Assembly: GCA_032718475.1 (NCBI GenBank)
Contig: JAUCBJ010008061.1
Coordinates: 1-64,000, forward strand
Reading direction: 5' to 3'
Length of the DNA stretch: 64,000 nt
From: Nemertoderma westbladi
Lineage: Eukaryota; Animalia; Xenacoelomorpha
Part shown: positions 1-64,000 of the stretch, one piece after another
How the letters are laid out: every line of letters starts with the position of its first letter
Position numbering within the stretch: position 1 is the stretch's first letter
Notes under the pieces: generated by a model
Seen by the model: only the letters and a program-made list of their open reading frames with translations
Databases searched by the model: none
Told to the model about the DNA's origin: nothing
Made by a program: the position numbers and the translations under genes

Positions 1-322
1 AATAAACTAAACACAATAGAACAGGTTACAGTTTTATTTTTGAGAGTAATCAGGTGTTATTTGCGTCCAATGTCCCCTGGAGAGGGATGAGTTTTATTGC
101 TTCTATTTTCCCCTCCTATCTGGAGGTTGGAGAGTGGAAATAGGTAGTTGATCAGAGTTTGTGATTGAAGCCGTGAGATGTAAATCTGGTTATTATAAGT
201 CGGTTTTCCAGGTTACTGTTACTTACTAAGTCGTGCGAACGACATACTAAGTCGTGCGAACAACTTAACTAACGCGTGCGAACGACTGAGTAACTCGTGC
301 GAACGACTTACTAAGTCGTGCG

Positions 323-865
323 TGTGACGGGATCCAAGAAGGATCCCGGTTTATCCGGTTTGTCAATTCACGCGTCCCCGCCGTGTGTGAAAGATAAAGG
401 AGTTTACGTCGTTCGTTGTATATAATGTCCGGGATATGTATAGTATAGATATAGATAATGGATAAGATAAATATTGTTGTACGCGGAAGGCGGGAAACGG
501 TAATTGAAATCCCGGTACTTCCCTAGCTAAACTACTGCTACTGTAACACCAATAACACTGAGATAACTGAATGAGATGATTACTGCCAACTGGTTATATT
601 GCACGGGTTGGCCTTGTTACTGTACCTAACCGATGCCTTTCCCCCCTCTGATTGGCTAATGTCCCTATTGGCGCCCTTTGGAGTGTTTCCGTTCACTCCA
701 CCTGTTGTCCCTCTGTTAGGGGTTTGGCCCCTGACCCTCATTGTGTTTCTCCTTCCCATTTTATTGGGGTGACACGAGTTGGTTGGTTACCCAATCTCGT
801 GGCCCCCAATATTGCTTAACGGTTGACTTTATGGGTTTGTGTTAGCGGAATTGGATAAGCTAACA
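323..865 (-). mobile_element. Solo LTR of the Bel/Pao family
   Basis: TG...CA ends, 5-bp TSD GTGCG (318-322 / 866-870), and clear similarity to the LTRs at 43833-44380 in reverse complement. Confidence 0.93.
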
Positions 866-1137
866 GTGCGAACGACATACTAAGTCGTGCGAACGACTTA
901 CTAACTCGTGCGAACGACTTACTAACTTTACTTTGATTGGCTAAATAATACTGGTAATAAAAGTACAACCTTTTTAGCGGGATTTTCAATTCAATCTACA
1001 GCATTTGTTGATGGCATTATTGGTTGAAAATATTATTATCAATGGCTGAACGCGCTCTGTTAATATCGACGTACTTTAACTTAGGCCTAACATACGGACA
1101 GATTTCATCTGCTTTAAAACTAAATAATGAAATTATC

Positions 1138-1410
1138 CTAAGCTGTGCTTGCGCCATCGATGTAACAGGTCTGTTGCATATTGTCAGTGTGATCTCTACG
1201 GATGAACTTCTGAAAGTCTCGAACGCGAACATTTTCTGTTCCAAAATCCCCACGAACAATCCGCGGATCACCCTTGTTCTCAGTTATCGCTTCCAGGAAG
1301 TAGCCCCCGATAAATTTACTGTCATTGTTGGTGTTATACACGTTCAACCAAATCATTTTCCGGGAATATCCATCAATGCACCCACTGGTTTCATTAGGGA
1401 TGTTACGCAT
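1138..1410 (-). pseudogene. Fragment of IS3EU-type integrase core
   Basis: GCIDGYSRKMIWLNV...NNDSK...RIVRGDFGTEN parallels GAIDGFSRRVLWLNV...NNDPK...LIRVDAGTEN of ORF 32468-33508. Confidence 0.85.
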
Positions 1411-1944
1411 TACTTATTCGAATTAATTTTATTAAGAACGAGCGTAAGCGACTGAGTGAAATATGAAACGAGAGCCTGAAAGTGAAATACGGGTACGTAC
1501 TTTATTTAAATCGAATATTGTGGCGGAGTCACAATATTGTACAATACTCTAAATAGTAGGACCTATCTCACCTCCCCCCAAAACCTGAGATTTCGACTAC
1601 AGCTGTTCGATACAATAGTGAGATGGGAATGTTGCTTAGCAACACAGCAACAACACCTGACACTATAATCAGCTTATCTAACAGCGCTGACCGTAGATAA
1701 TACAGCTATTTACTGAATAAGTTAAAATAAAATTAATATGTTAAAGATATTATAATTTGCTACAATTATGTCGGTTGTATTGTCGGCCTAAGTTAAAGTA
1801 CGTCGATATTAACAGAGCGCGTTCAGCCATTGATAATAATATTTTCAACCAATAATGCCATCAACAAATGCTGTAGATTGAATTGAAAATCCCGCTAAAA
1901 AGGTTGTACTTTTATTACCAGTATTATTTAGCCAATCAAAGTAA

Positions 1945-2160
1945 AGTTAGTAAGTCGTTCGCACGAGTTAGTAAGTCGTTCGCACGACGTTAGTAAGTCG
2001 TTCGCACGACTTAGTAAGTCGTTCGCACGAGTTAGTAAGTCGTTCGCACGACTTAGTAAGTCGTTCGCACGACTTAGTAAGTCGTTCGCACGACTTAGTA
2101 AGTCGTTCGCACGACTTAGTAAGTCGTTCGCACGACATACTAAGTCGTTCGCACGAGTTA
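1945..2160. repeat. 21-bp subterminal tandem array
   Basis: About 10 head-to-tail copies of TTAGTAAGTCGTTCGCACGAC/G, mirrored at 221-322 and 866-925. Confidence 0.9.
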
Positions 2161-2739
2161 GCGGAAAAAAATATTTTTTTTTCTCATGTCCCTTTAGGGG
2201 CTCCGTAGCGGCGTAGGATTTTTCCTTTTTACATTTAACGTGTTTGGTGAATGTCAAAGTGGGCTGGAGTGTAACGCCTAAATACTCATAGTGGTCACAG
2301 ATCTTTATTGGTTTCCCGTCGTATTGAAATTTATCGTAAAGGTTAGAGCTATTTTATTTGGTAATAACATTTAATGGAGGGGTTTTGGGATGGTTTATTG
2401 TCAGCTTTTTTTTTAATCGAATTTAGCATAATGACTTTTGTTGTCCACTCAATGACTTCTATCTAATATATATGTATGTACCGGTAGTTCTTCTAACTGT
2501 CAGACATATGATTCATGGACTGCTAGACAGTTGATTTCACCGTGCCTGAGGCAAAACATTGATTTCTGGACTATCAGATGTTTTATTTTACAATGATTGT
2601 GGCAAAACATTCCAATTGTTGATATCTTGACAATAAGCTCTATTTAGATTTCCCTATGCCTGTGGTGAAAAAAAACTCTAAATTTGATAATTTCTGCTGT
2701 CAGATAGTCGATTTCCATATGACTGGAGTAAAACACTCC

Positions 2740-4850
2740 TTTTCTAACCAAAAACAATTACCAATTGAGGGAAATGAGCAGGTGACAGAGATAGGCTTTT
2801 CTAATCTAAACAATAAATTATCACTTCAGCCATTGATGGAAAGGACCAAGTTACAGAAGGGCATTTCTAACCAAAATATTAAACGATCATTTACCAAAGG
2901 AGAGAAGGGAACAGATTACACATGCGGACTTTTCTTACCAAAACAATAAATGATAAATGTACCAATTGAGGGAAATGAGCAGGTTACAGAGGCAGGTTTT
3001 TCGGTTTTTTTTTAACCAAAACAATAAAAGATCACTTAAGGGGAGATGGTACCCCAGAACTTTTCAAAAATTTAAAAATTTTCGAAATTTTTATTTTATT
3101 AATTCTAAATCAGAATTTAACGCAGATTTCGGAATTCGAAATCCTAACATCACATCATAAGCTTAAGTTGTCTGTTTTTCTGTTTGTCTGTCTATTGGTC
3201 TGTTTTTCTGTTTGTCAACAAATTATGGATATAAAAAATGTACACCACCTAACTAAAATTATTGCTACATGGGTTTTCGTGGTCGCGGATTTCATTTTCG
3301 GGGTCAGTTTTCAATTTTGACGTAATCTAGTTTGTTTGTCCGTTTGTCCGTCTGTCGGTCTGTCGTCAAAAACATAACGAATATAAAAAATAAATAAACA
3401 GGTAAGCAATAGAGTCTTACACCCTACAAAACAATAAAAAAAACATAGAATCAGGACATTACGCTCATTTATATATATTTTATATATATTTTATATATAT
3501 ATATATTACATATTTTATATATATATAACAAGCCCCTGTTAGTCAGGATGTAGCGTACGACCTTTAATTAAAAACATAACGAATCACACTACGTAACTAA
3601 AATTTTCACTATGGGGTTTTTAAGGTCGGTGATTTCATTTCTGGTGTTATCTTTCCTGTTTGGAGGACTCTATTATGCCTGTTATTTGTCTGCCAGTCGA
3701 TCTGTCTGTCAAGAAAGACATACAGACAGACTTAAACAGACAGTCTAGGTCATTTAATTATTAAAAATGACATGGGAAATGAAATCAGCGACTAGGAAAT
3801 CCCCCATATCAGAAATTATAGTAAAGTGATGTGTTTACTTATATTTTATCAGTCAGACAGACAGACAGACAGATAGACATACAGACAGTCCAGATGTTAT
3901 CAAACATTAAAACATGTATTAGAAATGAAATCAGCGACTAGGAAAACCCCCATATCTGAAATTTCATTCAGGTGATATGCCTCCTTATATTTTGACAGAC
4001 AGACAGACATAAAAACAGACAAACAGACATTCTAGGTTCAGTCAAATATTAAAATTGACATCGGAAATGGAATCAGCGACTAGGAAAACCCACCATATCA
4101 CAAATTATAGTAAAGGGTGTGCTTACTTATTTAATGTCTGTAAGATTGATAGTCAGACAGACAGACATACAGATTGACAGACAAACAGACAGTCCAGATG
4201 TCATCAAACATTAAAACAGAAATCAGAAATGAATTCAGCGACTACGAAAACCCCTAAATCGTAAATTTTGGTTCGCTGGAGTAGTTTATTATATTTTGGC
4301 TTATTTTTGAAATTTCTTGCGTTTTACGTAAAATTAGCGGGGAGGTTTGAAAATTAAAATGCGTTTTTCTCAGCATCTTGTATTTCGTGAAATTTAGAAA
4401 TAAATGTAACTTTTGCTTGAGAACGGCTTGATGGAATTGGTTGAAATTTTCGCAGCAGGTTTGTTGTAGTGAGACACAATTGTGGAACCTCTAAAAACAT
4501 ATGTTTAAAACAATTATCAAATGTATTTCTAATATAAACTTCGAAAATGTGTCATTTGTTGGTTTTGGGTGCAATTAAGTGACCCTCAAACATAGACACA
4601 AACAAAAATTTCAAATTTTTTTAGGTTCAAGGTGTGTCTCGATAGTTACTGCGCCATTCTGGAAATTTTCATGAAATTCCATATGGTAGAACGAGTGTAA
4701 TGGGTACATATGTGTTAATAGTAAAATGTATGGAGATAGCCTGGGGTACCAGCTCCCCTTAACAATTAAGGGAAAGGAGCAGGTTACAGAGGCGGATCTT
4801 TATAACCAAAACAATAAACGATCACTTTACCAATTAAGGGAAAAGAGCAC
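2740..4850. repeat. Degenerate ~65-bp tandem repeat interrupted by the TTAA element
   Basis: Recurrent AACCAAAACAATAAA..ATCA..ACCAATT.AGGGAAA.GAGCAGGTTACAGAGG units at 2740-3035 and 4763-4850. Confidence 0.6.
3040..4758. mobile_element. Non-autonomous TTAA-specific DNA transposon, Kolobok-like (RR termini)
   Basis: TTAA at 3036-39 and 4759-62. TIRs GGGAGATGGTACCCCAG / CTGGGGTACCAGCTCCCC. Internal ~150-bp repeats (GAAATCAGCGACTAGGAAAACCCC) occur in both orientations. No ORF. Confidence 0.7.
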
Positions 4851-5282
4851 GGCGGCAGTATTTCATTTATATTTCTCTATATATCCATTCATGGGACACC
4901 TTTATTAGGACACCCTTATTGGACACCTTTATTGGGACACCATCTTTGCTTTATTATCTTACAATTATTGTGCTGTATTTTGTATTCTATTATATTCTCC
5001 ATCTGTTCAATGTTATTTCCTATATTGTATGTATAAACTGCACTCACCATTTATTGGTTATGTATTAAATTAAAGTTACAATTTCACAATTACATGAAAT
5101 TATATGTGTGTCTATTTACTACTCTGTAATTTTGACCCTCAAGTTTGCTAATCAATTTCTAACACGAAGCAACATGTTATTGCAACTTTTTGCTGGACTG
5201 ACTCCTCATACGTTATTGCAAAAACAAGTAAGGGGGGGGGGGGGGGAATCTACAAAAATTTATTCACAATAATATATAGAAC

Positions 5283-5340
5283 CATGGCCTACTACTGTAT
5301 ATTTATAAATACAGGTACTATATAAATATAGTAGGCCATG
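5283..5340. mobile_element. Tiny MITE-like remnant
   Basis: 12-bp TIR CATGGCCTACTA / TAGTAGGCCATG flanked by the direct repeat ATAGAAC. Confidence 0.4.
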
Positions 5341-5972
5341 ATAGAACCAACTTGGACAACTAAAGAGTAAAATTATGAAATAATTGTGTCTTTGGAAACA
5401 TTGAAGTCTGTTTACGCATCCCATATATTACACAAATCCCGACGTTTGTGATGTTTGCGAAAATCGCAACGTTTGCGAATTTCGCTAAAACCGCAGCGCT
5501 TGCAAAATTTGCGAAGCCATTATAATACATAAAGAAAAAATCCCCGACGTTTGCGAAATTTGCAATAAATTGGCCTTTGCCGATTGGCTGGCTGTCAGAA
5601 TGTTGCTCGTACAGTAGATCAGCAGTGAGCTGCACTGATCTCTCAATGGGATGTGAGAGGAAAGGAGCCAATACAATGGGCCAATTGTATTGGCTCCTTT
5701 CCTCTCTATTTTATGCCCTTATAAGGCTATAAGAAGTTGTTTTTTACCCAAGAAGATGCACATACCAAAAGCAGCAATATTTTTACTGGCAGTTCCAAAT
5801 TTTTCACAGATATTTTATTATGGTAGTCAACATTTCTAAATTAACAAATTCAAAATGACATCTTTAAATTCTTCCAAATTTGAGAGTGATTTCAACACAA
5901 ACAAACATAAATGACCACAAATAACTGAAATTACTACTTTGTACATTATCAGTATTTTTGTTGACATAACCC

Positions 5973-8900
5973 TTGTAATAAATTACTGATTATTAGTTAG
6001 TTGAGTTAGTTGATTCCCTTACAGTTGTGAGACCGGAATAGTTTTTGACCGTCGTCGTTATTAGATCATTACTACTGTATATCGTTGTTACTGTTACTGT
6101 GCACTGCATATCATCATATTCAGACTGTGCTATTATCAACTGCTGTGATTATCAACACTGACAATTTAACTCTTTATTTCCAATGGCCTTCGGCCTAAGA
6201 TATCCAGCAATCAGCCAGCAGCTTACGAACGCGACGACGCGTACAACCTACACTGGTCGGGAGCTGATACTGTCAACTCCAGTCGACGGGCCCGACGAGT
6301 GAACCACACCCAACAGCAAAGGAGTCTGTACTCCTACCATCCAGCGCGCTGGAAGTACAAGCGATGGGAATGGCAACACTCATCGACGCGCTGAAGACTA
6401 GGATCGAGCTGCCACCAGTGGAGCCCTTCAAGTTCAAAGGTAATAAGCTGGAGGAATATCTGCAATTCCGGCTTATGTACAGCAATGAAATCTTAACGAC
6501 GAACCTGAAGCAGGCGGAGTGCCTTAAATACTTACAAGTCTACACAGGGGGGCCAGCATACGACATCGTGAGACAATACCAAGGTATTGAAGGAAGATTC
6601 ACGACTGGATGGCGAGCCTTGGACAGGGAATTCGGACATCCTGCGAAGATTATCCTACAAACCTTAAGGGGAATAACATCAGGCGGACTACAGGACGACC
6701 CTGTCAGCATCAAAACCTTCGCCAACAAAGTAGAAAAGGCGCTAATAGTATTAAAGACCCTGGATGCACCTTACGAACTCAATGCATCAAGCAACATCAT
6801 TGCAATAACGCAGGCACTACCGATCTGGCTGAGAAACAAGTGGAGAAAGATCGCTTTCTCCACCCGGGAGAAGAAAAGTGCGGAGCCAGGGCTGGAGGAG
6901 ATGTTGAACTTCCTTAACTATGAAGCGGAATTAATCACAGACCCAATATATAGTGAGGAGAGTCTCGGTAAGGTACTGAAAGCGGAATGCAGCCGGCCTA
7001 AACCCAAACATAGCCCGGCGGGCGCATTTCCGAGAGTGAGGCAATCGTTGCCGTATGCAACCGTCGTGGGGACTTGTAGTCCACAGCACAGCCGTGGTGA
7101 CTATGGAGGAAACAACACCACTGACACGGGTTTGCCCAACCAAAACAACAAACCATCCGACTCGGATCTGGACGAAATACGCAAGACGCTATACAGAGAG
7201 CGTTATAGTCCATACTATAGGTGTCAAATACATAGAAAGTATGTGCATATGTGGGAAACGATGCATAAGACCATAGATTGTGACCAGTGGCAGGCACTGC
7301 TGAAAGAAGATCGATTAGCCTATACAGGGAGATTTGGGTTATGCCACAGATGCGCGGTGGGAGGACATACAAAGGATAGGTTTCGAGAGAACCCACCAAA
7401 GTACACTGAGAGTGATGGAACTGAAGGCCACATGATGGCGACGAGCACCGTGGGAGCAAGGAGAATAGTAGGAGAGGATGGGCTATCGGTCATGACACTA
7501 ATGTTGGTCGATTGCGGAGCAGGGTGGCCAAAAAGATAGGGTTACGGACGAGGCCTAGTAAAATTGTGGTAACCACTATTTCCAGTAAGGACGAGGTCAT
7601 GAGAATGAGGACGGGACGATGCGAGATAGCAGCGATAACACCAGGGTGCGATTATGGGGCTACCATCGAACCCATTCAGATAATAGAGTCAAGCAATATT
7701 AACGCCAGGTGGCTCACAAAGATCGAGGTCGAGCAATACCAGTACCTGGATAATATTGATTTCTCCGTGCCCGAACTGTACATCCCGAAAGTATCTCTTA
7801 TAGTCGGCATGGATTGTCCGACAGCCCACGAGAGACTACAAACCATTTTCGGCGATGACAGAGAGCGAGACCCGGTGGCTATTCTCACGCCATTCGGATG
7901 GACGCTCAGTGGCCCAATAAAGACAAGGATTCCGTTTAGCGTGTTCGAATCTTCAGGATGCATGCTATCCTGTACCGTTGAGGAGAAGTCAAAGACGGGT
8001 GATGGGGAGATCCCATGTGAGGAGCGGCCCGGGGAAGGATATAAGGAGTCTGGGATGGGTATGGATCTGGAACCACGCATAGTGGAGCATGGTGAAAGGG
8101 TGGAGGATAAGCCCAGAGATATACCGCCGATAGATGAGTCAGGAGGAGAAGCAACAGCAAGAGAGTGGGCGGAGGAGAATGGGTTCGACACAGAGGATCT
8201 AGAGGCGATGGGATGGAACACAGATGTTCCTGGCGAGTATCGGTATGAGGATGGACAAGAGTGGACGGTGAGATATCCGGAGAGATCAAAAGTCTGGAAC
8301 AGACGCCGGTCCAGTTGAGAAGTATACCGATGGGGAGGAGGTCGAATAGGAGGACAGGGTGGAAGGGGAGAGGATGTGGGAGGATTAGACCAAGGGCGGA
8401 GAAGCCGATGATGAAGCATGACAAAGGAAGCAGGGAAGTTGGAGGAGACGTGTTGTACATGCACATGAGGTTGGCACAGTGCGAGGGTGCATTAAATGGT
8501 AAGCCATTATGCATACCGAAGGATGACCGGGGGTCATCGGGGGCTTTAACGCTGGCGCACATATTGAGGGGGAGGCCAGCAGAGGTGGCATGTACCAGTG
8601 AGGATGAGATAAAGGGCGGCATTCTACCGCCAAGTGACGACAAGATGAAGGGTGGCATTTTGCCGCCAAGGGACAATGATGAGGAGATCTGTGAGGTGGC
8701 GGAAAGACCCGATTTAAGGATGGAGGAGAAGGGAAGGTCAGATCCAACAGAGTTTGGTACGATGTACAAACGTACATAATTTAAGCACTAATGCCGGGTC
8801 AATGGGACCATACACACGTAGTAACACTGGGTCAATGGGACCATATGCCGGGTCAATGGGACTAATCGACTAGAACAGCAGGACGAGACTTTGGACGGAT

Positions 8901-10016
8901 CTCACTGACATGATGTACACATATATAGGGTCGAATGAGAATGAGAGTATGAGGGGGAATGAGAGTGAAGAGGTATGTGAAGAAGTGAAGAAGTGTGCGA
9001 GGAAGTGAAAGAAGTGCGAGATTCGAGTGTGGGGAGCGAGCATGGAGGGGGATGAGTCCCAAGGGACTGGCGAGAGAGGAAGGGACGATAAAGTCCGTGA
9101 GAAAATTGTGTGAGGAGTGAGGGCAATCATCTAAAAAACAGAGACACCAGATACCTTGGTACAGCTTAGCACGCAGATGTACCAAGGATGGGTAGTGATA
9201 ACAGACCCATGAGGGCTGGCCTGGAAAGCCGACCCCGAGAAAAAAAATCCACCCCACATCCAATAGTAGATTGGATTCCAGCGGAATTGAAGCGCATTTG
9301 AGGTTGATGCTATCTTCTCACTGGGAAGATAGCATGGGGGGAGTGTAAGCGGATTCAATTCCGTGCATTACCCACCGAAAATGGGACTAGTGGCATTTTA
9401 CCAATATAGTTGGCGATGTGAGATTACCAATAATAATCTCACCTCATAACCAACTGGGGGGGGGGGGGGGATACACGCTGTAAGCCACAGAGAGAGGTGA
9501 AAGGTCAAACCACCTCAGAGGGAGAAACCAGCTAGTGAGGCTAGCACCGGGGGGTAACACCTACAGGGAGTGGCGAAGTGACAATTAGTATGTAAGCCAA
9601 TAGCGGGCAGGAGAGCACGTTGGGGAGGACAAGAGCGCATCCATTGGGTATTAGAGACCGCCCAGTAGTGTAGGGCTAAAACCAATATATGTCAGTGATA
9701 TAACTGTTGTAATCACTGATTATTAGTTAGTTGATTTAGTTGATTCCCTTACGGTTGTGAGACCGGAATAGTTTTTGACCGTGGTCTTTATTAGATCATT
9801 ACTATATTGTTGTTACTGTTATTGTGCACTGCATATCATCATATTCAGACTGTGCTATTATCAACTGCTGTGATTATCAACACTGACAATTTAACTATTT
9901 ATTTCCAATGGCCTTCGGCCTAAAATATCCAGCACTCAGCCAGCAGCTTACGAACGCGACGACGCGTACAACCTACACTGGGAGCTGATACTGTCAACTC
10001 CATCAGTCCCGTCCCA
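5973..10016 (+). mobile_element. Non-autonomous Bel/Pao element D (partial 5' LTR, gag capsid + protease, no RT/IN, 3' LTR ~9344-10016)
   Basis: 5973-6281 repeats ~9708-10002. PPT GGGGGGAG lies before TGTAAGC at 9344. The ORFs are homologous to 47520-51269. Confidence 0.85.
6364..8779 (+). pseudogene. Bel/Pao gag capsid, zinc knuckle and aspartic protease, frameshifted, plus a non-pol tail
   Basis: IELPPVEPFKF capsid region, CHRCAVGGH, LVDCGAG, DPVAILTPFGW across three ORF pieces (6364-7539, 7512-8318, 8261-8779). Confidence 0.85.
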
Positions 10017-11365
10017 ATCTTTACCAATGTATTTTATCACTTCAAGTGGAGGTTCAAGAGTACAGTCGAGAGTAAAGCTACCAAAGTAACAATTCACAAA
10101 TTGTGCCTTCCATTAACACGCCCAGTGGGTCTCACTGCCAGAACCTTCGTTGGGCGCATGTTAGAAAATTCGCCAAAGACGTCCAGGTGGACGTCTTTGG
10201 CCGAACGAATTCAGTTTTCCTGGATTTCCTAGGTAATGCATCCCTCATGAATAATCCTCTAAAAATTCGGGTAAAACTGAGTGATATGAAGAAGAATTAA
10301 CTCTATGATATAGTTCACAAGATAAACTACAATGAATTAGCTCTAAATGAGTGTAGTATCACAATAGAATCTATCAAATTACCAAAGGGATTTATTTGGT
10401 AGACTAGATCTGCTGAAAAACCATGTTGGAAACAAAAGGTCAGTTGTAGGAATAAAATATACAGACGCAATTTGTTTAGCTCGATTAGTTATTCTTAGAT
10501 AATCGCCTTTAAAGATCAAACCTTCCCGCCTAAATCTACCTGTATGGGGTCCTTGGTTGGTTAATAGCGTGTGACATGAAGGAAGCACACCACCGAGCTA
10601 AAATTAGATTTATTGGGGGTTTTCGGGGTCGCTAATTTCATTTCCTATGCCTGTTTTAATATTCGGTGGAATGTACTGTAGTCAGTGTAGTTGTCTGTTT
10701 ATTGGTTGTCTGTCTCCTTTTGATCTAACGCGATTAGATCTAACTGACATGACATGTCGAATCTACTTCCATCACAAATCATATGATTTTCATACATAGG
10801 ATTTTAGATGATGTGGATGATTTTACGCTTATAATACTGTACTGTGGATGGCCATTCTTTACAGTATATATTTTGCTACTCCTCTCTACAGATGATAACA
10901 AGTCCTCCGGATTAACCTCAGGGCCGATACCATCTGAGCTAACTTTCTTGGCTAATATTATCCCCCTCATATCATCTATATGGTCCTGTGTACCTGTACA
11001 CTACATCAAATTTAATAAAAACAATTGTTTCAATTAAAATAACCTCGCAGCAACTTTTCATGCCCATTCATCCACCAGTTCCCTCTGTCCAAATCGAGTT
11101 AAATAATTAAATTGTTCATTACAGTAATAATATTGTCTTTTAGATGAAATTTTCGATTTGTCAACTTTATCGGTTTTCATTGACTCACCTACTGTAGTAT
11201 CACCACATTATTACAAGTGCAAACCTCTTGAAAACCCTCAGCGAGTAAAACCCGAATAAATCACCAGGCCCTGACCAAATATCAGACATGGAGGTTCACT
11301 AAACTAGCAACCGTTAACGCAGCCCCTGTCCAAATAATCCTTCAAAGCATTTGACAATGGAATTA

Positions 11366-13400
11366 GGGTATAACTTTTCGCCGTATCCGTATCCGTATTC
11401 GTATGCATTTGCCGTATGTACATACGCATATGTGCCGTATGTAATGGATTCCTATGGAGAATAATCCGTATGTGATTTTATAGATTAGGCATTGCGGACC
11501 AGTAAGAAGTGCACATCACACATGCAGACTGAAGACAGGTGGGCCTACTTAAAGCTAAGTGATTTTAAGAGTGTTTAAGAGTATTTCTACCTTTTGTCAA
11601 ATAACAATGCAGGACAGGTCCAGGATGAGTGACAGCCGCCAGCCCCACGATGCGCCATCAGTGCAGTACCTATTAACCATAACTCTTCTTGATGCCGCTT
11701 GGAACTCTAACCAACCGTGATTTATTTTTGAACTGTTTTTTTCCACCAACCTGGCTATAGAATGTTGTTGGTTGCTACAGTATATGGCACTAACATTAAC
11801 ATAGTATAGACTGATAGAAGCAGCAATGAGAATGCTAAGGGAATAAACATTCGCACAGATATTGAAAGCCGTCGTGCCAGTCTGTCCTTCTTTGTGAATT
11901 TATTAACATATAATATACCTTTACTTTCGCTGTTTCGGGGCCAGTAACCATAGGCAACCAAGTGCCAACATATCCAACCTAGTGCCAGTTAGTCAAACCA
12001 CGTGTCAGCGAATGCAACCGGGTGCCAGTAATTAATCTAAGTCCAACCAGGCGGCCAGGTGTCAGTTAGTACAATAAAACAAGCGCTGTGGCGCATCCCG
12101 GGGCTGAAGGACATCATCTGTCACTCATCCTGGACCTACAATGTTTATTTGCCATTCGCTTTTAAGTAGGCCTACCTGCCCAGTTAAAAATGGTAAAATG
12201 TATCATATGTGAATTACATGGTGTCATATTGAAATAGCTACGTCAATATCCTGCCGACACATTACGTTTTGCGTCCATTCCGATAGTAGAGTACCTAAAA
12301 TGAGATTACCATAATTAAAGCTATGCCAATGTCGTTTTTACAATTGTTTGATAATTCAAATTATTTACAACATAAGCCTATCAACAAAGCATTTCGCAAT
12401 TAGAATACTTTTCATATTGATATATTTTCTTTTGATGATGATATATTTTCTAAACTCAATCAAAGGAAAAAATAATGTAACCCTCTCAAGGGATAAATTT
12501 AAGCAAAAAACATTATATCCTGTATTTTAACATTTTATACTGTGAACATAAATAAAAAATGAAACGATCAAAAATTCAACTAGCGCAAAACACCAACCAC
12601 CCCCCTTCTCCCCACACCCCTCCCTCCACCACCCCCGACTTAAATTGCAAAAAACTTAAATTATAGAATAGATGTATGGTTTATAATTATATATTAAACA
12701 GTTCTACAATGTACTATTTTTAGTAAATTCATACTTATGAATTATCTAATATAGTTGAAAAGAAGATCAATTATATCGATTTTAATATTCGAAATAATAT
12801 TTTTTGATCGTCGCTGAAAGTTATATAGGATACTCCTCAGTCTTAATGAATTATATATTTTCATATGTACTCAAGCGATTAGTAGATCTCAGTATATATA
12901 GAGTATAGTAAGTGTAGGGCCGTAGGGTGTAGACATAGACATAAGATAAGGTAGGCTAACCCCCACCCCCTCTCTCTCAATCACATCATGCACTAGGAAC
13001 GCCCTGTGATTGGATAGACTGTCTCAGCGTACATTGTTTGCTGGGATGCACAGCACATGCATATATGCAACCACTATGTTTATATTTTTTGGAGCATATA
13101 CTGTATGCTTAGACATATGCACTGCATATGGGTCTGGATGGACTGTTTCATTTCGATGTATGCCACATTTGTGTAAAATATTTATGCAGCCACATATGAT
13201 GCACATAGTTGTTTTTCACTGGGTGTCTTCAGTCTGCATGTGTGCTGTGCACTTCTTAATGGTCCGCAATGCCTAATCTTTAAAATCACATACGGATTAT
13301 TCTCCATAGGAATCCATTACATACCGGTACGCACATACGCGTATGTGCATACGGATACGGCAAATGCATACGGATACGGATACGGCGAAAAGTTATACCC
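11366..13400. mobile_element. Non-autonomous Mutator-like (MULE) element
   Basis: ~175-bp TIRs beginning GGGTATAACTTTTCGCCG and a perfect 9-bp TSD ATGGAATTA (11357-65 / 13401-09). Confidence 0.88.
11616..12137. mobile_element. MITE nested in the MULE
   Basis: Perfect 20-bp TIR AGGTCCAGGATGAGTGACAG / CTGTCACTCATCCTGGACCT. TSD is unclear (possibly AC). Confidence 0.65.
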
Positions 13401-15306
13401 ATGGAATTATACCTGGTTGACTGCAGATATAACCCCAATTCCGAAAAAGAACCCTAAACTGAAACAATTACCGCCCCTTCCCTGACATAGGCCTACATCA
13501 AAGTTAAATGCTGTGAGAAGCTCATCTGTTCACCACTACTAGTTAGGCCCTGTTTGCAGTAGGAAAATTGTGTACTAAAGGAAACATTTTCTGAAGTCAG
13601 ACTCGGGTTCTACACATGCAGATTGCCCGAGGTTGACATCATATGTATAGGCTGTACACTACCTATATGTAGCAATAGCAGTATTGATGTCGGTAAAGTG
13701 AAAAATTTTCTGTAGACAGACTTGGGTGCAACACATTCAGACAATCAGGCATGCAAGCAAAAATCATCAATTAAAATTTAATAAATCAACAGTTTAAAAA
13801 AATAGGCCTATCATAGCCTAATCAAGGCATTACGCATGTATGATAGTCGGTAAAGTGAAACTTTTTTAGCTGTGTGCTGATTCCATTTCGACAGCATTAT
13901 GTAGGACGGTACCGTAGTGTTTCTAGTGTACCGGTAGGTAGATAAGAGCCTATAGTTTCATTTATCATACATAAGTTTGAAATCTAGGTAAAATAATTAG
14001 CTGTAGCCTGTAGGCCTGCCTATAAAAGTAAATTGGATTTTTAAAAATTCAGATCTTCCTACCGGTAGCGGTGGGAGCTGGCTAGACACATTATTTTAGC
14101 CGTTTATTATAATTAATATTATTGTTTTTTTATTGTTTTTAAGCAATGATGGAATATTTAAACATCTGAATTTTACAGTTTGTTTATTTAATTACACCTA
14201 CCGTGGTACCGTACGGTACAATACTGCAATAATATTTTAATATTACCGGTACCGATACTCTCAAGAATGCGCTTTCGGTGAATTGTGTTCACGTTACCAG
14301 CTTACCACGCACTTTCGGTGTACAGTAGTAATGTAATAGTAAATGCAATACATGTCAGCACAGCATCTACCTACCCACCGGTAGGCATTATACCGGTGTA
14401 GCTTATAATTATATACTGTATATTATTTATTATATTGTTAAAGCACAGTGAACGGTGGTATTACTGTGGTACGTTTGAACGACACTAGCCAAACAAGCTT
14501 GAAATCAGATAATTAATGGTATAGCAGTATTGCGCGCCACCTTGAGGATTGCGCGGGTATTATTTATTAAGTTCTCTGATTGTATTATTTTAATGTAATC
14601 TATATTACAAACTAATAACGCTGTAGCGATACGTTTGTTTATTTCATATGTTGGCCCTTTTAAGAAGACTTACAGTAGTTGACCCAGAAAAAGGCCGTTT
14701 GGATTTGGTTAGGACAGGTCGAATAGACATTCAGCAAGGGTAGTAATGTTTGAAAATAGCAAGGTGATTCGAGAAAGGTTGGTCGCGATTTAAATGTCTC
14801 AAACCACGTTCCAGAATGTGCAGTTTGTTTGTGCTTATTAGCACCGGCACATCGCTAAACAAGCTGCATGAATCCCCTGTCCTTCACCAGAGTAATTTTA
14901 GATTGTGCAGTACAACCCGGAAAAGGACAAAGACGTCGGGTTGGTTGTCCATTTGGTTGTAGAGTATGGGGGAGAAGCTCCTAGCTTTGCGAAAACTCAA
15001 TAGCGCGCTCCTTGTTCTCGATCAGTTTACCAATCTCAATAAAATATTTATTCATCCATGACAGTGACAGTAACAGTAGGCCCAATACAGGAATAGTACT
15101 GTAGTGTTCTCTAGTATAATATATAATACCAATAGCATAAGACAATATCGCATTGTCAACAAGATGGCGCACAATACTGCTATACCGGTACCAATTTTTA
15201 TCAGTTTCTATCTGATTTCAGGATTATTTGGCTAGTGTGTGAAACACGAAACACTTGAGGCAATCCGAACAATCCTCTCTCTTGGCTGTAGTTGATTTAT
15301 ATAACG

Positions 15307-15437
15307 ATTATAACATTTTGTTGGGCACAGCTTTTGCAAAGTCGGCAATGACGTTCCAACCTTGAGGTCACCCGTTCGATCCCACCTGGACGTCATTGTC
15401 AACTTTGCAAAAGCTGTGCCCAACAAAAAGTTATAAT
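15307..15437. repeat. Foldback / palindromic MITE
   Basis: ~50-bp near-perfect inverted arms (TTTTGTTGGGCACAGCTTTTGCAAAGT / ACTTTGCAAAAGCTGTGCCCAACAAAA). Confidence 0.75.
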
Positions 15438-18279
15438 AATATGAAACCTGTGACGGGATCAAGGGATCCCGACCGGGTTTAGTTCCTACGTGTCACAGCA
15501 GGCTGATGGGTGGATATGGTTAAATGCAAAAGTGTTTGAGTTCTGTGTTCAACGGATAATATAATATAAATTGATGGTAGCACTGAGTAAATGAATGACC
15601 GGTAGATATTGATGATATATGTATAGCAGCACCGCAATGAAGGTCGAACTATGTTGCCGGCCTGCACTAAACTGATGACTGAGTAAACTGAATAATGGGA
15701 CCGGTAACAGCATAATATATGTGACGGGATCCGAGAGGATCCCAGTTTATCCGGCGTTGTTTATGTACGCGTCCCCGCCGTGTGAATGGAAAAGGTAATA
15801 GTTGTTCTAGTGTCGTTGTCGAACTCTGATACACGTTGAGATAATAAATGATATGAGTGATACAGATAGCACAGTAGATAACCGAGATAATAAGGTAATA
15901 TACCAGTAATATGGTGATGGTGGCGACGGTCTTAACAGTCACCATACTGCCTGACTGTACTGGGATAACTACTGAGTAAACTAACTACAATGATTACTGT
16001 ACAGGTAATATATACTGCACGGGTTGGCCTCATTGCATTACCCAGCCGGTCCCTCCCCCCCATTGGCTAATATCCCTGTTGTCGCCCTTTGCCCCCCTCT
16101 GAAGTGCTTCTCTTCGCCCTTGCTATTCTCTCTCTGTCAGGGGTGTAACCCCTGACCCCTATTGTGCGTTTCTCCTTCCCACTTTGTTGGGGTGACACGA
16201 GGTTGATATTGGTAATCAACCTCGTGTTCCCAATATTGCTTAACGGCTTACTTTATGGGTTTGTGTTAGCGGAATTGAATACGCTAACACTCCCCCCCAT
16301 GCTATCTTCCCGGTAAGAAGATAGCATCCAACTCAAGTGCGCTACAATTCCGCTGGATCCCGATCTAGTATCGGGTGTGGGGTGGGTCTATTTTCTTTCG
16401 GAGCCGGCTTTCCAGGCCGCTCCCTATGGGTATGATGTCACTACCCTCTGGCATCTCGTGTCGGGCCGATCCTGCGCTTCTCTCACACAATTTTTGTTTC
16501 CCCGGCACTCTCACCACTCTCACCCTAACTCTCGCATACTCCCGGACCTCCTCGTCCCACACTCTTCCTCTCACTTCTCCTCCCCCACACTTGAATTGCG
16601 TCCATGTTAAGACTGTGACGGGATCCGAGAGGATCCCGGTTTATCCGGCGTTGTTTATGTACGCGTCCCCGCCGTGTGAATGGAAAAGGTAATAGTTGTT
16701 CTAGTGTCGTTGTCGAACTCTGATACACGTTGAGATAATAAATGATATGAGTGATACAGATAGCACAGTAGATAACCGAGATAATAAGGTATTATACCGG
16801 TAATATGGTGACGGTGGCGACGGTCTTAACAGTCACCGTACTGCCTGACTGTACTGGGATAACTACTGAGTAAACTAACTACAATGATTACTGTACAGGT
16901 AATATATACTGCACGGGTTGGCCTCATTGCATTACCCAGCCGGTGCCTCCCCCCCATTGGCTAATATCCCTGTTGTCGCCCTTTGCCCCCCTCTGAAGTG
17001 CTTCCCTTCGCCCTTGCTATTCTCTCTCTGTCAGGGGTGTAACCCCTGACCCCTATTGTGCGTTTCTCCTTCCCACTTTGTTGGGGTGACACGAGGTTGA
17101 TATTAGTAATCAACCTCGTGTTCCCAATATTGCTTAACGGCTCACTTTATGGGGCTGGTTAGCGGAATTGAATACGCTAACACTCCCCCCCATGCTATCT
17201 TCCCGGTAAGAAGATAGCATCCACCTCAAGTGCGCTACAATTCCGCTGGATCCCGATCTAGTATCGGGTGTGGGATGGGTCTATTTTTCTTTCGGAGCCG
17301 GTTTTCCAGGCCGCTCCCTATGGGTATGATATTGCTACCCCGTCTTGGTACAACTCCACCTATTTTGTACCAAGACATCTGGCGTCCCGTGTTGGGCCGG
17401 TCGTACGCTTCTCTCACACAACTTTTGTTTCCCCAACACTTTCACCCTAACTCTTCCACACTCCCGGACCCCCTCGTCCCTCACTCTTCCTCTCACTTCT
17501 CCCCCCCCCCCACACTTGAATTGCGCCCACACTCTCTCCACACTATCTCCACACCACCTCTCGCTATCTCTCTTGCGTTCTCCTCCCATACTCTTCTCAC
17601 ATTCCTCTCATACCCTCTCATACTCCTCACTCTCCACGCCTGTGGTCCCATCAAGTGCCCCTCCTACTCGTATCCCGGTAGTGCCCATCCGCACGATTCT
17701 TATCCCGGAGGATACGAGCTTTCACACTAAATCCCGAACTCCGCCCTGTTGTTCAATGACCACACACTTATCGGGTTCCACACATGTGTGCACCATGTTA
17801 CTAGGAGCCGTCTAAGTCCCGTCCTGTCGCCCTAGTCAATTAGTCCCCAGTCCCAGTAGCTAATTGGAAAAGGTTGTGCTTGACTACGGTACATACTGTA
17901 TAATACATATATACGAGTTATTATATAATTTTTTATAATATTATAATTATTATTATTATATGTATTATATTATATGCTCGTCTACATAACGCGCTTCATC
18001 TCTACTACCCACTACTCTCTCTCTGCCTTTTTCGCCTGGCGACTTCTTCCAGTCGCTTCCCCTCCAGTCTATCCGCTTCCAACTTCTCCCAGCTCTCTTG
18101 TGTATCCACCTCCCTGTCTACTGGATGCCGGCTGTTGTATTACACCGACTCGCCCTCCAGCCCCGGGCGGTCTACCAGACCTCCGAAAGCCACCTAGAAG
18201 GCCCTTCTGTAGTTCGGAGGTGATCTTGATATTTGCCCCTATTCTGTGCTATTACCCTATCTACTTACCTACTAACTTC

Positions 18280-19010
18280 TTGTCTAACTAACTCTGCTAA
18301 CTCTAATTCTACTACTACCTCTAACTCTGCTACTAACTCTCTACTAAGTCTACTCCACTAGCTCTACTAACTCTGCTAACTCCATTTACTCTCTACTAAC
18401 TCTACTCCACTAACTCTACTAACTCTGCTAACTCCACTAGCTCTCTACTAACTCTACTCCACTAACTCTACTAACTCTGCTAACTCCACTAGCTCTCTAC
18501 TAACTCTACTGACTCTCTACCTCCACTAACTCTACTGACTCTCTAACTTTCTCAACTAACGGTACTACGTACCCTCTTACTACTTCTAACTCTCTTACTA
18601 ACGGTACTACGTACCTTCTCACTACTCTCACTAACTCCTCTACCTGCACGCGACGCTCTGAGTGCCGGCAGAGTGGGTATGTTAATTGTGTAGACTACTA
18701 CTAACTCTAGCTCCATCTACGTGGCGCTTGCGGTGCCCACAACCACAACCGGTACTACATACCCTCTTACTAACTCTACCTCCATCTACGTGGCGCTAAC
18801 GGTGCCCACAACCACAACCGGTACTACGTACCCTCTTACTAACTCTACCTCTATCTACGTGGCGCTAACGGTGCCCACAACCACAACCGGTACTACGTAC
18901 CCTCTTACTAACTCTACCTCTATCTACGTGGTGCTAACGGTGCCCACAACCACAACCGGTACTACGTACCCTCTTACTAACCTCTAACTCCCTCTAACTC
19001 TAATTAACAT
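18280..19010 (-). repeat. CTA-rich low-complexity tract and 60-bp tandem repeats with the GGTAC-N3-GTACC hairpin
   Basis: Four 60-bp units (CTACGTGGCGCT..CGGTGCCCACAACCACAACCGGTACTACGTACCCTCTTACTAA) at ~18716-18980. Confidence 0.85.
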
Positions 19011-19113
19011 ACCCTGCTCTTACATCAAACACGTCATCACGCCCGTGCCCTACTTATTCTAACGCACCCCCTGTACCCTTCTCATCTCTCCCATCTTCCT
19101 GCTCTAGCTCACC

Positions 19114-21895
19114 CTACTTGTTTCCTCTAGCTTGTTCTCTTGTTCCTGTATGTTCTTGGTTGTTTATACTGCGGATATTTTGTAATGGGGGAATGTCACC
19201 CTGTCCCCCCCCAACCAGTGTTATGTTTGGTACTGGGGTTGATGTTAATATATTGGGGCCCATCCATCTATCTGCAATATCCCCCTCAACCGGGTATATG
19301 TTATGTCCCTGTGTATTATAGTCATGCTGCTGTACCGATACAGGCCTACCCACTTCCTGCCTACCTACCGGTATGTACTCCGTGGCTTCCGGGTTTAATC
19401 CCGTCGTCCGCGCTACCCTATCGCCTATTCTATCTCTCCCAGCATGGCCTATAATAGTATGTGCAGTAAGGCCTACAGTATGTCCTGCAGTCTGCATGTG
19501 CCCTTTCGAACCGAAGTTTAATCTTCGCGAATCTCGAATCTCCCCGCGACTACCGCACCCTCGATCGGCAGCTATATCCCGTCGGGAAGCTTCTCTTCGA
19601 TCCCCTCTCCTGTTCTCGACTTTGCATTGGTACGTCCTGTACCCCTCTCTTGGCGTGTGGTGCGTTTCTCCGGGGCGACGGCAATCTCCCGAAGTTCGAC
19701 CCCACTGACTCCCTGACTCCATCTCTACTATCGATGGTCCGTTATCCATCCTCGCACTCCTATCGTTTGTGGCGACACCTTTTCTACTATCTCCTCTTCT
19801 TCTCTTTTCAGTGCAGTATTCCGGCTCGTGAGATCTCTCATCGACCTCCCGGTCAAACTCCACTGTTCTTCTTTCCTTTTCTGATCGGGCTTGACGCTTC
19901 GTCCGCCCTCTCGCGACGTCAACCTGTCTCTCTCTGCTCGATTGCACGCCGCTGGGGATACTCGCAATCCCCCTATTACTCTCCGTCGCCGGGTGTTGCG
20001 GTTTACCTAGCTCGGCCCGCGCATTATCCGCCGACGCCTGTGGGACACTCTCTGCCCCCCCTCTCTCGCTACTAATCCCTCGCGGTGGGGTGCCCGTAGC
20101 CCCCCCCCCACTCGCCACTTCTAATTTCACTATCTCTTACTACACCTTTGCGTCCCTCTTGTTGGACACTCTCTACCCCCCTTCTCTCGCCACTAATCTT
20201 TCGTGGTGGGGCTCCTGTAGCCCCCCCCCACTCGCCACTTCTAACTTCACTACCTCTTACTACACTTCTACACCCCTCTTGTTGGGCATTCTCTGCCCCC
20301 CCTCTCTCGCCACTAATCTTATGTGGTGGGGCGCCGGTAGCCCCCCCCCACTCGCCACATCTAACTTCACTATCTCTCACTTCGTCTCTACACCCCTCTC
20401 CAGTCGACGCACTGTCTCCACTACGGCTGGGTCTATTCACCCCCGCCTCTCTCTCTACTACTGCGTGGCCTATCAGGCCCACCCCGGGTTGGCTCAACCC
20501 CGCCACTTCCTGCCTACTAACTACGTGGCCTACCAGGCCCCCGTCTGCCGGGCTATACACGTCTGACACGTTCACATTAATAGCACCATTCCCAATATTA
20601 TTCGTTAAATCAATTAAATTATTATTTTCAAAATTTAAATTATTATTCGAATTATTTGAATTATTGTGAATATTTGAATTAATGTTATTATTTGAATTTG
20701 AATTTAAATTACTACTACCAGGTAAAATATTATTTGCTGCAATAAAGGGATTAGGGTTATCTACTACGGTACTATTAATATTAACTATTTCTAACGTACT
20801 ACTACTACCCCCCCCCCCCCCCCCACCCGTACGGCTACACCAGTTCTGGTTCTCTCGCCCGGTGTATGTAAGTGGGGTCTCACTCTCTGATAGTTCCAAC
20901 CGCGCCAGTTCTAGTCGGCGCTGATTCAGTTTGGCTTGATATTGCGTAAGCCACTCTAGTCGGGCACGCAAATCATCCCGCACGCGCTTACTCTCTATCT
21001 CTCTCTCCTGATCTCTACACTCCTCGGCTCTCTCTCTATCCTCCCTTTCCCACTCTCTAACACTCTGGGCTAGCTCCGCAATTTCTAAATCATACGCCAG
21101 ATTTATCTCCCGCACCCTTCTTTCTTTTGCGGAGGATGTAGCAGACTTATCGGTTGCGACGGACTCCCGTCGCCCCTCCGTCCCAACAACTTTCCCCCGC
21201 CTCCCGGGACTTCCTCCGACCGACGAGACTGAATCCTCGGGGCTAACCTCGGATTCGCCCTCCCCAGGTCTCTTCCAACCCACTAATTTTACTCCCCGGG
21301 CATCGACTGAGTATGGCCCTATGTACACTATACAAGGTAGCATACCCCTACATTCCCATAGTTCAAGCAGTTCGTTTGCAACCCCTCTCGCTCTCTCGCT
21401 GGCTAGTTCTTCCTGCCCAAAACGCTTTAGATAACCAAAATGTTTATCTGACTCACCTAGTCCCTTTGTCAACTTTACCTCGTCTATCCTCGCCCCCTCT
21501 ATGGCCTCCTTAAGTAGTTTCCGGGTCGCGTTGTAGGCCCGTCGAAGTCGATCAGAAACCCTGACGTCCTCGTCGCCGACCTCTCCTCTATCCTTCCGTG
21601 TCCGGCGTCGTACCGTCGGCCCCACCGTCGCTGTTCCGGTGGACCGTCCGTCGTCCTTGGCCTGTGGCTGGCCGGCGACATCGGTACGTCGACCCTCGCT
21701 CCGCGTCGACTCGTCTTTCTCCCTTTCGACTCCCGACTCGTCCTCTCCTTGTAGACGGCCCCCCTCATCTTGGATCGCCGGATCGTTCGTCGACGGATCC
21801 GGCGTCGTGGGTTGATACCGTCTCGCCATGGCCTCGTGGATCGTTAGATCGTCGTCCGGGGTCCGCGGCGGTGTCGCTTCTCCTTCTCGACTCAT
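19114..21895 (-). pseudogene. N-terminal gag region of element A (coiled coil, Asn-rich), stopping before the capsid
   Basis: ORFs 20072-21895 and 19114-20130 are homologous to 44464-47625; the frame changes at a G homopolymer. Confidence 0.8.
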
Positions 21896-24081
21896 CTTTA
21901 CTTTAGTAGCTGTCAGTCACAGTTCGGCAGGCCTAGTGTTAAGACTGTGACGGGATCCGAGAGGATCCCGGTTTATCCGGCGTTGTTTATGTACGCGTCC
22001 CCGCCGTGTGAATGGAAAAGGTAATAGTTGTTCTAGTGTCGTTGTCGAACTCTGATACACGTTGAGATAATAAATGATATGAGTGATACAGATAGCACAG
22101 TAGATAACCGAGATAATAAGGTAATATACCGGTAATATGGTGACGGTGGCGACGGTCTTAACAGTCACCGTACTGCCTGACTGTACTGGGATAACTACTG
22201 AGTAAACTAACTACAATGATTACTGTACAGGTAATATATACTGCACGGGTTGGCCTCATTGCATTACCCAGCCGGTGCCTCCCCCCCCATTGGCTAATAT
22301 CCCTGTTGTCGCCCTTTGCCCCCCTCTGAAGTGCTTCCCTTCGCCCTTGCTATTCTCTCTCTGTCAGGGGTGTAACCCCTGACCCCTATTGTGCGTTTCT
22401 CCTTCCCACTTTGTTGGGGTGACACGAGGTTGATATTGGTAATCAACCTCGTGTTCCCAATATTGCTTAACGGCTTACTTTATGGGTTGTGTTAGCGGAA
22501 TTGAATACGCTAACAATATATATGTGATTGCCTCTACTTTACTGTGGCCTTTGTCCAGTGGATACTTTCCCCCACTCCTATTGGCTTATAACCTACTTCA
22601 CGCCTCTCACCTCTCTGGGAGTGCTTCCCCCTGCTGTTGGCCCCTGTAGGTTACTTTCCCTCCCGAGGTGGTTTGACCTCTAACCTCCCTTTGTGTGGCT
22701 TTTGGGGTTTGTGTTATCCCCGTTATTGGGTGTGATACGAGATTGGTTGTTATCAATCTCGTATCTCCAATATTGCGGAAAAGGGCGCCACTTCCCAACT
22801 TTATGGGGGTAATGAGGCGGAATTGAATCCGCTCACACTCCCCCCCATGCTATCTTCCTGGTGAGAAGATAGCATCACCTATGAGTGCGCTTCAATTCCA
22901 CTGGAACCCGATCTACTATCGGGTGTGGGGTGGAGTTCTCTTACTTGGAGTCGGCTTTCCAGGCCGCTCCCTCTGGGTATGATATTACTACCCCCTCTTG
23001 GTGCAACCGCAACCTATGTTGCACCAAGTCATCTGGCGTCTCTGTTTGAGACAATTGTGGAATCCTCACACAATTTTAAAAACCCTCTCACTTTGAACTC
23101 TAACTTCTCACTCTAACTCCACTTACTCTCTCTAACTTCACTCTGCTCCCCCCACATTCGAATTGCACTCCTCTCACTCTCTCTCATCCTGTCAACACCT
23201 CCTCTCCATACTTCCCTGTTCTCTACCACTCCTAAAGGCGCTAAATTTCTTATGATATCATACCCTGTGCCATCATTCTATCTACCTTATCTAAATCTTA
23301 CTTCTTGCTTACTACTTACTCTACTAACTATCTTACTACTAACTCTATTCTACTAACTCTAATTATACTAGCTCTCTAACTCTAACTCTACCTCTACTAA
23401 CTCTCTTAACTCCTTAACTCTGTAACTACTAACTCTTCTAACTATGTGGTGCTTTCAGTGCCCACAACCACTCTGCTACTACCTCTATCTACGTGGCGCT
23501 TTCGGTGCCCACAACCTCTCTACCTCTATCTACGTGGCGCTTTCGGTGCCCACAACCCCTCTACTCTCTTTCTACGTGGCGCTTCCGGTGCCCACAACCT
23601 CTCTACTACTAGTTTCTACGTGGCGCTTCTGGTGCCCACAACCCCTCTGCTACTACTCGTGGCATGTCAATATACCACACTCCCTAACTTGCCTACTTCT
23701 AACTTAATGGTACCACGTACCCTCCTACTCCCGTGGTATGTTTATATACCACACTCCCTATACCCTCCGACTTCTAACTTAACGGTACCACGTACCCTTC
23801 TACTCCCGTGGTATGTTTATATACCACACTCCCTATACCCGCCGACTTCTAACTTCTTACTAACTTCTAACTTTCTTACTTCTACTTACTTTCTAGCTTC
23901 CTACTTCTTACTAACTTCTAACTAGTGCTCGCTATCTAAATCTTACTAACTTCTACTAACTTTCTGACTGCTACTTACTTTATTTTATTATTTTATTTAT
24001 TTATTTAATTATTTGTGTGTGGGAAGGGCGTCTCGCTCTCATTCCCACCCCCCTCAGTCCAAAATATTGGACGACTAATCT

Positions 24082-27000
24082 CTAAAGGTGCCCCTTCTTC
24101 CAGTAGGCAGAGGCACTCTCCCACTGCCCCCCTATACGTCCTCTTAATCTTCGCCACACTTTCTTCGCCAATTCCAACTCACCAGGAATTGGTTCTCCCT
24201 CTTCCGCCACCCTAAAATCGGGTCTCTCCGCCGCCTTCTTGACTTCCTTATCTCCTGGCAGCAAAATGCCACCCTTCATCTGGTCTTCGCCTGCCGGTAG
24301 AATGAAAAGAAATCGGAAGAATAGATAAAACAGAATGGACAATAGTAATCCTATCCCTCTCCACCCTGTCTTCTTACTCGACCTCCCCCTTGTCGGTATG
24401 CCTCTCAACCGGACCGGCGTCTCTTCCAGACACTCCTCTGGACACTTCTCCAGACACTCCTCCGGACACTCCTCCGGACTGTTGTCCTCCGGACATCTCG
24501 CCGTCCACTCCTCTCCATCCCCATACCGATACTTGCTGGGAACATCCTTGTTCCATCCCATTGTCTCTAAGTCTTCCGCATCGAATCCATTCTCCTCCGC
24601 CCACTCTCTTGCTGTTACTTCCCCTTCTAGCTTATCTACCGTCTCTGGTTTCTCCTCTGCGTCCTTAACGGTGCCTGGTAGCATGCACCCTGATGTCTCC
24701 GACACCCTGTGTGGAATCTTGGTTTTAATTGGGCCGCTAAGCGTCCATCCGAACGGCGTGAGAATCGCCGTCGGATCCCGCTAGTCTGTCTTCCCCGAAG
24801 ATCGTCTGTACTCTTTCGTGGGCCGTCGGGCAGTCCATACCCACTATGATGGATACCTTCGAGACGTCCACCTCCGGTATTGAAAAATCGATATCGTCCA
24901 GGAACCGGTACTGCTCGACCTCGATGTTAGTTGGTCTCCTGGCATTAATATTGATCGATTCTATGATCTGAATGGGGTCTATGGTCGCCCCATAGTCACA
25001 TCCCGGTGCAATCGCTGATATCTTGCACCGTCCCGTCCTCATCTCCAGGACCTCATCCTTACTTGAGACAGTAGTTACCGCCAACCTACTCGGCCTCGTC
25101 TGTAACCCTATCTCCTCGGCCACCCAATTCTCCACCAGCGTGAAGGCTGCTCCGCTGTCGACCAGCATTAATGTTGTGACTGATCGGCCGCCCCTTCCTG
25201 TTATCTTCACTGGTACTACCCCGAGTAGTACTTTCCTCTTTCTTCTTGCTCCTGTCGTGCTTGTAGCCATTGTTTGGCCTCCAGTCTCATCATCTCCTAT
25301 TGCTGTTTCTCTACACTCTCCGGATCTGTGTCCTTCTACCACGCATCGATGACATAGTCCGTTTGCGTCTGTGTAGGCTACACGATCTTGTTTGGCAACG
25401 CTTGCCAGTGCTTACAACTCATGGTCTTATGGGTTCCGTCCCTATGTAATTGACATTCGAATCCTGGATTGTAGCGTTCCCTGTATAGTCCCTCACGTAT
25501 CGCGCGTAGGTTTATATCTACCTGTTTAGTGTTTTGGTTATCTGGACTCGGCCTACTGGGTGTGTTGGGGTTATGTTTGTTTGTGATGTTATTTTCTTTC
25601 TGTCCCTGCCACGGTGTGGCCCTACTCCCAGCTAACTGTGGGCTTGTAGCCCCCTGTGTGGCCGCGTGTGGTAGCGACTGTCTTACTCTCGGGAATGGAT
25701 CTGCAGGATTGTGTTCGGGTTTAGGCCTGTTGTATTCGGTCTTCGGCGCCTTCCCCAAACTATCCTCACTATAGACTGGGTCTGTAATCAACTCTGCTTC
25801 GTAGTTGAGGAAGTTTGACATTTCCTCTAAGCCCTGGTTCCGCACCTTTCTTCTCCCGGGTGGAGAAGGCGATCTTCCTCCACTTGCTCCGTAGCCAGAT
25901 CGGCAGTGCCTGCGCTATCGTGGTGATATTATTAGATGCGTTGAGTTCGTATGGCGCGTCTAGTGTTTTCAGCACGATTAACGCCTTCTCGACCTTGTTC
26001 GCAAACGTCTTTATGCTAACAGGGTTATCTTGTAGGCCACCCGATGTTATCCCCCTTAAGGTCTGCCGGATGATCTTGGCTGGGTGTCCGTATTCCCTGT
26101 CTAGGGCCCGCCATGCAGTCGTGAAGCCGCCCTCGATGCCCTGATACTGCCTCACGATGTCGTACGCTGGGCCTCCTGTATATACCTGTAAATATTTTAG
26201 GCACTCCGCCTGCGTCAGGTTCTTACTTAATATCTCGTTGCTGTACATGCGTCGGAATTGCAGGTATTCTTCCGGCCTACTTCCGTCGAATTTAAATGGC
26301 TCTACTGGTGGTAGCTCGATCCTGGTCTTGAGTGCATCGATTAGTGTCGCCATTCCCATTGCCTGTGCTTCCAATGGGTTCGAGGGATGCTGTACAGATT
26401 CTCCTGTTGGGTGCGGTCCGCCCGTCGGGCCTGTTGACTTTACTTGCGTCGGATATATCATTGGGGGTAACGGCCCCCTCCATATTTCCGTGTCGCACGA
26501 CCTGTTCTCGTCCAGGGGGTTCGATGTTCTTATTCCTGTTTGAGTGTATTGTTGATATTGTAATGGGGGAATGTCACCCTCCCCCCCCCCCCCCCCCCCA
26601 CCGGTATTATATTTGGTACTGGGGTTGATGTTAATATATTGGGGCCCATACATCTATCTGCAATAACTCTCCCCTCCCCTGGATATATGTTATGTCCCTG
26701 CATATTATAGTCATGCTGCTGTGCTGGTACCGATATAGGCCTATCCACTTCTTGCCTACCTACCGGTATATACTCCGCGACTTCCGGATCTAATCCCATT
26801 GTTCGCGCTACCCTATCGCCTACGCTATCTCTCCCAGCATGGCCTATAGTATGTGCAGTAAGGCCTACGGTATGTCCTGCAGTCTGCATGTGCCCTTCTG
26901 GACCGAAGTTTAACCTTCTCGAATAATCCAAGAAGTCCTCCCCACGACTACCGTACTCTCGATCGGCAGCTATATCCCGCTGGAAAGCTTCCCCCCACCC

Positions 27001-29107
27001 GCTGCTTCTTACTTCACTATCTCTTACTTCGCTTCTACGCCCCTCTTGTGGGACATTCTCTGCCCCCCCCCCTCTCTCGCCACTAATCTCCCGTGGTGGG
27101 GCGCCCGTAGCCCCCCCCCCCCCCACTCGCCACTTCTTACTTCACTACCTCTTACTTCGCTTCTACGCCCCTCTTGTGGGGCATTCTCTGCCCCCCCTCT
27201 CTCGCCACTAATCTTCCGTTGTGGGGCGCCCGTAGCCCCCCCCCCCCCACTCGCCACTTCTTACTTCGCTACCTCTTACTTCGCTTCTATACCCCTCTCT
27301 AGTCGACGCACTGTCTCTACTGCGGCTGGGTCTACTCACCCCCGCCTCTCCCTGTGCAACTGCATGGCCTGGCAGGCTCCCGTTGGGTTGACTCACCCCC
27401 ACTACTCCCTGCCTAACTACGTGGCCTTGCAGGCTCCCGTCGGCGTCACTCACCCCTGCTACTCCCTGCCTAACTACGTGGCCTTGCAGGCTCCCCTCGG
27501 GGTCTCTCACCCCCGCTACTCCCTGCGTACTAACTACGTTGCCTTGCAGGCTCCCGTTGGCCGGACCACTTGTGTCTCCTACATTAGTATTAATAGCCCC
27601 ATTATCAATATTATTATTTTCTAAATTATTCAAATTATTTGAATTATTCTGTATATTTAAATTTAAATTATTATTCGAATTATTTTGAATATTCGAATTA
27701 GAATTATTATTTTGTATATTTAAATTAATATTATTATTTGGATTAAATAAATTTAAATTAGAATTACCGGATAAAACATTATTTCCTGCAACGAAAGTTT
27801 GGTTAGGGTTATCTACTACGGTACTATTAATATTAATTTCTTCTAACATATTATTATTCCCCCCCCCCCCCCCCCCGCCCGTATGGTTACACCAGTTCTG
27901 GTTCTGTCGTCCGGTGCCTGTAAGTGGGGTATTAACAAACGTTTCCACTACTTCTGGCTCCTCGTAAATACTACCCGAGCCAGCCTCACTCTCAGATTGT
28001 CCCAACTGCGCCAGTTCTAGTCGGCGCTTCTGCTTGGCCTGATATTGCATAAGCCCCCTTAGCCGGGCATACATATCATCCCGCATACGCTTTCCCACTC
28101 TCTCCTCTCTCTCTATCCTCTCGTAAACTTTGCTCGGCCAACTCTGCCTCTCTCGTCTCCCGCTCTCTACGCTCGTTCTCTACTCTCTCTGCCCTAGCTG
28201 CCTCTCTCACTTCTCGCTCTTTACTCTCGTTCTCTACTCTCATCTCTCGCTCTTTACGCTCGTTCTCTATTTTTGCCTCCCGTTCCTCGCGCTCCCTACA
28301 GTTTCTCACCACCCTCTCGGCCCTCGCTCTACATTCCCTGGCTAACTCTCTCTCTCTTTCTAATAATGCGGTTCCCTCATTCAACTGCCTCTCTAATTCT
28401 TTCTGTTCTAGCGCCGCAATGTCTAATTGACATGCCAGATCTATCTCTAACACCCTTCTTGCTTTTGCGGAGGATGTAGTGGACTTATCGGTCGCGACGG
28501 ACTCCCGTCGCCTCTCTGTCCTACTAACTTTACCCCGCTTTCCGGGGTTCTCGCTAACCGACGAGACCGAATCCTCGGAGTTAACCTCGGGTTCGCCCTC
28601 GTGCGGGTCTGCCCAACCCACTAACTTAATTCCCCTAGCATCCACTAAATACGGCCCTACGTACACAATTTGGGGCTCCATAATCCCGGATCGCCACAGT
28701 TCGAATAGTTCGGTGGCAACCCCCCTCGCTCTCTCACTCGCCAGTTCTCCCTGCCTGAAACGGACTAGATATCTGAAATGTTTATTCGACTCACCTAGCC
28801 GCTGGCTCAACTTCCCCTGGTTTACCTTCTCTCCCCCCTTGGCTTCCCTCAATTGTTTCTTGGTGGCATTGTAGGCCCGTCGAAGCCGATCGCTGGTCCC
28901 GACGTCCTCTTCGCCAACATCTCCTCCTCCTCCCCTGGTTCGGCGTCGTACCAGCGGCCCCACCGTTGCCGTTCCGGTGGGCCGTCCGTCGCCCTCGGCC
29001 TGTGGCTGGCCGGCGACTTCGGTACTTCGACCACCGTCGTGCGTCGACTCGTCCCTTCCTTGTGGTAGACGGCCGCCCTCCGCTTGGACTGCCGGATCGT
29101 CTCTCAT
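24082..29107 (-). pseudogene. gag-protease of element C in several frameshifted pieces
   Basis: IELPPVEPFKFDG capsid region, CQLH..H..C, LVDSGA protease. There is no YxDD RT; only the extreme integrase C-terminus remains (AVGECLCLLEEGAP in another frame near 24085-24135). Confidence 0.85.
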
Positions 29108-29500
29108 CGGCGAATCCGCGGCGAACTCGTTCGAACGACTTTACAAAACTCGGGAAAACAAATCTAATTGGCTGGAGTGGTTTCTCTACCAACAAATCAC
29201 TCGGGAAAACAAACGTAATTGGTTGGTTAGTGAATTTCCAAAATATATTAGTATACAAAGTATATATTAGTACAAAGTTAGTACATTGTTAGTACAAAGT
29301 ACAAAGCATATATATTAGTATAAAATATACTTCTTTGTTACTACAGGTTTAGGTTCATTTATGTTAAACTAATACTAAGGAGCAGTTGTTTCTGAAGGCC
29401 TACTGTATGTATCTGTACTGTAGGTAATCTCAGTATGAGTGTTGACGGCCTAATGTGTTGTGCGGTATATTTGTGGGGATCCTATTAGCATACCTCTGTT

Positions 29501-30349
29501 ATGTCCAGTAGTAATTCCTCAGTTACGTCTGAAATTTCTGATCTGGAGGACTTCCAAAAGGAAAGAAAGAAGCGACTGAATGCGTTAATTGAACGTGTCC
29601 GATCTCATAAGCGATACAAGAAGCCCAAGTCGCCTAAAACAAGAACCGTTAAAGCCCATCATAAAACTATAGACAATTATCAGGGGAATAGAAATGCGTG
29701 TCGTTCTACCCGTAACATAGAAATTGGATGGAAAGTTTGTCAGAATAACGATTTTATTCAAATTAGAACTTCTAAAGGTGGTGGGACTCGAAGTATCCGA
29801 TTTGATAAACAATCTACGATCCGTAATGTTTTGACCACTGGCATCGACCTATTTTATCCAAATGGCGAAAATTCATTCGGAAGGAGAGAAAACTTCGAAT
29901 ATCATTTAATGGACTGGGCCAATAATGTTTGCAGTGAAGAAGACTTAAATAAAACTGTAGCTGAATATTACACTCGAACTGGATTTAAAACTTTGAGGTT
30001 TTACGTAGGATCGCGTTACCAAGAACCTGTCACCAGTGCGACTGAACATACAGCAGGAATGAGTAGTCAAGATCGCAACCCCACAACAACCCATGATAAT
30101 GATGCAAATCGTGGGATCCTTGGTGTAAATGAATCTGTTGCTGTTACACCAACACCGGAAGATTGGGCTGAACCAATTCCATTAACGATCAACAACCAAA
30201 GTGATATTGAAGAAGTTTATAGATCGACAGCAACTGCTGGTAGTAGTTCATACGATTTCCGTCCACGCGATACTGTGCGGGCTCCACATCGTTTTGAATT
30301 TGATGAAAGGGGGGTAAACTTTAAGCCGTCGGCCGACTGCATTAGCTGA
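29501..30349 (+). CDS. Probable N-terminal part/exon of the element's HECT gene
   Basis: 282-aa ORF with IEIGW..QIRTSKGGGTR..LFYPNGENSFG, a motif I recall from proteins upstream of TE-borne HECT domains. Splicing to 30778 is an inference. Confidence 0.5.
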   Translation: MSSSNSSVTSEISDLEDFQKERKKRLNALIERVRSHKRYKKPKSPKTRTVKAHHKTIDNYQGNRNACRSTRNIEIGWKVCQNNDFIQIRTSKGGGTRSIRFDKQSTIRNVLTTGIDLFYPNGENSFGRRENFEYHLMDWANNVCSEEDLNKTVAEYYTRTGFKTLRFYVGSRYQEPVTSATEHTAGMSSQDRNPTTTHDNDANRGILGVNESVAVTPTPEDWAEPIPLTINNQSDIEEVYRSTATAGSSSYDFRPRDTVRAPHRFEFDERGVNFKPSADCIS

Positions 30350-30777
30350 CACCATGTCAGCCGACAGCTATTCCGGATTTCCGAAACAAACACCCCCCCC
30401 CCCCACCCCACCCCCACCGAGTTACTTACGCTAGGGTCAGTAATAATATATTTTATTACTGACACGAGGGTAAATAATGAGGAAAATAACTCAAAATGCG
30501 GGTAATGCGGGAGGGGGGGGGGGGGGGGGGGAGATAAAAATGGGGCTTGGTATTTTTGGGGGAATTTGGAGTCCTCCCATTAAACTGAATTAATTAAACC
30601 TATAGCACATGGTACCATGTTGCAGGGTTTGAGTGTGGGAGAGGATATCTTATCTTTTAGTTATTTATTTATCTTCTTATTTTTATTATTTTTTGAAAAC
30701 AATAATTTACCGGATTTACAGTTATAAAGTTAAAAATTATCAAAATAGACGGCTGTCGGCTTAATGTTTACACCCTA

Positions 30778-31866
30778 TTGTATGAAAGCATTGAACCAAT
30801 AATTGACAATGATAGTGATACAGACGCCCAAATCGCTTATGACCCTAATGAGTTTTTACTTAAACAAGAAAACCTGACAATCAACCGCACTACTATTTTT
30901 AAAGATATGATCGAGTTTTTTAAGCACGAGGGAATTATAGATGTGCCCTTGATGGTAAAGTTCGTAGATGAGATTGGGGCTGACTATGAAGGAATCTCGA
31001 GAGACGCTTATACTGGATTCTGGGAGGAGTTTTTTGACCAAGTGGCTGACGGTGAAAATTACAGAGTACCTGCACTTTGCCCAGAATTTCAGCAGGAAGA
31101 ATGGAAAAGTGTTGGTCGAATATTAGTTAAAGGCTTTAAAGATTGTGGCTTTTTCCCTTTAATGTTGGCACCAGCATTTGTAATTGCTACTATTCACGGT
31201 GAAGATGCTGTAACTAATGAAATACTTTTAGATTCATTCTGCTCATATCTGTCACCTTCTGATAATGATGTAATACAACAAGCCCTTAATTCCACATTAA
31301 ATGATGATGAACAGGATGAATTATCCGATATTTTAGAACGTTTTGGATACCATTCAGTGATACCTAGTCAAGAAAACATGAAATCAGTAATTATTCAGTC
31401 TGCACACAAGCAACTTATTCAACAGAGTAGTTACGCGTCTGAGATGATTTCTACTGTAGCTCGGAGCTTCTTTATCAATGAATTACCCCTTGTAGAATCT
31501 ATAAATTCGCTATATGAATCAAAGAAAGCAACAATTCACTCAGTCCTAGGGCTATTTTCAACTACTATACCATCTACTGAATGTGAGAGCCGATGTTTTA
31601 AATTTTTTCAACAATTTATACGGGCTCAGGATGGTAAAGGTTTAAGAGCCTTACTGAGATTTATGACCGGCTCCGACATTGTTAGTGTTAAAGTGATTTC
31701 TATAGAATTCGTGAAATTAGATGGGGCTGCCAGGCGACCAATAGCGCGTACTTGTGGCCCCGTACTTGTGTTGCCAACGACATATCGATATTACCGCCAG
31801 TTGAGGCAGGAGTTTGAATGCATACTTAAAAACTCACAGGAAACTTTTAAGTTCAATATTATTTAG
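30778..31866 (+). CDS. HECT-type E3 ubiquitin ligase domain (G2E3-like, TE-borne)
   Basis: VKFVDEIGADYEGISRDAY N-lobe start, LLRFMTGS, and RPIARTCGPVLVLPTTY retaining the catalytic Cys of the (A)HTC motif. Confidence 0.85.
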   Translation: MYESIEPIIDNDSDTDAQIAYDPNEFLLKQENLTINRTTIFKDMIEFFKHEGIIDVPLMVKFVDEIGADYEGISRDAYTGFWEEFFDQVADGENYRVPALCPEFQQEEWKSVGRILVKGFKDCGFFPLMLAPAFVIATIHGEDAVTNEILLDSFCSYLSPSDNDVIQQALNSTLNDDEQDELSDILERFGYHSVIPSQENMKSVIIQSAHKQLIQQSSYASEMISTVARSFFINELPLVESINSLYESKKATIHSVLGLFSTTIPSTECESRCFKFFQQFIRAQDGKGLRALLRFMTGSDIVSVKVISIEFVKLDGAARRPIARTCGPVLVLPTTYRYYRQLRQEFECILKNSQETFKFNII

Positions 31867-31939
31867 AATTTGTGATTTATGTACACCTACTGTATATGTA
31901 CGTAGGTATTTCCAGCAGTTTGTGGGTGTTTATAGTACC

Positions 31940-32050
31940 GGTAGTTTATAGAAGTTTACAGTAGTTTATAGATGTTTACAGTAGTTTATAGAAGTTTACA
32001 GTAGTTTATATATGTTTACAGTAGTTTATAGATGTTTACAGTAGTTTATT
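31940..32050. repeat. 20-bp tandem repeat between convergent genes
   Basis: About 5.5 copies of GTAGTTTATAGA(A/T)GTTTACA. Confidence 0.9.
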
Positions 32051-32247
32051 CATGGTTGCAATGTTTGTTTTGTCTAGTAAAGATTAAAAAAGTCGTTATC
32101 TGTGAAACACTTACTTACCTTCTTTAATAAATTTGACTTGGAATATTAATTAAGAACAATTATTACAATTAATAATTGTTAATTAATAACAAAGGAGTAG
32201 CCCCCCCCCCCCCCTTAAAATTCCTATACATAGTAAAAATTCGAAAA

Positions 32248-33508
32248 TCATTCAAGACCCAAATCTTCCAATTGTTCTAGAATTACTGTGAAAGTTGTAA
32301 TTGCAGATTCATATGATTGGGGTGCGGCTGGAACATTTCCCAAGAATGCAAGTTCTAGGAGCTCAATAAAGTCGGGATTACAGTCGGGTGTTACATTACC
32401 AACGATTCTATGCGATATGAATTCCAGTTCCGAATGAGATATAGATAATTCTACAGAACAGTCCTTTTTACCATACTTCAGGACAAGCATAAAGCACATC
32501 GGGGATTCCTCCAATCCAATCAATCTTGCGGTTACGTCGCATTCTGTGTGTGTTCCATGTCTGCATAAAAAAGTTTAGCTGTGTTTGTATTAGTTCAAAA
32601 AAACAATATCTTGCTGTTTGAATGTGGATAGGATTGGTTGTATTATAAAACCCACTATTAACCATACTTCGGAATAGGTCTATCAGAAACTGAACCACAT
32701 TAGATCGCAAATCGCGCCAGAATCGCTCAATTCTAGTATTGTATACGGAACTTCCTGTTATTATAGAATTATTTCGCCTTGAATCGTTACAACTCGACCG
32801 CAGTTCTTTGTGGAGGCGTTTAATAATAACATTTTCGGTTCCGGCATCAACTCTAATTAAGTAAGGGAGCCGGCCGCATTCTTTAAGAAAATTAAAATAA
32901 GCACCAACAACAATTTTAGGATCGTTGTTACTCGGCAAGACATTTAACCAGAGTACTCTCCTTGAGAACCCGTCTATTGCCCCATGAATTGGAAAGCCGT
33001 AGGGCTTTAACTTATCATATCCATCAATATGAACCGTGTGATTAGAACCTTTAGAATGGTATCGCGTACGTCGATGAAGTGTTTTTCGTAAGCGAGATTT
33101 TACGCCTTCAGGATCTACATATTTCAAAATAAGTCTAACAGTTTCCTTAGAGGCATTAATAAACGATCTGGACCATAATCTTTTACAAATTGATCGGTAT
33201 CCACAATTTATACCACCGTACTCAAAAATTTCCACCAATATTCCGGATAATATTTCCTCAAACGAAGTATCGTAATCTCTACTGTGGAGATTCATATTGG
33301 CTTTATATCTTCGTACTGATCTTTCGGATAGAGCAATATTATGAACCGAGTTTAACATAGAGGCTGTCTCCTTAGCGGTGAATTGGAAATAGAAATAGAC
33401 AGTTATCAAATCATTTACAGAAAATCTGTTACAGCCTTCAGAAAATGTAAAAGGAAGATAATTATTTTGAGACATTTTAAGTAATATTCTAATAATGAGA
33501 CAATTCAA
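32248..33508 (-). CDS. IS3/IS481-like DDE integrase-transposase with a frameshift near the C-terminus
   Basis: HTH-like N-terminus and triad HIDGYDK / RVDAGTEN / RIERFW. The frame shifts near 32478 (GIPDVLYACPE to KYGKKDC in ORF 32248-32523). Confidence 0.88.
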
Positions 33509-35311
33509 ATGCAGAATATGTTCAACTCAAAACTGTAATCGGCCTGGCTACCACATCGAATCTTTTTTAAATTGCCCACATTAATATTAATTCACAGGTA
33601 CTGTTTACCGATTCGATAAAAAAAGGTGATCAAGGATACTGCAGCTTCAGTCTGATTGGCTTATTTATAGAAACAAACTTGATTTGATGTTTGTTGGTAG
33701 AGAAACCACTCCAGCCAATTAGATTTGTTTCCCTGAGTTTTGTAAAGTCGTTCGAACGAGTTTGCAAAAGTCGGGAGAACAAAAAAAAAGATTACAAAAA
33801 ACAAACTTGTTTTCCCGAGTTTTGTAAAGTCGTTCGAACGAGTTTACAAAAGTCGGGTGAACAAAAAAAAAAGATTACAAAAAACAAACTTTTGTTTTCC
33901 TGAGTTTTGTAAAGTCGTTCGAACGAGTTTGCAAAAGTCGGGGAAACAAACTTGATTGGATGTTTGTTGGTATAGAAACCACTCCAGCCAATTAGATTTG
34001 TTTTCAGGAGTTTTGTATAGTCGTACGAACGAGTTTACAAAAGTCGGGTGAACAAAAAAAAAGATTACAAAAAACAAACTTTTGGCCGCTCAGGGCCACC
34101 ATACAATAACTTTCCACAACCTGAATTACACAACTTGAATTTTATTATCAGTTTCATTTTCAGCACGGAAAAAGCTATCGAACGACATAAGATACTTGCC
34201 TATTATATCAACTTGAAATTTTGCAAAAGTTGCGCTTTTTGCAGCTTATAAGTGACAGTGACCATATTATAGATGGTCAATTTTGGTGTTTGGGGAATTT
34301 TTCTGTGAAGCACAAACAATTTTATTTTACTTTTTTTCCCGGCAAAAAAGTAAAATAAAATATTTTTGGTGGAATTTCTTAAATTTTATTGCGATGTGTT
34401 GAAAGATCATCGAAATAGAAAAGTTTTGCTAGTAATCTGAGCAAAATCCATTCACTCACTCAAAAGTTATTACAACTTTAGTGTCTGCAAGGCGAACTCC
34501 AAAGCGTAACTCAATATCCAATATTAGTTTATGTTGTTAAGCGGCTCTCTAGTCTCTAGTCTCTCTAGTTACGTAACAAATATTCGATAACACTAAATTA
34601 TTTAATATTGAGTAAGGCGACATCAGGAGTTGAAGAGTACAATAATTTGAATCGCTGTAACTATGGAAGCAATATACTGTAGTAAAATACTACAGTTCAA
34701 TTTATTTTGTAACACTACTGTATATCGCTCTATGTTTTAGAATTGAGCAAAAAAAGTACCAATTTAAGAATAAAATTACGTATTACATGGGAAAAAAACG
34801 TAGAACATTTTTTTTCAATATTCTCTCGACCCTTTATTAACGTCGCTGGCGCTCGGTAAATAAAATGCCTCGATAATAATGAAAATAAAGTTATACTTTT
34901 TTGTGTATGTAATAAATAATTATTTTTCTATGGTTCGAGGGATAATTTTTTGTGATGACATTGTTTATATTATGGAGATATTTTTTTATGAAATTTTTAT
35001 CAATTTTGCTGACTTTAATAGCTTAAACGAAACTACCAGCGAGATCAGTGTGGGTGATTACACTAACTATTATTATCATCGCATGATAATTCCAAGTTTG
35101 AAACTTGTAGATATTTACATTTTGGTATCTCTTTTGCATCGTAAATAAGTTCCTCAAAATAAAGCGCATATCTCGAGATATGGGAATATTCATTAAATCA
35201 ATCAATATATCTATGAATAAGATTGCAATATGTGACAATATTAATATCCAATTAATAATAATAAGTTAATTGTTGTGGGGTGAGTGACGGTGAATTAAGT
35301 ATAATGTATTA

Positions 35312-35512
35312 TTAGGACAATATGATAATGCTCTCTCTCCATAGCTAAAAATATCAACCGACCCTATTGTTGCCCTAATTAAGATTTCCCACTCCATATC
35401 GAATTATTCACCCGTACTGGTGGCTCAGTGGTCTCGACAGGGTCGGTTGGGTCTTGCCCCAATAGGGTCAATGATATTTTTCACTATGGAGAGCAATATC
35501 ATATTGTCCTAA
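35312..35512. repeat. Foldback / MITE-like inverted repeat
   Basis: TTAGGACAATATGATA..CTCTCCATAG..AAAAATATCA..GACCCTATTG is inverted at 35460-35512. Confidence 0.65.
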
Positions 35513-35633
35513 CCCCCGTTGACGCGCTTTCTCATTTTTCCATTTCTGAACAATTTATTTCAATACAATTCAACATTACTGTATATACTTAATACCCAAT
35601 TAAAACTCCTATAAAAATAGTAATTAATTAAAC

Positions 35634-36560
35634 ATGGCCGCTTTCAGCCACAGAAGGGAACTTAGTGACTTTATCTCCGACCGATATTTTCAGGGAAACA
35701 GGAGGTTTTAATTCGCCATAGTTTATCTTTCCAACTGATTCCATCGAGGAAATAAAATAACCTCTAGAATGTATTCCCGATGTTAATCTATCTGATACAG
35801 CGCTTGACCTGTTAGAGGACGTTGATGAAGTCATCTCCGGTTGACACTCGATTACTGTTTGTCCATCTGTACTGAGTGCCGAGGAATTGGTTAACGATAA
35901 ACTCGCTAACAGTTTGGGACGCGTTAGTTCCGAAGCGGAAAGGACTTCTAGTGTGGGAAGTCCGACCTCAGTTGTTGAGGGAGAAGAAATATCTGATGAA
36001 ATGGCTAAAGTGGTGTCGGATTCTTCTACAGTTAAGTCGGTTTTAATGTCATCGTAACTTCTAAATCGACGGCTCCTATCGAACCCCGAGGTGTTCTACG
36101 ACTCAGAAAGGAACTCGATTACACCAACCGCAACTGTCCAATAAAATCCTTCAACAACTTTATATTCTGCGACCTTTGCGACGAGGAATTCAATGATTTA
36201 CAGTGTCCGGTACACGGGGAGTTTAACTTCATACCGAATACAGAAAGAAAACCACCCTTGGTGGAAGAAGCCGGGGCAGCAGAACAATTCCATCGTGTTT
36301 AGGGTTATAGAAATCTCAGATTCATAGTAAAGGAGTGTTTACCAAGGTCGACTTCCTCATGACGGAGAGAGGAAACCAGGTAAACCTAAACCTGGGAAGT
36401 CTGATGGTTACAGCTGGGAGTTGGATGATGAGGGTAAATTCTTTTATATCAGTGGGAGATGGGAGTTCAACTCGAATTGGATGCGCCAGGTGGAACCCAC
36501 AAACGGTTTGTTCCTCTTCCCATTTGGCGCAGTTTACCACTAAACTACGACAAATGGGAA
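35634..36560 (+). pseudogene. Degraded, apparently intronless PRDM7/9-like gene (zinc knuckle + PR/SET domain)
   Basis: Manual translation across frameshifts: FCDLCDEEFNDLQCPVHGEFNFIPN / SRTIPSCLGL*KSQIHSKGVFTKVDF / DGYSWELDDEGKFFYISGRWEFNSNWMRQV. Confidence 0.7.
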
Positions 36561-37878
36561 GAGGATCTAACAATTTGTGGGTTCCAGTTGGGAGAGGATA
36601 TATATCAGTAGTATAAGAAGCTATGACATCCGCACAAGGTCACCCATAGCCCATCATTACCATCCATTTCTAGTACTGCATCCAATCAGAAGCCACCATT
36701 TCAACCTTTACCAGTGGTCATTATTATTTCAACCAATCAGATGCCAGCATTTCATTCGTAACCATGGTAACTTCTCAAGTTCCCGCTTATTCCGCTAGAG
36801 GCGTTATTAGTCACCCAACGCTAGTACTGCATCCAATCACCAACCTTTATTTTACAGGTGTTCGGGTGTCTACACTTAGCATCAGGTAACGTCTACTATT
36901 TTTCAAATCGCTATTTTTCAGCAACCAGTATTTTCATATTCACCAACCTTTATTTTACAGGCGCTACGAGTGTCTACAGGTAACGTCTACTATTTTTCAT
37001 TTCGTAATTTTTCACCAGTAACTAAATTTTAATTTCGCAATTTTTCAGATAACAAAATATTCAACTGGGTTCGAACTCGGGACCGTTATAACTCCTCACA
37101 ACTCACCATTCACTCTTCTATCCAACCTCGAGAGAAAAAGGCGATAAATATCCAAGTTATAACAAAATATTCAATCGATGATTGATATGATATGATATTG
37201 CACTGTACAGTACGTAGCCTAACCTAACCATCCAATCGTATACCTACCGTAGCTATGATGGTTACTCTTCCTTTCACTTTTTTTCTCTCCCTCTCTCTCT
37301 TTAGTGTTGTTTATTATTGATTGATTGTTGTCATCTCAATGATTTCCTATCCACCCTCCCACCCAGTACTTGTCCACGTTGCTGTACCATTGTGTTTTGC
37401 CACATTTCTCAACTCACTCTTCCATCCAACCACGAGAGAAAAAGGCAATAAATATCTGAGTTATACCATAGTCATTGAATTCTTCATCTTCATCACTGGT
37501 AGCAGATGTTTATAAATAGCATCTAGTCCCTTAACATAATTACTATAGCATAGAATACATTAATTCGACTATTAATAATAATCAATTTCTTTTATCGTTG
37601 TATATATGTGACTGGTCGGTCAACTAAGTTGAATATAAGTTAGAATGATAGGACTAGCATTGTTCACGTTGCATCTGTTACTCGTTACTGCTATTTCACT
37701 CTCTAACTCACGCTAATAAAATAATTTTAGCTGTACACGTTGCATCTGTTACACGAAACTACTATATTATTCACTGTAAGTCAATCTGTTGTAATAAAGC
37801 AACCATATAAACCGAAGTTTTACATTCTAATAATCATTTATTTAGTTTTTATTTTTCAAAATAGTTTTCATTCTAATT

Positions 37879-38742
37879 ATGGATTTATTTAAAAAAAGTT
37901 CAAACAATACTTGGAAATTTACATGTAATAAATATACCTCTAGTATTGTTTATGGCAAGTACTTTATATTACACTCAAACGATAGCAATGTAACAACATG
38001 CTTCTCTTACCGGGATACACTCTACATTCTAGACACCTTAGAAATATTAATCAACCGACAAAAGGAATCATCAGTTTCAAGAGGTAATATTTATCCTAAT
38101 ATAGAATTTGCAAGAGGAAATTTAAATATTTCCACCTGTGTTATTACTGAAAACGTATATATTCAGAAGCGAGGCAAATGTCAAATTCTAAACAAATCAC
38201 TCATTAATTTATTGCTTCAGAGTAAGACAGAAATATTAGAATTGTTATCACCACCACTCGAAATAATAAGTCAGTGTTCTGTTGTTAATTTAACCAACCC
38301 ATCTTTTGTTGGTTTTGTAAGCAAATATAAAGGAACGGCTTATATGGGACTATGGGAGATTTCAGCTAGATATTCTGATGCTATTGGTCTTAGGTATTAT
38401 AACTTAACAACATCGGAAGTAAATTCATTGTGGTATGAATGGGATTATGAAATTAGTAACGAAGGTGTCTTTTCAGAGCTAGATACGAGCGATAAAGCTT
38501 TATCTAACCGACTTAAAGTAAAAATAAATGTACAAGAAAAAAAAGTAATTATTACAGACAAGGAAAGCAAATATTTACAGTTACATTACGATAAAGACAT
38601 ACCACATATAGAGTTTCTCAACGATATGATGGAAAAGGTTTCATCAACTGATATAGCAGACGGTTTCGCGATTCTATATCAACCAACTTGGAAGTTTAAG
38701 GTTAATAAGTCATTTCCAGAAGCAGTTTCATCCACATTTTAA
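37879..38742 (+). CDS. Unknown Maverick ORF, possibly 3'-truncated by the deletion that removed the pPolB 5' part
   Basis: 287-aa ORF in AT-rich DNA with no recognisable motif. It ends in a TCCACAT micro-repeat junction. Confidence 0.55.
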   Translation: MDLFKKSSNNTWKFTCNKYTSSIVYGKYFILHSNDSNVTTCFSYRDTLYILDTLEILINRQKESSVSRGNIYPNIEFARGNLNISTCVITENVYIQKRGKCQILNKSLINLLLQSKTEILELLSPPLEIISQCSVVNLTNPSFVGFVSKYKGTAYMGLWEISARYSDAIGLRYYNLTTSEVNSLWYEWDYEISNEGVFSELDTSDKALSNRLKVKINVQEKKVIITDKESKYLQLHYDKDIPHIEFLNDMMEKVSSTDIADGFAILYQPTWKFKVNKSFPEAVSSTF

Positions 38743-38758
38743 TCCACATCCACATTAA

Positions 38759-39631
38759 AGACGACTAGCAAAAACTTATATTGAAACAGCTGTCGCGAAA
38801 TTGCTGAATAACTCGTTATTTGGTAAAATGATAGAGAAGATACGAGATCGCTGTAATTTCCGTATCGCTAATAGCAATGAGAAATGCGATCAATTGGTGA
38901 AACGTATAAATCACGACAATTTCATGATTTATAACAATTCCTTATCGGGACACTTATTAGTGAAAGACAGCGTGACACTAGATAAACCAGTCTATGTAGG
39001 TAGTACTGACTTGGATTTGGCTAAATTGGATATGTATGAGCTGTACTATAATAAATTACTACCTATTGAGAAAGAATTAAACTGCCGAATTGAAATTGTA
39101 GCATCAGATACAGACTCATTAATAGGTTGTTATTATAATACATCGCAGAGTAATTTCTTAAAAGCCTTAATTAAAAATAATATTCTAGATACCTCTAATT
39201 ACCCCAAGGATCACCCTCTCTACAGCGATAAAAATAAATCCAGACTCTATTACTGTAAAGACGAGTTGTGCTCGAGAGAGATTAAACAAGCAGTATTTTT
39301 AAGACCAAAATTATATTCAATTTTGGAATGGAATAACAAAAATATACGACGGGTGAAAGTAATAACAAGACCTGTCGTGGATAAAAAAATATGCCACGAA
39401 GATTATTTAAGAGCATATAAGGATAACGAAGAAATTTCCAAGGAAACGCATCAATTTCAGAGTCAATTACACAAAGTGTACACTGTAGCACGAGATAAGT
39501 TTCCTCTCAGCGCATTTGACGATAAACTTTATTGGGTTAATAAAAATCATTCACTTCCCTGGGGTCACTATCAAACAAAGGTTGAAAAACCCGTAAAAAA
39601 AACAATATACCTATTTATCGGGAGCCAAACA
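38759..39631 (+). pseudogene. C-terminal part of protein-primed family B DNA polymerase
   Basis: Motif B KLLNNSLFGK, KPVYVG, motif C ASDTDS, LRPKLYS, LSAFDDK..SLPWGHY. A stop at 38756-58 precedes it; the exonuclease and motif A are absent. Confidence 0.93.
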
Positions 39632-40189
39632 ATGAACTCTCAGATAGTTAATAAGAATGTAAGTTGCCAGCAAGTGTCAGCGATTAATTTAAAAGAATTA
39701 AAAAATCAATTATCTGGTAAACACATACTCAAACCAAATCAGTTTATATATAAGATATTTGGTGCCACATTATTAATATTTAAAAATGGTCGTATTACAT
39801 TATTAGGTAGTGAGTATAATTTCCAAAAAGTAAAAAAGCATATATTTGATAAAACTAGTATTAATTTGATTTTAAAATCTGTTAATTTATGTACTTATAT
39901 TTTTAGTATTAAGTCTGTAGTCTATAGGTTATTGATAAACAATACCGGGTTTTATGTTGTCTTTGATAATGTACAACTTCAAGTTATATATGAACCTGAA
40001 ATTTTTAATAATTATTGCAAAATAAGAATAAATAATACCGTAGTCATTTGCTGCTTTCATACCGGTAAATGTACTTTAATGTGTTCACCTAGCAAATTTC
40101 ACATTTATTATCCTATATTTAGTAAACTGGTTAATTATTTATTAATGTTTGGTGTTGTGACTTTAGGTGTAGAATATATTGGTAATTAG
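39632..40189 (+). CDS. TATA-binding-protein-like two-repeat domain, in frame with pPolB, with its own ATG at 39632
   Basis: Repeat 1: QIVN..INLKEL..ATLLIFKNGRITLLGS. Repeat 2: SVNLC..YEPEIF..VVICCFHTGKCTL. Compare TBP TALIFSSGK and YEPELF..LLIFVSGK. Length ~185 aa. Confidence 0.75.
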   Translation: MNSQIVNKNVSCQQVSAINLKELKNQLSGKHILKPNQFIYKIFGATLLIFKNGRITLLGSEYNFQKVKKHIFDKTSINLILKSVNLCTYIFSIKSVVYRLLINNTGFYVVFDNVQLQVIYEPEIFNNYCKIRINNTVVICCFHTGKCTLMCSPSKFHIYYPIFSKLVNYLLMFGVVTLGVEYIGN

Positions 40190-40417
40190 AAGGTGAAAAT
40201 TAAACATTATTATTTTTCAATCGATCTATCGGTAGTTAGGGAAAACTAACCTCGTTTGAATAAGCATGACTCTCACAGACTGACTGCGTGCCTAGCCGGT
40301 AGTAGCTGCGAGGCTGGCTGCGAGGCTGACTGCGAGGCTGGCAGCGATGCTGACTGTGTGACTAGTTGCGAGGCTGGCTGCGAGGCTGGCAGCGATGCTG
40401 GTCGCGAGGCTGGCTGC

Positions 40418-41217
40418 GAGGTTGACCGCATCCCAGCTGGGAGGCTGACTGCGCGCACATCTGATTGTAACTGGCTCACGATATTGTATACAATGATTTA
40501 GTTTGTTACTGCAGGTACTGTTAAATTAATACTGTAGTACCGGTACTGCAGTACAATGCTAATCAAAGGAAATCAGTATGCTCTATCTGACTATACTGTT
40601 ACAATAACAGTGACAGTACTGCAGTACTGTATTGTTTGGGTAGGGGATCTAATCCCTGTATGTGAGACCCATGCGTGCAATCCAGGTCATGTCAGCAGTA
40701 TGCTATTGCATCAGATTACTGCTGTACTGATACCAGTAGACCACGACTACAGTGTTGGAAGTGTAAAACACTACAGGTACTGATAAAGTGGATGACAGTT
40801 GTGGATACGAGCTGCGAGGCTAGCTGTGAGGTTGACCGCATCCCCTCAGCGTGGCTGACTGCGTACACATCTGATTGTAACTGGCTCACGATATTGTATA
40901 CATTGGCTTAGTTTGTTACTGCAGGTACTGTTACATTAATACTGTAGTACCGGTACTGCAGTACAATGCTAATCAAAGGAAATCAGTATGCTCTATCTGA
41001 CTATACTGTTACAACAACAGTGACAGTACTGCAGTACTGTATTGTTTGGGTAGGTGATCTAATCCCTGTATGTGAGACCCCTGCATGCAATCCAGGTCAT
41101 GACAGCAGTATGCTATTGCATCAGATTACTGCTGTACTGATACCAGTAGACTGCGACTACAGTGTTGGAAGAGTAAAACACTACCGGTACTGATAAAGTG
41201 GATGACAGTTGTGGATA
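40418..41217. repeat. 410-bp tandem direct duplication preceded by GCGAGGCTGGCT repeats
   Basis: 40418-40807 closely matches 40828-41217. Confidence 0.9.
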
Positions 41218-41598
41218 GGCCTATAATAAATTATTGAATTTATCAGTACCGGTACCAACAGGTTAACATTACATCCTATACAGATTATGTTGCATTTCTG
41301 ACTAATATTACAAAGTTATATCACTAGTCAACTACTGTATGTGTTATTAGTTTGCGATGTATAGGATGTTTCTCAATACCAGTACAACTATATTAGAATG
41401 ATGTCGAGAATACTTACTGTACATGTTACGTCTACATCATATTGTTAAATGTGTATGGTTTACCTAGCGCAATTGATTCTTTTTTAGAGATCTTGTTGTA
41501 AAAAAAATTATATTTTATTATATTTTTATATTAACATCAAGATCATCACCAAAATAAAATTATATTATATCCCATCACATTACAAGCTTACAGTAAAC

Positions 41599-42171
41599 CT
41601 ACTGTACATCATTCATCACAGTTATTTCTTTCTGTTTATCACCTGTCTCAGTTAATCGTTTCGTTACATACCCTCCAATCCTTTTCGCTGAGCAGTAATT
41701 CAAGCAGCTATCACCATCTTTGTGAAAACTACATTTATCTTCTACAGTAGTTAATTTATCATGGAAGGGGCATGGAGTTAAATAATTGTAATATAGTCGA
41801 AATATTCCCAATTTGTTCATCGATTTTGGAGCGTAAACATCAAGTTGGGTATTTAATATTGCGGCTTTCATCAACCCAAATACATATATATTATATTTAT
41901 TTTTTAATTGTCTCTTCATGTACTTTTTAAAGTCATCTTGCGAAATGTCGCCGTAATCCCAAGGTAAATGTGAAGACATGTCGCGTAAATTGTTTACGTG
42001 GGCTTCATCTAATGCTGATAAGTTAATATCAGGAGGTCCTTTAATTAAAAACGTCTTTATATTAGTTTTACTGTATTTAGAATCGAATATAGCAAATTCT
42101 TTAAATACTACCGGATATTCCTTATTGTCTATCTTATAATATTGAAAATCGACAAAAATAATATTATCCAT
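41599..42171 (-). CDS. Maverick accessory protein, DEDD exonuclease-like
   Basis: IIFVDFQ..VFKEFAI N-terminus, LPWDYG, and a Cys/His tail (CSFH..YCS). Confidence 0.55.
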   Translation of the reverse strand: MDNIIFVDFQYYKIDNKEYPVVFKEFAIFDSKYSKTNIKTFLIKGPPDINLSALDEAHVNNLRDMSSHLPWDYGDISQDDFKKYMKRQLKNKYNIYVFGLMKAAILNTQLDVYAPKSMNKLGIFRLYYNYLTPCPFHDKLTTVEDKCSFHKDGDSCLNYCSAKRIGGYVTKRLTETGDKQKEITVMNDVQ

Positions 42172-42202
42172 TTTATCTGATAAACAAAAGTTAAATGATT
42201 AA

Positions 42203-42655
42203 TTACAACGTTTGTTGGTTTATTTTATAATAATTAACAAGCCATTTATATAATATTATTTCATTTATTTCCACATTATTTGTAAACGCTCTCATTGGAT
42301 AGTTTGTGTGAATTCGATTTACCAAGTAATAAAGACAGTATAACCCACATGTGGTCCTTCTAGGGTCTTGAAATTGTTTGCGGGTAGTACACCACCTTGC
42401 TGTATTTTTCTCAAGCCATTTTTCGATACATCTGTTTGGATATTTTGGTCCAAACGAATTAAATAATTCAGCATCATTATCTCGTATATATATAGCTACC
42501 CCTTGAACACCCGGCAGATGCTCTTTATCGGTATTTACTATAAACCCATAATCTCTCTGCTTATTATTATCTAATTTAGGTAATTTATTAGATGGAAATG
42601 CCCCCAAATAGTGACCACCCACTGCAAACATATCAAGGTCCTCTGTAGATAACAT
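42203..42655 (-). CDS. Adenain-like cysteine protease, probably inactive
   Basis: IVNTD..PG-VQG-VA (normally PGxHW), FNSFG (normally FDSFG), FQ..TTCGLYC. Confidence 0.88.
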   Translation of the reverse strand: MLSTEDLDMFAVGGHYLGAFPSNKLPKLDNNKQRDYGFIVNTDKEHLPGVQGVAIYIRDNDAELFNSFGPKYPNRCIEKWLEKNTARWCTTRKQFQDPRRTTCGLYCLYYLVNRIHTNYPMRAFTNNVEINEIILYKWLVNYYKINQQTL

Positions 42656-42657
42656 AC

Positions 42658-43832
42658 TTAATCGATACGTATTTCTTTCCTGCTATTTAAACTTAATGAT
42701 TGATCATAAATATTAAAAACGATTACATTTATGGTCTCAACCAACGGTTCGGCAAATCTTAATTTTAATTGTCCATTAGTATGTATCGATGGTTGAGGAT
42801 CTCTAACATAGCCGTCGGCGGTTAGGTCCCAGGAAATGAGTGGACAATTACCTAAGTAAGTTTCATGGTCTATATTATTACCTCCATAACCGTTAATATA
42901 TGTATTAATGTTCTTCATTAATTGTGTATACTCAAAAATGTATGTTCTATCTGTAAAATTAGGCTCGTATATTACACCACCTACTGGAAGACCGTCTACA
43001 ATCAGTTCCGCGCGTCTAAGGTTAAAATGTTCAAATTTCAAGGGATTGCTAGTTAATTCTCCCAAATATGCATTATTTGTTATAAAACCAATAATAACTA
43101 ATTTGGGTTTTTTACCATCAAATATGTTTGTTTGGGTGTAATTTGTGGTTTGAGCGGGAATAGTAAATGTAGTAACTTCTTTTTTTTGAAATTGATATTC
43201 AATATCGTAACTCTCTAAACCTTTTAGGTGACTGCTTTCTATTACGGGATTAACCTCCATTCTAGGGATTAGGATCTTTACTTCATCTAATTCTAACCGA
43301 AGATTTGTCACAGCGTTTGCGTTTGGAGTGATTTTAAAAATAAACGAATTTGATACTTTTCTAAAATGCATTCTTAAATCATACCCAGGTTGTATTATTT
43401 TACTTTCAGTATCAAAATCAATCGTCAATCCACTTACAAATTGCATTTGTTTACTAAAGGCATCGCCAATAGGATGCGCGCCAGGATTAATTTCATTTCC
43501 GTGTTCGGATAAAGGCTGATGAAAGCCCCCAGCCCCCAGTAGCCCATTTTTAGATTCGTATGTTGTAAATAGTAAATTGGATAAGTACGACTTGTAGAAA
43601 TAATGGTTATTGCTATTTTCAACCTGCTTCTCATTAAGGTCTATTTTAATATCACTCCACATAGTCCCAGAAGGGTAATTCAACATATAAATATGAGAGT
43701 TTTCAAGTCGTCTATCCCACCGTACAGTACATTTTGTAATTAATAACGCATCTTGCAGTTTCGTATAGAATTCATTGGATCTTGGTACAAGGAATGTGAC
43801 TTCCCTAGACTCGCTTCTGAGATTAGATACCG
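42658..43832 (-). CDS. Major capsid protein, 3' part
   Basis: Open through to the insertion site. PKLVIIGF..NAYLG..NPLKFEHFNL and GQLKLRFAEPL..INVIVF are typical of the Polinton MCP. Confidence 0.85.
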
Positions 43833-44380
43833 TGTTAGCTTATTCAATCCCGCTAACACCCCATAAAGTTATAAGCCGATAAGCAATATTAGGAGCCACG
43901 AGATTGGGTAATTAACCAACTTGTGCCATCCCAATAAGAATGGGAAGGAAGCACACAATAGAGGGTCAGGGGCCAAACCCCTAACCCAGAGAGAACAGGA
44001 GGAGTGAACGGGAACACTCCAAAGGGCGCCAACAAGGGTATCAACCAATCAGAGGGGGGAAAGGCATCGATTAGGTAGAGTAACAAGGCCAACCGTGCAA
44101 TATAGCCACTTGGCAGTAATATTACCAGTTCAGTTATCTCAGTGCAATACCGGTGCTAGTTAGGTTATTACATAGTTTTAGATAGGGAAGGACCGGGACT
44201 TTAGTTACCGTATCCCGCCTTCCGTATACGACAATATTATCTCATACTATATCTATATCTATATTCACATGTTATATTATATACGACAAACAACATCAGA
44301 ACTCGTTTCACTCGTTATACACGGCGGGGACGCGTGAACTAAAACCGGATAAACCGGGATCCCTCTTGGATCCCGTCACA

Positions 44381-44389
44381 GTAACTAAA
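44381..44389 (+). promoter_or_regulatory. Non-tRNA primer-binding site GTAACTAAA, complementary to the LTR 9-mer at 44200-44208
   Basis: Lies immediately after the 5' LTR, lacks TGG, and is the exact reverse complement of TTTAGTTAC. Confidence 0.7.
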
Positions 44390-44463
44390 CCCTTCGGCAG
44401 TAACCAAACCAGCTGCCGCCCTAGATAAACTTAACCACTAGCCACCGAAATCTGCAGAAGAGG

Positions 44464-47400
44464 ATGAGTCAGTCAGGTGACACGACACCGACGCGGACCC
44501 CGGACGAAGACCTAACGATCCGCGAGGCCGCAACCAGGCGATACAGGCCCACAACGCCGGACCCATCGGTAACGGGTCATCTGGCAGTTCAAGACGAGGG
44601 GAGCCTGGAACAAGAGGTCGAGCCAAGAGGAAGGGAGAGCGAGACGGGGGGAGACGGAGATGAGTCGACACGGGACGGAGATCGGCGCACCGATGTCGCC
44701 GGCCAGCTACAGGCCGAGGGCGACGAGCGGCCCACCGAAACGGCGATGGTGGGGCCGACGGTGCGACGCCGGACGCGTAGAGACGGAGGAGACATCGGTA
44801 CCGATGTCGCCGGCCAGCTACAGGCCGAGGGCGACGGACGGCCCACCGGAACGGCGACGGTGGAGCCGCCGGTACGACGTCGAACCCGGAGGGACGGAGG
44901 AGAGGTCGGCGACGAGGACGTCGGGGTTTCAGAGCGACTTCGACGGGCCTACAACGCGACCCGGAAGCTAATGAAGGACGCCAAGAAGAAAGGGGCGAAG
45001 GTAGACGAGGTGAGACTGAGAAAGCGACTAGGTGAGTCGGATAGACACTTTAATTACCTAATACGTTTTGGGCAGAGAGAACTAGCCGAGGGGAGAGCAA
45101 AAGGGGTTGCCGGCGAACTGTTTGAACTATGGGAGTGTGGGAGTATGGAACCTAGTGTAGCGCCAGTGTACATAGGGCCATACTTGGTCGATGCCCGGGG
45201 AGTAAAATTAGTGGGTTGGAGGGGACCCGAGGGGGGCGAATCCGAGGTTAACCCCGAGGATTCGGCCTCGTCGGTCGGAGAAAGTTCCGGGAAGCGGGGG
45301 AAAGTTAGTAGGTCGGGAAGGCGGAGGGGGTCCGTCGTAACCGATAAGTCTGCTACATCCTCCGCAAAAGAAAGAGTGGTGAGAGAGATAGGTGCCGCAT
45401 ACCGTCTCAACATGGTAGAACAAGGTCAGAGGGAAATGGAGGAACGGTTAGAGGAGGGGAGAGTGCGGTTAGAGAGGGAAGCGGCATTGATTAGAGAAAC
45501 CGGAGAGAGGGCCAAAAGGGCTTTGAGAAGCCTTAGGGAGTGTGAGGAAATAGAGGAAAAGGAGTGTAGGGAGCGTGAGGCAAGGGAGGACAGGGAACGC
45601 AAAGAGCGTGAGGCAGAACGCAAGGAACATGAGGCGAGGAGGGAAAAGTAACGCAAGGAACATGAGGCGAGAAGGGAAAAGGAACGCAAGGAGCGCGAGG
45701 TGAGACGAAGGGAGAGCGTTAGGAGTGTAGCGGAGTCGGCCGCCCGGGACACCCAGGAGTGTGAGAGGAGAATGGCAGAGGCTGAACGAGAGCACAAGGA
45801 ATTAAAGAGACGCCAGAGTGTGCTTGCGGAACATAAGATTAGACGGGCGCACGAGCTGCAACTGGTGCGAGCGTCGCCGTCTGAAAGCGGGGCCGGCTCG
45901 AGTATTTTTGGGGAGCCGGGGGCCGTAGATACATTTATTGATACCCCACTGACAGGGACCGCGCGACAGACCCAAAACTGGTGTGACCGTACGGGCGGGG
46001 GGGGGGGGGGGGGGGTAATGACAATAATGATACAGTAGACGTTGTTAATGATGATAGTACCGTATGGGACAACTCTAATCAAACCTTTATTGCAGGAAAT
46101 ACTTTGCCTAGTGGTAGTAATTTAAATTTAAATCAGAACAATCCTAATATTAATGTAGAAAATAATTCTAATATTAATGTAATTACGCAAAATAACTCAA
46201 ATAATCAAAATAATAACCCAAATTCGAACCTACAAAATAATTTAAATAACGCGATTACGCAGAATAATTCAAATAATTTAAATAATGATCCAAGCCCGAA
46301 TTTACAAAATAACTCAGATAGCGTAGTCGCGCAGAATAATACAAATGGTTTCGTTCCAAGCGAGCAAATCAATTCTGTTTCCAATATGGGTGCTATTAAC
46401 GTAAACACGTCGGACGTGTATAGCCAGGCAGATGAGGGCCTGGTAGGCCGCGTAGTTGGTAGGCAGGGAGTAGGGGGCCTGGTAGGCCACGTAGTTGGTA
46501 GACAGGGAGTAGAGGGCCTGGAAGGCCACGCAATAGCAGGAGGAGAAGCGGGGGTGAATAGACCCGACCGCGGTAGGGTTGATGTGTCGACTAGAGAGGT
46601 ATATAGTAGCGGGGTGAGAGGTAGCGAAGTAAAATGTAGCGAGTGGGGGGGGGGCTACAAGGGCCCCACAACAGAGAGTTAGCGGCGAGAGGGGGGGGGG
46701 GGGGGGGGGGGCAGAGAGTGTCCCACAGCCGTCAGCGGACAATGCGCGGGCCGAAATAGGTAAACCGCAACGACCGGCGACGGAAAGTAATAGGGGGATT
46801 GCGGATATCCCCAGCGGCGTGCGACCGAGCAGAGAGAGACGGGTTGACGTCGCGAGAGGGCGGACGAAGCGTCGAGCCCGATCAGAGGAAGGAAGAAGAA
46901 CAGTGGGGTTTAACCGGGAGGTCGACGAGAGATCTCACGAGCGGGAATATTCCACTGATAGGAGAAGAAAGGAAGACAGTAGTAGAAGTATCGCCGCGAA
47001 CGATAGAAGAGCGAGGACGGATAGCGAGCCGTCGATAGTCGAGATGAGAACGGAGAGTCAGTGGGGTCGGACTCCGGGAGATTGCCGTCGCCCCGGAGAG
47101 ATGCGACCCGGCGAGGCGCACTACGCGCCGAGAGAGGGGTACACAATGTATCGGTACGAAGATGAGAACAGTAGAGAGGGGGGTCGAAGAGAAACTTTCC
47201 GACGGGATATACCTACCGATCGAGAATACGGTAGCCGCGGGGAGGATTATTCGAGAAGAATAAACTTCAATCCCGAACAACACATGCAGACTGTAGGACA
47301 TACTGTAGGCCTTACTGCACATACCATAGGCCATACTGAGAGAGGCAATGTAGGCGATAGGATAGCGTGGACAACGGGATTAAACCTGGAAGTCGCGGAA

Positions 47401-50400
47401 TACATACCGGCGGGTAGGCCAGAAACTGATAGGCCTATACCGGTACCAGCACAGCAGTATGACTACAGCATGCAGGGACATAACATATACCCAGGGGAGG
47501 GGGGAATTATTGCGGATAGGTGCATGGGCCCCAACATATTAACATCAACCCCAGTACCAAACATACCGGTGGGGGGGGACAGGGTGACATTCCCCCATCA
47601 CAATATCAACAATATACCCCGATAGGAGCAAGAACAACGAGACCCTTGGATGAGAATAAGTCGTGTGACACAGAGATATGGAGGGGGCCGCTACCCCCGA
47701 TGACATACCCAAGTCAGAGAAGATCGAGAAATAGGACGGACGAACCGCACCAGACAGCGGAAACTATACAGCACCCGTCGAATCCATTGGAAGCGCAGGC
47801 GATGGGGATGGCCACGTTGATCGATGCGTTGAAAACGAGGATCGAGCTACCACCAGTGGAACCATTCAAATTCGATGGGAGTAGGCCGGAAGAATATCTA
47901 CAGTTTCGGCGCATGTATAGTAACGAAATACTAACAAAAAACTTGACGCAGGCGGAGTGCCTAAAGTATCTACAAGTGTACATGGGAGGCCCAGCATACG
48001 ACATCGTGAGGCAATATCAAGGAATAGAGGGCGGCTTCACGACAGCATGGCGGGCACTGGATAGGGAATACGGGCACCCGGCCAAGATCATCAGGCAGAC
48101 GCTGAGGGGCATAACATCGGGTGGCCTGCAGGATAATCCCGTTAGCATTAAGACGTTCGCTAACAAAGTCGAAAAGGCGCTAATCGTGCTGAAGACGCTA
48201 GACGCGCCGTACGAGCTCAATGCGTCCAACAACATCACCACGATAGCGCAGGCACTACCAAACTGGCTGCGCAACAAGTGGAGAAAAATCGCCTTCTCTA
48301 CTCGAGATAAGAAGGGTGCGGAACCGGGTTTAGAAGAAATGTCAAACTTCTTAAACTACGAGGCTGAACTAATAACTGACCCAGTCTATAGCGAAGACAG
48401 CCTGGGAAAGGGACCGAAGACAGACTACCATAGACCGAAACAAGAGCACAACACATCAAACGCATTACCGAGACTCAGGCAATCATTGCCATATGCAGCG
48501 ACGCAGGGGACTGCAAGTCCACAGCTAGCCGAGGATAAGACAACATCATGGAACGGACAGGGAAACAATAATAACACGAATAAACATAACCCCAGTACGT
48601 CCAATCGGCAAAACCCAAACAATAAGAATAGTAGGGACTTTGGTACGAACGCAACTGCGATACGCAATGCACTGTATAAAGAGGGCTACGACCCAAAGAG
48701 CAAATGTCAGTTACACGCAAATGCGCTTCATCAAACTATGAACTGCAGGTACTGGCAGGCGCTACCTAGGCAAGATCAGATAGATTATGCGTTCAGCAAT
48801 AAAATCTGCTCGCGATGTGTAATGAGTGGACATAGAGCAAGGGAGTGCAAGGAGAAGCCAATGAAATTTGGTCAAAGGAGAGGCCAAACGATGGCGACGA
48901 GCACAGTAGGGGCGAAGAAGAGAGGAACGGTGCTACTTGGAGTAGTACCAGTACGAGTGATCGGGGAAGGCAATCGATCAGTAACAACACTAATGCTGGT
49001 TGATAGTGGAGCTGCCTTCACATTAGTCGAGGAATGGGTGGCCGAGGAGATAGGATTGAGAACGAGGCCAAGCAGGATGGCGGTAACAACCATCTCTAGC
49101 AAAGATGAGATCCTGGAGATGAGAACAGGACGGTGCGCAATTGCAGCAGTGGCACCAGGATGCGACTATGGGGCAACCATCGACCCCATTCAAGTGATAG
49201 AGTCAATTAATATCAATGCCAGGCGACCAACCAACATCGAGGTTGAGCAGTACAAATTCCTGGACAACATTGACTTCTCAATCCCAGACGTGGACGTTAG
49301 GAAGGTATCCATCATAGTAGGTATGGACTGCCCAACAGCCCACGAAAGAATGCAAACGGTCTTCGGCGAAGACAAGCAGAGTGACCCGGTGGCCATATTA
49401 ACACCATTCGGGTGGACGCTGAGTGGTCCAATCAAGAGTAAGATACCATTTAGGATGTCGGAGACATCAGGATGCATGTTCGCGGGAACAATGCAGGAAA
49501 TGGGTGATGAGGGAGCAGAGGAGCAGCTTAAAAGACTGCTCAGACAGGATTTCGAGGGATTGAAAGAAACCGGGGTCGGGACCTCGGTGGAAGACAAGCA
49601 GGCTCTACAAAGCGTGGAGGAATCAATGACATGCGATGAGGGACGGTATACTATAGGAATGGTATGGAAACTACCGAAGATACCGCTGCCCGACAATAGG
49701 GGGATGGTACTCACGAGACTCCGCAAGCTGAAACAAACACTAAAACGGAGCCCCGAGAAGAATGAGTACATCCACAGGACGATTAAGAAGTACGTCGAGA
49801 AAGGATGGGCCGTGGAGTTACCGGTCGACGAGCCGAACACGGATAGAACATATTACCTGCCACTGCACGTGGCTTTAGATCCAAAGAAAGGTAAACTAAG
49901 GATGGTAGTCGACGCATCGGCAAAGACCGACGGAAAATGCTTAAACGATTACCTGTTAGAAGGCCCAAATATTTACAATTCGGGCATAGAGGTGTTACTT
50001 AGATTTCGAAATGGGAAACACGCCTTCACGTGTGACATAGAAGGCATGTTCAACCAAGTCCGTGTAACGGAAGAAGATAGCGACAGTCAACGCTTCTTAT
50101 GGTATAACGGCGAAGAAGAACCGCCGATAATACCAGCATATAAGATGATAGTACAGAACATGGGGGCCAAGTCGTCTTCATTTACGACGACTATGGCAGT
50201 GAGAGACACAGTAAAGGGGAAGGAAGATAGATACAGCAGTAGGGCCGTCGATATGATTCGACGCGGCTTCTACGTAGACGACGGAATGGAGTCTGGAAAT
50301 ACGGTTAAGGAGATACTGGATACAGGGCGCGAGGTTCGCGACATCCTAAAGGGATCCGGCTTTAACCTGACCAAATTCCAATCCAGTTCGGAAGAATTTA

Positions 50401-52915
50401 TCAAAGCCATAGAGGACAGGAAACCAGAATCGACCATGGATAATCCCACAACAGCCAAAGGGCAGGACATGGCGATTAAGAGAACAGAATCTCAGCAGAA
50501 GGCATTGGGAATCGTGTGGGATAGAAAGACAGACGAACTGAAGTATCAGCTGAGCCAGGAGGGCGCAGACATCCACACGAAGAGGGGCTATGTATCGTAT
50601 ATAGCAAGGATATACGATCCCCTAGGCCTAGCATCCCCATTATTAGTCACGGGGAAACAGATACTCAAGAGAGTATACAAATTGAAAGATGAGTGGGACG
50701 TAGAGGTACCAGAGGAAATCAAGAGACAGTGGAGCAAGTGGACAGGAAACTTGGAGAAGATGGGAACATACAACATGCCAAGGGTGTATTTCCCGGATGG
50801 GAACATGACGAATCTGGACCTACACATGTTCTCCGACGCGTCGTTGGAAGCGTACGGAGCGGCACTCTACTTAGTACAACGAGAGGGGGCTCATAAGCCA
50901 AGACTAGCCTTTAGCAAAGCAAAGTCAACGCCGCCAGATTCAGCATCAGTTCCCAAGTTAGAATTGACAGCTGCGAGACTAGGAGTAAGAGCCACAGCCT
51001 ACCTAGTGGATACTATTCCCAACATAGTGGAGACACACTACTGGACGGACTCCATGGTAGTGCTTGGTTGGCTACACAACGAAAGGACGAGATACCCGAT
51101 ATTCGTCGCGAATAGAGTGGTCGAAATAAGGGCGAGCACAGAACTGGAAAGGTGGCACTACTGCCCAACAGACGAGAACCCAGCACTGTCGAGGCACTGT
51201 CGAGGGGCGTGGAACGCCACACTTTCCGGAAGAAGGAAGTATTGTGGCAACATGGGCCACAATTCCTGAGCGATAGGGAGGCCTGGCCGCCGATGAGGAA
51301 GGTGGACCCCGGCTCGGAAGTAGTATCAGAAGGAGAAGAGGGAGATTCAGAGGGAGAAGAGATATACTCCCAGATGGTGAGGGAGATTAGGGACGTGCAA
51401 CCAGGAAAGGAACTGTGCGATAACCCGACGGATAAACTCCTCAGCTACAGTTCTAGTTGGTATAAGACCAAGAAACTAGTGGTGTACTGGAGAGCCTTCG
51501 GGAATTTCCTTGCGGGAGTTGGCAAGGACAAGAAGATCAGGACAACCATAGATCTGGAAGGAGCGGCCAAGGCAGTGATCCGCTATGAACAACGGAAGAA
51601 CTACGGCGACGAGGTGGAACGCGTCGGTAACCAACAGCACCTCCGACGGGACAGCGAGCTGATCACGCTGTCGCCACAACTCAATGACGACGGGATTCTA
51701 GTAATGAATTCTAGGGTGGGATACAACAACAGCATATTGGTACCACCGAAACCCATCATCATTCCTACAGGATCGCCAATAGTCCACCAGATTATATGGG
51801 ACTCCCACAAATCGATATTGCATGGGGGCACCAACCGAACCTTCACAGAGATAAGGAGGACCTATTGGGTCAAACAATTAAGGAAGAAGGTTAAAGCGGT
51901 AGTGGGGCAGTGCCAGACCTGCCGACGAGCGAAGAAGGAGCGAGCCATACAGGAGATGGCGCCACTACCGGCGAGTAGGGTAAGACAGCACGACCCGCCA
52001 TTTACACATTGCGGTGTGGACATGTTCGGGCCGATAAAGATCAAAGTGATGCGACACACGGAGAAACGCTACGGCATTATCTTCGTATGCAACAATACGC
52101 GGGCGGTAGGGATAGAACTCGCCCAAGATGCAACCGCATCAGCGTTCATTAACGCCTTAGAAAGATTTAGGGACCGCAAAGGTGGGATGATCGCAGTGAT
52201 ATACAGCGACAACGGCACCAACTTTGTGGGCGCAGAGAGTGAGATGGCAGAGGCCTTGGACATCTTGGAGGGGGAAGAAGTCAGGGCAGCCATGAGACGA
52301 CGACAAGTAAAGTGGGAGAGAAGGACGCCGTATGCACCACATACACTAGGATGCGTCGAGAGACTAGTGGGCAGTTCAAAGCGTCTAATGACGAAGCTAA
52401 TGAATACCCACATGGTCACTGAGGACGTCTTACGGACAGTACTTGCGAAGTGCGAGGGGATCATTAATAGCAGACCGCTATACCCGGAGAATGATGACCC
52501 TGAGTCACTAGACGTGCTAACGCCTAGCCATTTCCTAATGGAAAGGCCAGCGACCATCGATATGCGGGGTGTAGACCCAGATGACATACACTCCCGCCAA
52601 AGTTGGAAAGTCGCTAAAGCAATAAGCGCAGAGTATTGGAGGAGGTGGGTCGAGGAATACCTACCCACACTCCATAAGCGAAGCAAGTGGAGGAAGTCAA
52701 ACAGGGAGTTAAGAGAGGGAGATCTCGTAATCGTTACGGATGATACTATCATCAACAACCAATGGCGGTTGGCGAGAGTTGTAGGCACCTACTCCGACGA
52801 GGACGGAAGAGTCCGATCGGTAGAAGTGCGGATAGGTGGAAAGATAGGTGCGAAGGACAGAAAAACCTACAGGAGAGCTGTAGGTAAATGCTGTCTATTA
52901 GAAGGGGCACCTTAG
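44464..52915 (+). CDS. Bel/Pao gag-pol polyprotein (one stop and several frameshifts in this sequence)
   Basis: Capsid IELPPVEPFKFDG, CSRCVMSGHRAREC knuckle, protease LVDSGA, RT FYVDDG, RNase H FSDAS/YWTDS, integrase H..H..CQTC with GVDMFG/SDNGTN/VERLVG, and WVEEYLPTL. The PR-RT-RH-IN order and motifs are Bel/Pao. Confidence 0.95.
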
Positions 52916-53029
52916 CAGAGTTAGAGAAAAGTTTAGTCGTCCAAGTTTTGGACTGAGGGGGGTGGGATTGAGGGCGAGACGCCCTTCCCACAAACAAAAT
53001 AATAAAAATAAAAAAAATAGTACATGGTA

Positions 53030-53490
53030 GGTACGCAGTTAGTAGGCAGAGACTACGGGAGTTAGTTAGTAAGAAGGTACGTAGTACCTAGTTAGTTAGT
53101 TAGTTAGAAGGTACGTAGTACCGCCAGTCAGAGAGTTAGTTAGAGGGTACGTAGTACCTAGTTAGTTAGTTAGTTAGTTAGAAGGTACGTAGTACCGCCA
53201 GTCAGAGAGTTAGTTAGAGGGTACGTAAGTACCGTTAGTTAGTTAGTTAGGAGGTACGTAAGTACCACCAGTTAGAGAGAGTTAGAGGGTACGTAGTACC
53301 GATAGTTAGTTAGAGAGTTAGAGGGTACGTAGTACCGATAGTTAGTTAGAGAGTTAGAGGGTACGTAGTACCAATAGTTAGTTAGAGAGTTAGAGGGTAC
53401 ATAGTACCGATAGTCAGTTAGAGAGTTAGAGGGTACGTAGTACCGATAGTTAGTTAGAGAGTTAGAGGGTACGTAAGTACCGTTAGTTAG
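53030..53490 (+). repeat. Tandem array of GGTACGTAGTACC mini-hairpins with TTAG/GAGA spacers
   Basis: About 13 units of 30-40 bp downstream of pol. Confidence 0.9.
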
Positions 53491-53978
53491 AAGAGAGGGA
53501 GTAAGAGGTAAAAAAGGGGATATAGATATAGGTATTAGTTAGCAATTAGTAGAGAGAGGGGGGCATATGAATACAGCTGGATAAATCGTGTGGCCACACG
53601 ACGCATACTGCTGTACTGCATAGGCCCACAGAGTAGGCCAGAATGTGGATTAGAGAATAGAATAATCCATAGGCAGTAGTAAGTAGTGGGACAGTAGAAT
53701 CAAAGTAAATGGATAAATAAATAAAATAGGGCTGAAAATTGTAAAATAGTGGCAACACAAGGGAAGTTATTCTAGAACATAATAAAAGTAACGGACAGAA
53801 ATTGTAAATTACGCTCATTTACTAGCTTCAAAATTAATTAGGAATAATTTAGGTTAAAAGGCGCAGTTAAGTAGAAATAGGCCATTATCGAACTGTACAG
53901 AACATCCTAGATACATCACTCATCTGTATTGCGCCTTGGTAAGGCACCACCTTGCAGGTGAGCGAGTGAACGTTCGGA

Positions 53979-55247
53979 ATGGCGAGTAAGTTGATCAGAA
54001 AGAGAAATGCGGAGTCAGGAGGAAAGGAGATACTGGTGGATTTCACCGAGAGGCATCCGGAAGAGAAGACGAGAGGATACTACAAGAGGTTGGAAAGGGG
54101 TCACGCGGTACGAGCGCTGCAGGATCACTTCCGGGAGGCGCACGAACAGCGGCTGGTCGGGACCTACGGGACCCCGTCGCTGGACAACGCGATCTTCCAA
54201 CACTTCCACTACGTGGTGAAAGGGGACGAGGCGAAGTTCGGGATTCCGAAATACCCGAGGGAATCACCGAGGAAGGACTGGAAGAGATTCATAGAGTCCA
54301 TCAACAGAGGAGGATATATGATCCTAGATGACGAGGGAACCGTGGAAGACGAGGCGGGTTCGAGACGAGGAACGGCAGGGTCGGCCAGGACCATACTCCT
54401 ACATTTGGCCGCGCCAAATGGGGACATCTTCTTATTCGACCTAGGGACGTATGGGAAGAAGGACGGGCCGAAATTAGACCGATTACCGAAAGCGGTACAA
54501 GTCTTAGTAAGAGAAAAGTCGACGACGAAAGTGGGATTGGCGATTCGCGAGGACGCGGAGAGGATCATCGGTCCGGACGCCACCAACCTCCTGGATATGC
54601 AGAAAGTCTTTATGGCTATGACGGCACCGGATGGATTGGGGGTAGTCGGAAACACAGGCCAATGCGGGGCGGTGGCGATGGGCCAATTATTGGGGCTCGT
54701 ATGCCACAAACCGATGGACTGGGGGAAGTTTAGGGAAGAATACGGAGCAGAACTAGCGAACTCGCTAAAGTGGGGAGCGAGACCGGGAAAGCAGGAGGTA
54801 TATCAGTTCCGCAGGGGAGCGATAAAGGTATATCAGAAGCGATATATCCTGCAGGAGGACTGGATGATGATAAGTTTGCTTAACTTATTCATGACCGTGA
54901 TTATCGAGAGGGAACCAGGGGCATTTCTGTTATCGGGATCACCCCTAAGATACAGGAGAGCCTTTAAAGTGGCCTTTGACGGTCTGGTAGACCACCCGGG
55001 GCTGAAGGGCGAGTCGGTGTATTACAACAGCCGACATCTGGTAGACGGGGAGACAGACACACCATATCAGAGATGGGAGCAGCTAGAGACGGATAGACGA
55101 GAAGCAAAGCGACTGGAAGAAGTCGCTAGACGGGAGAGGATAGAAGCAGAAGAGAGGGAAGAGGAGGCCAGGACACAGAGTTACGGCTTCGAGGAACAGG
55201 CGGGCCTAGATGAACTTCATTGGACTTCGTCAGGGAGTTCGGGGTAG
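53979..55247 (+). CDS. Extra ORF3, part 1: WRN/RNase D-like DEDDy 3'-5' exonuclease domain
   Basis: ExoI ILDDEG, LLHLAAPNGDIFLFDL, LPKAVQVLV..TKVGLAIREDAERI (ExoII), LLDMQ, MGQLLGLVCHK, QKRYILQE (ExoIII with E in place of D). Confidence 0.75.
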   Translation: MASKLIRKRNAESGGKEILVDFTERHPEEKTRGYYKRLERGHAVRALQDHFREAHEQRLVGTYGTPSLDNAIFQHFHYVVKGDEAKFGIPKYPRESPRKDWKRFIESINRGGYMILDDEGTVEDEAGSRRGTAGSARTILLHLAAPNGDIFLFDLGTYGKKDGPKLDRLPKAVQVLVREKSTTKVGLAIREDAERIIGPDATNLLDMQKVFMAMTAPDGLGVVGNTGQCGAVAMGQLLGLVCHKPMDWGKFREEYGAELANSLKWGARPGKQEVYQFRRGAIKVYQKRYILQEDWMMISLLNLFMTVIIEREPGAFLLSGSPLRYRRAFKVAFDGLVDHPGLKGESVYYNSRHLVDGETDTPYQRWEQLETDRREAKRLEEVARRERIEAEEREEEARTQSYGFEEQAGLDELHWTSSGSSG

Positions 55248-55598
55248 TCTCTAGGGCAAGAATTGGGATGGACAGTGGGATCGCCGAAACAGTCGACGTC
55301 GGGGTTGCGAACGATGCCCATACCAGCGGGCGCCGAGGGCGACCAACCGCCAAGGAAGTTAAGGGAGCTAGAGTGATGGAGAGCTACGGGCGAGAGCCAA
55401 GGCGGGATGGGACATAGTGGATCCATCGGGATACCGGGATTGGAGACACTACCAGAAGAGGAGGACGACGACGACGAGTTCGGAGAGATGCCGCCCATCG
55501 AGAGGATAGGCCACTCGGACACGGACTGGGTTGGCGGAAGGGTGGTGACGGCCAGTGGGGCGAGGGCCTTCTGGAACAGATCCGGCAAGCGGACCTAG

Positions 55599-56294
55599 GT
55601 GCACGAGGAGCCGGCGATTGATTTCGCGGGGAGCACCATCAGGTTGGGCGAGCAACCGGGGACGGCACCACGGATAGTATTCGGGGAGACGATGCCCGAG
55701 AGGGGCGGAGAGATCGACGTAAACAGGGAGACCAACGTAGAGAAGTTCGCCTACCAGCGACTCCACAGACCGCGGAGATCGCTTGGGACGAAAGACGAGG
55801 TGGGACGGGAGACATTGGTACTCGGCTGCGACTACTGTGGGAGACAGACCCATCGGGAAAGTAGCTGTCTATGCCGGTTCCAACAGGGAACCTTTTGTCT
55901 CTACTGCAGAGAACCAAGCCACAGGATGGGGGCGTGTCCACGGTTGCATAACCGATGTCCAAAGTGCCACTTTCGGGGACACTACGGACGCGAGTGCGAC
56001 TGGATGAACGACGAGGAGAAGTTCACAAGATTCGAGGAGTGGGCCGACGTCGGGGCCATGACGCGCCAGCGCATGAAGGCCCAGGAGTTCAAGTGGGGTT
56101 TCTTCCTTATCAATCAGGAGACTCACATGGAAATCATAAAGCGGAGGCTACCGTTTACCTACCAAGAGGTAGCAACGGCGGCGTCGTACGCTGGAGTGAT
56201 GAACACGCAAAGGTATCTGGACAGGTGGACGCCAGAGAACCGAAGGGAGTTTAGGGATTTCTTGGCGGAGCACGTACCAAAGGCAATAAAATGA
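55599..56294 (+). CDS. Extra ORF3, part 2: three CCHC zinc knuckles, same frame as part 1
   Basis: CDYCGRQTHRESSC, CLYCREPSHRMGAC and CPKCHFRGHYGREC are all CX2CX4HX4C. Confidence 0.8.
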   Translation: MHEEPAIDFAGSTIRLGEQPGTAPRIVFGETMPERGGEIDVNRETNVEKFAYQRLHRPRRSLGTKDEVGRETLVLGCDYCGRQTHRESSCLCRFQQGTFCLYCREPSHRMGACPRLHNRCPKCHFRGHYGRECDWMNDEEKFTRFEEWADVGAMTRQRMKAQEFKWGFFLINQETHMEIIKRRLPFTYQEVATAASYAGVMNTQRYLDRWTPENRREFRDFLAEHVPKAIK

Positions 56295-57259
56295 TCCTAT
56301 GGGACGCCACTAGAGGGAGACAACCGGTTGAGGTTGAGGGACGGAATAATAGTGCGGAGTGCGGAGAGAGTGCGGACGCGATTCTAGTGTGGGGGGGGGG
56401 GGAGAATAAGAGGCTGAGTAAGGGACGAGGAGGTCCGAGTGTGAGAGAGTTAGGGTGAGAGTGAAGAAGAGATAGGGCGGAAGTGTTGGGGAAACAAAAG
56501 TTGCGTGGGAGGTGAGCGCGATCGGCCTGACATGAGACGCCAGGCACACAGGGTAGCGTTATCATACCCATAGGGGGCGGCCTGGAAAGCCGACTCCGAG
56601 AGAAAAGAATTCCACCCCACACTCGATACTAGATCGGGATCCAGCGGGATTGTAGCGCACTTTTGGTTGATGCTATCTTCTTACCGGGAAGATAGCATGG
56701 GGGGAGTGTTAGCTTATTCAATCCCGCTAACACCCCATAAAGTTATAAGCCGATAAGCAATATTGGGAGCCACGAGATTGGGTAATTAACCAACTCATGC
56801 CATCCCAATAAGAATGGGAAGGAAGCACACAATAGAGGGTCAGGGGCCAAACCCCTAACCCAGAGAGAACAGGAGGAGTGAACGGGAACACTCCAAAGGC
56901 CGCCAACAAGGGTATCAACCAATCAGAGGGGGGAAAGGCATCGATTAGGTAGAGTAACAAGGCCAACCGTGCAATATAGCCACTTGGCAGTAATATTACC
57001 AGTTCAGTTATCTCAGTGCAATACCGGTGCTAGTTAGGTTATTACATAGTTTTAGATAGGGAAGGACCGGGACTTTAGTTACCGTATCCCGCCTTCCGTA
57101 TACGACAATATTATCTCATACTATATCTATATCTATATTCACATGTTATATTATATACGACAAACAACATCAGAACTCGTTTCACTCTTTATACACGGCG
57201 GGGACGCGTGAACTAAAACCGGATAAACCGGGATCCCTCTTGGATCCCGTCACATACCG

Positions 57260-57344
57260 GGTAAATTGTTTCATAATGCTTTGCTTTAAATTCAGTCTGT
57301 ATTGGCTGTGTAGAAAATAAATCTAATTCCTTAATAATTGACAT
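57260..57344 (-). CDS. Major capsid protein, 5' part
   Basis: MSIIKELDLFSTQPIQTE..YP reads in frame into 43832-42658 after removing element B and one TSD copy (1260 nt, 419 aa). Confidence 0.85.
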
Positions 57345-57497
57345 TATTAAAAAATACTTTTTTCGCAGTGTTTCAGTTTGCCTTTAATTTTTCTATTTTT
57401 ACTACGACGATGATGTATGTTCATAGACATTGGTCTAGTCGGTCGCTTTAAATCTCTATAAACTTTTTCTACAACCGATCTTGTTGATGGTTTCATT

Positions 57498-57872
57498 TTA
57501 TTTAACCCGCTTACCTTTTGGTATCACATGTTGTCTCATAAATTTTGCGGTAAATGGTAAAGCTTTTTGTAAAACTTTTTTTGCTAATGGCTTCCCAAAT
57601 TTTTTCAATGTAGATAAAGCGTCTGTAAATATACCTTCCCCGTGTTGATTTGTTCGCATCATACCTCTACGATAACATTGAAATCGACGTTGTTTTAAAT
57701 TTGGACCAAATGTACCAATTTGTTGACTGTAAGGGTCAATATATGAACCACCTCGAAAAACAGAAACTTGCGTCGAACCTCTCGTACTTCTACCACCTTT
57801 AAAAACAGCAAGATTAGAGTCTGCACCACCATATTGAGGTTTACTGTATCTTTGAAATAAATCGGAATCCAT
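57498..57872 (-). CDS. Basic core-protein-like ORF with adenain-type xGG cleavage motifs
   Basis: YGGA, FKGG, FRGG, QHGEGIF followed by a basic amphipathic helix; located next to the MCP. Confidence 0.6.
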   Translation of the reverse strand: MDSDLFQRYSKPQYGGADSNLAVFKGGRSTRGSTQVSVFRGGSYIDPYSQQIGTFGPNLKQRRFQCYRRGMMRTNQHGEGIFTDALSTLKKFGKPLAKKVLQKALPFTAKFMRQHVIPKGKRVK

Positions 57873-57877
57873 TTTAA

Positions 57878-58727
57878 TTTATTTTTTTAAAGTGTAAGGT
57901 AATAGAAGTTGTGCCGTATTCAAAATTCAAATCTTTTCATTCTTTGTCTGTTATTTCAATATGAATGTATGTTATCTTATATGATTTTTTACAGGGATAT
58001 AATGAATTGTATCCTTGGCAAATTCTTTATTTATTACACTACCATATTTCACGTCATCAGGTATCGCCACGCGACGAAGTAAAGCTAAACCAAAATCATT
58101 AATATATTCATTTTCAATTATATTAGTAGTCACATACATGTTCAACTTAGGTTCTGGAATAGAATTGGGTGGTTGAGGGCATAAAAATACCATCTGGTAA
58201 GCTTTTTCTTCATTTCCGATAATTTTTATTAAATAACCCTTTATATTATTTTTCGTCTTCAAAATAATTTTAAAATTTGGATTTAAATTCGCACCGAGAT
58301 TATTTTCAGTAATTCCAAAATAATAGGCTAATTGTTGACCTATAAATAACTTTCGTACAGTTTTCCCTAAAATAAATTGCAACCTATTTTGCTGAGTATT
58401 TTCAACTATTTGTAATTTATCTTTCAATGCCCCAGTGTTAAAATAATCTATAATGTCATTGATACTGTAGAACAAGCCGGATGGAAGTGTATCCTCAAAA
58501 TTTTTTTTCCCTTTTTTTAATAAAATAACATTCTCTACATTGTTATACATGGATGGTAACGTGGCTAAGTAAAATATACTTTTTATACCTACCACCCAGT
58601 TTTCGTTTGGGTTTATAGGTAAGGCACCATGGAAATTGATCTGATAATTACTACCAGTATTACGGGGAAAATCAATTGGACACGAGTTACTTGGTAGCCT
58701 AACATAGAACTCATCCATCACCATCAC
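57878..58727 (-). pseudogene. Minor capsid (penton-like) protein, copy 2, with a broken C-terminus
   Basis: FYVRLPSNS..FPRNTGSNY..WVVGI, YVTTNIIE..LLRRV. The tail IEITDKE*KDLNFEYGTTSITLHFK is in another frame and contains a stop. Confidence 0.8.
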
Positions 58728-59580
58728 GTATTAACTTAAGTGTTATAACAGTGCGACCACCGTTGAAATTAATTAATTCACCTTGACCGTCACGTAAAGT
58801 AATTAAGATTGTTTTTAGTTTTTTATTCAACAACGGGTAATAGCAAATGCTCTCGTATTCGTGATTAATATATTTTCGATTTAATTGTGTTAAAGGACAG
58901 GTTCTTAAGAGCGGAGCTAAAGCATCACCAACAAATGAGCTCTTAATAATATCTGTATATATGAAGATTGTATCTTTATTACGAGTAATATTTGTGGGAT
59001 TTGGAAAATCTAAAATCCCAATTTCCGAAATTTTTGGTCCACTATAATTTAAAATTAATATCGGCTGTTCTATATTGCTTAATTCATCCACTGTAGTGGT
59101 ACTGTATATATCCCAATTCGGAATACCTGGATGATTCTGATCCAATAACTGTTTTAAGCCTAGAATTTGTATTAAATCACCACGTAGACTTAATTGTATT
59201 TTTTTCAACTTTTTAGGAAATTTAAATTTAATTCTAGAATTATTTGTATTAAAAATGAATTCGAAATCTCTATATTTCGCTTCAGAATTAAACAGTTTAT
59301 TTATATCATCAATAATGACTTGAATAGAGCTATGCATACCAGGAAATAAACTGTATAATTTGGCATCTTTTGCATCTACCCCGATTGACAGCGAGATTTG
59401 AGTTTGCAGAGTAATATTACTGTACGTTGCTTGGTATTGAATCTCGGCGAGTCCAATTTTAGCGTTTGAACCAATATATAATTCTTCAGCTAAATCAACA
59501 GTAAACTCGCTAGGGTTATTATTGGGGTATGTGTTTAATGAGCTATCTGAAACTAGAGTGATATATGTATCTACAGCCAT
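58711..59580 (-). CDS. Minor capsid (penton-like) protein, copy 1
   Basis: YITLVSDSSLNTYPNNNPSEFTVDL..IGLAEI, FIYTDII..VGD..APLLR, ITLRDGQGELINFNGG. Confidence 0.85.
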   Translation of the reverse strand: MAVDTYITLVSDSSLNTYPNNNPSEFTVDLAEELYIGSNAKIGLAEIQYQATYSNITLQTQISLSIGVDAKDAKLYSLFPGMHSSIQVIIDDINKLFNSEAKYRDFEFIFNTNNSRIKFKFPKKLKKIQLSLRGDLIQILGLKQLLDQNHPGIPNWDIYSTTTVDELSNIEQPILILNYSGPKISEIGILDFPNPTNITRNKDTIFIYTDIIKSSFVGDALAPLLRTCPLTQLNRKYINHEYESICYYPLLNKKLKTILITLRDGQGELINFNGGRTVITLKLIRDGDG

Positions 59581-59592
59581 TATTATTATTAT

Positions 59593-60015
59593 TTAAGCTC
59601 TCTCTGCTTGACTCCTTTGTACATACAGTATGGTACAATGTTAAACTATAGACATCTGTGACCACGTTCATTGTTTCTACAGTATATGCGAGAGATCAAT
59701 ATTTAAAGCGAATGAACTATAGATATTAGACTTACAACATAGTAATATCATTCGAGTTAATATTGATTAATTACGATCATATGTGACCATTATTCGCTTA
59801 AGCTCTCTCTACTTGACTCCTTTGTACATACAGTACGGTATAATGTTAAATTATTAGACATCTGTGACCACGTTCGTTGCCGCTTCTACAGTATATGCGA
59901 GGGATCAATATTTTACTGGCTTTATTTAAAGCGAATGAACTATAGATATTAGACTTACAGTATAGTATAGTAATATCATTCGAGTTAATATTGATTAATT
60001 ACAGTCATATGTGAC
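59593..60015. repeat. ~200-bp tandem duplication between integrase and penton genes
   Basis: Units begin TTAAGCTCTCTCT.CTTGACTCC at ~59593 and ~59799. Confidence 0.85.
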
Positions 60016-60048
60016 TAAAATGAATTAATATACAGTATAAACCTAAAC

Positions 60049-61137
60049 TTATTGAATATGCTGTACCCACGATTGTTTCTTGGATCCAATGAATCGGACT
60101 AAATATTCTTTTTTCCCATTGCGCACACGTTCTTTAAGTTTGCCAATATTTTTGTCAATCGGAAGATAAATATTACTATTCGGGTGGACCTTTTGGAGTT
60201 CGTATGAATAAAATAGCCCATTTATTATAGCACCTGCGCTGTCCTTAATATCGAACATTACCGCTGGTACTCTATCCAATCTAACCCGATGAATAATAAA
60301 TAATTCACGTGTCCATTGTTCTCGATAGCCTTTAGCAAAAGCAGTATGCGCGATAGATAATTGTACTGTATCTCCAACTTTAAATTTTATTTTCTTGTGA
60401 TTAATCTGTCTATATTTCCCATATAATCTATTCATTAATTCAGTTTCATTAAATTTATTAACTTCAATGGGCGTCATTTGTATTGTCCTATGATATGACC
60501 TATTATAAGCCAAGATAAGCTTCGGTAAAATTTTTATCCAAACATTATTTCCCCGTTGCGTGAAAATTCTGAACATCTTTGTTTTTAATGTTCTATTGAA
60601 TCTCTCGACAATAGCCGCCTTATTCACAGAGTACATTACGTAATACTGTATACCAATAGTATCTAAATATTTCCTTACAGATTTATTTAGAAACTCAGAA
60701 CCTTGATCAGTCGCGATTCTGTTTTGTTTACCTTTCTGGAATATTTTTTGCAATATACTAATAATTTCAATACCTGTTTTTGTCTTCATACCATAGGCAA
60801 AAGCAAGCCGGCTAAAGGCATCAATACATGTTAATATATAGTTATAATTATTATTTTGTGATTTATATTGCTGCATATCCACCAGATCTATCATATATAT
60901 ATCTTTTAACCCTCCCGTAAATATTTTAGATGTTGGATAACGATGTCTACGTGGTGCGTTAAGGGAGTATGTCTTTTGCCCACTCAACCATTTCTGAGCT
61001 TGAGCTAGTTTGATGTTTGCGGCTTTTGCTAATTTTGCGATACTTGCAAAACCCGCAGGGGATGAAGGATCTAAATAAATTCTTAACAGTTTTTTGTCTA
61101 AGCTTCGGCTTAAAATCGGGCTCATCTTGCGTGGCAT
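60049..61137 (-). CDS. Maverick retroviral-type integrase with a truncated chromo-like tail
   Basis: YLDPSSPAGF, IDLVDM..CIDAFSR, TDQGSEF, VERFNRTLK, YN..YHRTI, EYLVRFIG. Confidence 0.95.
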   Translation of the reverse strand: MPRKMSPILSRSLDKKLLRIYLDPSSPAGFASIAKLAKAANIKLAQAQKWLSGQKTYSLNAPRRHRYPTSKIFTGGLKDIYMIDLVDMQQYKSQNNNYNYILTCIDAFSRLAFAYGMKTKTGIEIISILQKIFQKGKQNRIATDQGSEFLNKSVRKYLDTIGIQYYVMYSVNKAAIVERFNRTLKTKMFRIFTQRGNNVWIKILPKLILAYNRSYHRTIQMTPIEVNKFNETELMNRLYGKYRQINHKKIKFKVGDTVQLSIAHTAFAKGYREQWTRELFIIHRVRLDRVPAVMFDIKDSAGAIINGLFYSYELQKVHPNSNIYLPIDKNIGKLKERVRNGKKEYLVRFIGSKKQSWVQHIQ

Positions 61138-61358
61138 CTTTTCGACAACCGCAAGTAATATGTATATTCAAATCTCTTATAAAGGGCATCACCGTAAAAA
61201 CAGCTGAAATTTTTTTATTTTCTTTGAAGTTGATGTTTTGAAGGGTTTTCTTTTTGTAGTATTTACTCTAGGTATATCTTGAGGTTTTAAATCAGTAGCT
61301 AACAGTTTACTCGATACTAAATATAATTTTCTAAATGTTACACCCGTTTTAACCATTA

Positions 61359-61742
61359 TTACCGTCCGCGGTTAATTTTTTTCGCAATAGCCGCTCCAGC
61401 GGCGGCGGCACCAGCACTCGCGGCGAGTTTCGCACCAATGCTGAGTAAGGGTATTAGAAACGGTAGTATGCCTCCAGATTGATTGCTTAACTTTTTTCTG
61501 TAACTTGATATATTTTTTGTTTTGCGGTTGAGTGATTTCAATAACTTTTTATAGCGGCGAATATTTCTAAATGAATGAGGGGTCAATTTTACGTTACCTT
61601 TTAGAATATTTAATGCAGTATTTACAATGAACCGTATTAATTCGTTACTCGCGGTATGGTTAATAAAATAAGTTCTTTGTTGAGGGGTAGCGCTGCGTAG
61701 AAATTCCAGTTCGTTATGATATTTCTGCACAAGTCTATTCAT
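61359..61742 (-). CDS. Small basic Maverick virion protein with QSGG cleavage site and hydrophobic helix
   Basis: LNILKGNVKL..NQSGGILPFLIPLLS. Confidence 0.7.
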   Translation of the reverse strand: MNRLVQKYHNELEFLRSATPQQRTYFINHTASNELIRFIVNTALNILKGNVKLTPHSFRNIRRYKKLLKSLNRKTKNISSYRKKLSNQSGGILPFLIPLLSIGAKLAASAGAAAAGAAIAKKINRGR

Positions 61743-61775
61743 TCTTGCAACATTATTGAAAATTGTTACAAAATA

Positions 61776-62459
61776 TTAATTATTATTATTATTATTATTA
61801 TTATTTTCGCTACGTTTATAGTCAATGTAATTTTTAATGTAACAATTATGATTACGAAATATATCCGATCTAAATCTTAAATGTTCGGGTGTTTCCTGTC
61901 GTAAATCAATTAAGAAATGTGAAAATGGTTCAATAGTCGCATCTTGATAGGAATCTACTAAAAATTTGGTCTGCCCTGGTAACATCTGCTTCGCGAAATT
62001 TAAAACCGATAAACTGTCTCGCGGATTTTTCATTAATACTAAGGTATGGCTATTAATTGATCTTGTGCGGTTATGCTTCCCACCGTAAAACATGTTTTGC
62101 GTTATAAAACAAATAAATATATTGGAATGATGAGCTACCTTAGTAAACAATACAGTTAAAGCTGTACTGGACTCAGTTTCTGTTAATAAATCATCTATAA
62201 TTAATAAATCTCGACTATTCACTAAACTATCTATATTTTCAGGCAAACCTTTGTAAAGGTGTGTAATACCAGGAATAGTCGGGGGATTGCTCCCGTAACA
62301 ATACAATACTCGCAAGGGGGGTTCGTTGAAACAACCATTCTTGTGTTTAATTAAATTGCTGACAAATGTAGACTTTCCGGAACCAGACGGGCCAGAAATT
62401 ATCATACTCGTTCCCATTTGAAAGTTTAAATTATATGGACCTGAATTAAAGTCAGCCAT
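61776..62459 (-). CDS. A32/FtsK-like genome packaging ATPase
   Basis: Walker A GPSGSGKS, Walker B LLIIDD, ITQN, RSINS..LMKNPRD. Confidence 0.93.
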   Translation of the reverse strand: MADFNSGPYNLNFQMGTSMIISGPSGSGKSTFVSNLIKHKNGCFNEPPLRVLYCYGSNPPTIPGITHLYKGLPENIDSLVNSRDLLIIDDLLTETESSTALTVLFTKVAHHSNIFICFITQNMFYGGKHNRTRSINSHTLVLMKNPRDSLSVLNFAKQMLPGQTKFLVDSYQDATIEPFSHFLIDLRQETPEHLRFRSDIFRNHNCYIKNYIDYKRSENNNNNNNNN

Positions 62460-62645
62460 TTATTATTATTATTAAGATATATCAACAATACAATATAATA
62501 TAATATAATATAAATATCAATAAACCATCACCATTACTATGTATATATGTAACAATTCACAAAAAACAGCATTTTACAACAAAAAGTATGTACAACTGTA
62601 GTATTAGTATATTTATCATGGTAATCTTTCGTTCTATTTATTACC

Positions 62646-63347
62646 TTATTTGAAAAGATTGTGTAATCGTATACCTGCAATCAACAGACATTGTTTTCGA
62701 TTTAAATAATGTCCATACCAAGTGAGATAGCGGTGACATCGTATAAATTCGTTATACTTCTTAGTTTGACATTTACGTTCTATACCACGTCCGTAGCATT
62801 TAGTACTGGAAATATGACTTAGAGTATGCTCAGTCAAAGTGCGAATTACTCTCATACACAAATCATTGCAAAGAATACCTTCATCAAGTTTCAAATAATA
62901 CTTTTTTGGTTTTATACCTCTTGAAGATGATTCATCTTTATATGTCTTAAAGTAAATATCAAAACTACGTAAATTCTTATTTAATTTTACTGTGATATTT
63001 TTATGTTCTTCATCAAACAACCAAGGTACCATAAAGCCGCCTTTTTTCACTATATATCGATAAAAAATATTCTGTGATATTGTAAATAACTCGTTAGGTT
63101 CGTTACTTTTTCCTGAAATGTAAATAGAATTCCGCAGCTCTTTCCAATAATATGGATTATATAACTTGTTTACTCTGCAAAGTGTCTGTACTCTACAAAT
63201 TGGACAAATTTTAGTACAATCATTAATTTCAACATGTTGATCAATACATGTCACGCAAGTTCCATGTTTATTAACACATATGTAACAATCAAGATGTTTT
63301 AAATTAGAATAACAAATACTACAATTTGTGTTTATTAATATATCCAT
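62646..63347 (-). CDS. C3HC4 RING finger protein
   Basis: CSIC..CVNKHGTCVTC..CPICR at the N-terminus. Confidence 0.8.
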   Translation of the reverse strand: MDILINTNCSICYSNLKHLDCYICVNKHGTCVTCIDQHVEINDCTKICPICRVQTLCRVNKLYNPYYWKELRNSIYISGKSNEPNELFTISQNIFYRYIVKKGGFMVPWLFDEEHKNITVKLNKNLRSFDIYFKTYKDESSSRGIKPKKYYLKLDEGILCNDLCMRVIRTLTEHTLSHISSTKCYGRGIERKCQTKKYNEFIRCHRYLTWYGHYLNRKQCLLIAGIRLHNLFK

Positions 63348-63414
63348 TTTTCTTAAATAACCAAACCAAAATCGTTAAAATGTTGATAAAATATTTATAA
63401 TATAGCTGAAAGAG

Positions 63415-63840
63415 TCAAGAATCATCTTCATTGTCATCGGTTTCATCAGTGGTTACAAGGGTTTCTTTCGAAATAATAACAATAAACAAAGCCATACTTT
63501 CATAAGCATTTTTACGATCTAATTTGATCTCAAACTTTTCACATTTATTGCTCGCTATATTACCACTATATTGAGTAATAACAATAAAGTTATCTGACAT
63601 TGATAAAATTGTGAATTTATCTAAATCATCTTCTTCTTTGTAATCTAAAAGGTAATTAGTAGAATCTACCTCACCGAAAATATCAATAGATTGTAGTTCT
63701 TTTCTTGCTTGTTCAGAAATGTCTATTTTAAAATTAGGTTGTGAAGGACAATAAATAGTGTTACCAATAACAATACAAGTAAGATTATCTACAGTATTAA
63801 ATGTATGTCTTATTACAGGCGCAGGTGTATCAGAAGACAT
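63415..63840 (-). CDS. Unknown acidic Maverick ORF (likely start MSSDTP)
   Basis: 141-aa ORF whose ATG follows an (AAT)n run, as in neighbouring genes. Confidence 0.55.
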   Translation of the reverse strand: MSSDTPAPVIRHTFNTVDNLTCIVIGNTIYCPSQPNFKIDISEQARKELQSIDIFGEVDSTNYLLDYKEEDDLDKFTILSMSDNFIVITQYSGNIASNKCEKFEIKLDRKNAYESMALFIVIISKETLVTTDETDDNEDDS

Positions 63841-64000
63841 TATTATTATTATTATTTTATGTAATAACAATTAAATAACAGCGACAAGACAGATAAATAA
63901 ATATTAATGATATTTTTTTCTATTCTATTCATATATTTATATAGATCATGTTATATATATACAACCAATCAACTAAGAACACGTGTCACATGTAACCAAT

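Follow-up and report, generated by a model that had tools for sequence, protein, structure and literature searches.

TBP-like proteins have been described in several kinds of DNA viruses. In the large dsDNA viruses, according to the accessible part of PMC7221094, from which we also take the roles of the Glu pair as the TFIIB contact and of the N-lobe basic patch, the Glu signature is variable (about 40% kept), and nearly all such viruses possess a TFIIB of their own. The beta- and gamma-herpesviruses have TBP mimics, KSHV ORF24 among them, which are proposed to direct host Pol II to late promoters (10.1101/2025.08.25.672222, in the portion available). The closest described case comes from the MELD viruses with an adintovirus-like PolB, in which a gene is labelled TBP in the legend of Fig. 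5 of PMC8502044; the same label stands in the preprint of that paper, as far as both are openly available. Beyond this one legend label, our literature search, which left subscription papers largely outside, found no study of a Maverick TBP, and the accessible text of PMC11131425 mentions neither TATA nor TFIID. The premise of the original prediction made for this locus, that TBP is not part of the standard Maverick gene set, holds, though an adintovirus-like virus already has the TBP label in the available part of PMC8502044.

Here we analyze a window of 64 kb (the whole stretch of DNA considered, from Nemertoderma westbladi), in which a TBP-like open reading frame (ORF) resides in a broken, high-copy Maverick/Polinton. 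Like the cellular TBP (PF00352; PDB 1ytb, 1cdw, 2z8u), its product has two repeats, three of the four intercalating Phe, the first Asn, and the YEPE loop with both Glu; unlike it, the window protein has only 15-19% identity in structural alignments, a first stirrup that is three residues shorter, Ser in place of the second Asn, and both Thr replaced, and its family is without the basic N-lobe helix. What it has in common with the MELD viruses is that a TBP-like gene accompanies such a polymerase in a linear dsDNA virus of middle size; the accessible part of PMC8502044 offers a label only, mainly from non-animal datasets, with no residue analysis, promoter, or function. Similarly, the TBPs of large dsDNA viruses are diverged, keep the DNA-binding Phe, and have lost the eukaryotic N-lobe signature (PMC7221094, same portion), but the family of the window protein keeps both Glu in 62 of 63 members, and no TFIIB was found in the two elements searched, which are incomplete. 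The resemblance to KSHV ORF24, for which the available part of 10.1101/2025.08.25.672222 proposes a TBP-like role on host Pol II, would be an analogy of function rather than demonstrated homology, and the window protein consists of the core alone, with an intact TFIIB loop; the herpes-style late-gene feature, a variant TATA before virion genes, is present in a related locus (L012) and was not found in the window. What matters here is a TBP encoded by the element in which the TFIIB loop is retained, together with a candidate box in a related element. A polymerase-TBP fusion is not supported.

The Maverick element in the window

Several hallmarks of a Maverick/Polinton are present in the window: a protein-primed PolB (pPolB, as a remnant), a retroviral-type integrase, a packaging ATPase, a protease, and putative capsid genes (Table 1). 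From the layout, the polymerase/TBP block on the + strand and the virion block on the - strand would belong to one element. No pair of terminal inverted repeats was present among the 25 longest of the 157 inverted repeats, and the element exceeds the window. We take the gene at 42,658-43,832 to encode the major capsid protein from its size, its position, and a motif, and the ORFs in 57,498-59,580 are presumably one core-protein-like and two minor-capsid-like.

Table 1. Features of the element, with positions in the 64-kb window.
Feature	Position	Strand	Evidence
TATA + initiator-like pairs	37,806-37,836; upstream of 42,171, 42,655, 63,840	+; -	
ORF, 287 aa, preceded by a TATAAA + initiator-like pair; adjoins the polymerase remnant at its end	37,879-38,742	+	ORF list
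pPolB C-terminal remnant	38,759-39,571	+	42% to P0001 residues 971-1,245
Linker, open in the TBP frame in the window copy; frame-changing indel in sister copies	39,572-39,631	+	Sister-copy contigs
TBP-like gene, 185 aa, own ATG, two TBP repeats, shortened first stirrup	39,632-40,189	+	Pfam, profile and fold matches
Tandem repeats, comprising a 12-nt array and a 410-nt duplication, between the two blocks of genes that converge here	40,305-41,217		
ORF, 190 aa, TATAAA + initiator-like pair upstream	41,599-42,171	-	Weakly like L012:11,226-11,690, E 0.007
Adenain-like cysteine protease	42,203-42,655	-	Peptidase_C5 under the cut-off (E 0.044); matches in 5 related loci, best E 1e-13
Probable major capsid gene, 3' part (5' part at 57,255-57,344)	42,658-43,832	-	L029 match E 6e-23
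BEL/Pao LTR retrotransposon within the capsid gene; 548-nt LTRs, 6 mismatches; 5-nt target duplication	43,833-57,254	+	
Three small virion-module ORFs	57,498-59,580	-	Related loci
Retroviral-type integrase	60,049-61,137	-	rve 41 bits vs cut-off 32.6; best locus L012, 39%
Packaging ATPase	61,776-62,459	-	Pox_A32 E 0.0013, below cut-off; related loci E 1e-36
RING-like ORF and another ORF without label; element runs off the window	62,646-63,840	-	

The BEL/Pao insertion at 43,833-57,254 is young, with LTRs 99% alike, and the window also contains older copies of this family, at about 6,300-9,000 and 19,000-29,300. The RING-finger-like ORF beside the ATPase (62,646-63,347) has a Pfam E of 0.04, which is below the cut-off. 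Elsewhere in the window, at 29,489-33,526, an integrase (rva_4) gene converges on a HECT-domain ORF, with a further unlabelled ORF, an arrangement that suggests a transposon equipped with a ubiquitin-ligase domain.

A diverged TBP gene behind the polymerase remnant

A 476-aa open frame spans positions 38,759-40,189 (+), with the SLPWGHY motif of the polymerase at 39,551-39,571 and a separate ATG at 39,632. The 185 aa that follow this ATG had been read as a divergent, element-encoded TBP with two repeats (one of them marked by YEPEIF..CCFHTGKCTL), and our results bear this out: the quoted motifs are present, TBP is the top fold match, and the related Maverick L012 has a separate TBP. The proposed search with the Pfam TBP family (PF00352) on 39,632-40,189 gives 33.2 bits against a cut-off of 22.9 (E 4.9e-8), in two stretches, and a profile-profile comparison of the window protein with TBP reaches a probability of 99.4 (E 1.8e-21). 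TBP clusters account for 29 of the 30 Atlas matches, with a top score of 0.95 and a recognition value under the reliable level. Searches with the single sequence yielded close relatives in none of 45 candidates, and none in viral contigs, metagenomes, or the PDB. The TBP-like ORF is a real Maverick gene, which is unusually diverged.

When a profile built from 79 TBPs of archaea and viral contigs was run against 35 related loci, most of which are fragments, a TBP was found in only one of them, L012, a count that weighs against the promoter-factor reading. This 19-kb locus has pPolB, a free-standing 169-aa TBP 5.5 kb downstream of it, an ATPase, and an integrase, and is the best match of the window integrase and the second best of the window polymerase. 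The part between its pPolB and TBP (L012:11,783-14,128) carries accessory genes, KilA-N/DUF3627 and phospholipase A2-like. With an alignment of the two TBPs as the query, 91 of 436 candidates proved to be relatives, 99-207 aa long, in a search that covered proteins of 92-324 aa only. The identity of the window protein to this family of short TBPs is 18-29%; the family profile, built without the window protein, gives it 31.7 bits (maximum of 9.1 in 500 shuffles), and the canonical TBP profile gives 21.0 bits (maximum of 6.1, also in 500 shuffles). A phylogeny against host TBP/TRF2 and NCLDV TBPs had been suggested, and this was obtained in part: a tree of 49 rows, made with a quick method and with no animal TBP or TRF2 included, does not place the window protein, on the side of either host or virus. 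It sits there on a branch of length 5.3, which counts against reading it as a promoter factor. A second short TBP-like group (P0196-P0211), in which the N-lobe is further shortened, is set apart in this tree by a branch whose support is 95.

Conserved residues and predicted fold

The residues of the window protein were compared with those of 63 family sequences and 66 canonical TBPs. It keeps N7, F50, E121, E123, F125, and F142. The retention of the TBP Phe residues, as originally claimed, stands for F50, F125, and F142, which fall in columns where Phe is invariant in all 66 reference TBPs and where 62-63 of the 63 family members keep it, but not for the fourth Phe, which is not clearly kept; in the first stirrup the loop is three residues shorter and the Phe is displaced, with F38 nearby, in a column that is variable within the family. 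At each position of the TFIIB-contact Glu (E121 and E123 in the window protein), the residue is kept in 62 of the 63 family members. The intercalating Phe and the Asn and Thr positions are DNA contacts of TBP.

Several changes are common to the window protein and the family: Val at position 9 has become Asn, three residues of the first stirrup are deleted, the second Asn is replaced by Ser, and a Thr is replaced by Cys. At the 19 columns that separate the family from canonical TBP, the window protein agrees with the family in 7 (three of these being one gap), with canonical TBP in 2, and with neither in 10. Together with the profile scores (31.7 versus 21.0 bits), these 7 versus 2 columns suggest that it belongs with the short TBPs of the L012 group. 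It has also lost 7 of the 20 positions common to the family and canonical TBP, a result that argues against the promoter-factor reading. The basic N-lobe helix is absent in the family, with a median of 1 K/R and 4 D/E compared to 6 K/R in L007; the window protein has 4 K/R.

An AlphaFold2 model from a 76-row alignment has a mean pLDDT of 70, a pTM of 0.59, and values of 81-93 in the N-lobe; it is not independent evidence because its alignment contained TBP-like relatives, and the single-sequence prediction has a pLDDT of only 37.7. In a fold search with the model, TBP was the top match (E 3e-6, TM about 0.4) and made up all 40 listed of the 44 matches at E<=0.001, and a second search also placed TBP first (Z 9.7, rmsd 7.2 over 154 residues), the best non-TBP match having Z 6.8. 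In the saddle comparison, TBP is the best match over 154-161 residues, with rmsd 6-7.5. Among the BFVD structures, no large-virus match to the window model stands out, the best TM being 0.3-0.4. In the structure prediction that had been proposed for 39,632-40,189, TBP heads both searches. Both lobes of the modelled protein are TBP-like, and the closed saddle is putative, with TM of about 0.4 and pLDDT below 50 in the linker (residues 91-109), which weighs against the promoter-factor reading.

Proposed role and candidate promoter boxes

We consider it rather probable that the window gene is a Maverick TBP of the free-standing type that works as a promoter factor recruiting host TFIIB and Pol II, and that nothing but damage or an assembly error has likely joined it to the polymerase remnant. 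Its saddle would bind an AT-rich box and bend the DNA via the kept Phe; the changed Asn, Thr, and Val positions and the shorter first stirrup would move the box preference off the host TATAAA; and the kept Glu pair would dock host TFIIB, bringing Pol II, so that the virion and integration genes would be expressed. Host TFIIB is proposed as the partner because the search for a TFIIB gene in the two incomplete elements gave no match to the TFIIB family in the 26 ORFs of the window or the 12 ORFs of L012. The redirection of host Pol II to element promoters, as put forward in the original prediction, is plausible and consistent with the kept TFIIB-contact Glu.

The heptamer CATAAAC occurs in L012 12 times on the coding strand of L012:11,153-18,662 and never on the other strand (shuffle mean 1.9, maximum 6, n=100). 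It is found within 120 nt before 6 of the 12 L012 ORFs, including the ATPase and the integrase and excluding TBP and pPolB, at a distance of 11-73 nt from these six genes, and the best 7-mer did as well in 1 of 300 null sets. CATAAAC is a candidate target box of the L012 TBP. In the window, CATAAAC precedes none of the 8 virion and integration genes, and TATAAG precedes 2 of the 8, a count that was as high in 190 of 1,000 shuffles. None of eight box patterns tested before these 8 genes was significant (the best, 52 of 1,000), which speaks against the promoter-factor reading, and degenerate 8-mers did no better than shuffles. What the window does have are pairs of a TATA box and an initiator-like motif, 30-36 nt apart, at 4 of 13 genes (null mean 0.14; 0 of 1,000 shuffles), where the spacing was picked after seeing the data. 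These pairs are possible early promoters read by host TBP, and they weigh against the promoter-factor reading.

The same data can be read in another way, which we regard as unlikely: the gene would still be a separate gene of the element, but its product would be a decoy for host TFIIB-type factors, or would bend AT-rich termini or origins in replication or integration. A DNA-face much changed next to a kept Glu pair would suit such a protein, as would the position of the TBP gene directly behind pPolB in the window lineage and the presence, before window genes, of ordinary TATA + initiator-like pairs and of no private box that we could find. It is harder to reconcile with the TATA variant of L012, whose restriction to the coding strand and to 11-73 nt before six genes fits promoter use, and with the three intercalating Phe positions, kept in nearly every family member (62-63 of 63).

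The promoter-factor reading may be taken one step further, as a tentative proposal that we hold to be possible and somewhat short of probable: a clade of animal Mavericks could have a minimal transcription switch of its own, in which a TBP core by itself, its DNA face rewired, recognizes a TATA variant private to the elements (CATAAAC in L012) and connects directly to host TFIIB. If true, the lone-TBP switch would be a third design beside the TBP/TFIIB pairs of giant viruses and the TBP mimics of herpesviruses, and Mavericks could then be expected to express their genes in stages, as viruses do. The timing of the capsid and integrase genes in these elements becomes testable with a protein of 170-185 aa and a short motif, and the element TBPs would be natural specificity variants of TBP.

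Sister copies and constraint on the TBP gene

Parts of the stretch were found in 5 of 7 listed sequencing runs (X1 to X5), 4 of them from one organism, with X1 and X2 from the same sample. The summed contig depths of 1e4-1e5 point to an element in many copies, although they are not a copy number; in X4 the depth is only 2-17. Within the TBP ORF, the listed indels are of 3 or 9 nt, and the 35 listed differences fall mostly on third codon positions (third 22, first 10, second 3; p 3.3e-4). These 35 are part of the 50 on a diverged X5 contig, span 39,684-39,976, and are what remains of 40 listed (61 in total) once 4 that lie outside the ORF and 1 from a different contig are set aside. As judged from codon positions, protein-level constraint on the TBP ORF is shown between copies.

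This constraint bears on whether the TBP gene of the window sub-lineage has outlived its function and is now a relic under relaxation or decay, which we find quite improbable. An identity to the family of only 18-29%, the loss of 7 of 20 shared positions, a poorly modelled C-lobe, and a window copy that is broken elsewhere too would all be expected of a relic, but the third-position excess between subfamilies, the restriction of indels to in-frame ones, the 185 codons that stay open, and the very high depth in three studies would not.

The joining of the polymerase and the TBP

The polymerase part of the frame corresponds to the last ~270 of ~1,200 residues (residues ~940-1,245 of relatives of 1,151-1,259 aa), so that three quarters of the full length are lacking, and with four relatives as queries no N-terminal pPolB piece was found in the whole 64-kb window. 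Among the relatives of this polymerase, named ones come from coral, aphid, and sea spider. At 38,739 and 38,757 there are loose ends; these, beyond which other copies continue differently on each side, indicate a probable deletion junction at ~38,740-38,758 between the 287-aa ORF and the polymerase remnant. This ORF (37,879-38,742) has no family in Pfam, NCBIfam, Atlas, or the 35 related loci; its depth in sister copies is high, and there it is seemingly longer.

A comparison of sister copies had been proposed for deciding between a fusion and a separate gene, and it speaks against the fusion insofar as the linker of the sisters contains an indel that is not a multiple of three, carried by 19,343 of 45,829 of the depth in X1, 3,444 of 5,125 in X2, 2,621 of 4,032 in X3, and 59.2 of 59.2 in X5; the remaining linker depth in X1-X3 may come from short contigs or from window-like copies. 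Two X5 contigs bridge the linker with the frame-changing indel, and a third X5 contig, which represents a diverged subfamily that X4 contains as well, has a linker length difference that is again not divisible by three. Among the 191 long pPolB relatives, a TBP domain was found in 0 of the 120 listed (stored Pfam and TBP profile; 51-60% query coverage). The related pPolB genes stop 1-26 codons past the matched end in 32 of 33 cases, while the window frame continues for 204; this count comes from 35 loci, with L042 and L044 left out because their match ends early. A full-length polymerase in frame with TBP was seen neither in the sister copies nor in the relatives examined.

Because of the truncated polymerase, the linker indel, the unfused relatives, and the stops of related polymerases, the fusion is best read as an accident of the window copy, and the joining most likely arose in one broken copy by mutation or assembly error; this agrees with the second option of the original prediction, an accident, which fits both the sister copies and the relatives. 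A genuine, selected pPolB-TBP protein that tethers the polymerase to AT-rich termini is very improbable, since the open frame of the window, the possibly window-like part of the X1-X3 linker depth, and the existence of tails on pPolB, such as that of L043 with its primase C-terminal domain, are set against a polymerase of which only a remnant is left, an X5 linker depth that is entirely out of frame relative to the window, no fusion in the 120 listed relatives, and a separate TBP in L012.

The sole exception among the 33 polymerase ends, L043, has a primase-like tail: at L043:8,546-10,000, the pPolB frame extends 485 codons into a primase C-terminal (PriCT-2) domain.

Follow-up and report, generated by a model that had tools for sequence, protein, structure and literature searches.

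The 64,000-nucleotide stretch of Nemertoderma westbladi DNA analyzed here (the window) carries five related LTR units, designated A, B, C, D, and solo, with LTRs of 543 to 673 nt and 5-bp TSDs (Table 1). The LTRs that the initial annotation had called intact are so, but the elements are not: the gag-pol region of B is spread over five open frames, whereas A has three LTR copies and no pol domain that a domain search could find. C has lost its 5′ LTR and D its PBS region. Two PBSs of the family are visible, those of A and B. The point at which A inserted (22516/15719) is the TATA box of the C 3′ LTR, and through the TSD both sides retain a TATA word. The 5′ LTR remnant of D starts approximately at the TATA box, and its U5 hairpin loop is fused straight into gag. 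The solo LTR lies inside a 21-nt tandem array (221-2178), together with a 212-nt, 99% inverted repeat (884-1095/1777-1988). Elsewhere in the window, an rve integrase occurs with a weak A32-like ATPase match at 57972-63870, which we take to suggest a Polinton-type element; a HECT-domain fragment adjoins an rva_4 integrase core at 30706-33526; and an ORF of 476 codons with a TBP-domain match lies at 38759-40189. The retrotransposon family is abundant, because public sequencing runs from the same organism cover it to a depth as high as 10^4 to 10^5, a value that is not a copy number. Loose ends at the end of the solo LTR were absent from the run contigs among the matches listed (24 of 231). Scanning with the U5 motif yielded chance matches alone in metagenomes (18/18) and in viral contigs (9/9), and a protein scan found no family members in viral contigs.

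Table 1. Features of the retrotransposon family in the window (positions are those of the whole stretch)
Feature	Position	Strand	Remarks
Solo LTR	323..865	-	TSD CGCAC
Solo U5 look-alike	371-363	-	GTGAATTGAC
Solo 9-mer with CGT	508-497 (9-mer 508-500)	-	TTCAATTAC-CGT
Solo predicted +1	568	-	motifs
D 5′ LTR remnant	5962-6281	+
D in-register 9-mer	9771-79, plus 6041-49 in 5′ remnant	+	GTTTTTGAC
D 3′ LTR	9344..10016	+
C in-register 9-mer	15651-43	-	TAGTTCGAC
C 3′ LTR, 3′ half	15449..15719	-	5′ half at 22837-22516, element A in between
Element A, whole	22515-15720	-	TSD TATAT, three LTR copies
A 3′ LTR	15720..16289	-
3′ internal fragment of another family member	16290..16604	-	80% identical to that of A and to that of B
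Extra (middle) LTR of A plus exactly 9-nt PBS, then jump	16605..17182	-
A PBS (21945-37) and leader to ATG	21893..21945	-	PBS GTCTTAACA
A 5′ LTR	21946..22515	-	570 nt
A 9-mer	22163-22155	-	TGTTAAGAC
A predicted +1	22208	-	motifs
Element B, whole	43833-57254	+	13.4 kb, TSD TACCG
B 5′ LTR	43833..44380	+	548 nt, TG..CA; 3′ LTR differs at 5 sites
B TATA-like box (44100-05) and initiator TCAGTT	44100..44135	+	motifs; predicted +1 = 44132
B rod 5′ arm, leader-pairing	44132..44199	+	folding prediction
B 9-mer, predicted self-primer 3′ end	44200..44208	+	TTTAGTTAC
B helix 2, 5′ arm	44209..44219	+	CGTATCCCGCC
B helix 2, 3′ arm	44323..44332	+	GGCGGGGACG
B U5 look-alike of PBS, alternative 9-mer partner	44334..44343	+	GTGAACTAAA
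B terminal U5 hairpin	44355..44375	+
B non-tRNA PBS	44381..44389	+	GTAACTAAA
B leader to first ATG (44464), rod 3′ arm	44390..44466	+	folding prediction
B gag-pol, Bel/Pao type	47520..52915	+	two overlapping frames; DUF1759, protease, RT, Peptidase_A17, integrase, DUF5641
B extra ORF, WRN-like 3′-5′ exonuclease look-alike	53970..55247	+	lead only; language-model features
B second extra ORF, Cys/His knuckles	55599..56294	+	no Pfam match
B polypurine tract and 3′ LTR	56699..57254 (LTR = 56707-57254)	+	tract GGGGGGAG

The protein domains listed for gag-pol identify B as a Bel/Pao element. They follow the Bel/Pao order, with a weak RVT_1 match and a strong one to Peptidase_A17 (E 3e-40), and the LTR lengths (within a range of 0.2 to 1.2 kb) and the polypurine tract fit as well, in agreement with the family assignment made at the outset. 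The domain search returned no chromodomain, and the domains are of the Pao type rather than those of Ty3/gypsy chromoviruses. The ICTV profile of the Belpaoviridae describes an 18-nt PBS for tRNA-Arg or tRNA-Gly, a length of 4.2 to 10 kb, and a poorly understood replication (PMC8742986). The elements resemble this profile in domain set and order, LTRs, and polypurine tract, but differ from it in a site of 9 nt that is not of tRNA type, in the length of B, and in top RT-region relatives that are 31 to 38% identical to B, among the matches listed. Membership in Bel/Pao rests on the proteins, and the missing tRNA-type PBS is a departure from the family description.

Downstream of gag-pol, B carries two extra ORFs, and both B (53062-53511) and A (18332-18519) have short-period tandem repeats on the 3′ side of their coding regions. 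The resemblance of the first ORF to a 3′-5′ exonuclease is a lead from language-model features, by which look-alikes score 0.94 and PF01612 is present on 18 to 38% of the cluster members. Searches of this ORF against Pfam, PDB, and homologs gave no match, the sole further match being repeat-like, and its predicted model is poor (pLDDT 37). Words spotted by eye resemble what we take to be the ExoI-III acidic motifs. The C-terminal part of the ORF is matched within element A at 18232-18056. An extra 3′ ORF resembling a 3′-5′ exonuclease is shared with the bdelloid elements Juno and Vesta, whose ORF3 is a DEDDy exonuclease; these belong to other LTR lineages, and the available text on them makes no link to priming (PMC5408684). 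It is speculation that the ORF of B trims the plus-strand overhang.

The initial annotation had proposed that these elements prime from their own RNA, on the basis of the first 9 nt past the LTR. In B, these are indeed the exact complement of a 9-mer within the LTR, and in A the two sequences differ from those of B at 5/9 positions and still pair exactly. The 9-mer is followed by CGT in both elements, and the solo LTR carries TTCAATTAC-CGT at the equivalent position. No TGG occurs between LTR and ATG (84 nt in B, 51 nt in A). The longest perfect complement of the PBS is 9 nt in A and in B, with a single occurrence per LTR, and cross-pairs between A and B reach ≤5 nt. By comparison, internal 9-mers with a perfect complement in the own LTR amount to 17/11,891 (0.14%) in B and 9/4,291 (0.21%) in A. 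If the 9-mers are self-primers, the PBS expected after the LTR would be GTAATTGAA for the solo type, GTCGAACTA for the C type, and GTCAAAAAC for the D type; in the 64-kb window, the only occurrence of GTAATTGAA is the reverse complement of the solo 9-mer. Rfam detected no tRNA match in the window, and a search of the LTR for a tRNA-like primer RNA gave no match with either Rfam or ARAGORN. At 15330-15420, tRNA-like words flanked by short inverted repeats were seen by eye, for which both programs report nothing. A primer spanning a splice junction was rejected for A and B, because the best junction complement (5 nt in B, none in A) does not exceed the unspliced 9 nt. Lack of G-U pairs was also dismissed as a mark of the 9-bp duplex, since the long pairings described below have 0/38 and 2/28 and the trait is thus not distinctive.

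The 9-mers of A and B both end directly before the 5′ arm of one shared helix (helix 2). The pairing of this stretch with GGCGGGGACG in U5, noted at the outset, forms 10 bp of about -17 kcal/mol, and U5 likewise contains the GGGATCC/GGATCCC hairpin. The own partner of helix 2 was the best partner in 6/6 rows with three different 3′ arms, one common to A, B, and solo and a different one in each of C and D; the helix is weak in the 3′ copy of D (-7.9). U5 also contains a look-alike of the PBS, which changed together with the 9-mer between B and solo (GTGAACTAAA versus GTGAATTGAC). Covariation of the look-alike across all five LTRs was rejected, as it holds in B and solo but not in A and D, with a tie in C. 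Folding of the uncut RNA favored the look-alike state in B by 3.3 kcal/mol (-89.7 for priming versus -93.0) and was balanced in A, with predicted PBS-pairing probabilities of 0 in B and about 0.6 in A; a nick at the end of the 9-mer changed these to about 0.42 and 0.14, respectively. A two-state switch of the 9-mer between look-alike and PBS is thus plausible in the folding models. AATAAA is absent downstream of the 9-mer. A, B, and solo have GATAAA (44348-44353 in B) 26 to 27 nt ahead of the LTR end, which C and D lack; this position suggests a very short U5.

A TATA-like word placed 29 to 33 nt before a TCAGTT/TTAGTT initiator, both of which we take to be consensus promoter motifs, was used to predict the transcription start. 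In the four whole LTRs tested, one such pair occurs per LTR, with none on the other strand; 8 of the 12 pairs in the window fall within LTR copies, that of C included, and these are not independent, because the LTRs are homologous. The predicted start lies upstream of the 9-mer by 68 nt in B, 60 in solo, 45 in A, 42 in D, and 38 in C. In folding predictions, the stretch from start to 9-mer forms a long rod with that from PBS to AUG. This rod comprises 38 pairs in B, compared with 28 in A, and ends at the AUG in either element. For the leader, no LTR window was better than the initiator-to-9-mer stretch, in A (-31.2, next -21.0 among 437 other nonoverlapping windows) as well as in B (-38.7, next -31.1 among 346). 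Shuffles were as strong as the real rod in 6/300 cases for each element, and A × B crosses gave z values near 0. The upstream stretch of C paired with the A leader as well as A's own did (z -3.6; 1/300), C and A being similar there. The additional length of B is spread over both arms of the rod. That the leader pairs with the stretch upstream of the 9-mer suggests that this stretch is transcribed; the predicted pairing extends upstream of the initiator, and the rod therefore does not fix the start. A 5′ piece with the rod would bind with a predicted -40 to -45 kcal/mol; the 9-mer by itself would reach -7 to -10.

Element A provides a trace of a different kind. Its middle LTR runs into GTCTTAACA and from there directly into the 3′ internal fragment of another family member, with no microhomology; the base after junction nt 9 is not that of the leader and does not continue the primer copy either. 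According to the available text of PMC12657518, faulty second-strand transfer in HIV leaves comparable LTR-PBS-jump junctions, and read-through adds primer sequence. By this likeness, the extra LTR and its 9 nt are likely the trace, in one case, of misplaced plus-strand strong-stop DNA. Plus-strand copying would, by analogy, have halted at nt 9 in this one event, which could also reflect a later deletion. The junction supports the 9 nt as a working PBS.

Distant relatives were collected by a protein scan that returned 21 loci, evidently host contigs within bacterial bins (an origin we infer), to which 9 further regions were added. After 7 short loci were left out, 23 were examined; 11 had a repeat pair, and 8 were testable, 3 having been dropped because the repeat touched the contig end. 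Self-complementary sites of 11 to 12 nt were found in 7/8 testable relatives, in 6 of them across a predicted splice junction, in contrast to A and B, whose complements need no splicing. In one locus, L039, an 11-nt complement that requires no splicing lies ∼30 nt past an AT-rich box and precedes CGT (null 0/300). In L076, L040, L033, and L035, the latter two close kin, 11-nt complements span a predicted GT-AG junction inside the LTR (null 0/300 each). A widened search added two sites at predicted exon-exon junctions, namely, 12 nt at offset 8 in L042 (null 0/200) and 11 nt with one mismatch in L032 (null 1/200). The eighth locus, L069, served as a control: it lies on a long branch, and its primer site is of the TGG tRNA type, with no self-complement. 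The rod was rejected as a general trait of the relatives, being seen in 1/7. In a tree that excluded 4 rows for insufficient length and had no named reference elements, B sits on a long branch (2.11) in no supported group. Judged from these sequences, self-priming looks widespread among the relatives of B, and the sites in 7/8 of them indicate that this family is probably not an isolated lineage. With these sites, and with B unplaced in the tree, the independent self-priming lineage within Bel/Pao that had been proposed is not supported as worded.

Self-priming in some form, summed over the readings considered, is highly probable. The single reading that best accommodates the data, and which we regard as probable, is that the element's own RNA provides an internal primer, cut right after the 9-mer and clamped by the rod. 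Weighing against it, the folding of B does not favor the priming state, the rod recurs in a single relative, and the junction trace is one case from a family with two visible PBSs. The initial proposal is thus partly supported: self-priming with a primer 3′ end at ..AC|C is the best reading, to which the junction trace and the relatives add support, whereas its Tf1 geometry and independent lineage find no support as worded. Transcription would begin at the initiator, which in A and B precedes the 9-mer by 45 to 68 nt, and the 5′ untranslated region would fold into the rod, with helix 2 and the U5 hairpin flanking the junction. The 9-mer may then toggle between the U5 look-alike (off) and the PBS (on). 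A cut at ..AC|C, by analogy made by the element's RNase H, would expose a 3′ OH on a 5′ piece of about 54 to 77 nt, held in place by the rod with a predicted additional -31 to -38 kcal/mol or so. Plus-strand synthesis would copy 9 nt before strand transfer, and trimming by the exonuclease-like ORF is one candidate for the stop. The primer would be copied into the next-generation PBS in each cycle, which would explain the covariation of 9-mer and PBS.

The halt of the junction trace at exactly 9 nt favors a classic self-priming of the Tf1 type, in which the primer is 9 nt long because transcription begins at the 9-mer or the RNA is trimmed to that point. The long primer is the harder fit to a 9-nt stop, which a 9-nt primer explains more simply; in addition, an RNA starting at the 9-mer gave pairing probabilities of 0.19 (B) and 0.56 (A), and the unspliced site of L039 past its AT-rich box would fit this arrangement. 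We nevertheless consider such a start unlikely, since none of the five LTRs has a TATA-like word 30 nt before the 9-mer, their sole TATA and initiator pair lies 38 to 68 nt further upstream, and the intervening stretch pairs with the leader as if transcribed. Identical pairing would also serve a primer taken from element RNA made otherwise, either a short RNA ending at the 9-mer and supplied in trans from any LTR or the 3′ end of genomic RNA, and a family so abundant in sequencing runs could supply it. This source is rather improbable in our judgment: none of 12 poly(A)-signal-like hexamers occurs ≤70 nt upstream of the 9-mer in the five LTRs (candidates are found 26 to 40 nt ahead of the end of the LTR), the piece from start to 9-mer does not fold stably by itself (z +1.6 to -1.6), and the covariation of helix 2 suits cleavage in cis.

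Two further readings take the primer away from the element. The second 9-mer partner in U5, co-changed between B and solo, and a rod that stops at the AUG in A and B would be compatible with a pairing that is a regulatory fold alone, acting in translation, packaging, or poly(A) control, with something else as the primer. Such a fold does not account for a duplex that begins at the first base past the LTR, for a junction trace that delimits those same 9 nt, or for the lack of an alternative primer site before the ATG, and we hold this reading to be very unlikely. Priming at the 9-nt site by a host tRNA fragment or another small host RNA has precedents, as internal-tRNA and half-tRNA priming are known for Copia elements in the available texts of PMC5445492 and PMC6317226. 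Separate host RNAs would be needed for A and B, yet the matching LTR 9-mers would be left unexplained and Rfam finds no tRNA in the window, so that host priming retains the smallest share of our belief.

The self-primer of Tf1 pairs over 11 nt, compared with 9 nt here. Tf1 and its relatives prime with the 5′ terminus of their RNA, as given in the accessible portions of bioRxiv 10.1101/2022.12.06.519325 and PMC4600332. From the same portions, the internally primed reading shares with Tf1, Tf2, Tj1, and the Tf1/sushi chromoviruses of Ty3/gypsy the lack of a tRNA site, an LTR-adjacent PBS complementary to the LTR, and duplexes flanking the predicted cut. It differs in that the family is Bel/Pao, not Ty3/gypsy, and that the 9-mer is predicted to be internal, not the RNA 5′ end. 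Moreover, both other Tf1 duplexes described there use LTR sequence downstream of the primer, which helix 2 fits, whereas the best partner of the leader lies upstream in folding predictions. The Tf1 geometry envisaged in the initial annotation is thereby not supported, since motifs in five LTRs predict a start 38 to 68 nt ahead of the 9-mer and the leader is predicted to pair with that upstream stretch. If the prediction is right, a start upstream of the 9-mer would be a real difference from Tf1. The elements belong to Bel/Pao and would work like Tf1, outside the Tf1 group.

Self-priming deduced from LTR-PBS complementarity is also shared with plant TAR (Copia) and Tcn1, members of other superfamilies for which the text available in PMC6317226 describes neither a rod nor an internal primer. 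In fungal GalEa, the Conserved Hairpin Site presented in the available part of PMC5445492 likewise occupies the position of the PBS with a non-tRNA sequence of 9 bp. It pairs with a downstream partner, and a complement in the LTR was not found, whereas the partner here is in the LTR. We found no published self-priming Bel/Pao element in the openly accessible literature searched. The accessible text of PMC554778, PMC3118150, and PMC6238403 has no passage on PBS or tRNA, and that of PMC8220671 treats the PBS in generic terms only.

On a broader view, which we put forward tentatively and with more doubt than conviction, a large part of the Bel/Pao elements of aquatic animals would have left tRNA behind. 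Internal self-primers would be made in at least three ways, by the RNA start, by a splice junction, or, as here, by a long capped 5′ piece clamped by the start-to-AUG rod and gated by the U5 decoy switch. In the present family, a 3′-5′ exonuclease encoded by the element would limit the plus-strand copy to 9 nt, replacing the m1A58 stop of tRNA primers. An internal primer raises the question of how plus-strand synthesis stops without a modified tRNA base. If the self-priming reading is true, annotation tools that require a tRNA PBS would miss or mis-bound such elements, and self-priming would extend to a third LTR family, in a geometry that departs from that of Tf1.

Follow-up and report, generated by a model that had tools for sequence, protein, structure and literature searches.

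The DNA analysed here, a stretch of 64,000 nucleotides from Nemertoderma westbladi that we refer to as the window, contains a Bel/Pao LTR retrotransposon whose third gene, ORF3, occupies the place of env but appears to encode a protein of quite another kind. The reading that we prefer, with a probability of about 0.4, is that ORF3 is a family-conserved accessory gene for a predicted DEDDy 3'-5' RNA exonuclease with three CCHC zinc knuckles, which would serve to counter silencing by acting against host RNAs.

Results

The host element

An LTR retrotransposon of 13.4 kb extends over positions 43833-57254 on the plus strand. Its 5' LTR (43833-44380, plus strand; 548 nt, TG...CA) is directly preceded by the target-site duplication TACCG at 43828-43832, while the 3' LTR (56707-57254, plus strand) is followed by TACCG at 57255-57259. 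Because the LTRs, which are 99.1% alike, differ at 5 places and are flanked at both ends by the 5-bp duplication, the insertion is considered to be young. A polypurine tract (56699-56706, plus strand) is located directly 5' of the 3' LTR, and paired LTRs, target-site duplication and polypurine tract are all features of Bel/Pao elements. The Pfam matches in the element, namely DUF1759, aspartyl protease, RT, Peptidase_A17 (E=3e-40), Integrase_H2C2, rve and DUF5641, identify it as Bel/Pao, as had been stated in the preliminary description, and the pol order PR-RT-RH-IN with Pao-type domains is also that of the group. The N-terminal gag-side frames (44425-47625, plus strand) are interrupted by a stop codon and shift frame where long runs of G occur; the gag core (DUF1759), aspartyl protease, RT and Pao RNase H (Peptidase_A17) follow at 47520-51269 (plus strand), and the integrase with DUF5641 at 51116-52915 (plus strand) lies out of frame with the RT ORF, so that damage is found outside ORF3 too. 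The repeat spacer previously described between pol and ORF3 consists of tandem units of ~36 nt at about 53060-53500 (plus strand). The element appears to have no close relative in the databases searched; its integrase is at most 41% identical to its relatives in the best 120 of 666 matches, and its RT is placed on a long branch (2.03) in a quick tree of 48 rows with no named references.

Frame and position of ORF3

ORF3 (53979-56294, plus strand) lies between pol and the polypurine tract, where env would sit, and comprises 771 codons and a final stop. In this copy the frame is interrupted by three stops, TAG at 55245-55247 (stop 1), TGA at 55374-55376 (stop 2) and TAG at 55596-55598 (stop 3), and the earlier account of a single frame of ~770 codons broken by TAG, TGA and TAG is accurate in this respect. 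Over 53979-56294, 4 stops are found in the frame of ORF3, including the final one, as opposed to 42 and 14 in the other two frames. All three internal stops fall within 118 codons and are contained in a region encoding a charged helix and an acidic, Gly-rich linker (55050-55800, plus strand). No sign of the signal peptide or TM helix of an env fusion glycoprotein was given by the hydropathy and N-terminal charge of ORF3, in agreement with the first reading of the gene; the highest 19-residue hydropathy, 1.32, belongs to residues 290-309, which form the ExoIII helix, and the N terminus is basic. The splice acceptor proposed to precede the ATG, CCTTGCAG at 53950-53957 (plus strand), ends 21 nt before it and holds as a candidate. 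The pyrimidine share upstream of this site, 0.60, is joint first among the 511 YAG sites of the element interior, where the strand is purine-rich, and the site can also be read as a donor, CAG/GTGAG.

Assignment of a predicted DEDDy exonuclease domain

About residues 100-309 of ORF3 (54276-54905, plus strand) are predicted to form a DEDDy 3'-5' exonuclease domain on the basis of the ESM Atlas, hhalign, alignment and an alignment-guided model. The motif residues are D117 and E119 in ExoI, D192 in ExoII, W265, and Q286, Y289 and E293 in ExoIII. The ExoI DxE and the ExoII Asp are present in the order and context of the DEDDy family (PF01612), and six columns that do not vary among 49 DEDDy domains recur in the same order in ORF3 as D117, E119, D192, W265, Q286 and Y289. 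In ExoIII of this copy, Y289 is retained but Glu293 stands in the Asp column, and YxxxE is in register with YxxxD, just as the preliminary description had read this motif. Because ExoIII has Glu for Asp, activity is uncertain and the enzyme may be weak or dead.

In the ESM Atlas, PF01612 was found on 24 of 30 hits, with a score of 0.93 and 168 shared features, the cluster being ranked after six unnamed fungal clusters and the annotation being carried by 34% of its members. Alignment by hhalign with 55 bacterial PF01612 domains covered residues 100-212 with P=0.003, at a probability of only 10%, compared with P=0.39 for the integrase control; the identity of ORF3 to bacterial DEDDy members is about 12-21%. 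An HMM built from 58 of 60 DEDDy domains gave ORF3 7.8 bits, while 500 shuffles reached at most 2.7 and 196 natural decoys at most 1.6, but no signal came from three sub-HMMs (2.7, -1.5 and 0.5 bits), one of which gave the reversed protein a score of 7.5. Eight of 14 conserved columns were matched; among the controls, this count was also attained in 4 of 104 shuffled sequences and in 1 of 99 natural decoys. A single-sequence structure model had a pLDDT of 32, and a model guided by the DEDDy alignment had one of 69.5 and matched EXD2, TbRND, Egalitarian and Nibbler in Foldseek, although these matches are circular because the model was built on that alignment. Each of these remote tests is modest, and the N-terminal domain of ORF3 very likely has a DEDDy fold; the WRN/RNase D-like domain proposed from the motifs is supported by the ESM Atlas, by hhalign and by the order of the motif residues.

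ORF3 did not match any curated family in Pfam, NCBIfam or PHROGs, being below the curated cut-off of PF01612, nor any sequence in the PDB. No useful match was obtained for the N-terminal ORF in a set of 5.8 billion proteins, for the knuckle region among the longer proteins of the same set, in the phage records searched, for ORF3 in viral and metagenome contigs, or for the integrase in viral contigs. No true homologue of ORF3 was present among 1.84 billion representatives; the sole match of that search, P0002, is a tandem-repeat protein in which an 18-residue stretch was matched 14 times, and it was rejected. ORF3 shares the order and spacing of the motifs, the "KVG...D" of ExoII and the "QxxY" of ExoIII with WRN, EXD2, Nibbler (Mut-7), EXD1 and Egalitarian, all of PF01612, but differs from them in its ExoIII Glu and in falling below every curated cut-off, and motif comparison points to no donor subfamily within PF01612.

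Zinc knuckles

The three CX2CX4HX4C zinc knuckles at 55827-55997 (plus strand) are exact, as originally described. They start at residues 617, 640 and 660 (nt 55827, 55896 and 55956) and are separated by spacers of 9 and 6 residues, and not even two of them occurred together when the C-terminal ORF was shuffled 100,000 times. The ESM Atlas neighbours of the knuckle region are zf-CCHC, AIR2-like and DUF8363 clusters, all below 0.9, which we regard only as a lead.

Conservation of ORF3 in its family

Contigs from four public runs (X1, X2, X5 and X6) were compared with window positions 53500-56750. All 30 bins of this region were covered in X1 (4,604 contigs) and X2 (7,967 contigs), and because the covering contigs are of mixed likeness, ORF3 can be regarded as a regular part of a multi-copy family. 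Stop 1 was carried by none of the contigs covering it (25 in X1, 39 in X2 and 1 each in X5 and X6), and stop 2 likewise by none (18 in X1, 23 in X2 and 1 in X5). These two stops are therefore either specific to this copy or errors of the assembly; the preliminary description had proposed to check whether the stops disappear in a family consensus, and stops 1 and 2 do disappear in the other copies. Run X6, which may derive from RNA, contributed 7 contigs to the region, and among its listed joints there was none at the candidate acceptor, a result that is uninformative about expression. Variant counts were made on 40 places chosen by support from 498, of which 37 lie in ORF3, and do not constitute a proper dN/dS. 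Third codon positions account for 26 of these 37 places (p=5e-6), and synonymous changes for 25 of the 35 non-stop places, versus 33% expected from transitions alone. The resulting N/S ratio in ORF3, 0.12, is a rough value for this support-chosen subset. Among 12 listed indels of 34, 7 are in the spacer before the ATG, and those in ORF3 are found only at its last codons; some contigs over the linker contain gaps that may or may not keep the frame. A remnant of ORF3 survives in a deleted sister element in the window at 18026-18232 (minus strand), which corresponds to codons 318-387, is 70% identical and has two stops. Given that other copies do not have stops 1 and 2, and that synonymous changes make up 25 of the 35 variants listed, the gene is conserved in the family and this copy has decayed. 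ORF3 is a real accessory gene, under apparent purifying selection in the family and dead in the copy seen here. Its predicted DEDDy part and its CCHC part share one frame, and in intact copies ORF3 is probably one continuous protein, which would then resemble the single chain of trypanosome RNase D.

The self-complementary primer-binding site

The PBS (44381-44389, plus strand), directly 3' of the CA of the LTR, is not of the tRNA type, judging from its first letters, which are GTAACTAAA and not TGG, and from its pairing with the LTR. It pairs at 9 of 9 positions, in the manner of a Tf1-type PBS, with a 9-mer in the LTR (44200-44208, plus strand) that is a candidate self-primer; when the LTR was shuffled 20,000 times, such a match arose in 0.12% of cases. 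In a sister element the 9-mer differs at 5 of 9 letters, yet it pairs exactly with the PBS of that element. The duplex energy was reached by 2 of 300 shuffles for the window element, versus 30 of 300 for the sister. The self-type PBS of the window element is real, and the earlier claim of a self-complementary site is confirmed. The LTR 9-mer is located ~70 nt downstream of the initiator-like TCAGTT. A primer made by splicing found no support in the window element, where the best junction gave 8 nt, fewer than the 9 nt of the unspliced match.

The co-occurrence of this site with ORF3, to which the preliminary description had linked it, was examined in other Bel/Pao elements. No match to ORF3 or RNase D was found among 80 metagenome Bel/Pao loci (749 ORFs), many of which are short, and at least 1,500 nt followed pol in only 19 of 64 loci checked. 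LTR ends were examined in 29 loci and were firm in three (L036, L047 and L076); the apparent ends in L004, L009, L040 and L082 were contig ends or mismatches, and these loci were dropped. L047 has a tRNA-type primer site. L036 encodes an intact gag-pol of 2045 aa with ~160 nt from pol to the LTR, and its PBS has an 11-nt match in its 3' LTR (0 of 300 shuffles), the 5' LTR copy being only 88% alike and having an intron-like end at the position of the match. L076, in which pol is interrupted and 163 nt separate pol from the LTR, has a 12-nt PBS match across a GT-AG junction in the LTR (0 of 40 shuffles). Because L036 and L076 have no room for a third gene, a self-type PBS does not depend on ORF3 in Bel/Pao generally. 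The proposed link between ORF3 and priming is unsupported, and autonomous relatives with a self-type PBS but no ORF3, which had been named in advance as the finding that would break the link, do occur in Bel/Pao as a whole, although they are distant from the window element (RT about 36% identical). In the deleted sister elements of the window a self-type PBS is likewise present and ORF3 absent, but these are uninformative on this point because their RT and integrase are missing too.

Discussion

A role of ORF3 in conflict with the host fits best because the gene is absent from the other sampled Bel/Pao loci yet conserved in its own family, and a role in core replication is disfavoured because none of the 80 other loci has a match. 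In the mechanism that we envisage, ORF3 would be translated from an RNA spliced at the 53957 acceptor, and its product would shorten or sequester host piRNA or siRNA, or their precursors, so that the family might stay active with the help of such counter-silencing; these steps belong to the joint reading given at the outset and are as tentative as that reading. By analogy with the trypanosome RNase D, the knuckles may hold on to single-stranded RNA and pass its 3' end into the site with the two metals, whereas self-priming would be left to the element's own RNase H, without ORF3. A loose viral precedent is the arenavirus nucleoprotein exonuclease, which, in the available text of PMC3429428, digests dsRNA; that of PMC9815661 reports only a minor role. 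The most specific form of the proposal, in which a retrotransposon-encoded DEDDy exonuclease with an Air/ZCCHC-like knuckle array trims host piRNA or siRNA as a counter-defence from the env position, is somewhat unlikely as it stands.

Other explanations start from the same features. ORF3 might be a pseudo-nuclease whose DEDDy fold binds RNA without cutting it and which, together with the knuckles, escorts the RNA of the element to particles or to the germ line. Knuckles are RNA-binding modules and the ExoIII Asp has been replaced, and Egalitarian, which retains a DEDDy fold for binding rather than cutting, was among the Foldseek matches, although the model that gave them is biased by its alignment. 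Inactive DEDD derivatives that retain RNA binding are noted in the available text of PMC5408684, and EXD1 and Maelstrom are cases of a DEDD-type fold kept for binding. None of D117, E119, D192 and Y289 has been lost, however, and a carboxylate still occupies the fourth position. The same Asp-to-Glu change leaves the Klenow fragment with much of its activity, and we consider an adaptor of this kind unlikely. Still less likely is a housekeeping nuclease that polishes RNA or cDNA of the element at the 3' end, or else removes fragments left by RNase H within the particle. The processing of element RNA 3' ends has been proposed for rotifer DEDDy ORF3s in the accessible part of PMC5408684, and knuckles of this type, which Gag also has, could tie the protein to packaged RNA; but Bel/Pao replicates without ORF3, because 0 of 80 other loci have a match, and neither the knuckle spacing nor the Atlas neighbours, all below 0.9, indicate the Gag of the element.

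It is highly improbable that the frame holds two genes rather than one, or that it lacks an exonuclease, with an N-terminal ORF of another fold and a knuckle ORF sharing its frame by chance. Neither part matches a curated family, three stops are crowded into 118 codons and contigs over the linker have gaps, but stops 1 and 2 are missing from all covering contigs, and both the Atlas and hhalign returned the family that had been named beforehand. ORF3 might instead make the primer, by shortening the element RNA from its 3' end down to the 9-bp duplex formed at the PBS. In favour of this are the complementarity of the PBS to a 9-mer of the LTR and the sister element, in which the pairing survives a change at 5 of 9 letters; the 9-mer, ~70 nt past TCAGTT, may also lie within R, a position at which trimming from the 3' end would at least be feasible. 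However, L036 and L076 have self-type sites (0 of 300 and 0 of 40 shuffles) with about 160 nt from pol to LTR, even if the relationship is remote, with an RT identity of about 36%, and only 3 loci have a firm LTR end. In addition, the Tf1 primer is made by RNase H cleavage, according to the available text of PMC7175516, and the window element has an RNase H domain of its own. Primer trimming, even as a role confined to this lineage, is of all these explanations the least probable, and the link is unlikely.

The counter-silencing exonuclease that we prefer has partial parallels elsewhere. DEDDy ORF3s of bdelloid rotifers, which the preliminary description had mentioned, are indeed described for the Juno and Vesta LTR retrotransposons and for Athena/Terminon elements by Rodriguez et al. 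2017 (PMC5408684), with the residues DEED and, in the available text, no function shown. They share with the window ORF3 an RNase D-like gene in the env position, without TM and with one catalytic Asp changed to Glu (PMC5408684, in part). No Juno, Vesta or Athena DEDDy sequence was among the matches of any search. By description, which is the level at which the two were compared, the ORF3 of the window differs in its Bel/Pao carrier, in having Glu at ExoIII (DEDE) instead of DEED, and in its three CCHC knuckles, a Cys-His-Cys motif being mentioned in the accessible text of PMC5408684 only for Vesta2 and Vesta5. In Trypanosoma brucei, four CCHC fingers after the DEDDy domain of TbRND raise RNA binding and cleavage (PMC7797062, in part; PDB 7C42 and 7C45). 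The design predicted for ORF3, a DEDDy domain followed by tandem CCHC fingers, is the same, but TbRND is an enzyme of the cell that works in the mitochondrion on guide RNA U-tails and has four fingers and a linker of 28 residues (same source), whereas ORF3 has three knuckles about 300 residues past the domain and no sequence match to it. The two have probably reached the same design separately. Exonuclease-like extra ORFs may also occur in nematode Cer elements and springtail Daidara elements.

With Belpaoviridae, as given in the ICTV profile (PMC8742986), the window element shares Gag-PR-RT-RH-IN, DUF1759, Peptidase_A17, DUF5641, TG...CA LTRs and a 5-bp target-site duplication, but it is 13.4 kb long compared with 4.2-10 kb, its third gene is not env-like, and its PBS is self-complementary in place of a tRNA site; the profile gives only env-like third genes and tRNA priming. 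Tf1 and Tj1 of the Tf1/sushi group likewise have a PBS that adjoins the LTR and is complementary to a short stretch of it, though Tf1 is a Ty3/gypsy element that uses the first 11 nt of its RNA and RNase H cleavage, against 9 nt in the window element (PMC4600332 and PMC7175516, available text). The accessible texts of PMC3118150, PMC6338049, PMC6431247, PMC5718144, PMC13524379 and PMC3985635 mention no exonuclease in Bel/Pao. The literature searched, which left out most subscription journals and Repbase, contained no description of a Bel/Pao element with a DEDDy gene, whether alone or joined to CCHC, and none of self-priming in the group. DEDDy third genes are already known, and what is new against this literature is the Bel/Pao carrier and, for a retroelement, the DEDDy-CCHC fusion.

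Two features that had seemed to be linked are separated by the present analysis, self-type primer sites occurring in Bel/Pao without ORF3. The presence of a gene with predicted DEDDy and knuckle parts, apparently conserved in a deep Bel/Pao lineage, argues that such third genes do work for the element, and ORF3 provides a compact and testable candidate for a means by which retrotransposons of animals could resist silencing by small RNAs.

Genomic setting of the element

The main Bel/Pao element sits inside a Polinton/Maverick-like region (37846-43839 and 57972-63374), which carries an integrase (rve) at 60049-61167, a weak match to an A32-like ATPase at 61776-62459, and capsid-like and polymerase-like ORFs that were judged by eye. 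A polymerase-like ORF (by eye) at 38759-40189 (+) shows similarity in its C-terminal part to PF00352, the family of TATA-binding proteins (E=5e-7), and is possibly two genes read as a single frame. ORFs are also present at 29489-33526, and by eye we take those at 30706-31866 (+) and 32468-33526 (-) to resemble a HECT-domain gene and an integrase-like gene, respectively.

Internally deleted sister elements, partly tandem and with LTRs in common, occupy 15720-29200 (-) and 6268-9400 (+). They retain gag/protease parts, repeat spacers, the polypurine tract, and the self-type PBS, and are without RT, integrase, and almost the whole of ORF3, the predicted exonuclease gene. The 21-nt tandem repeat arrays at 221-2178, found on both sides of a solo LTR, reappear in opposite orientation, which suggests the end of another mobile element.

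LTR structure and the candidate self-primer segment

The LTR of the main element opens with a short inverted repeat, TGTTAGC...GCTAACA (43833-43858), that is retained in the sister and solo LTRs. AATAAA is absent from the LTR of the main element and is found at 53716, 53781, and 56285.

Among metagenome Bel/Pao elements with a self-type PBS, the PBS of L076 (2079-2794) matches 12 nt across a GT-AG splice junction within the LTR, and that of L036 (95-340, 6895-6950) likewise matches a splice junction within the LTR; the 3′ LTR of L036 looks like the joined, spliced form and its 5′ copy like the intron-bearing form.

The candidate self-primer 9-mer of the main element (44200-44208) and that in a sister LTR (21946-22515, -) are both framed by GAC...CGT and lie within a possible hairpin loop. 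A third variant of the 9-mer occurs in the solo LTR (323-865, -). Because TATA- or initiator-like motifs precede the 9-mer by ~70-100 nt in both the main and the sister element, the segment may lie within R and not at the transcript start, in contrast with the self-priming retrotransposon Tf1, whose self-primer segment is the transcript start.
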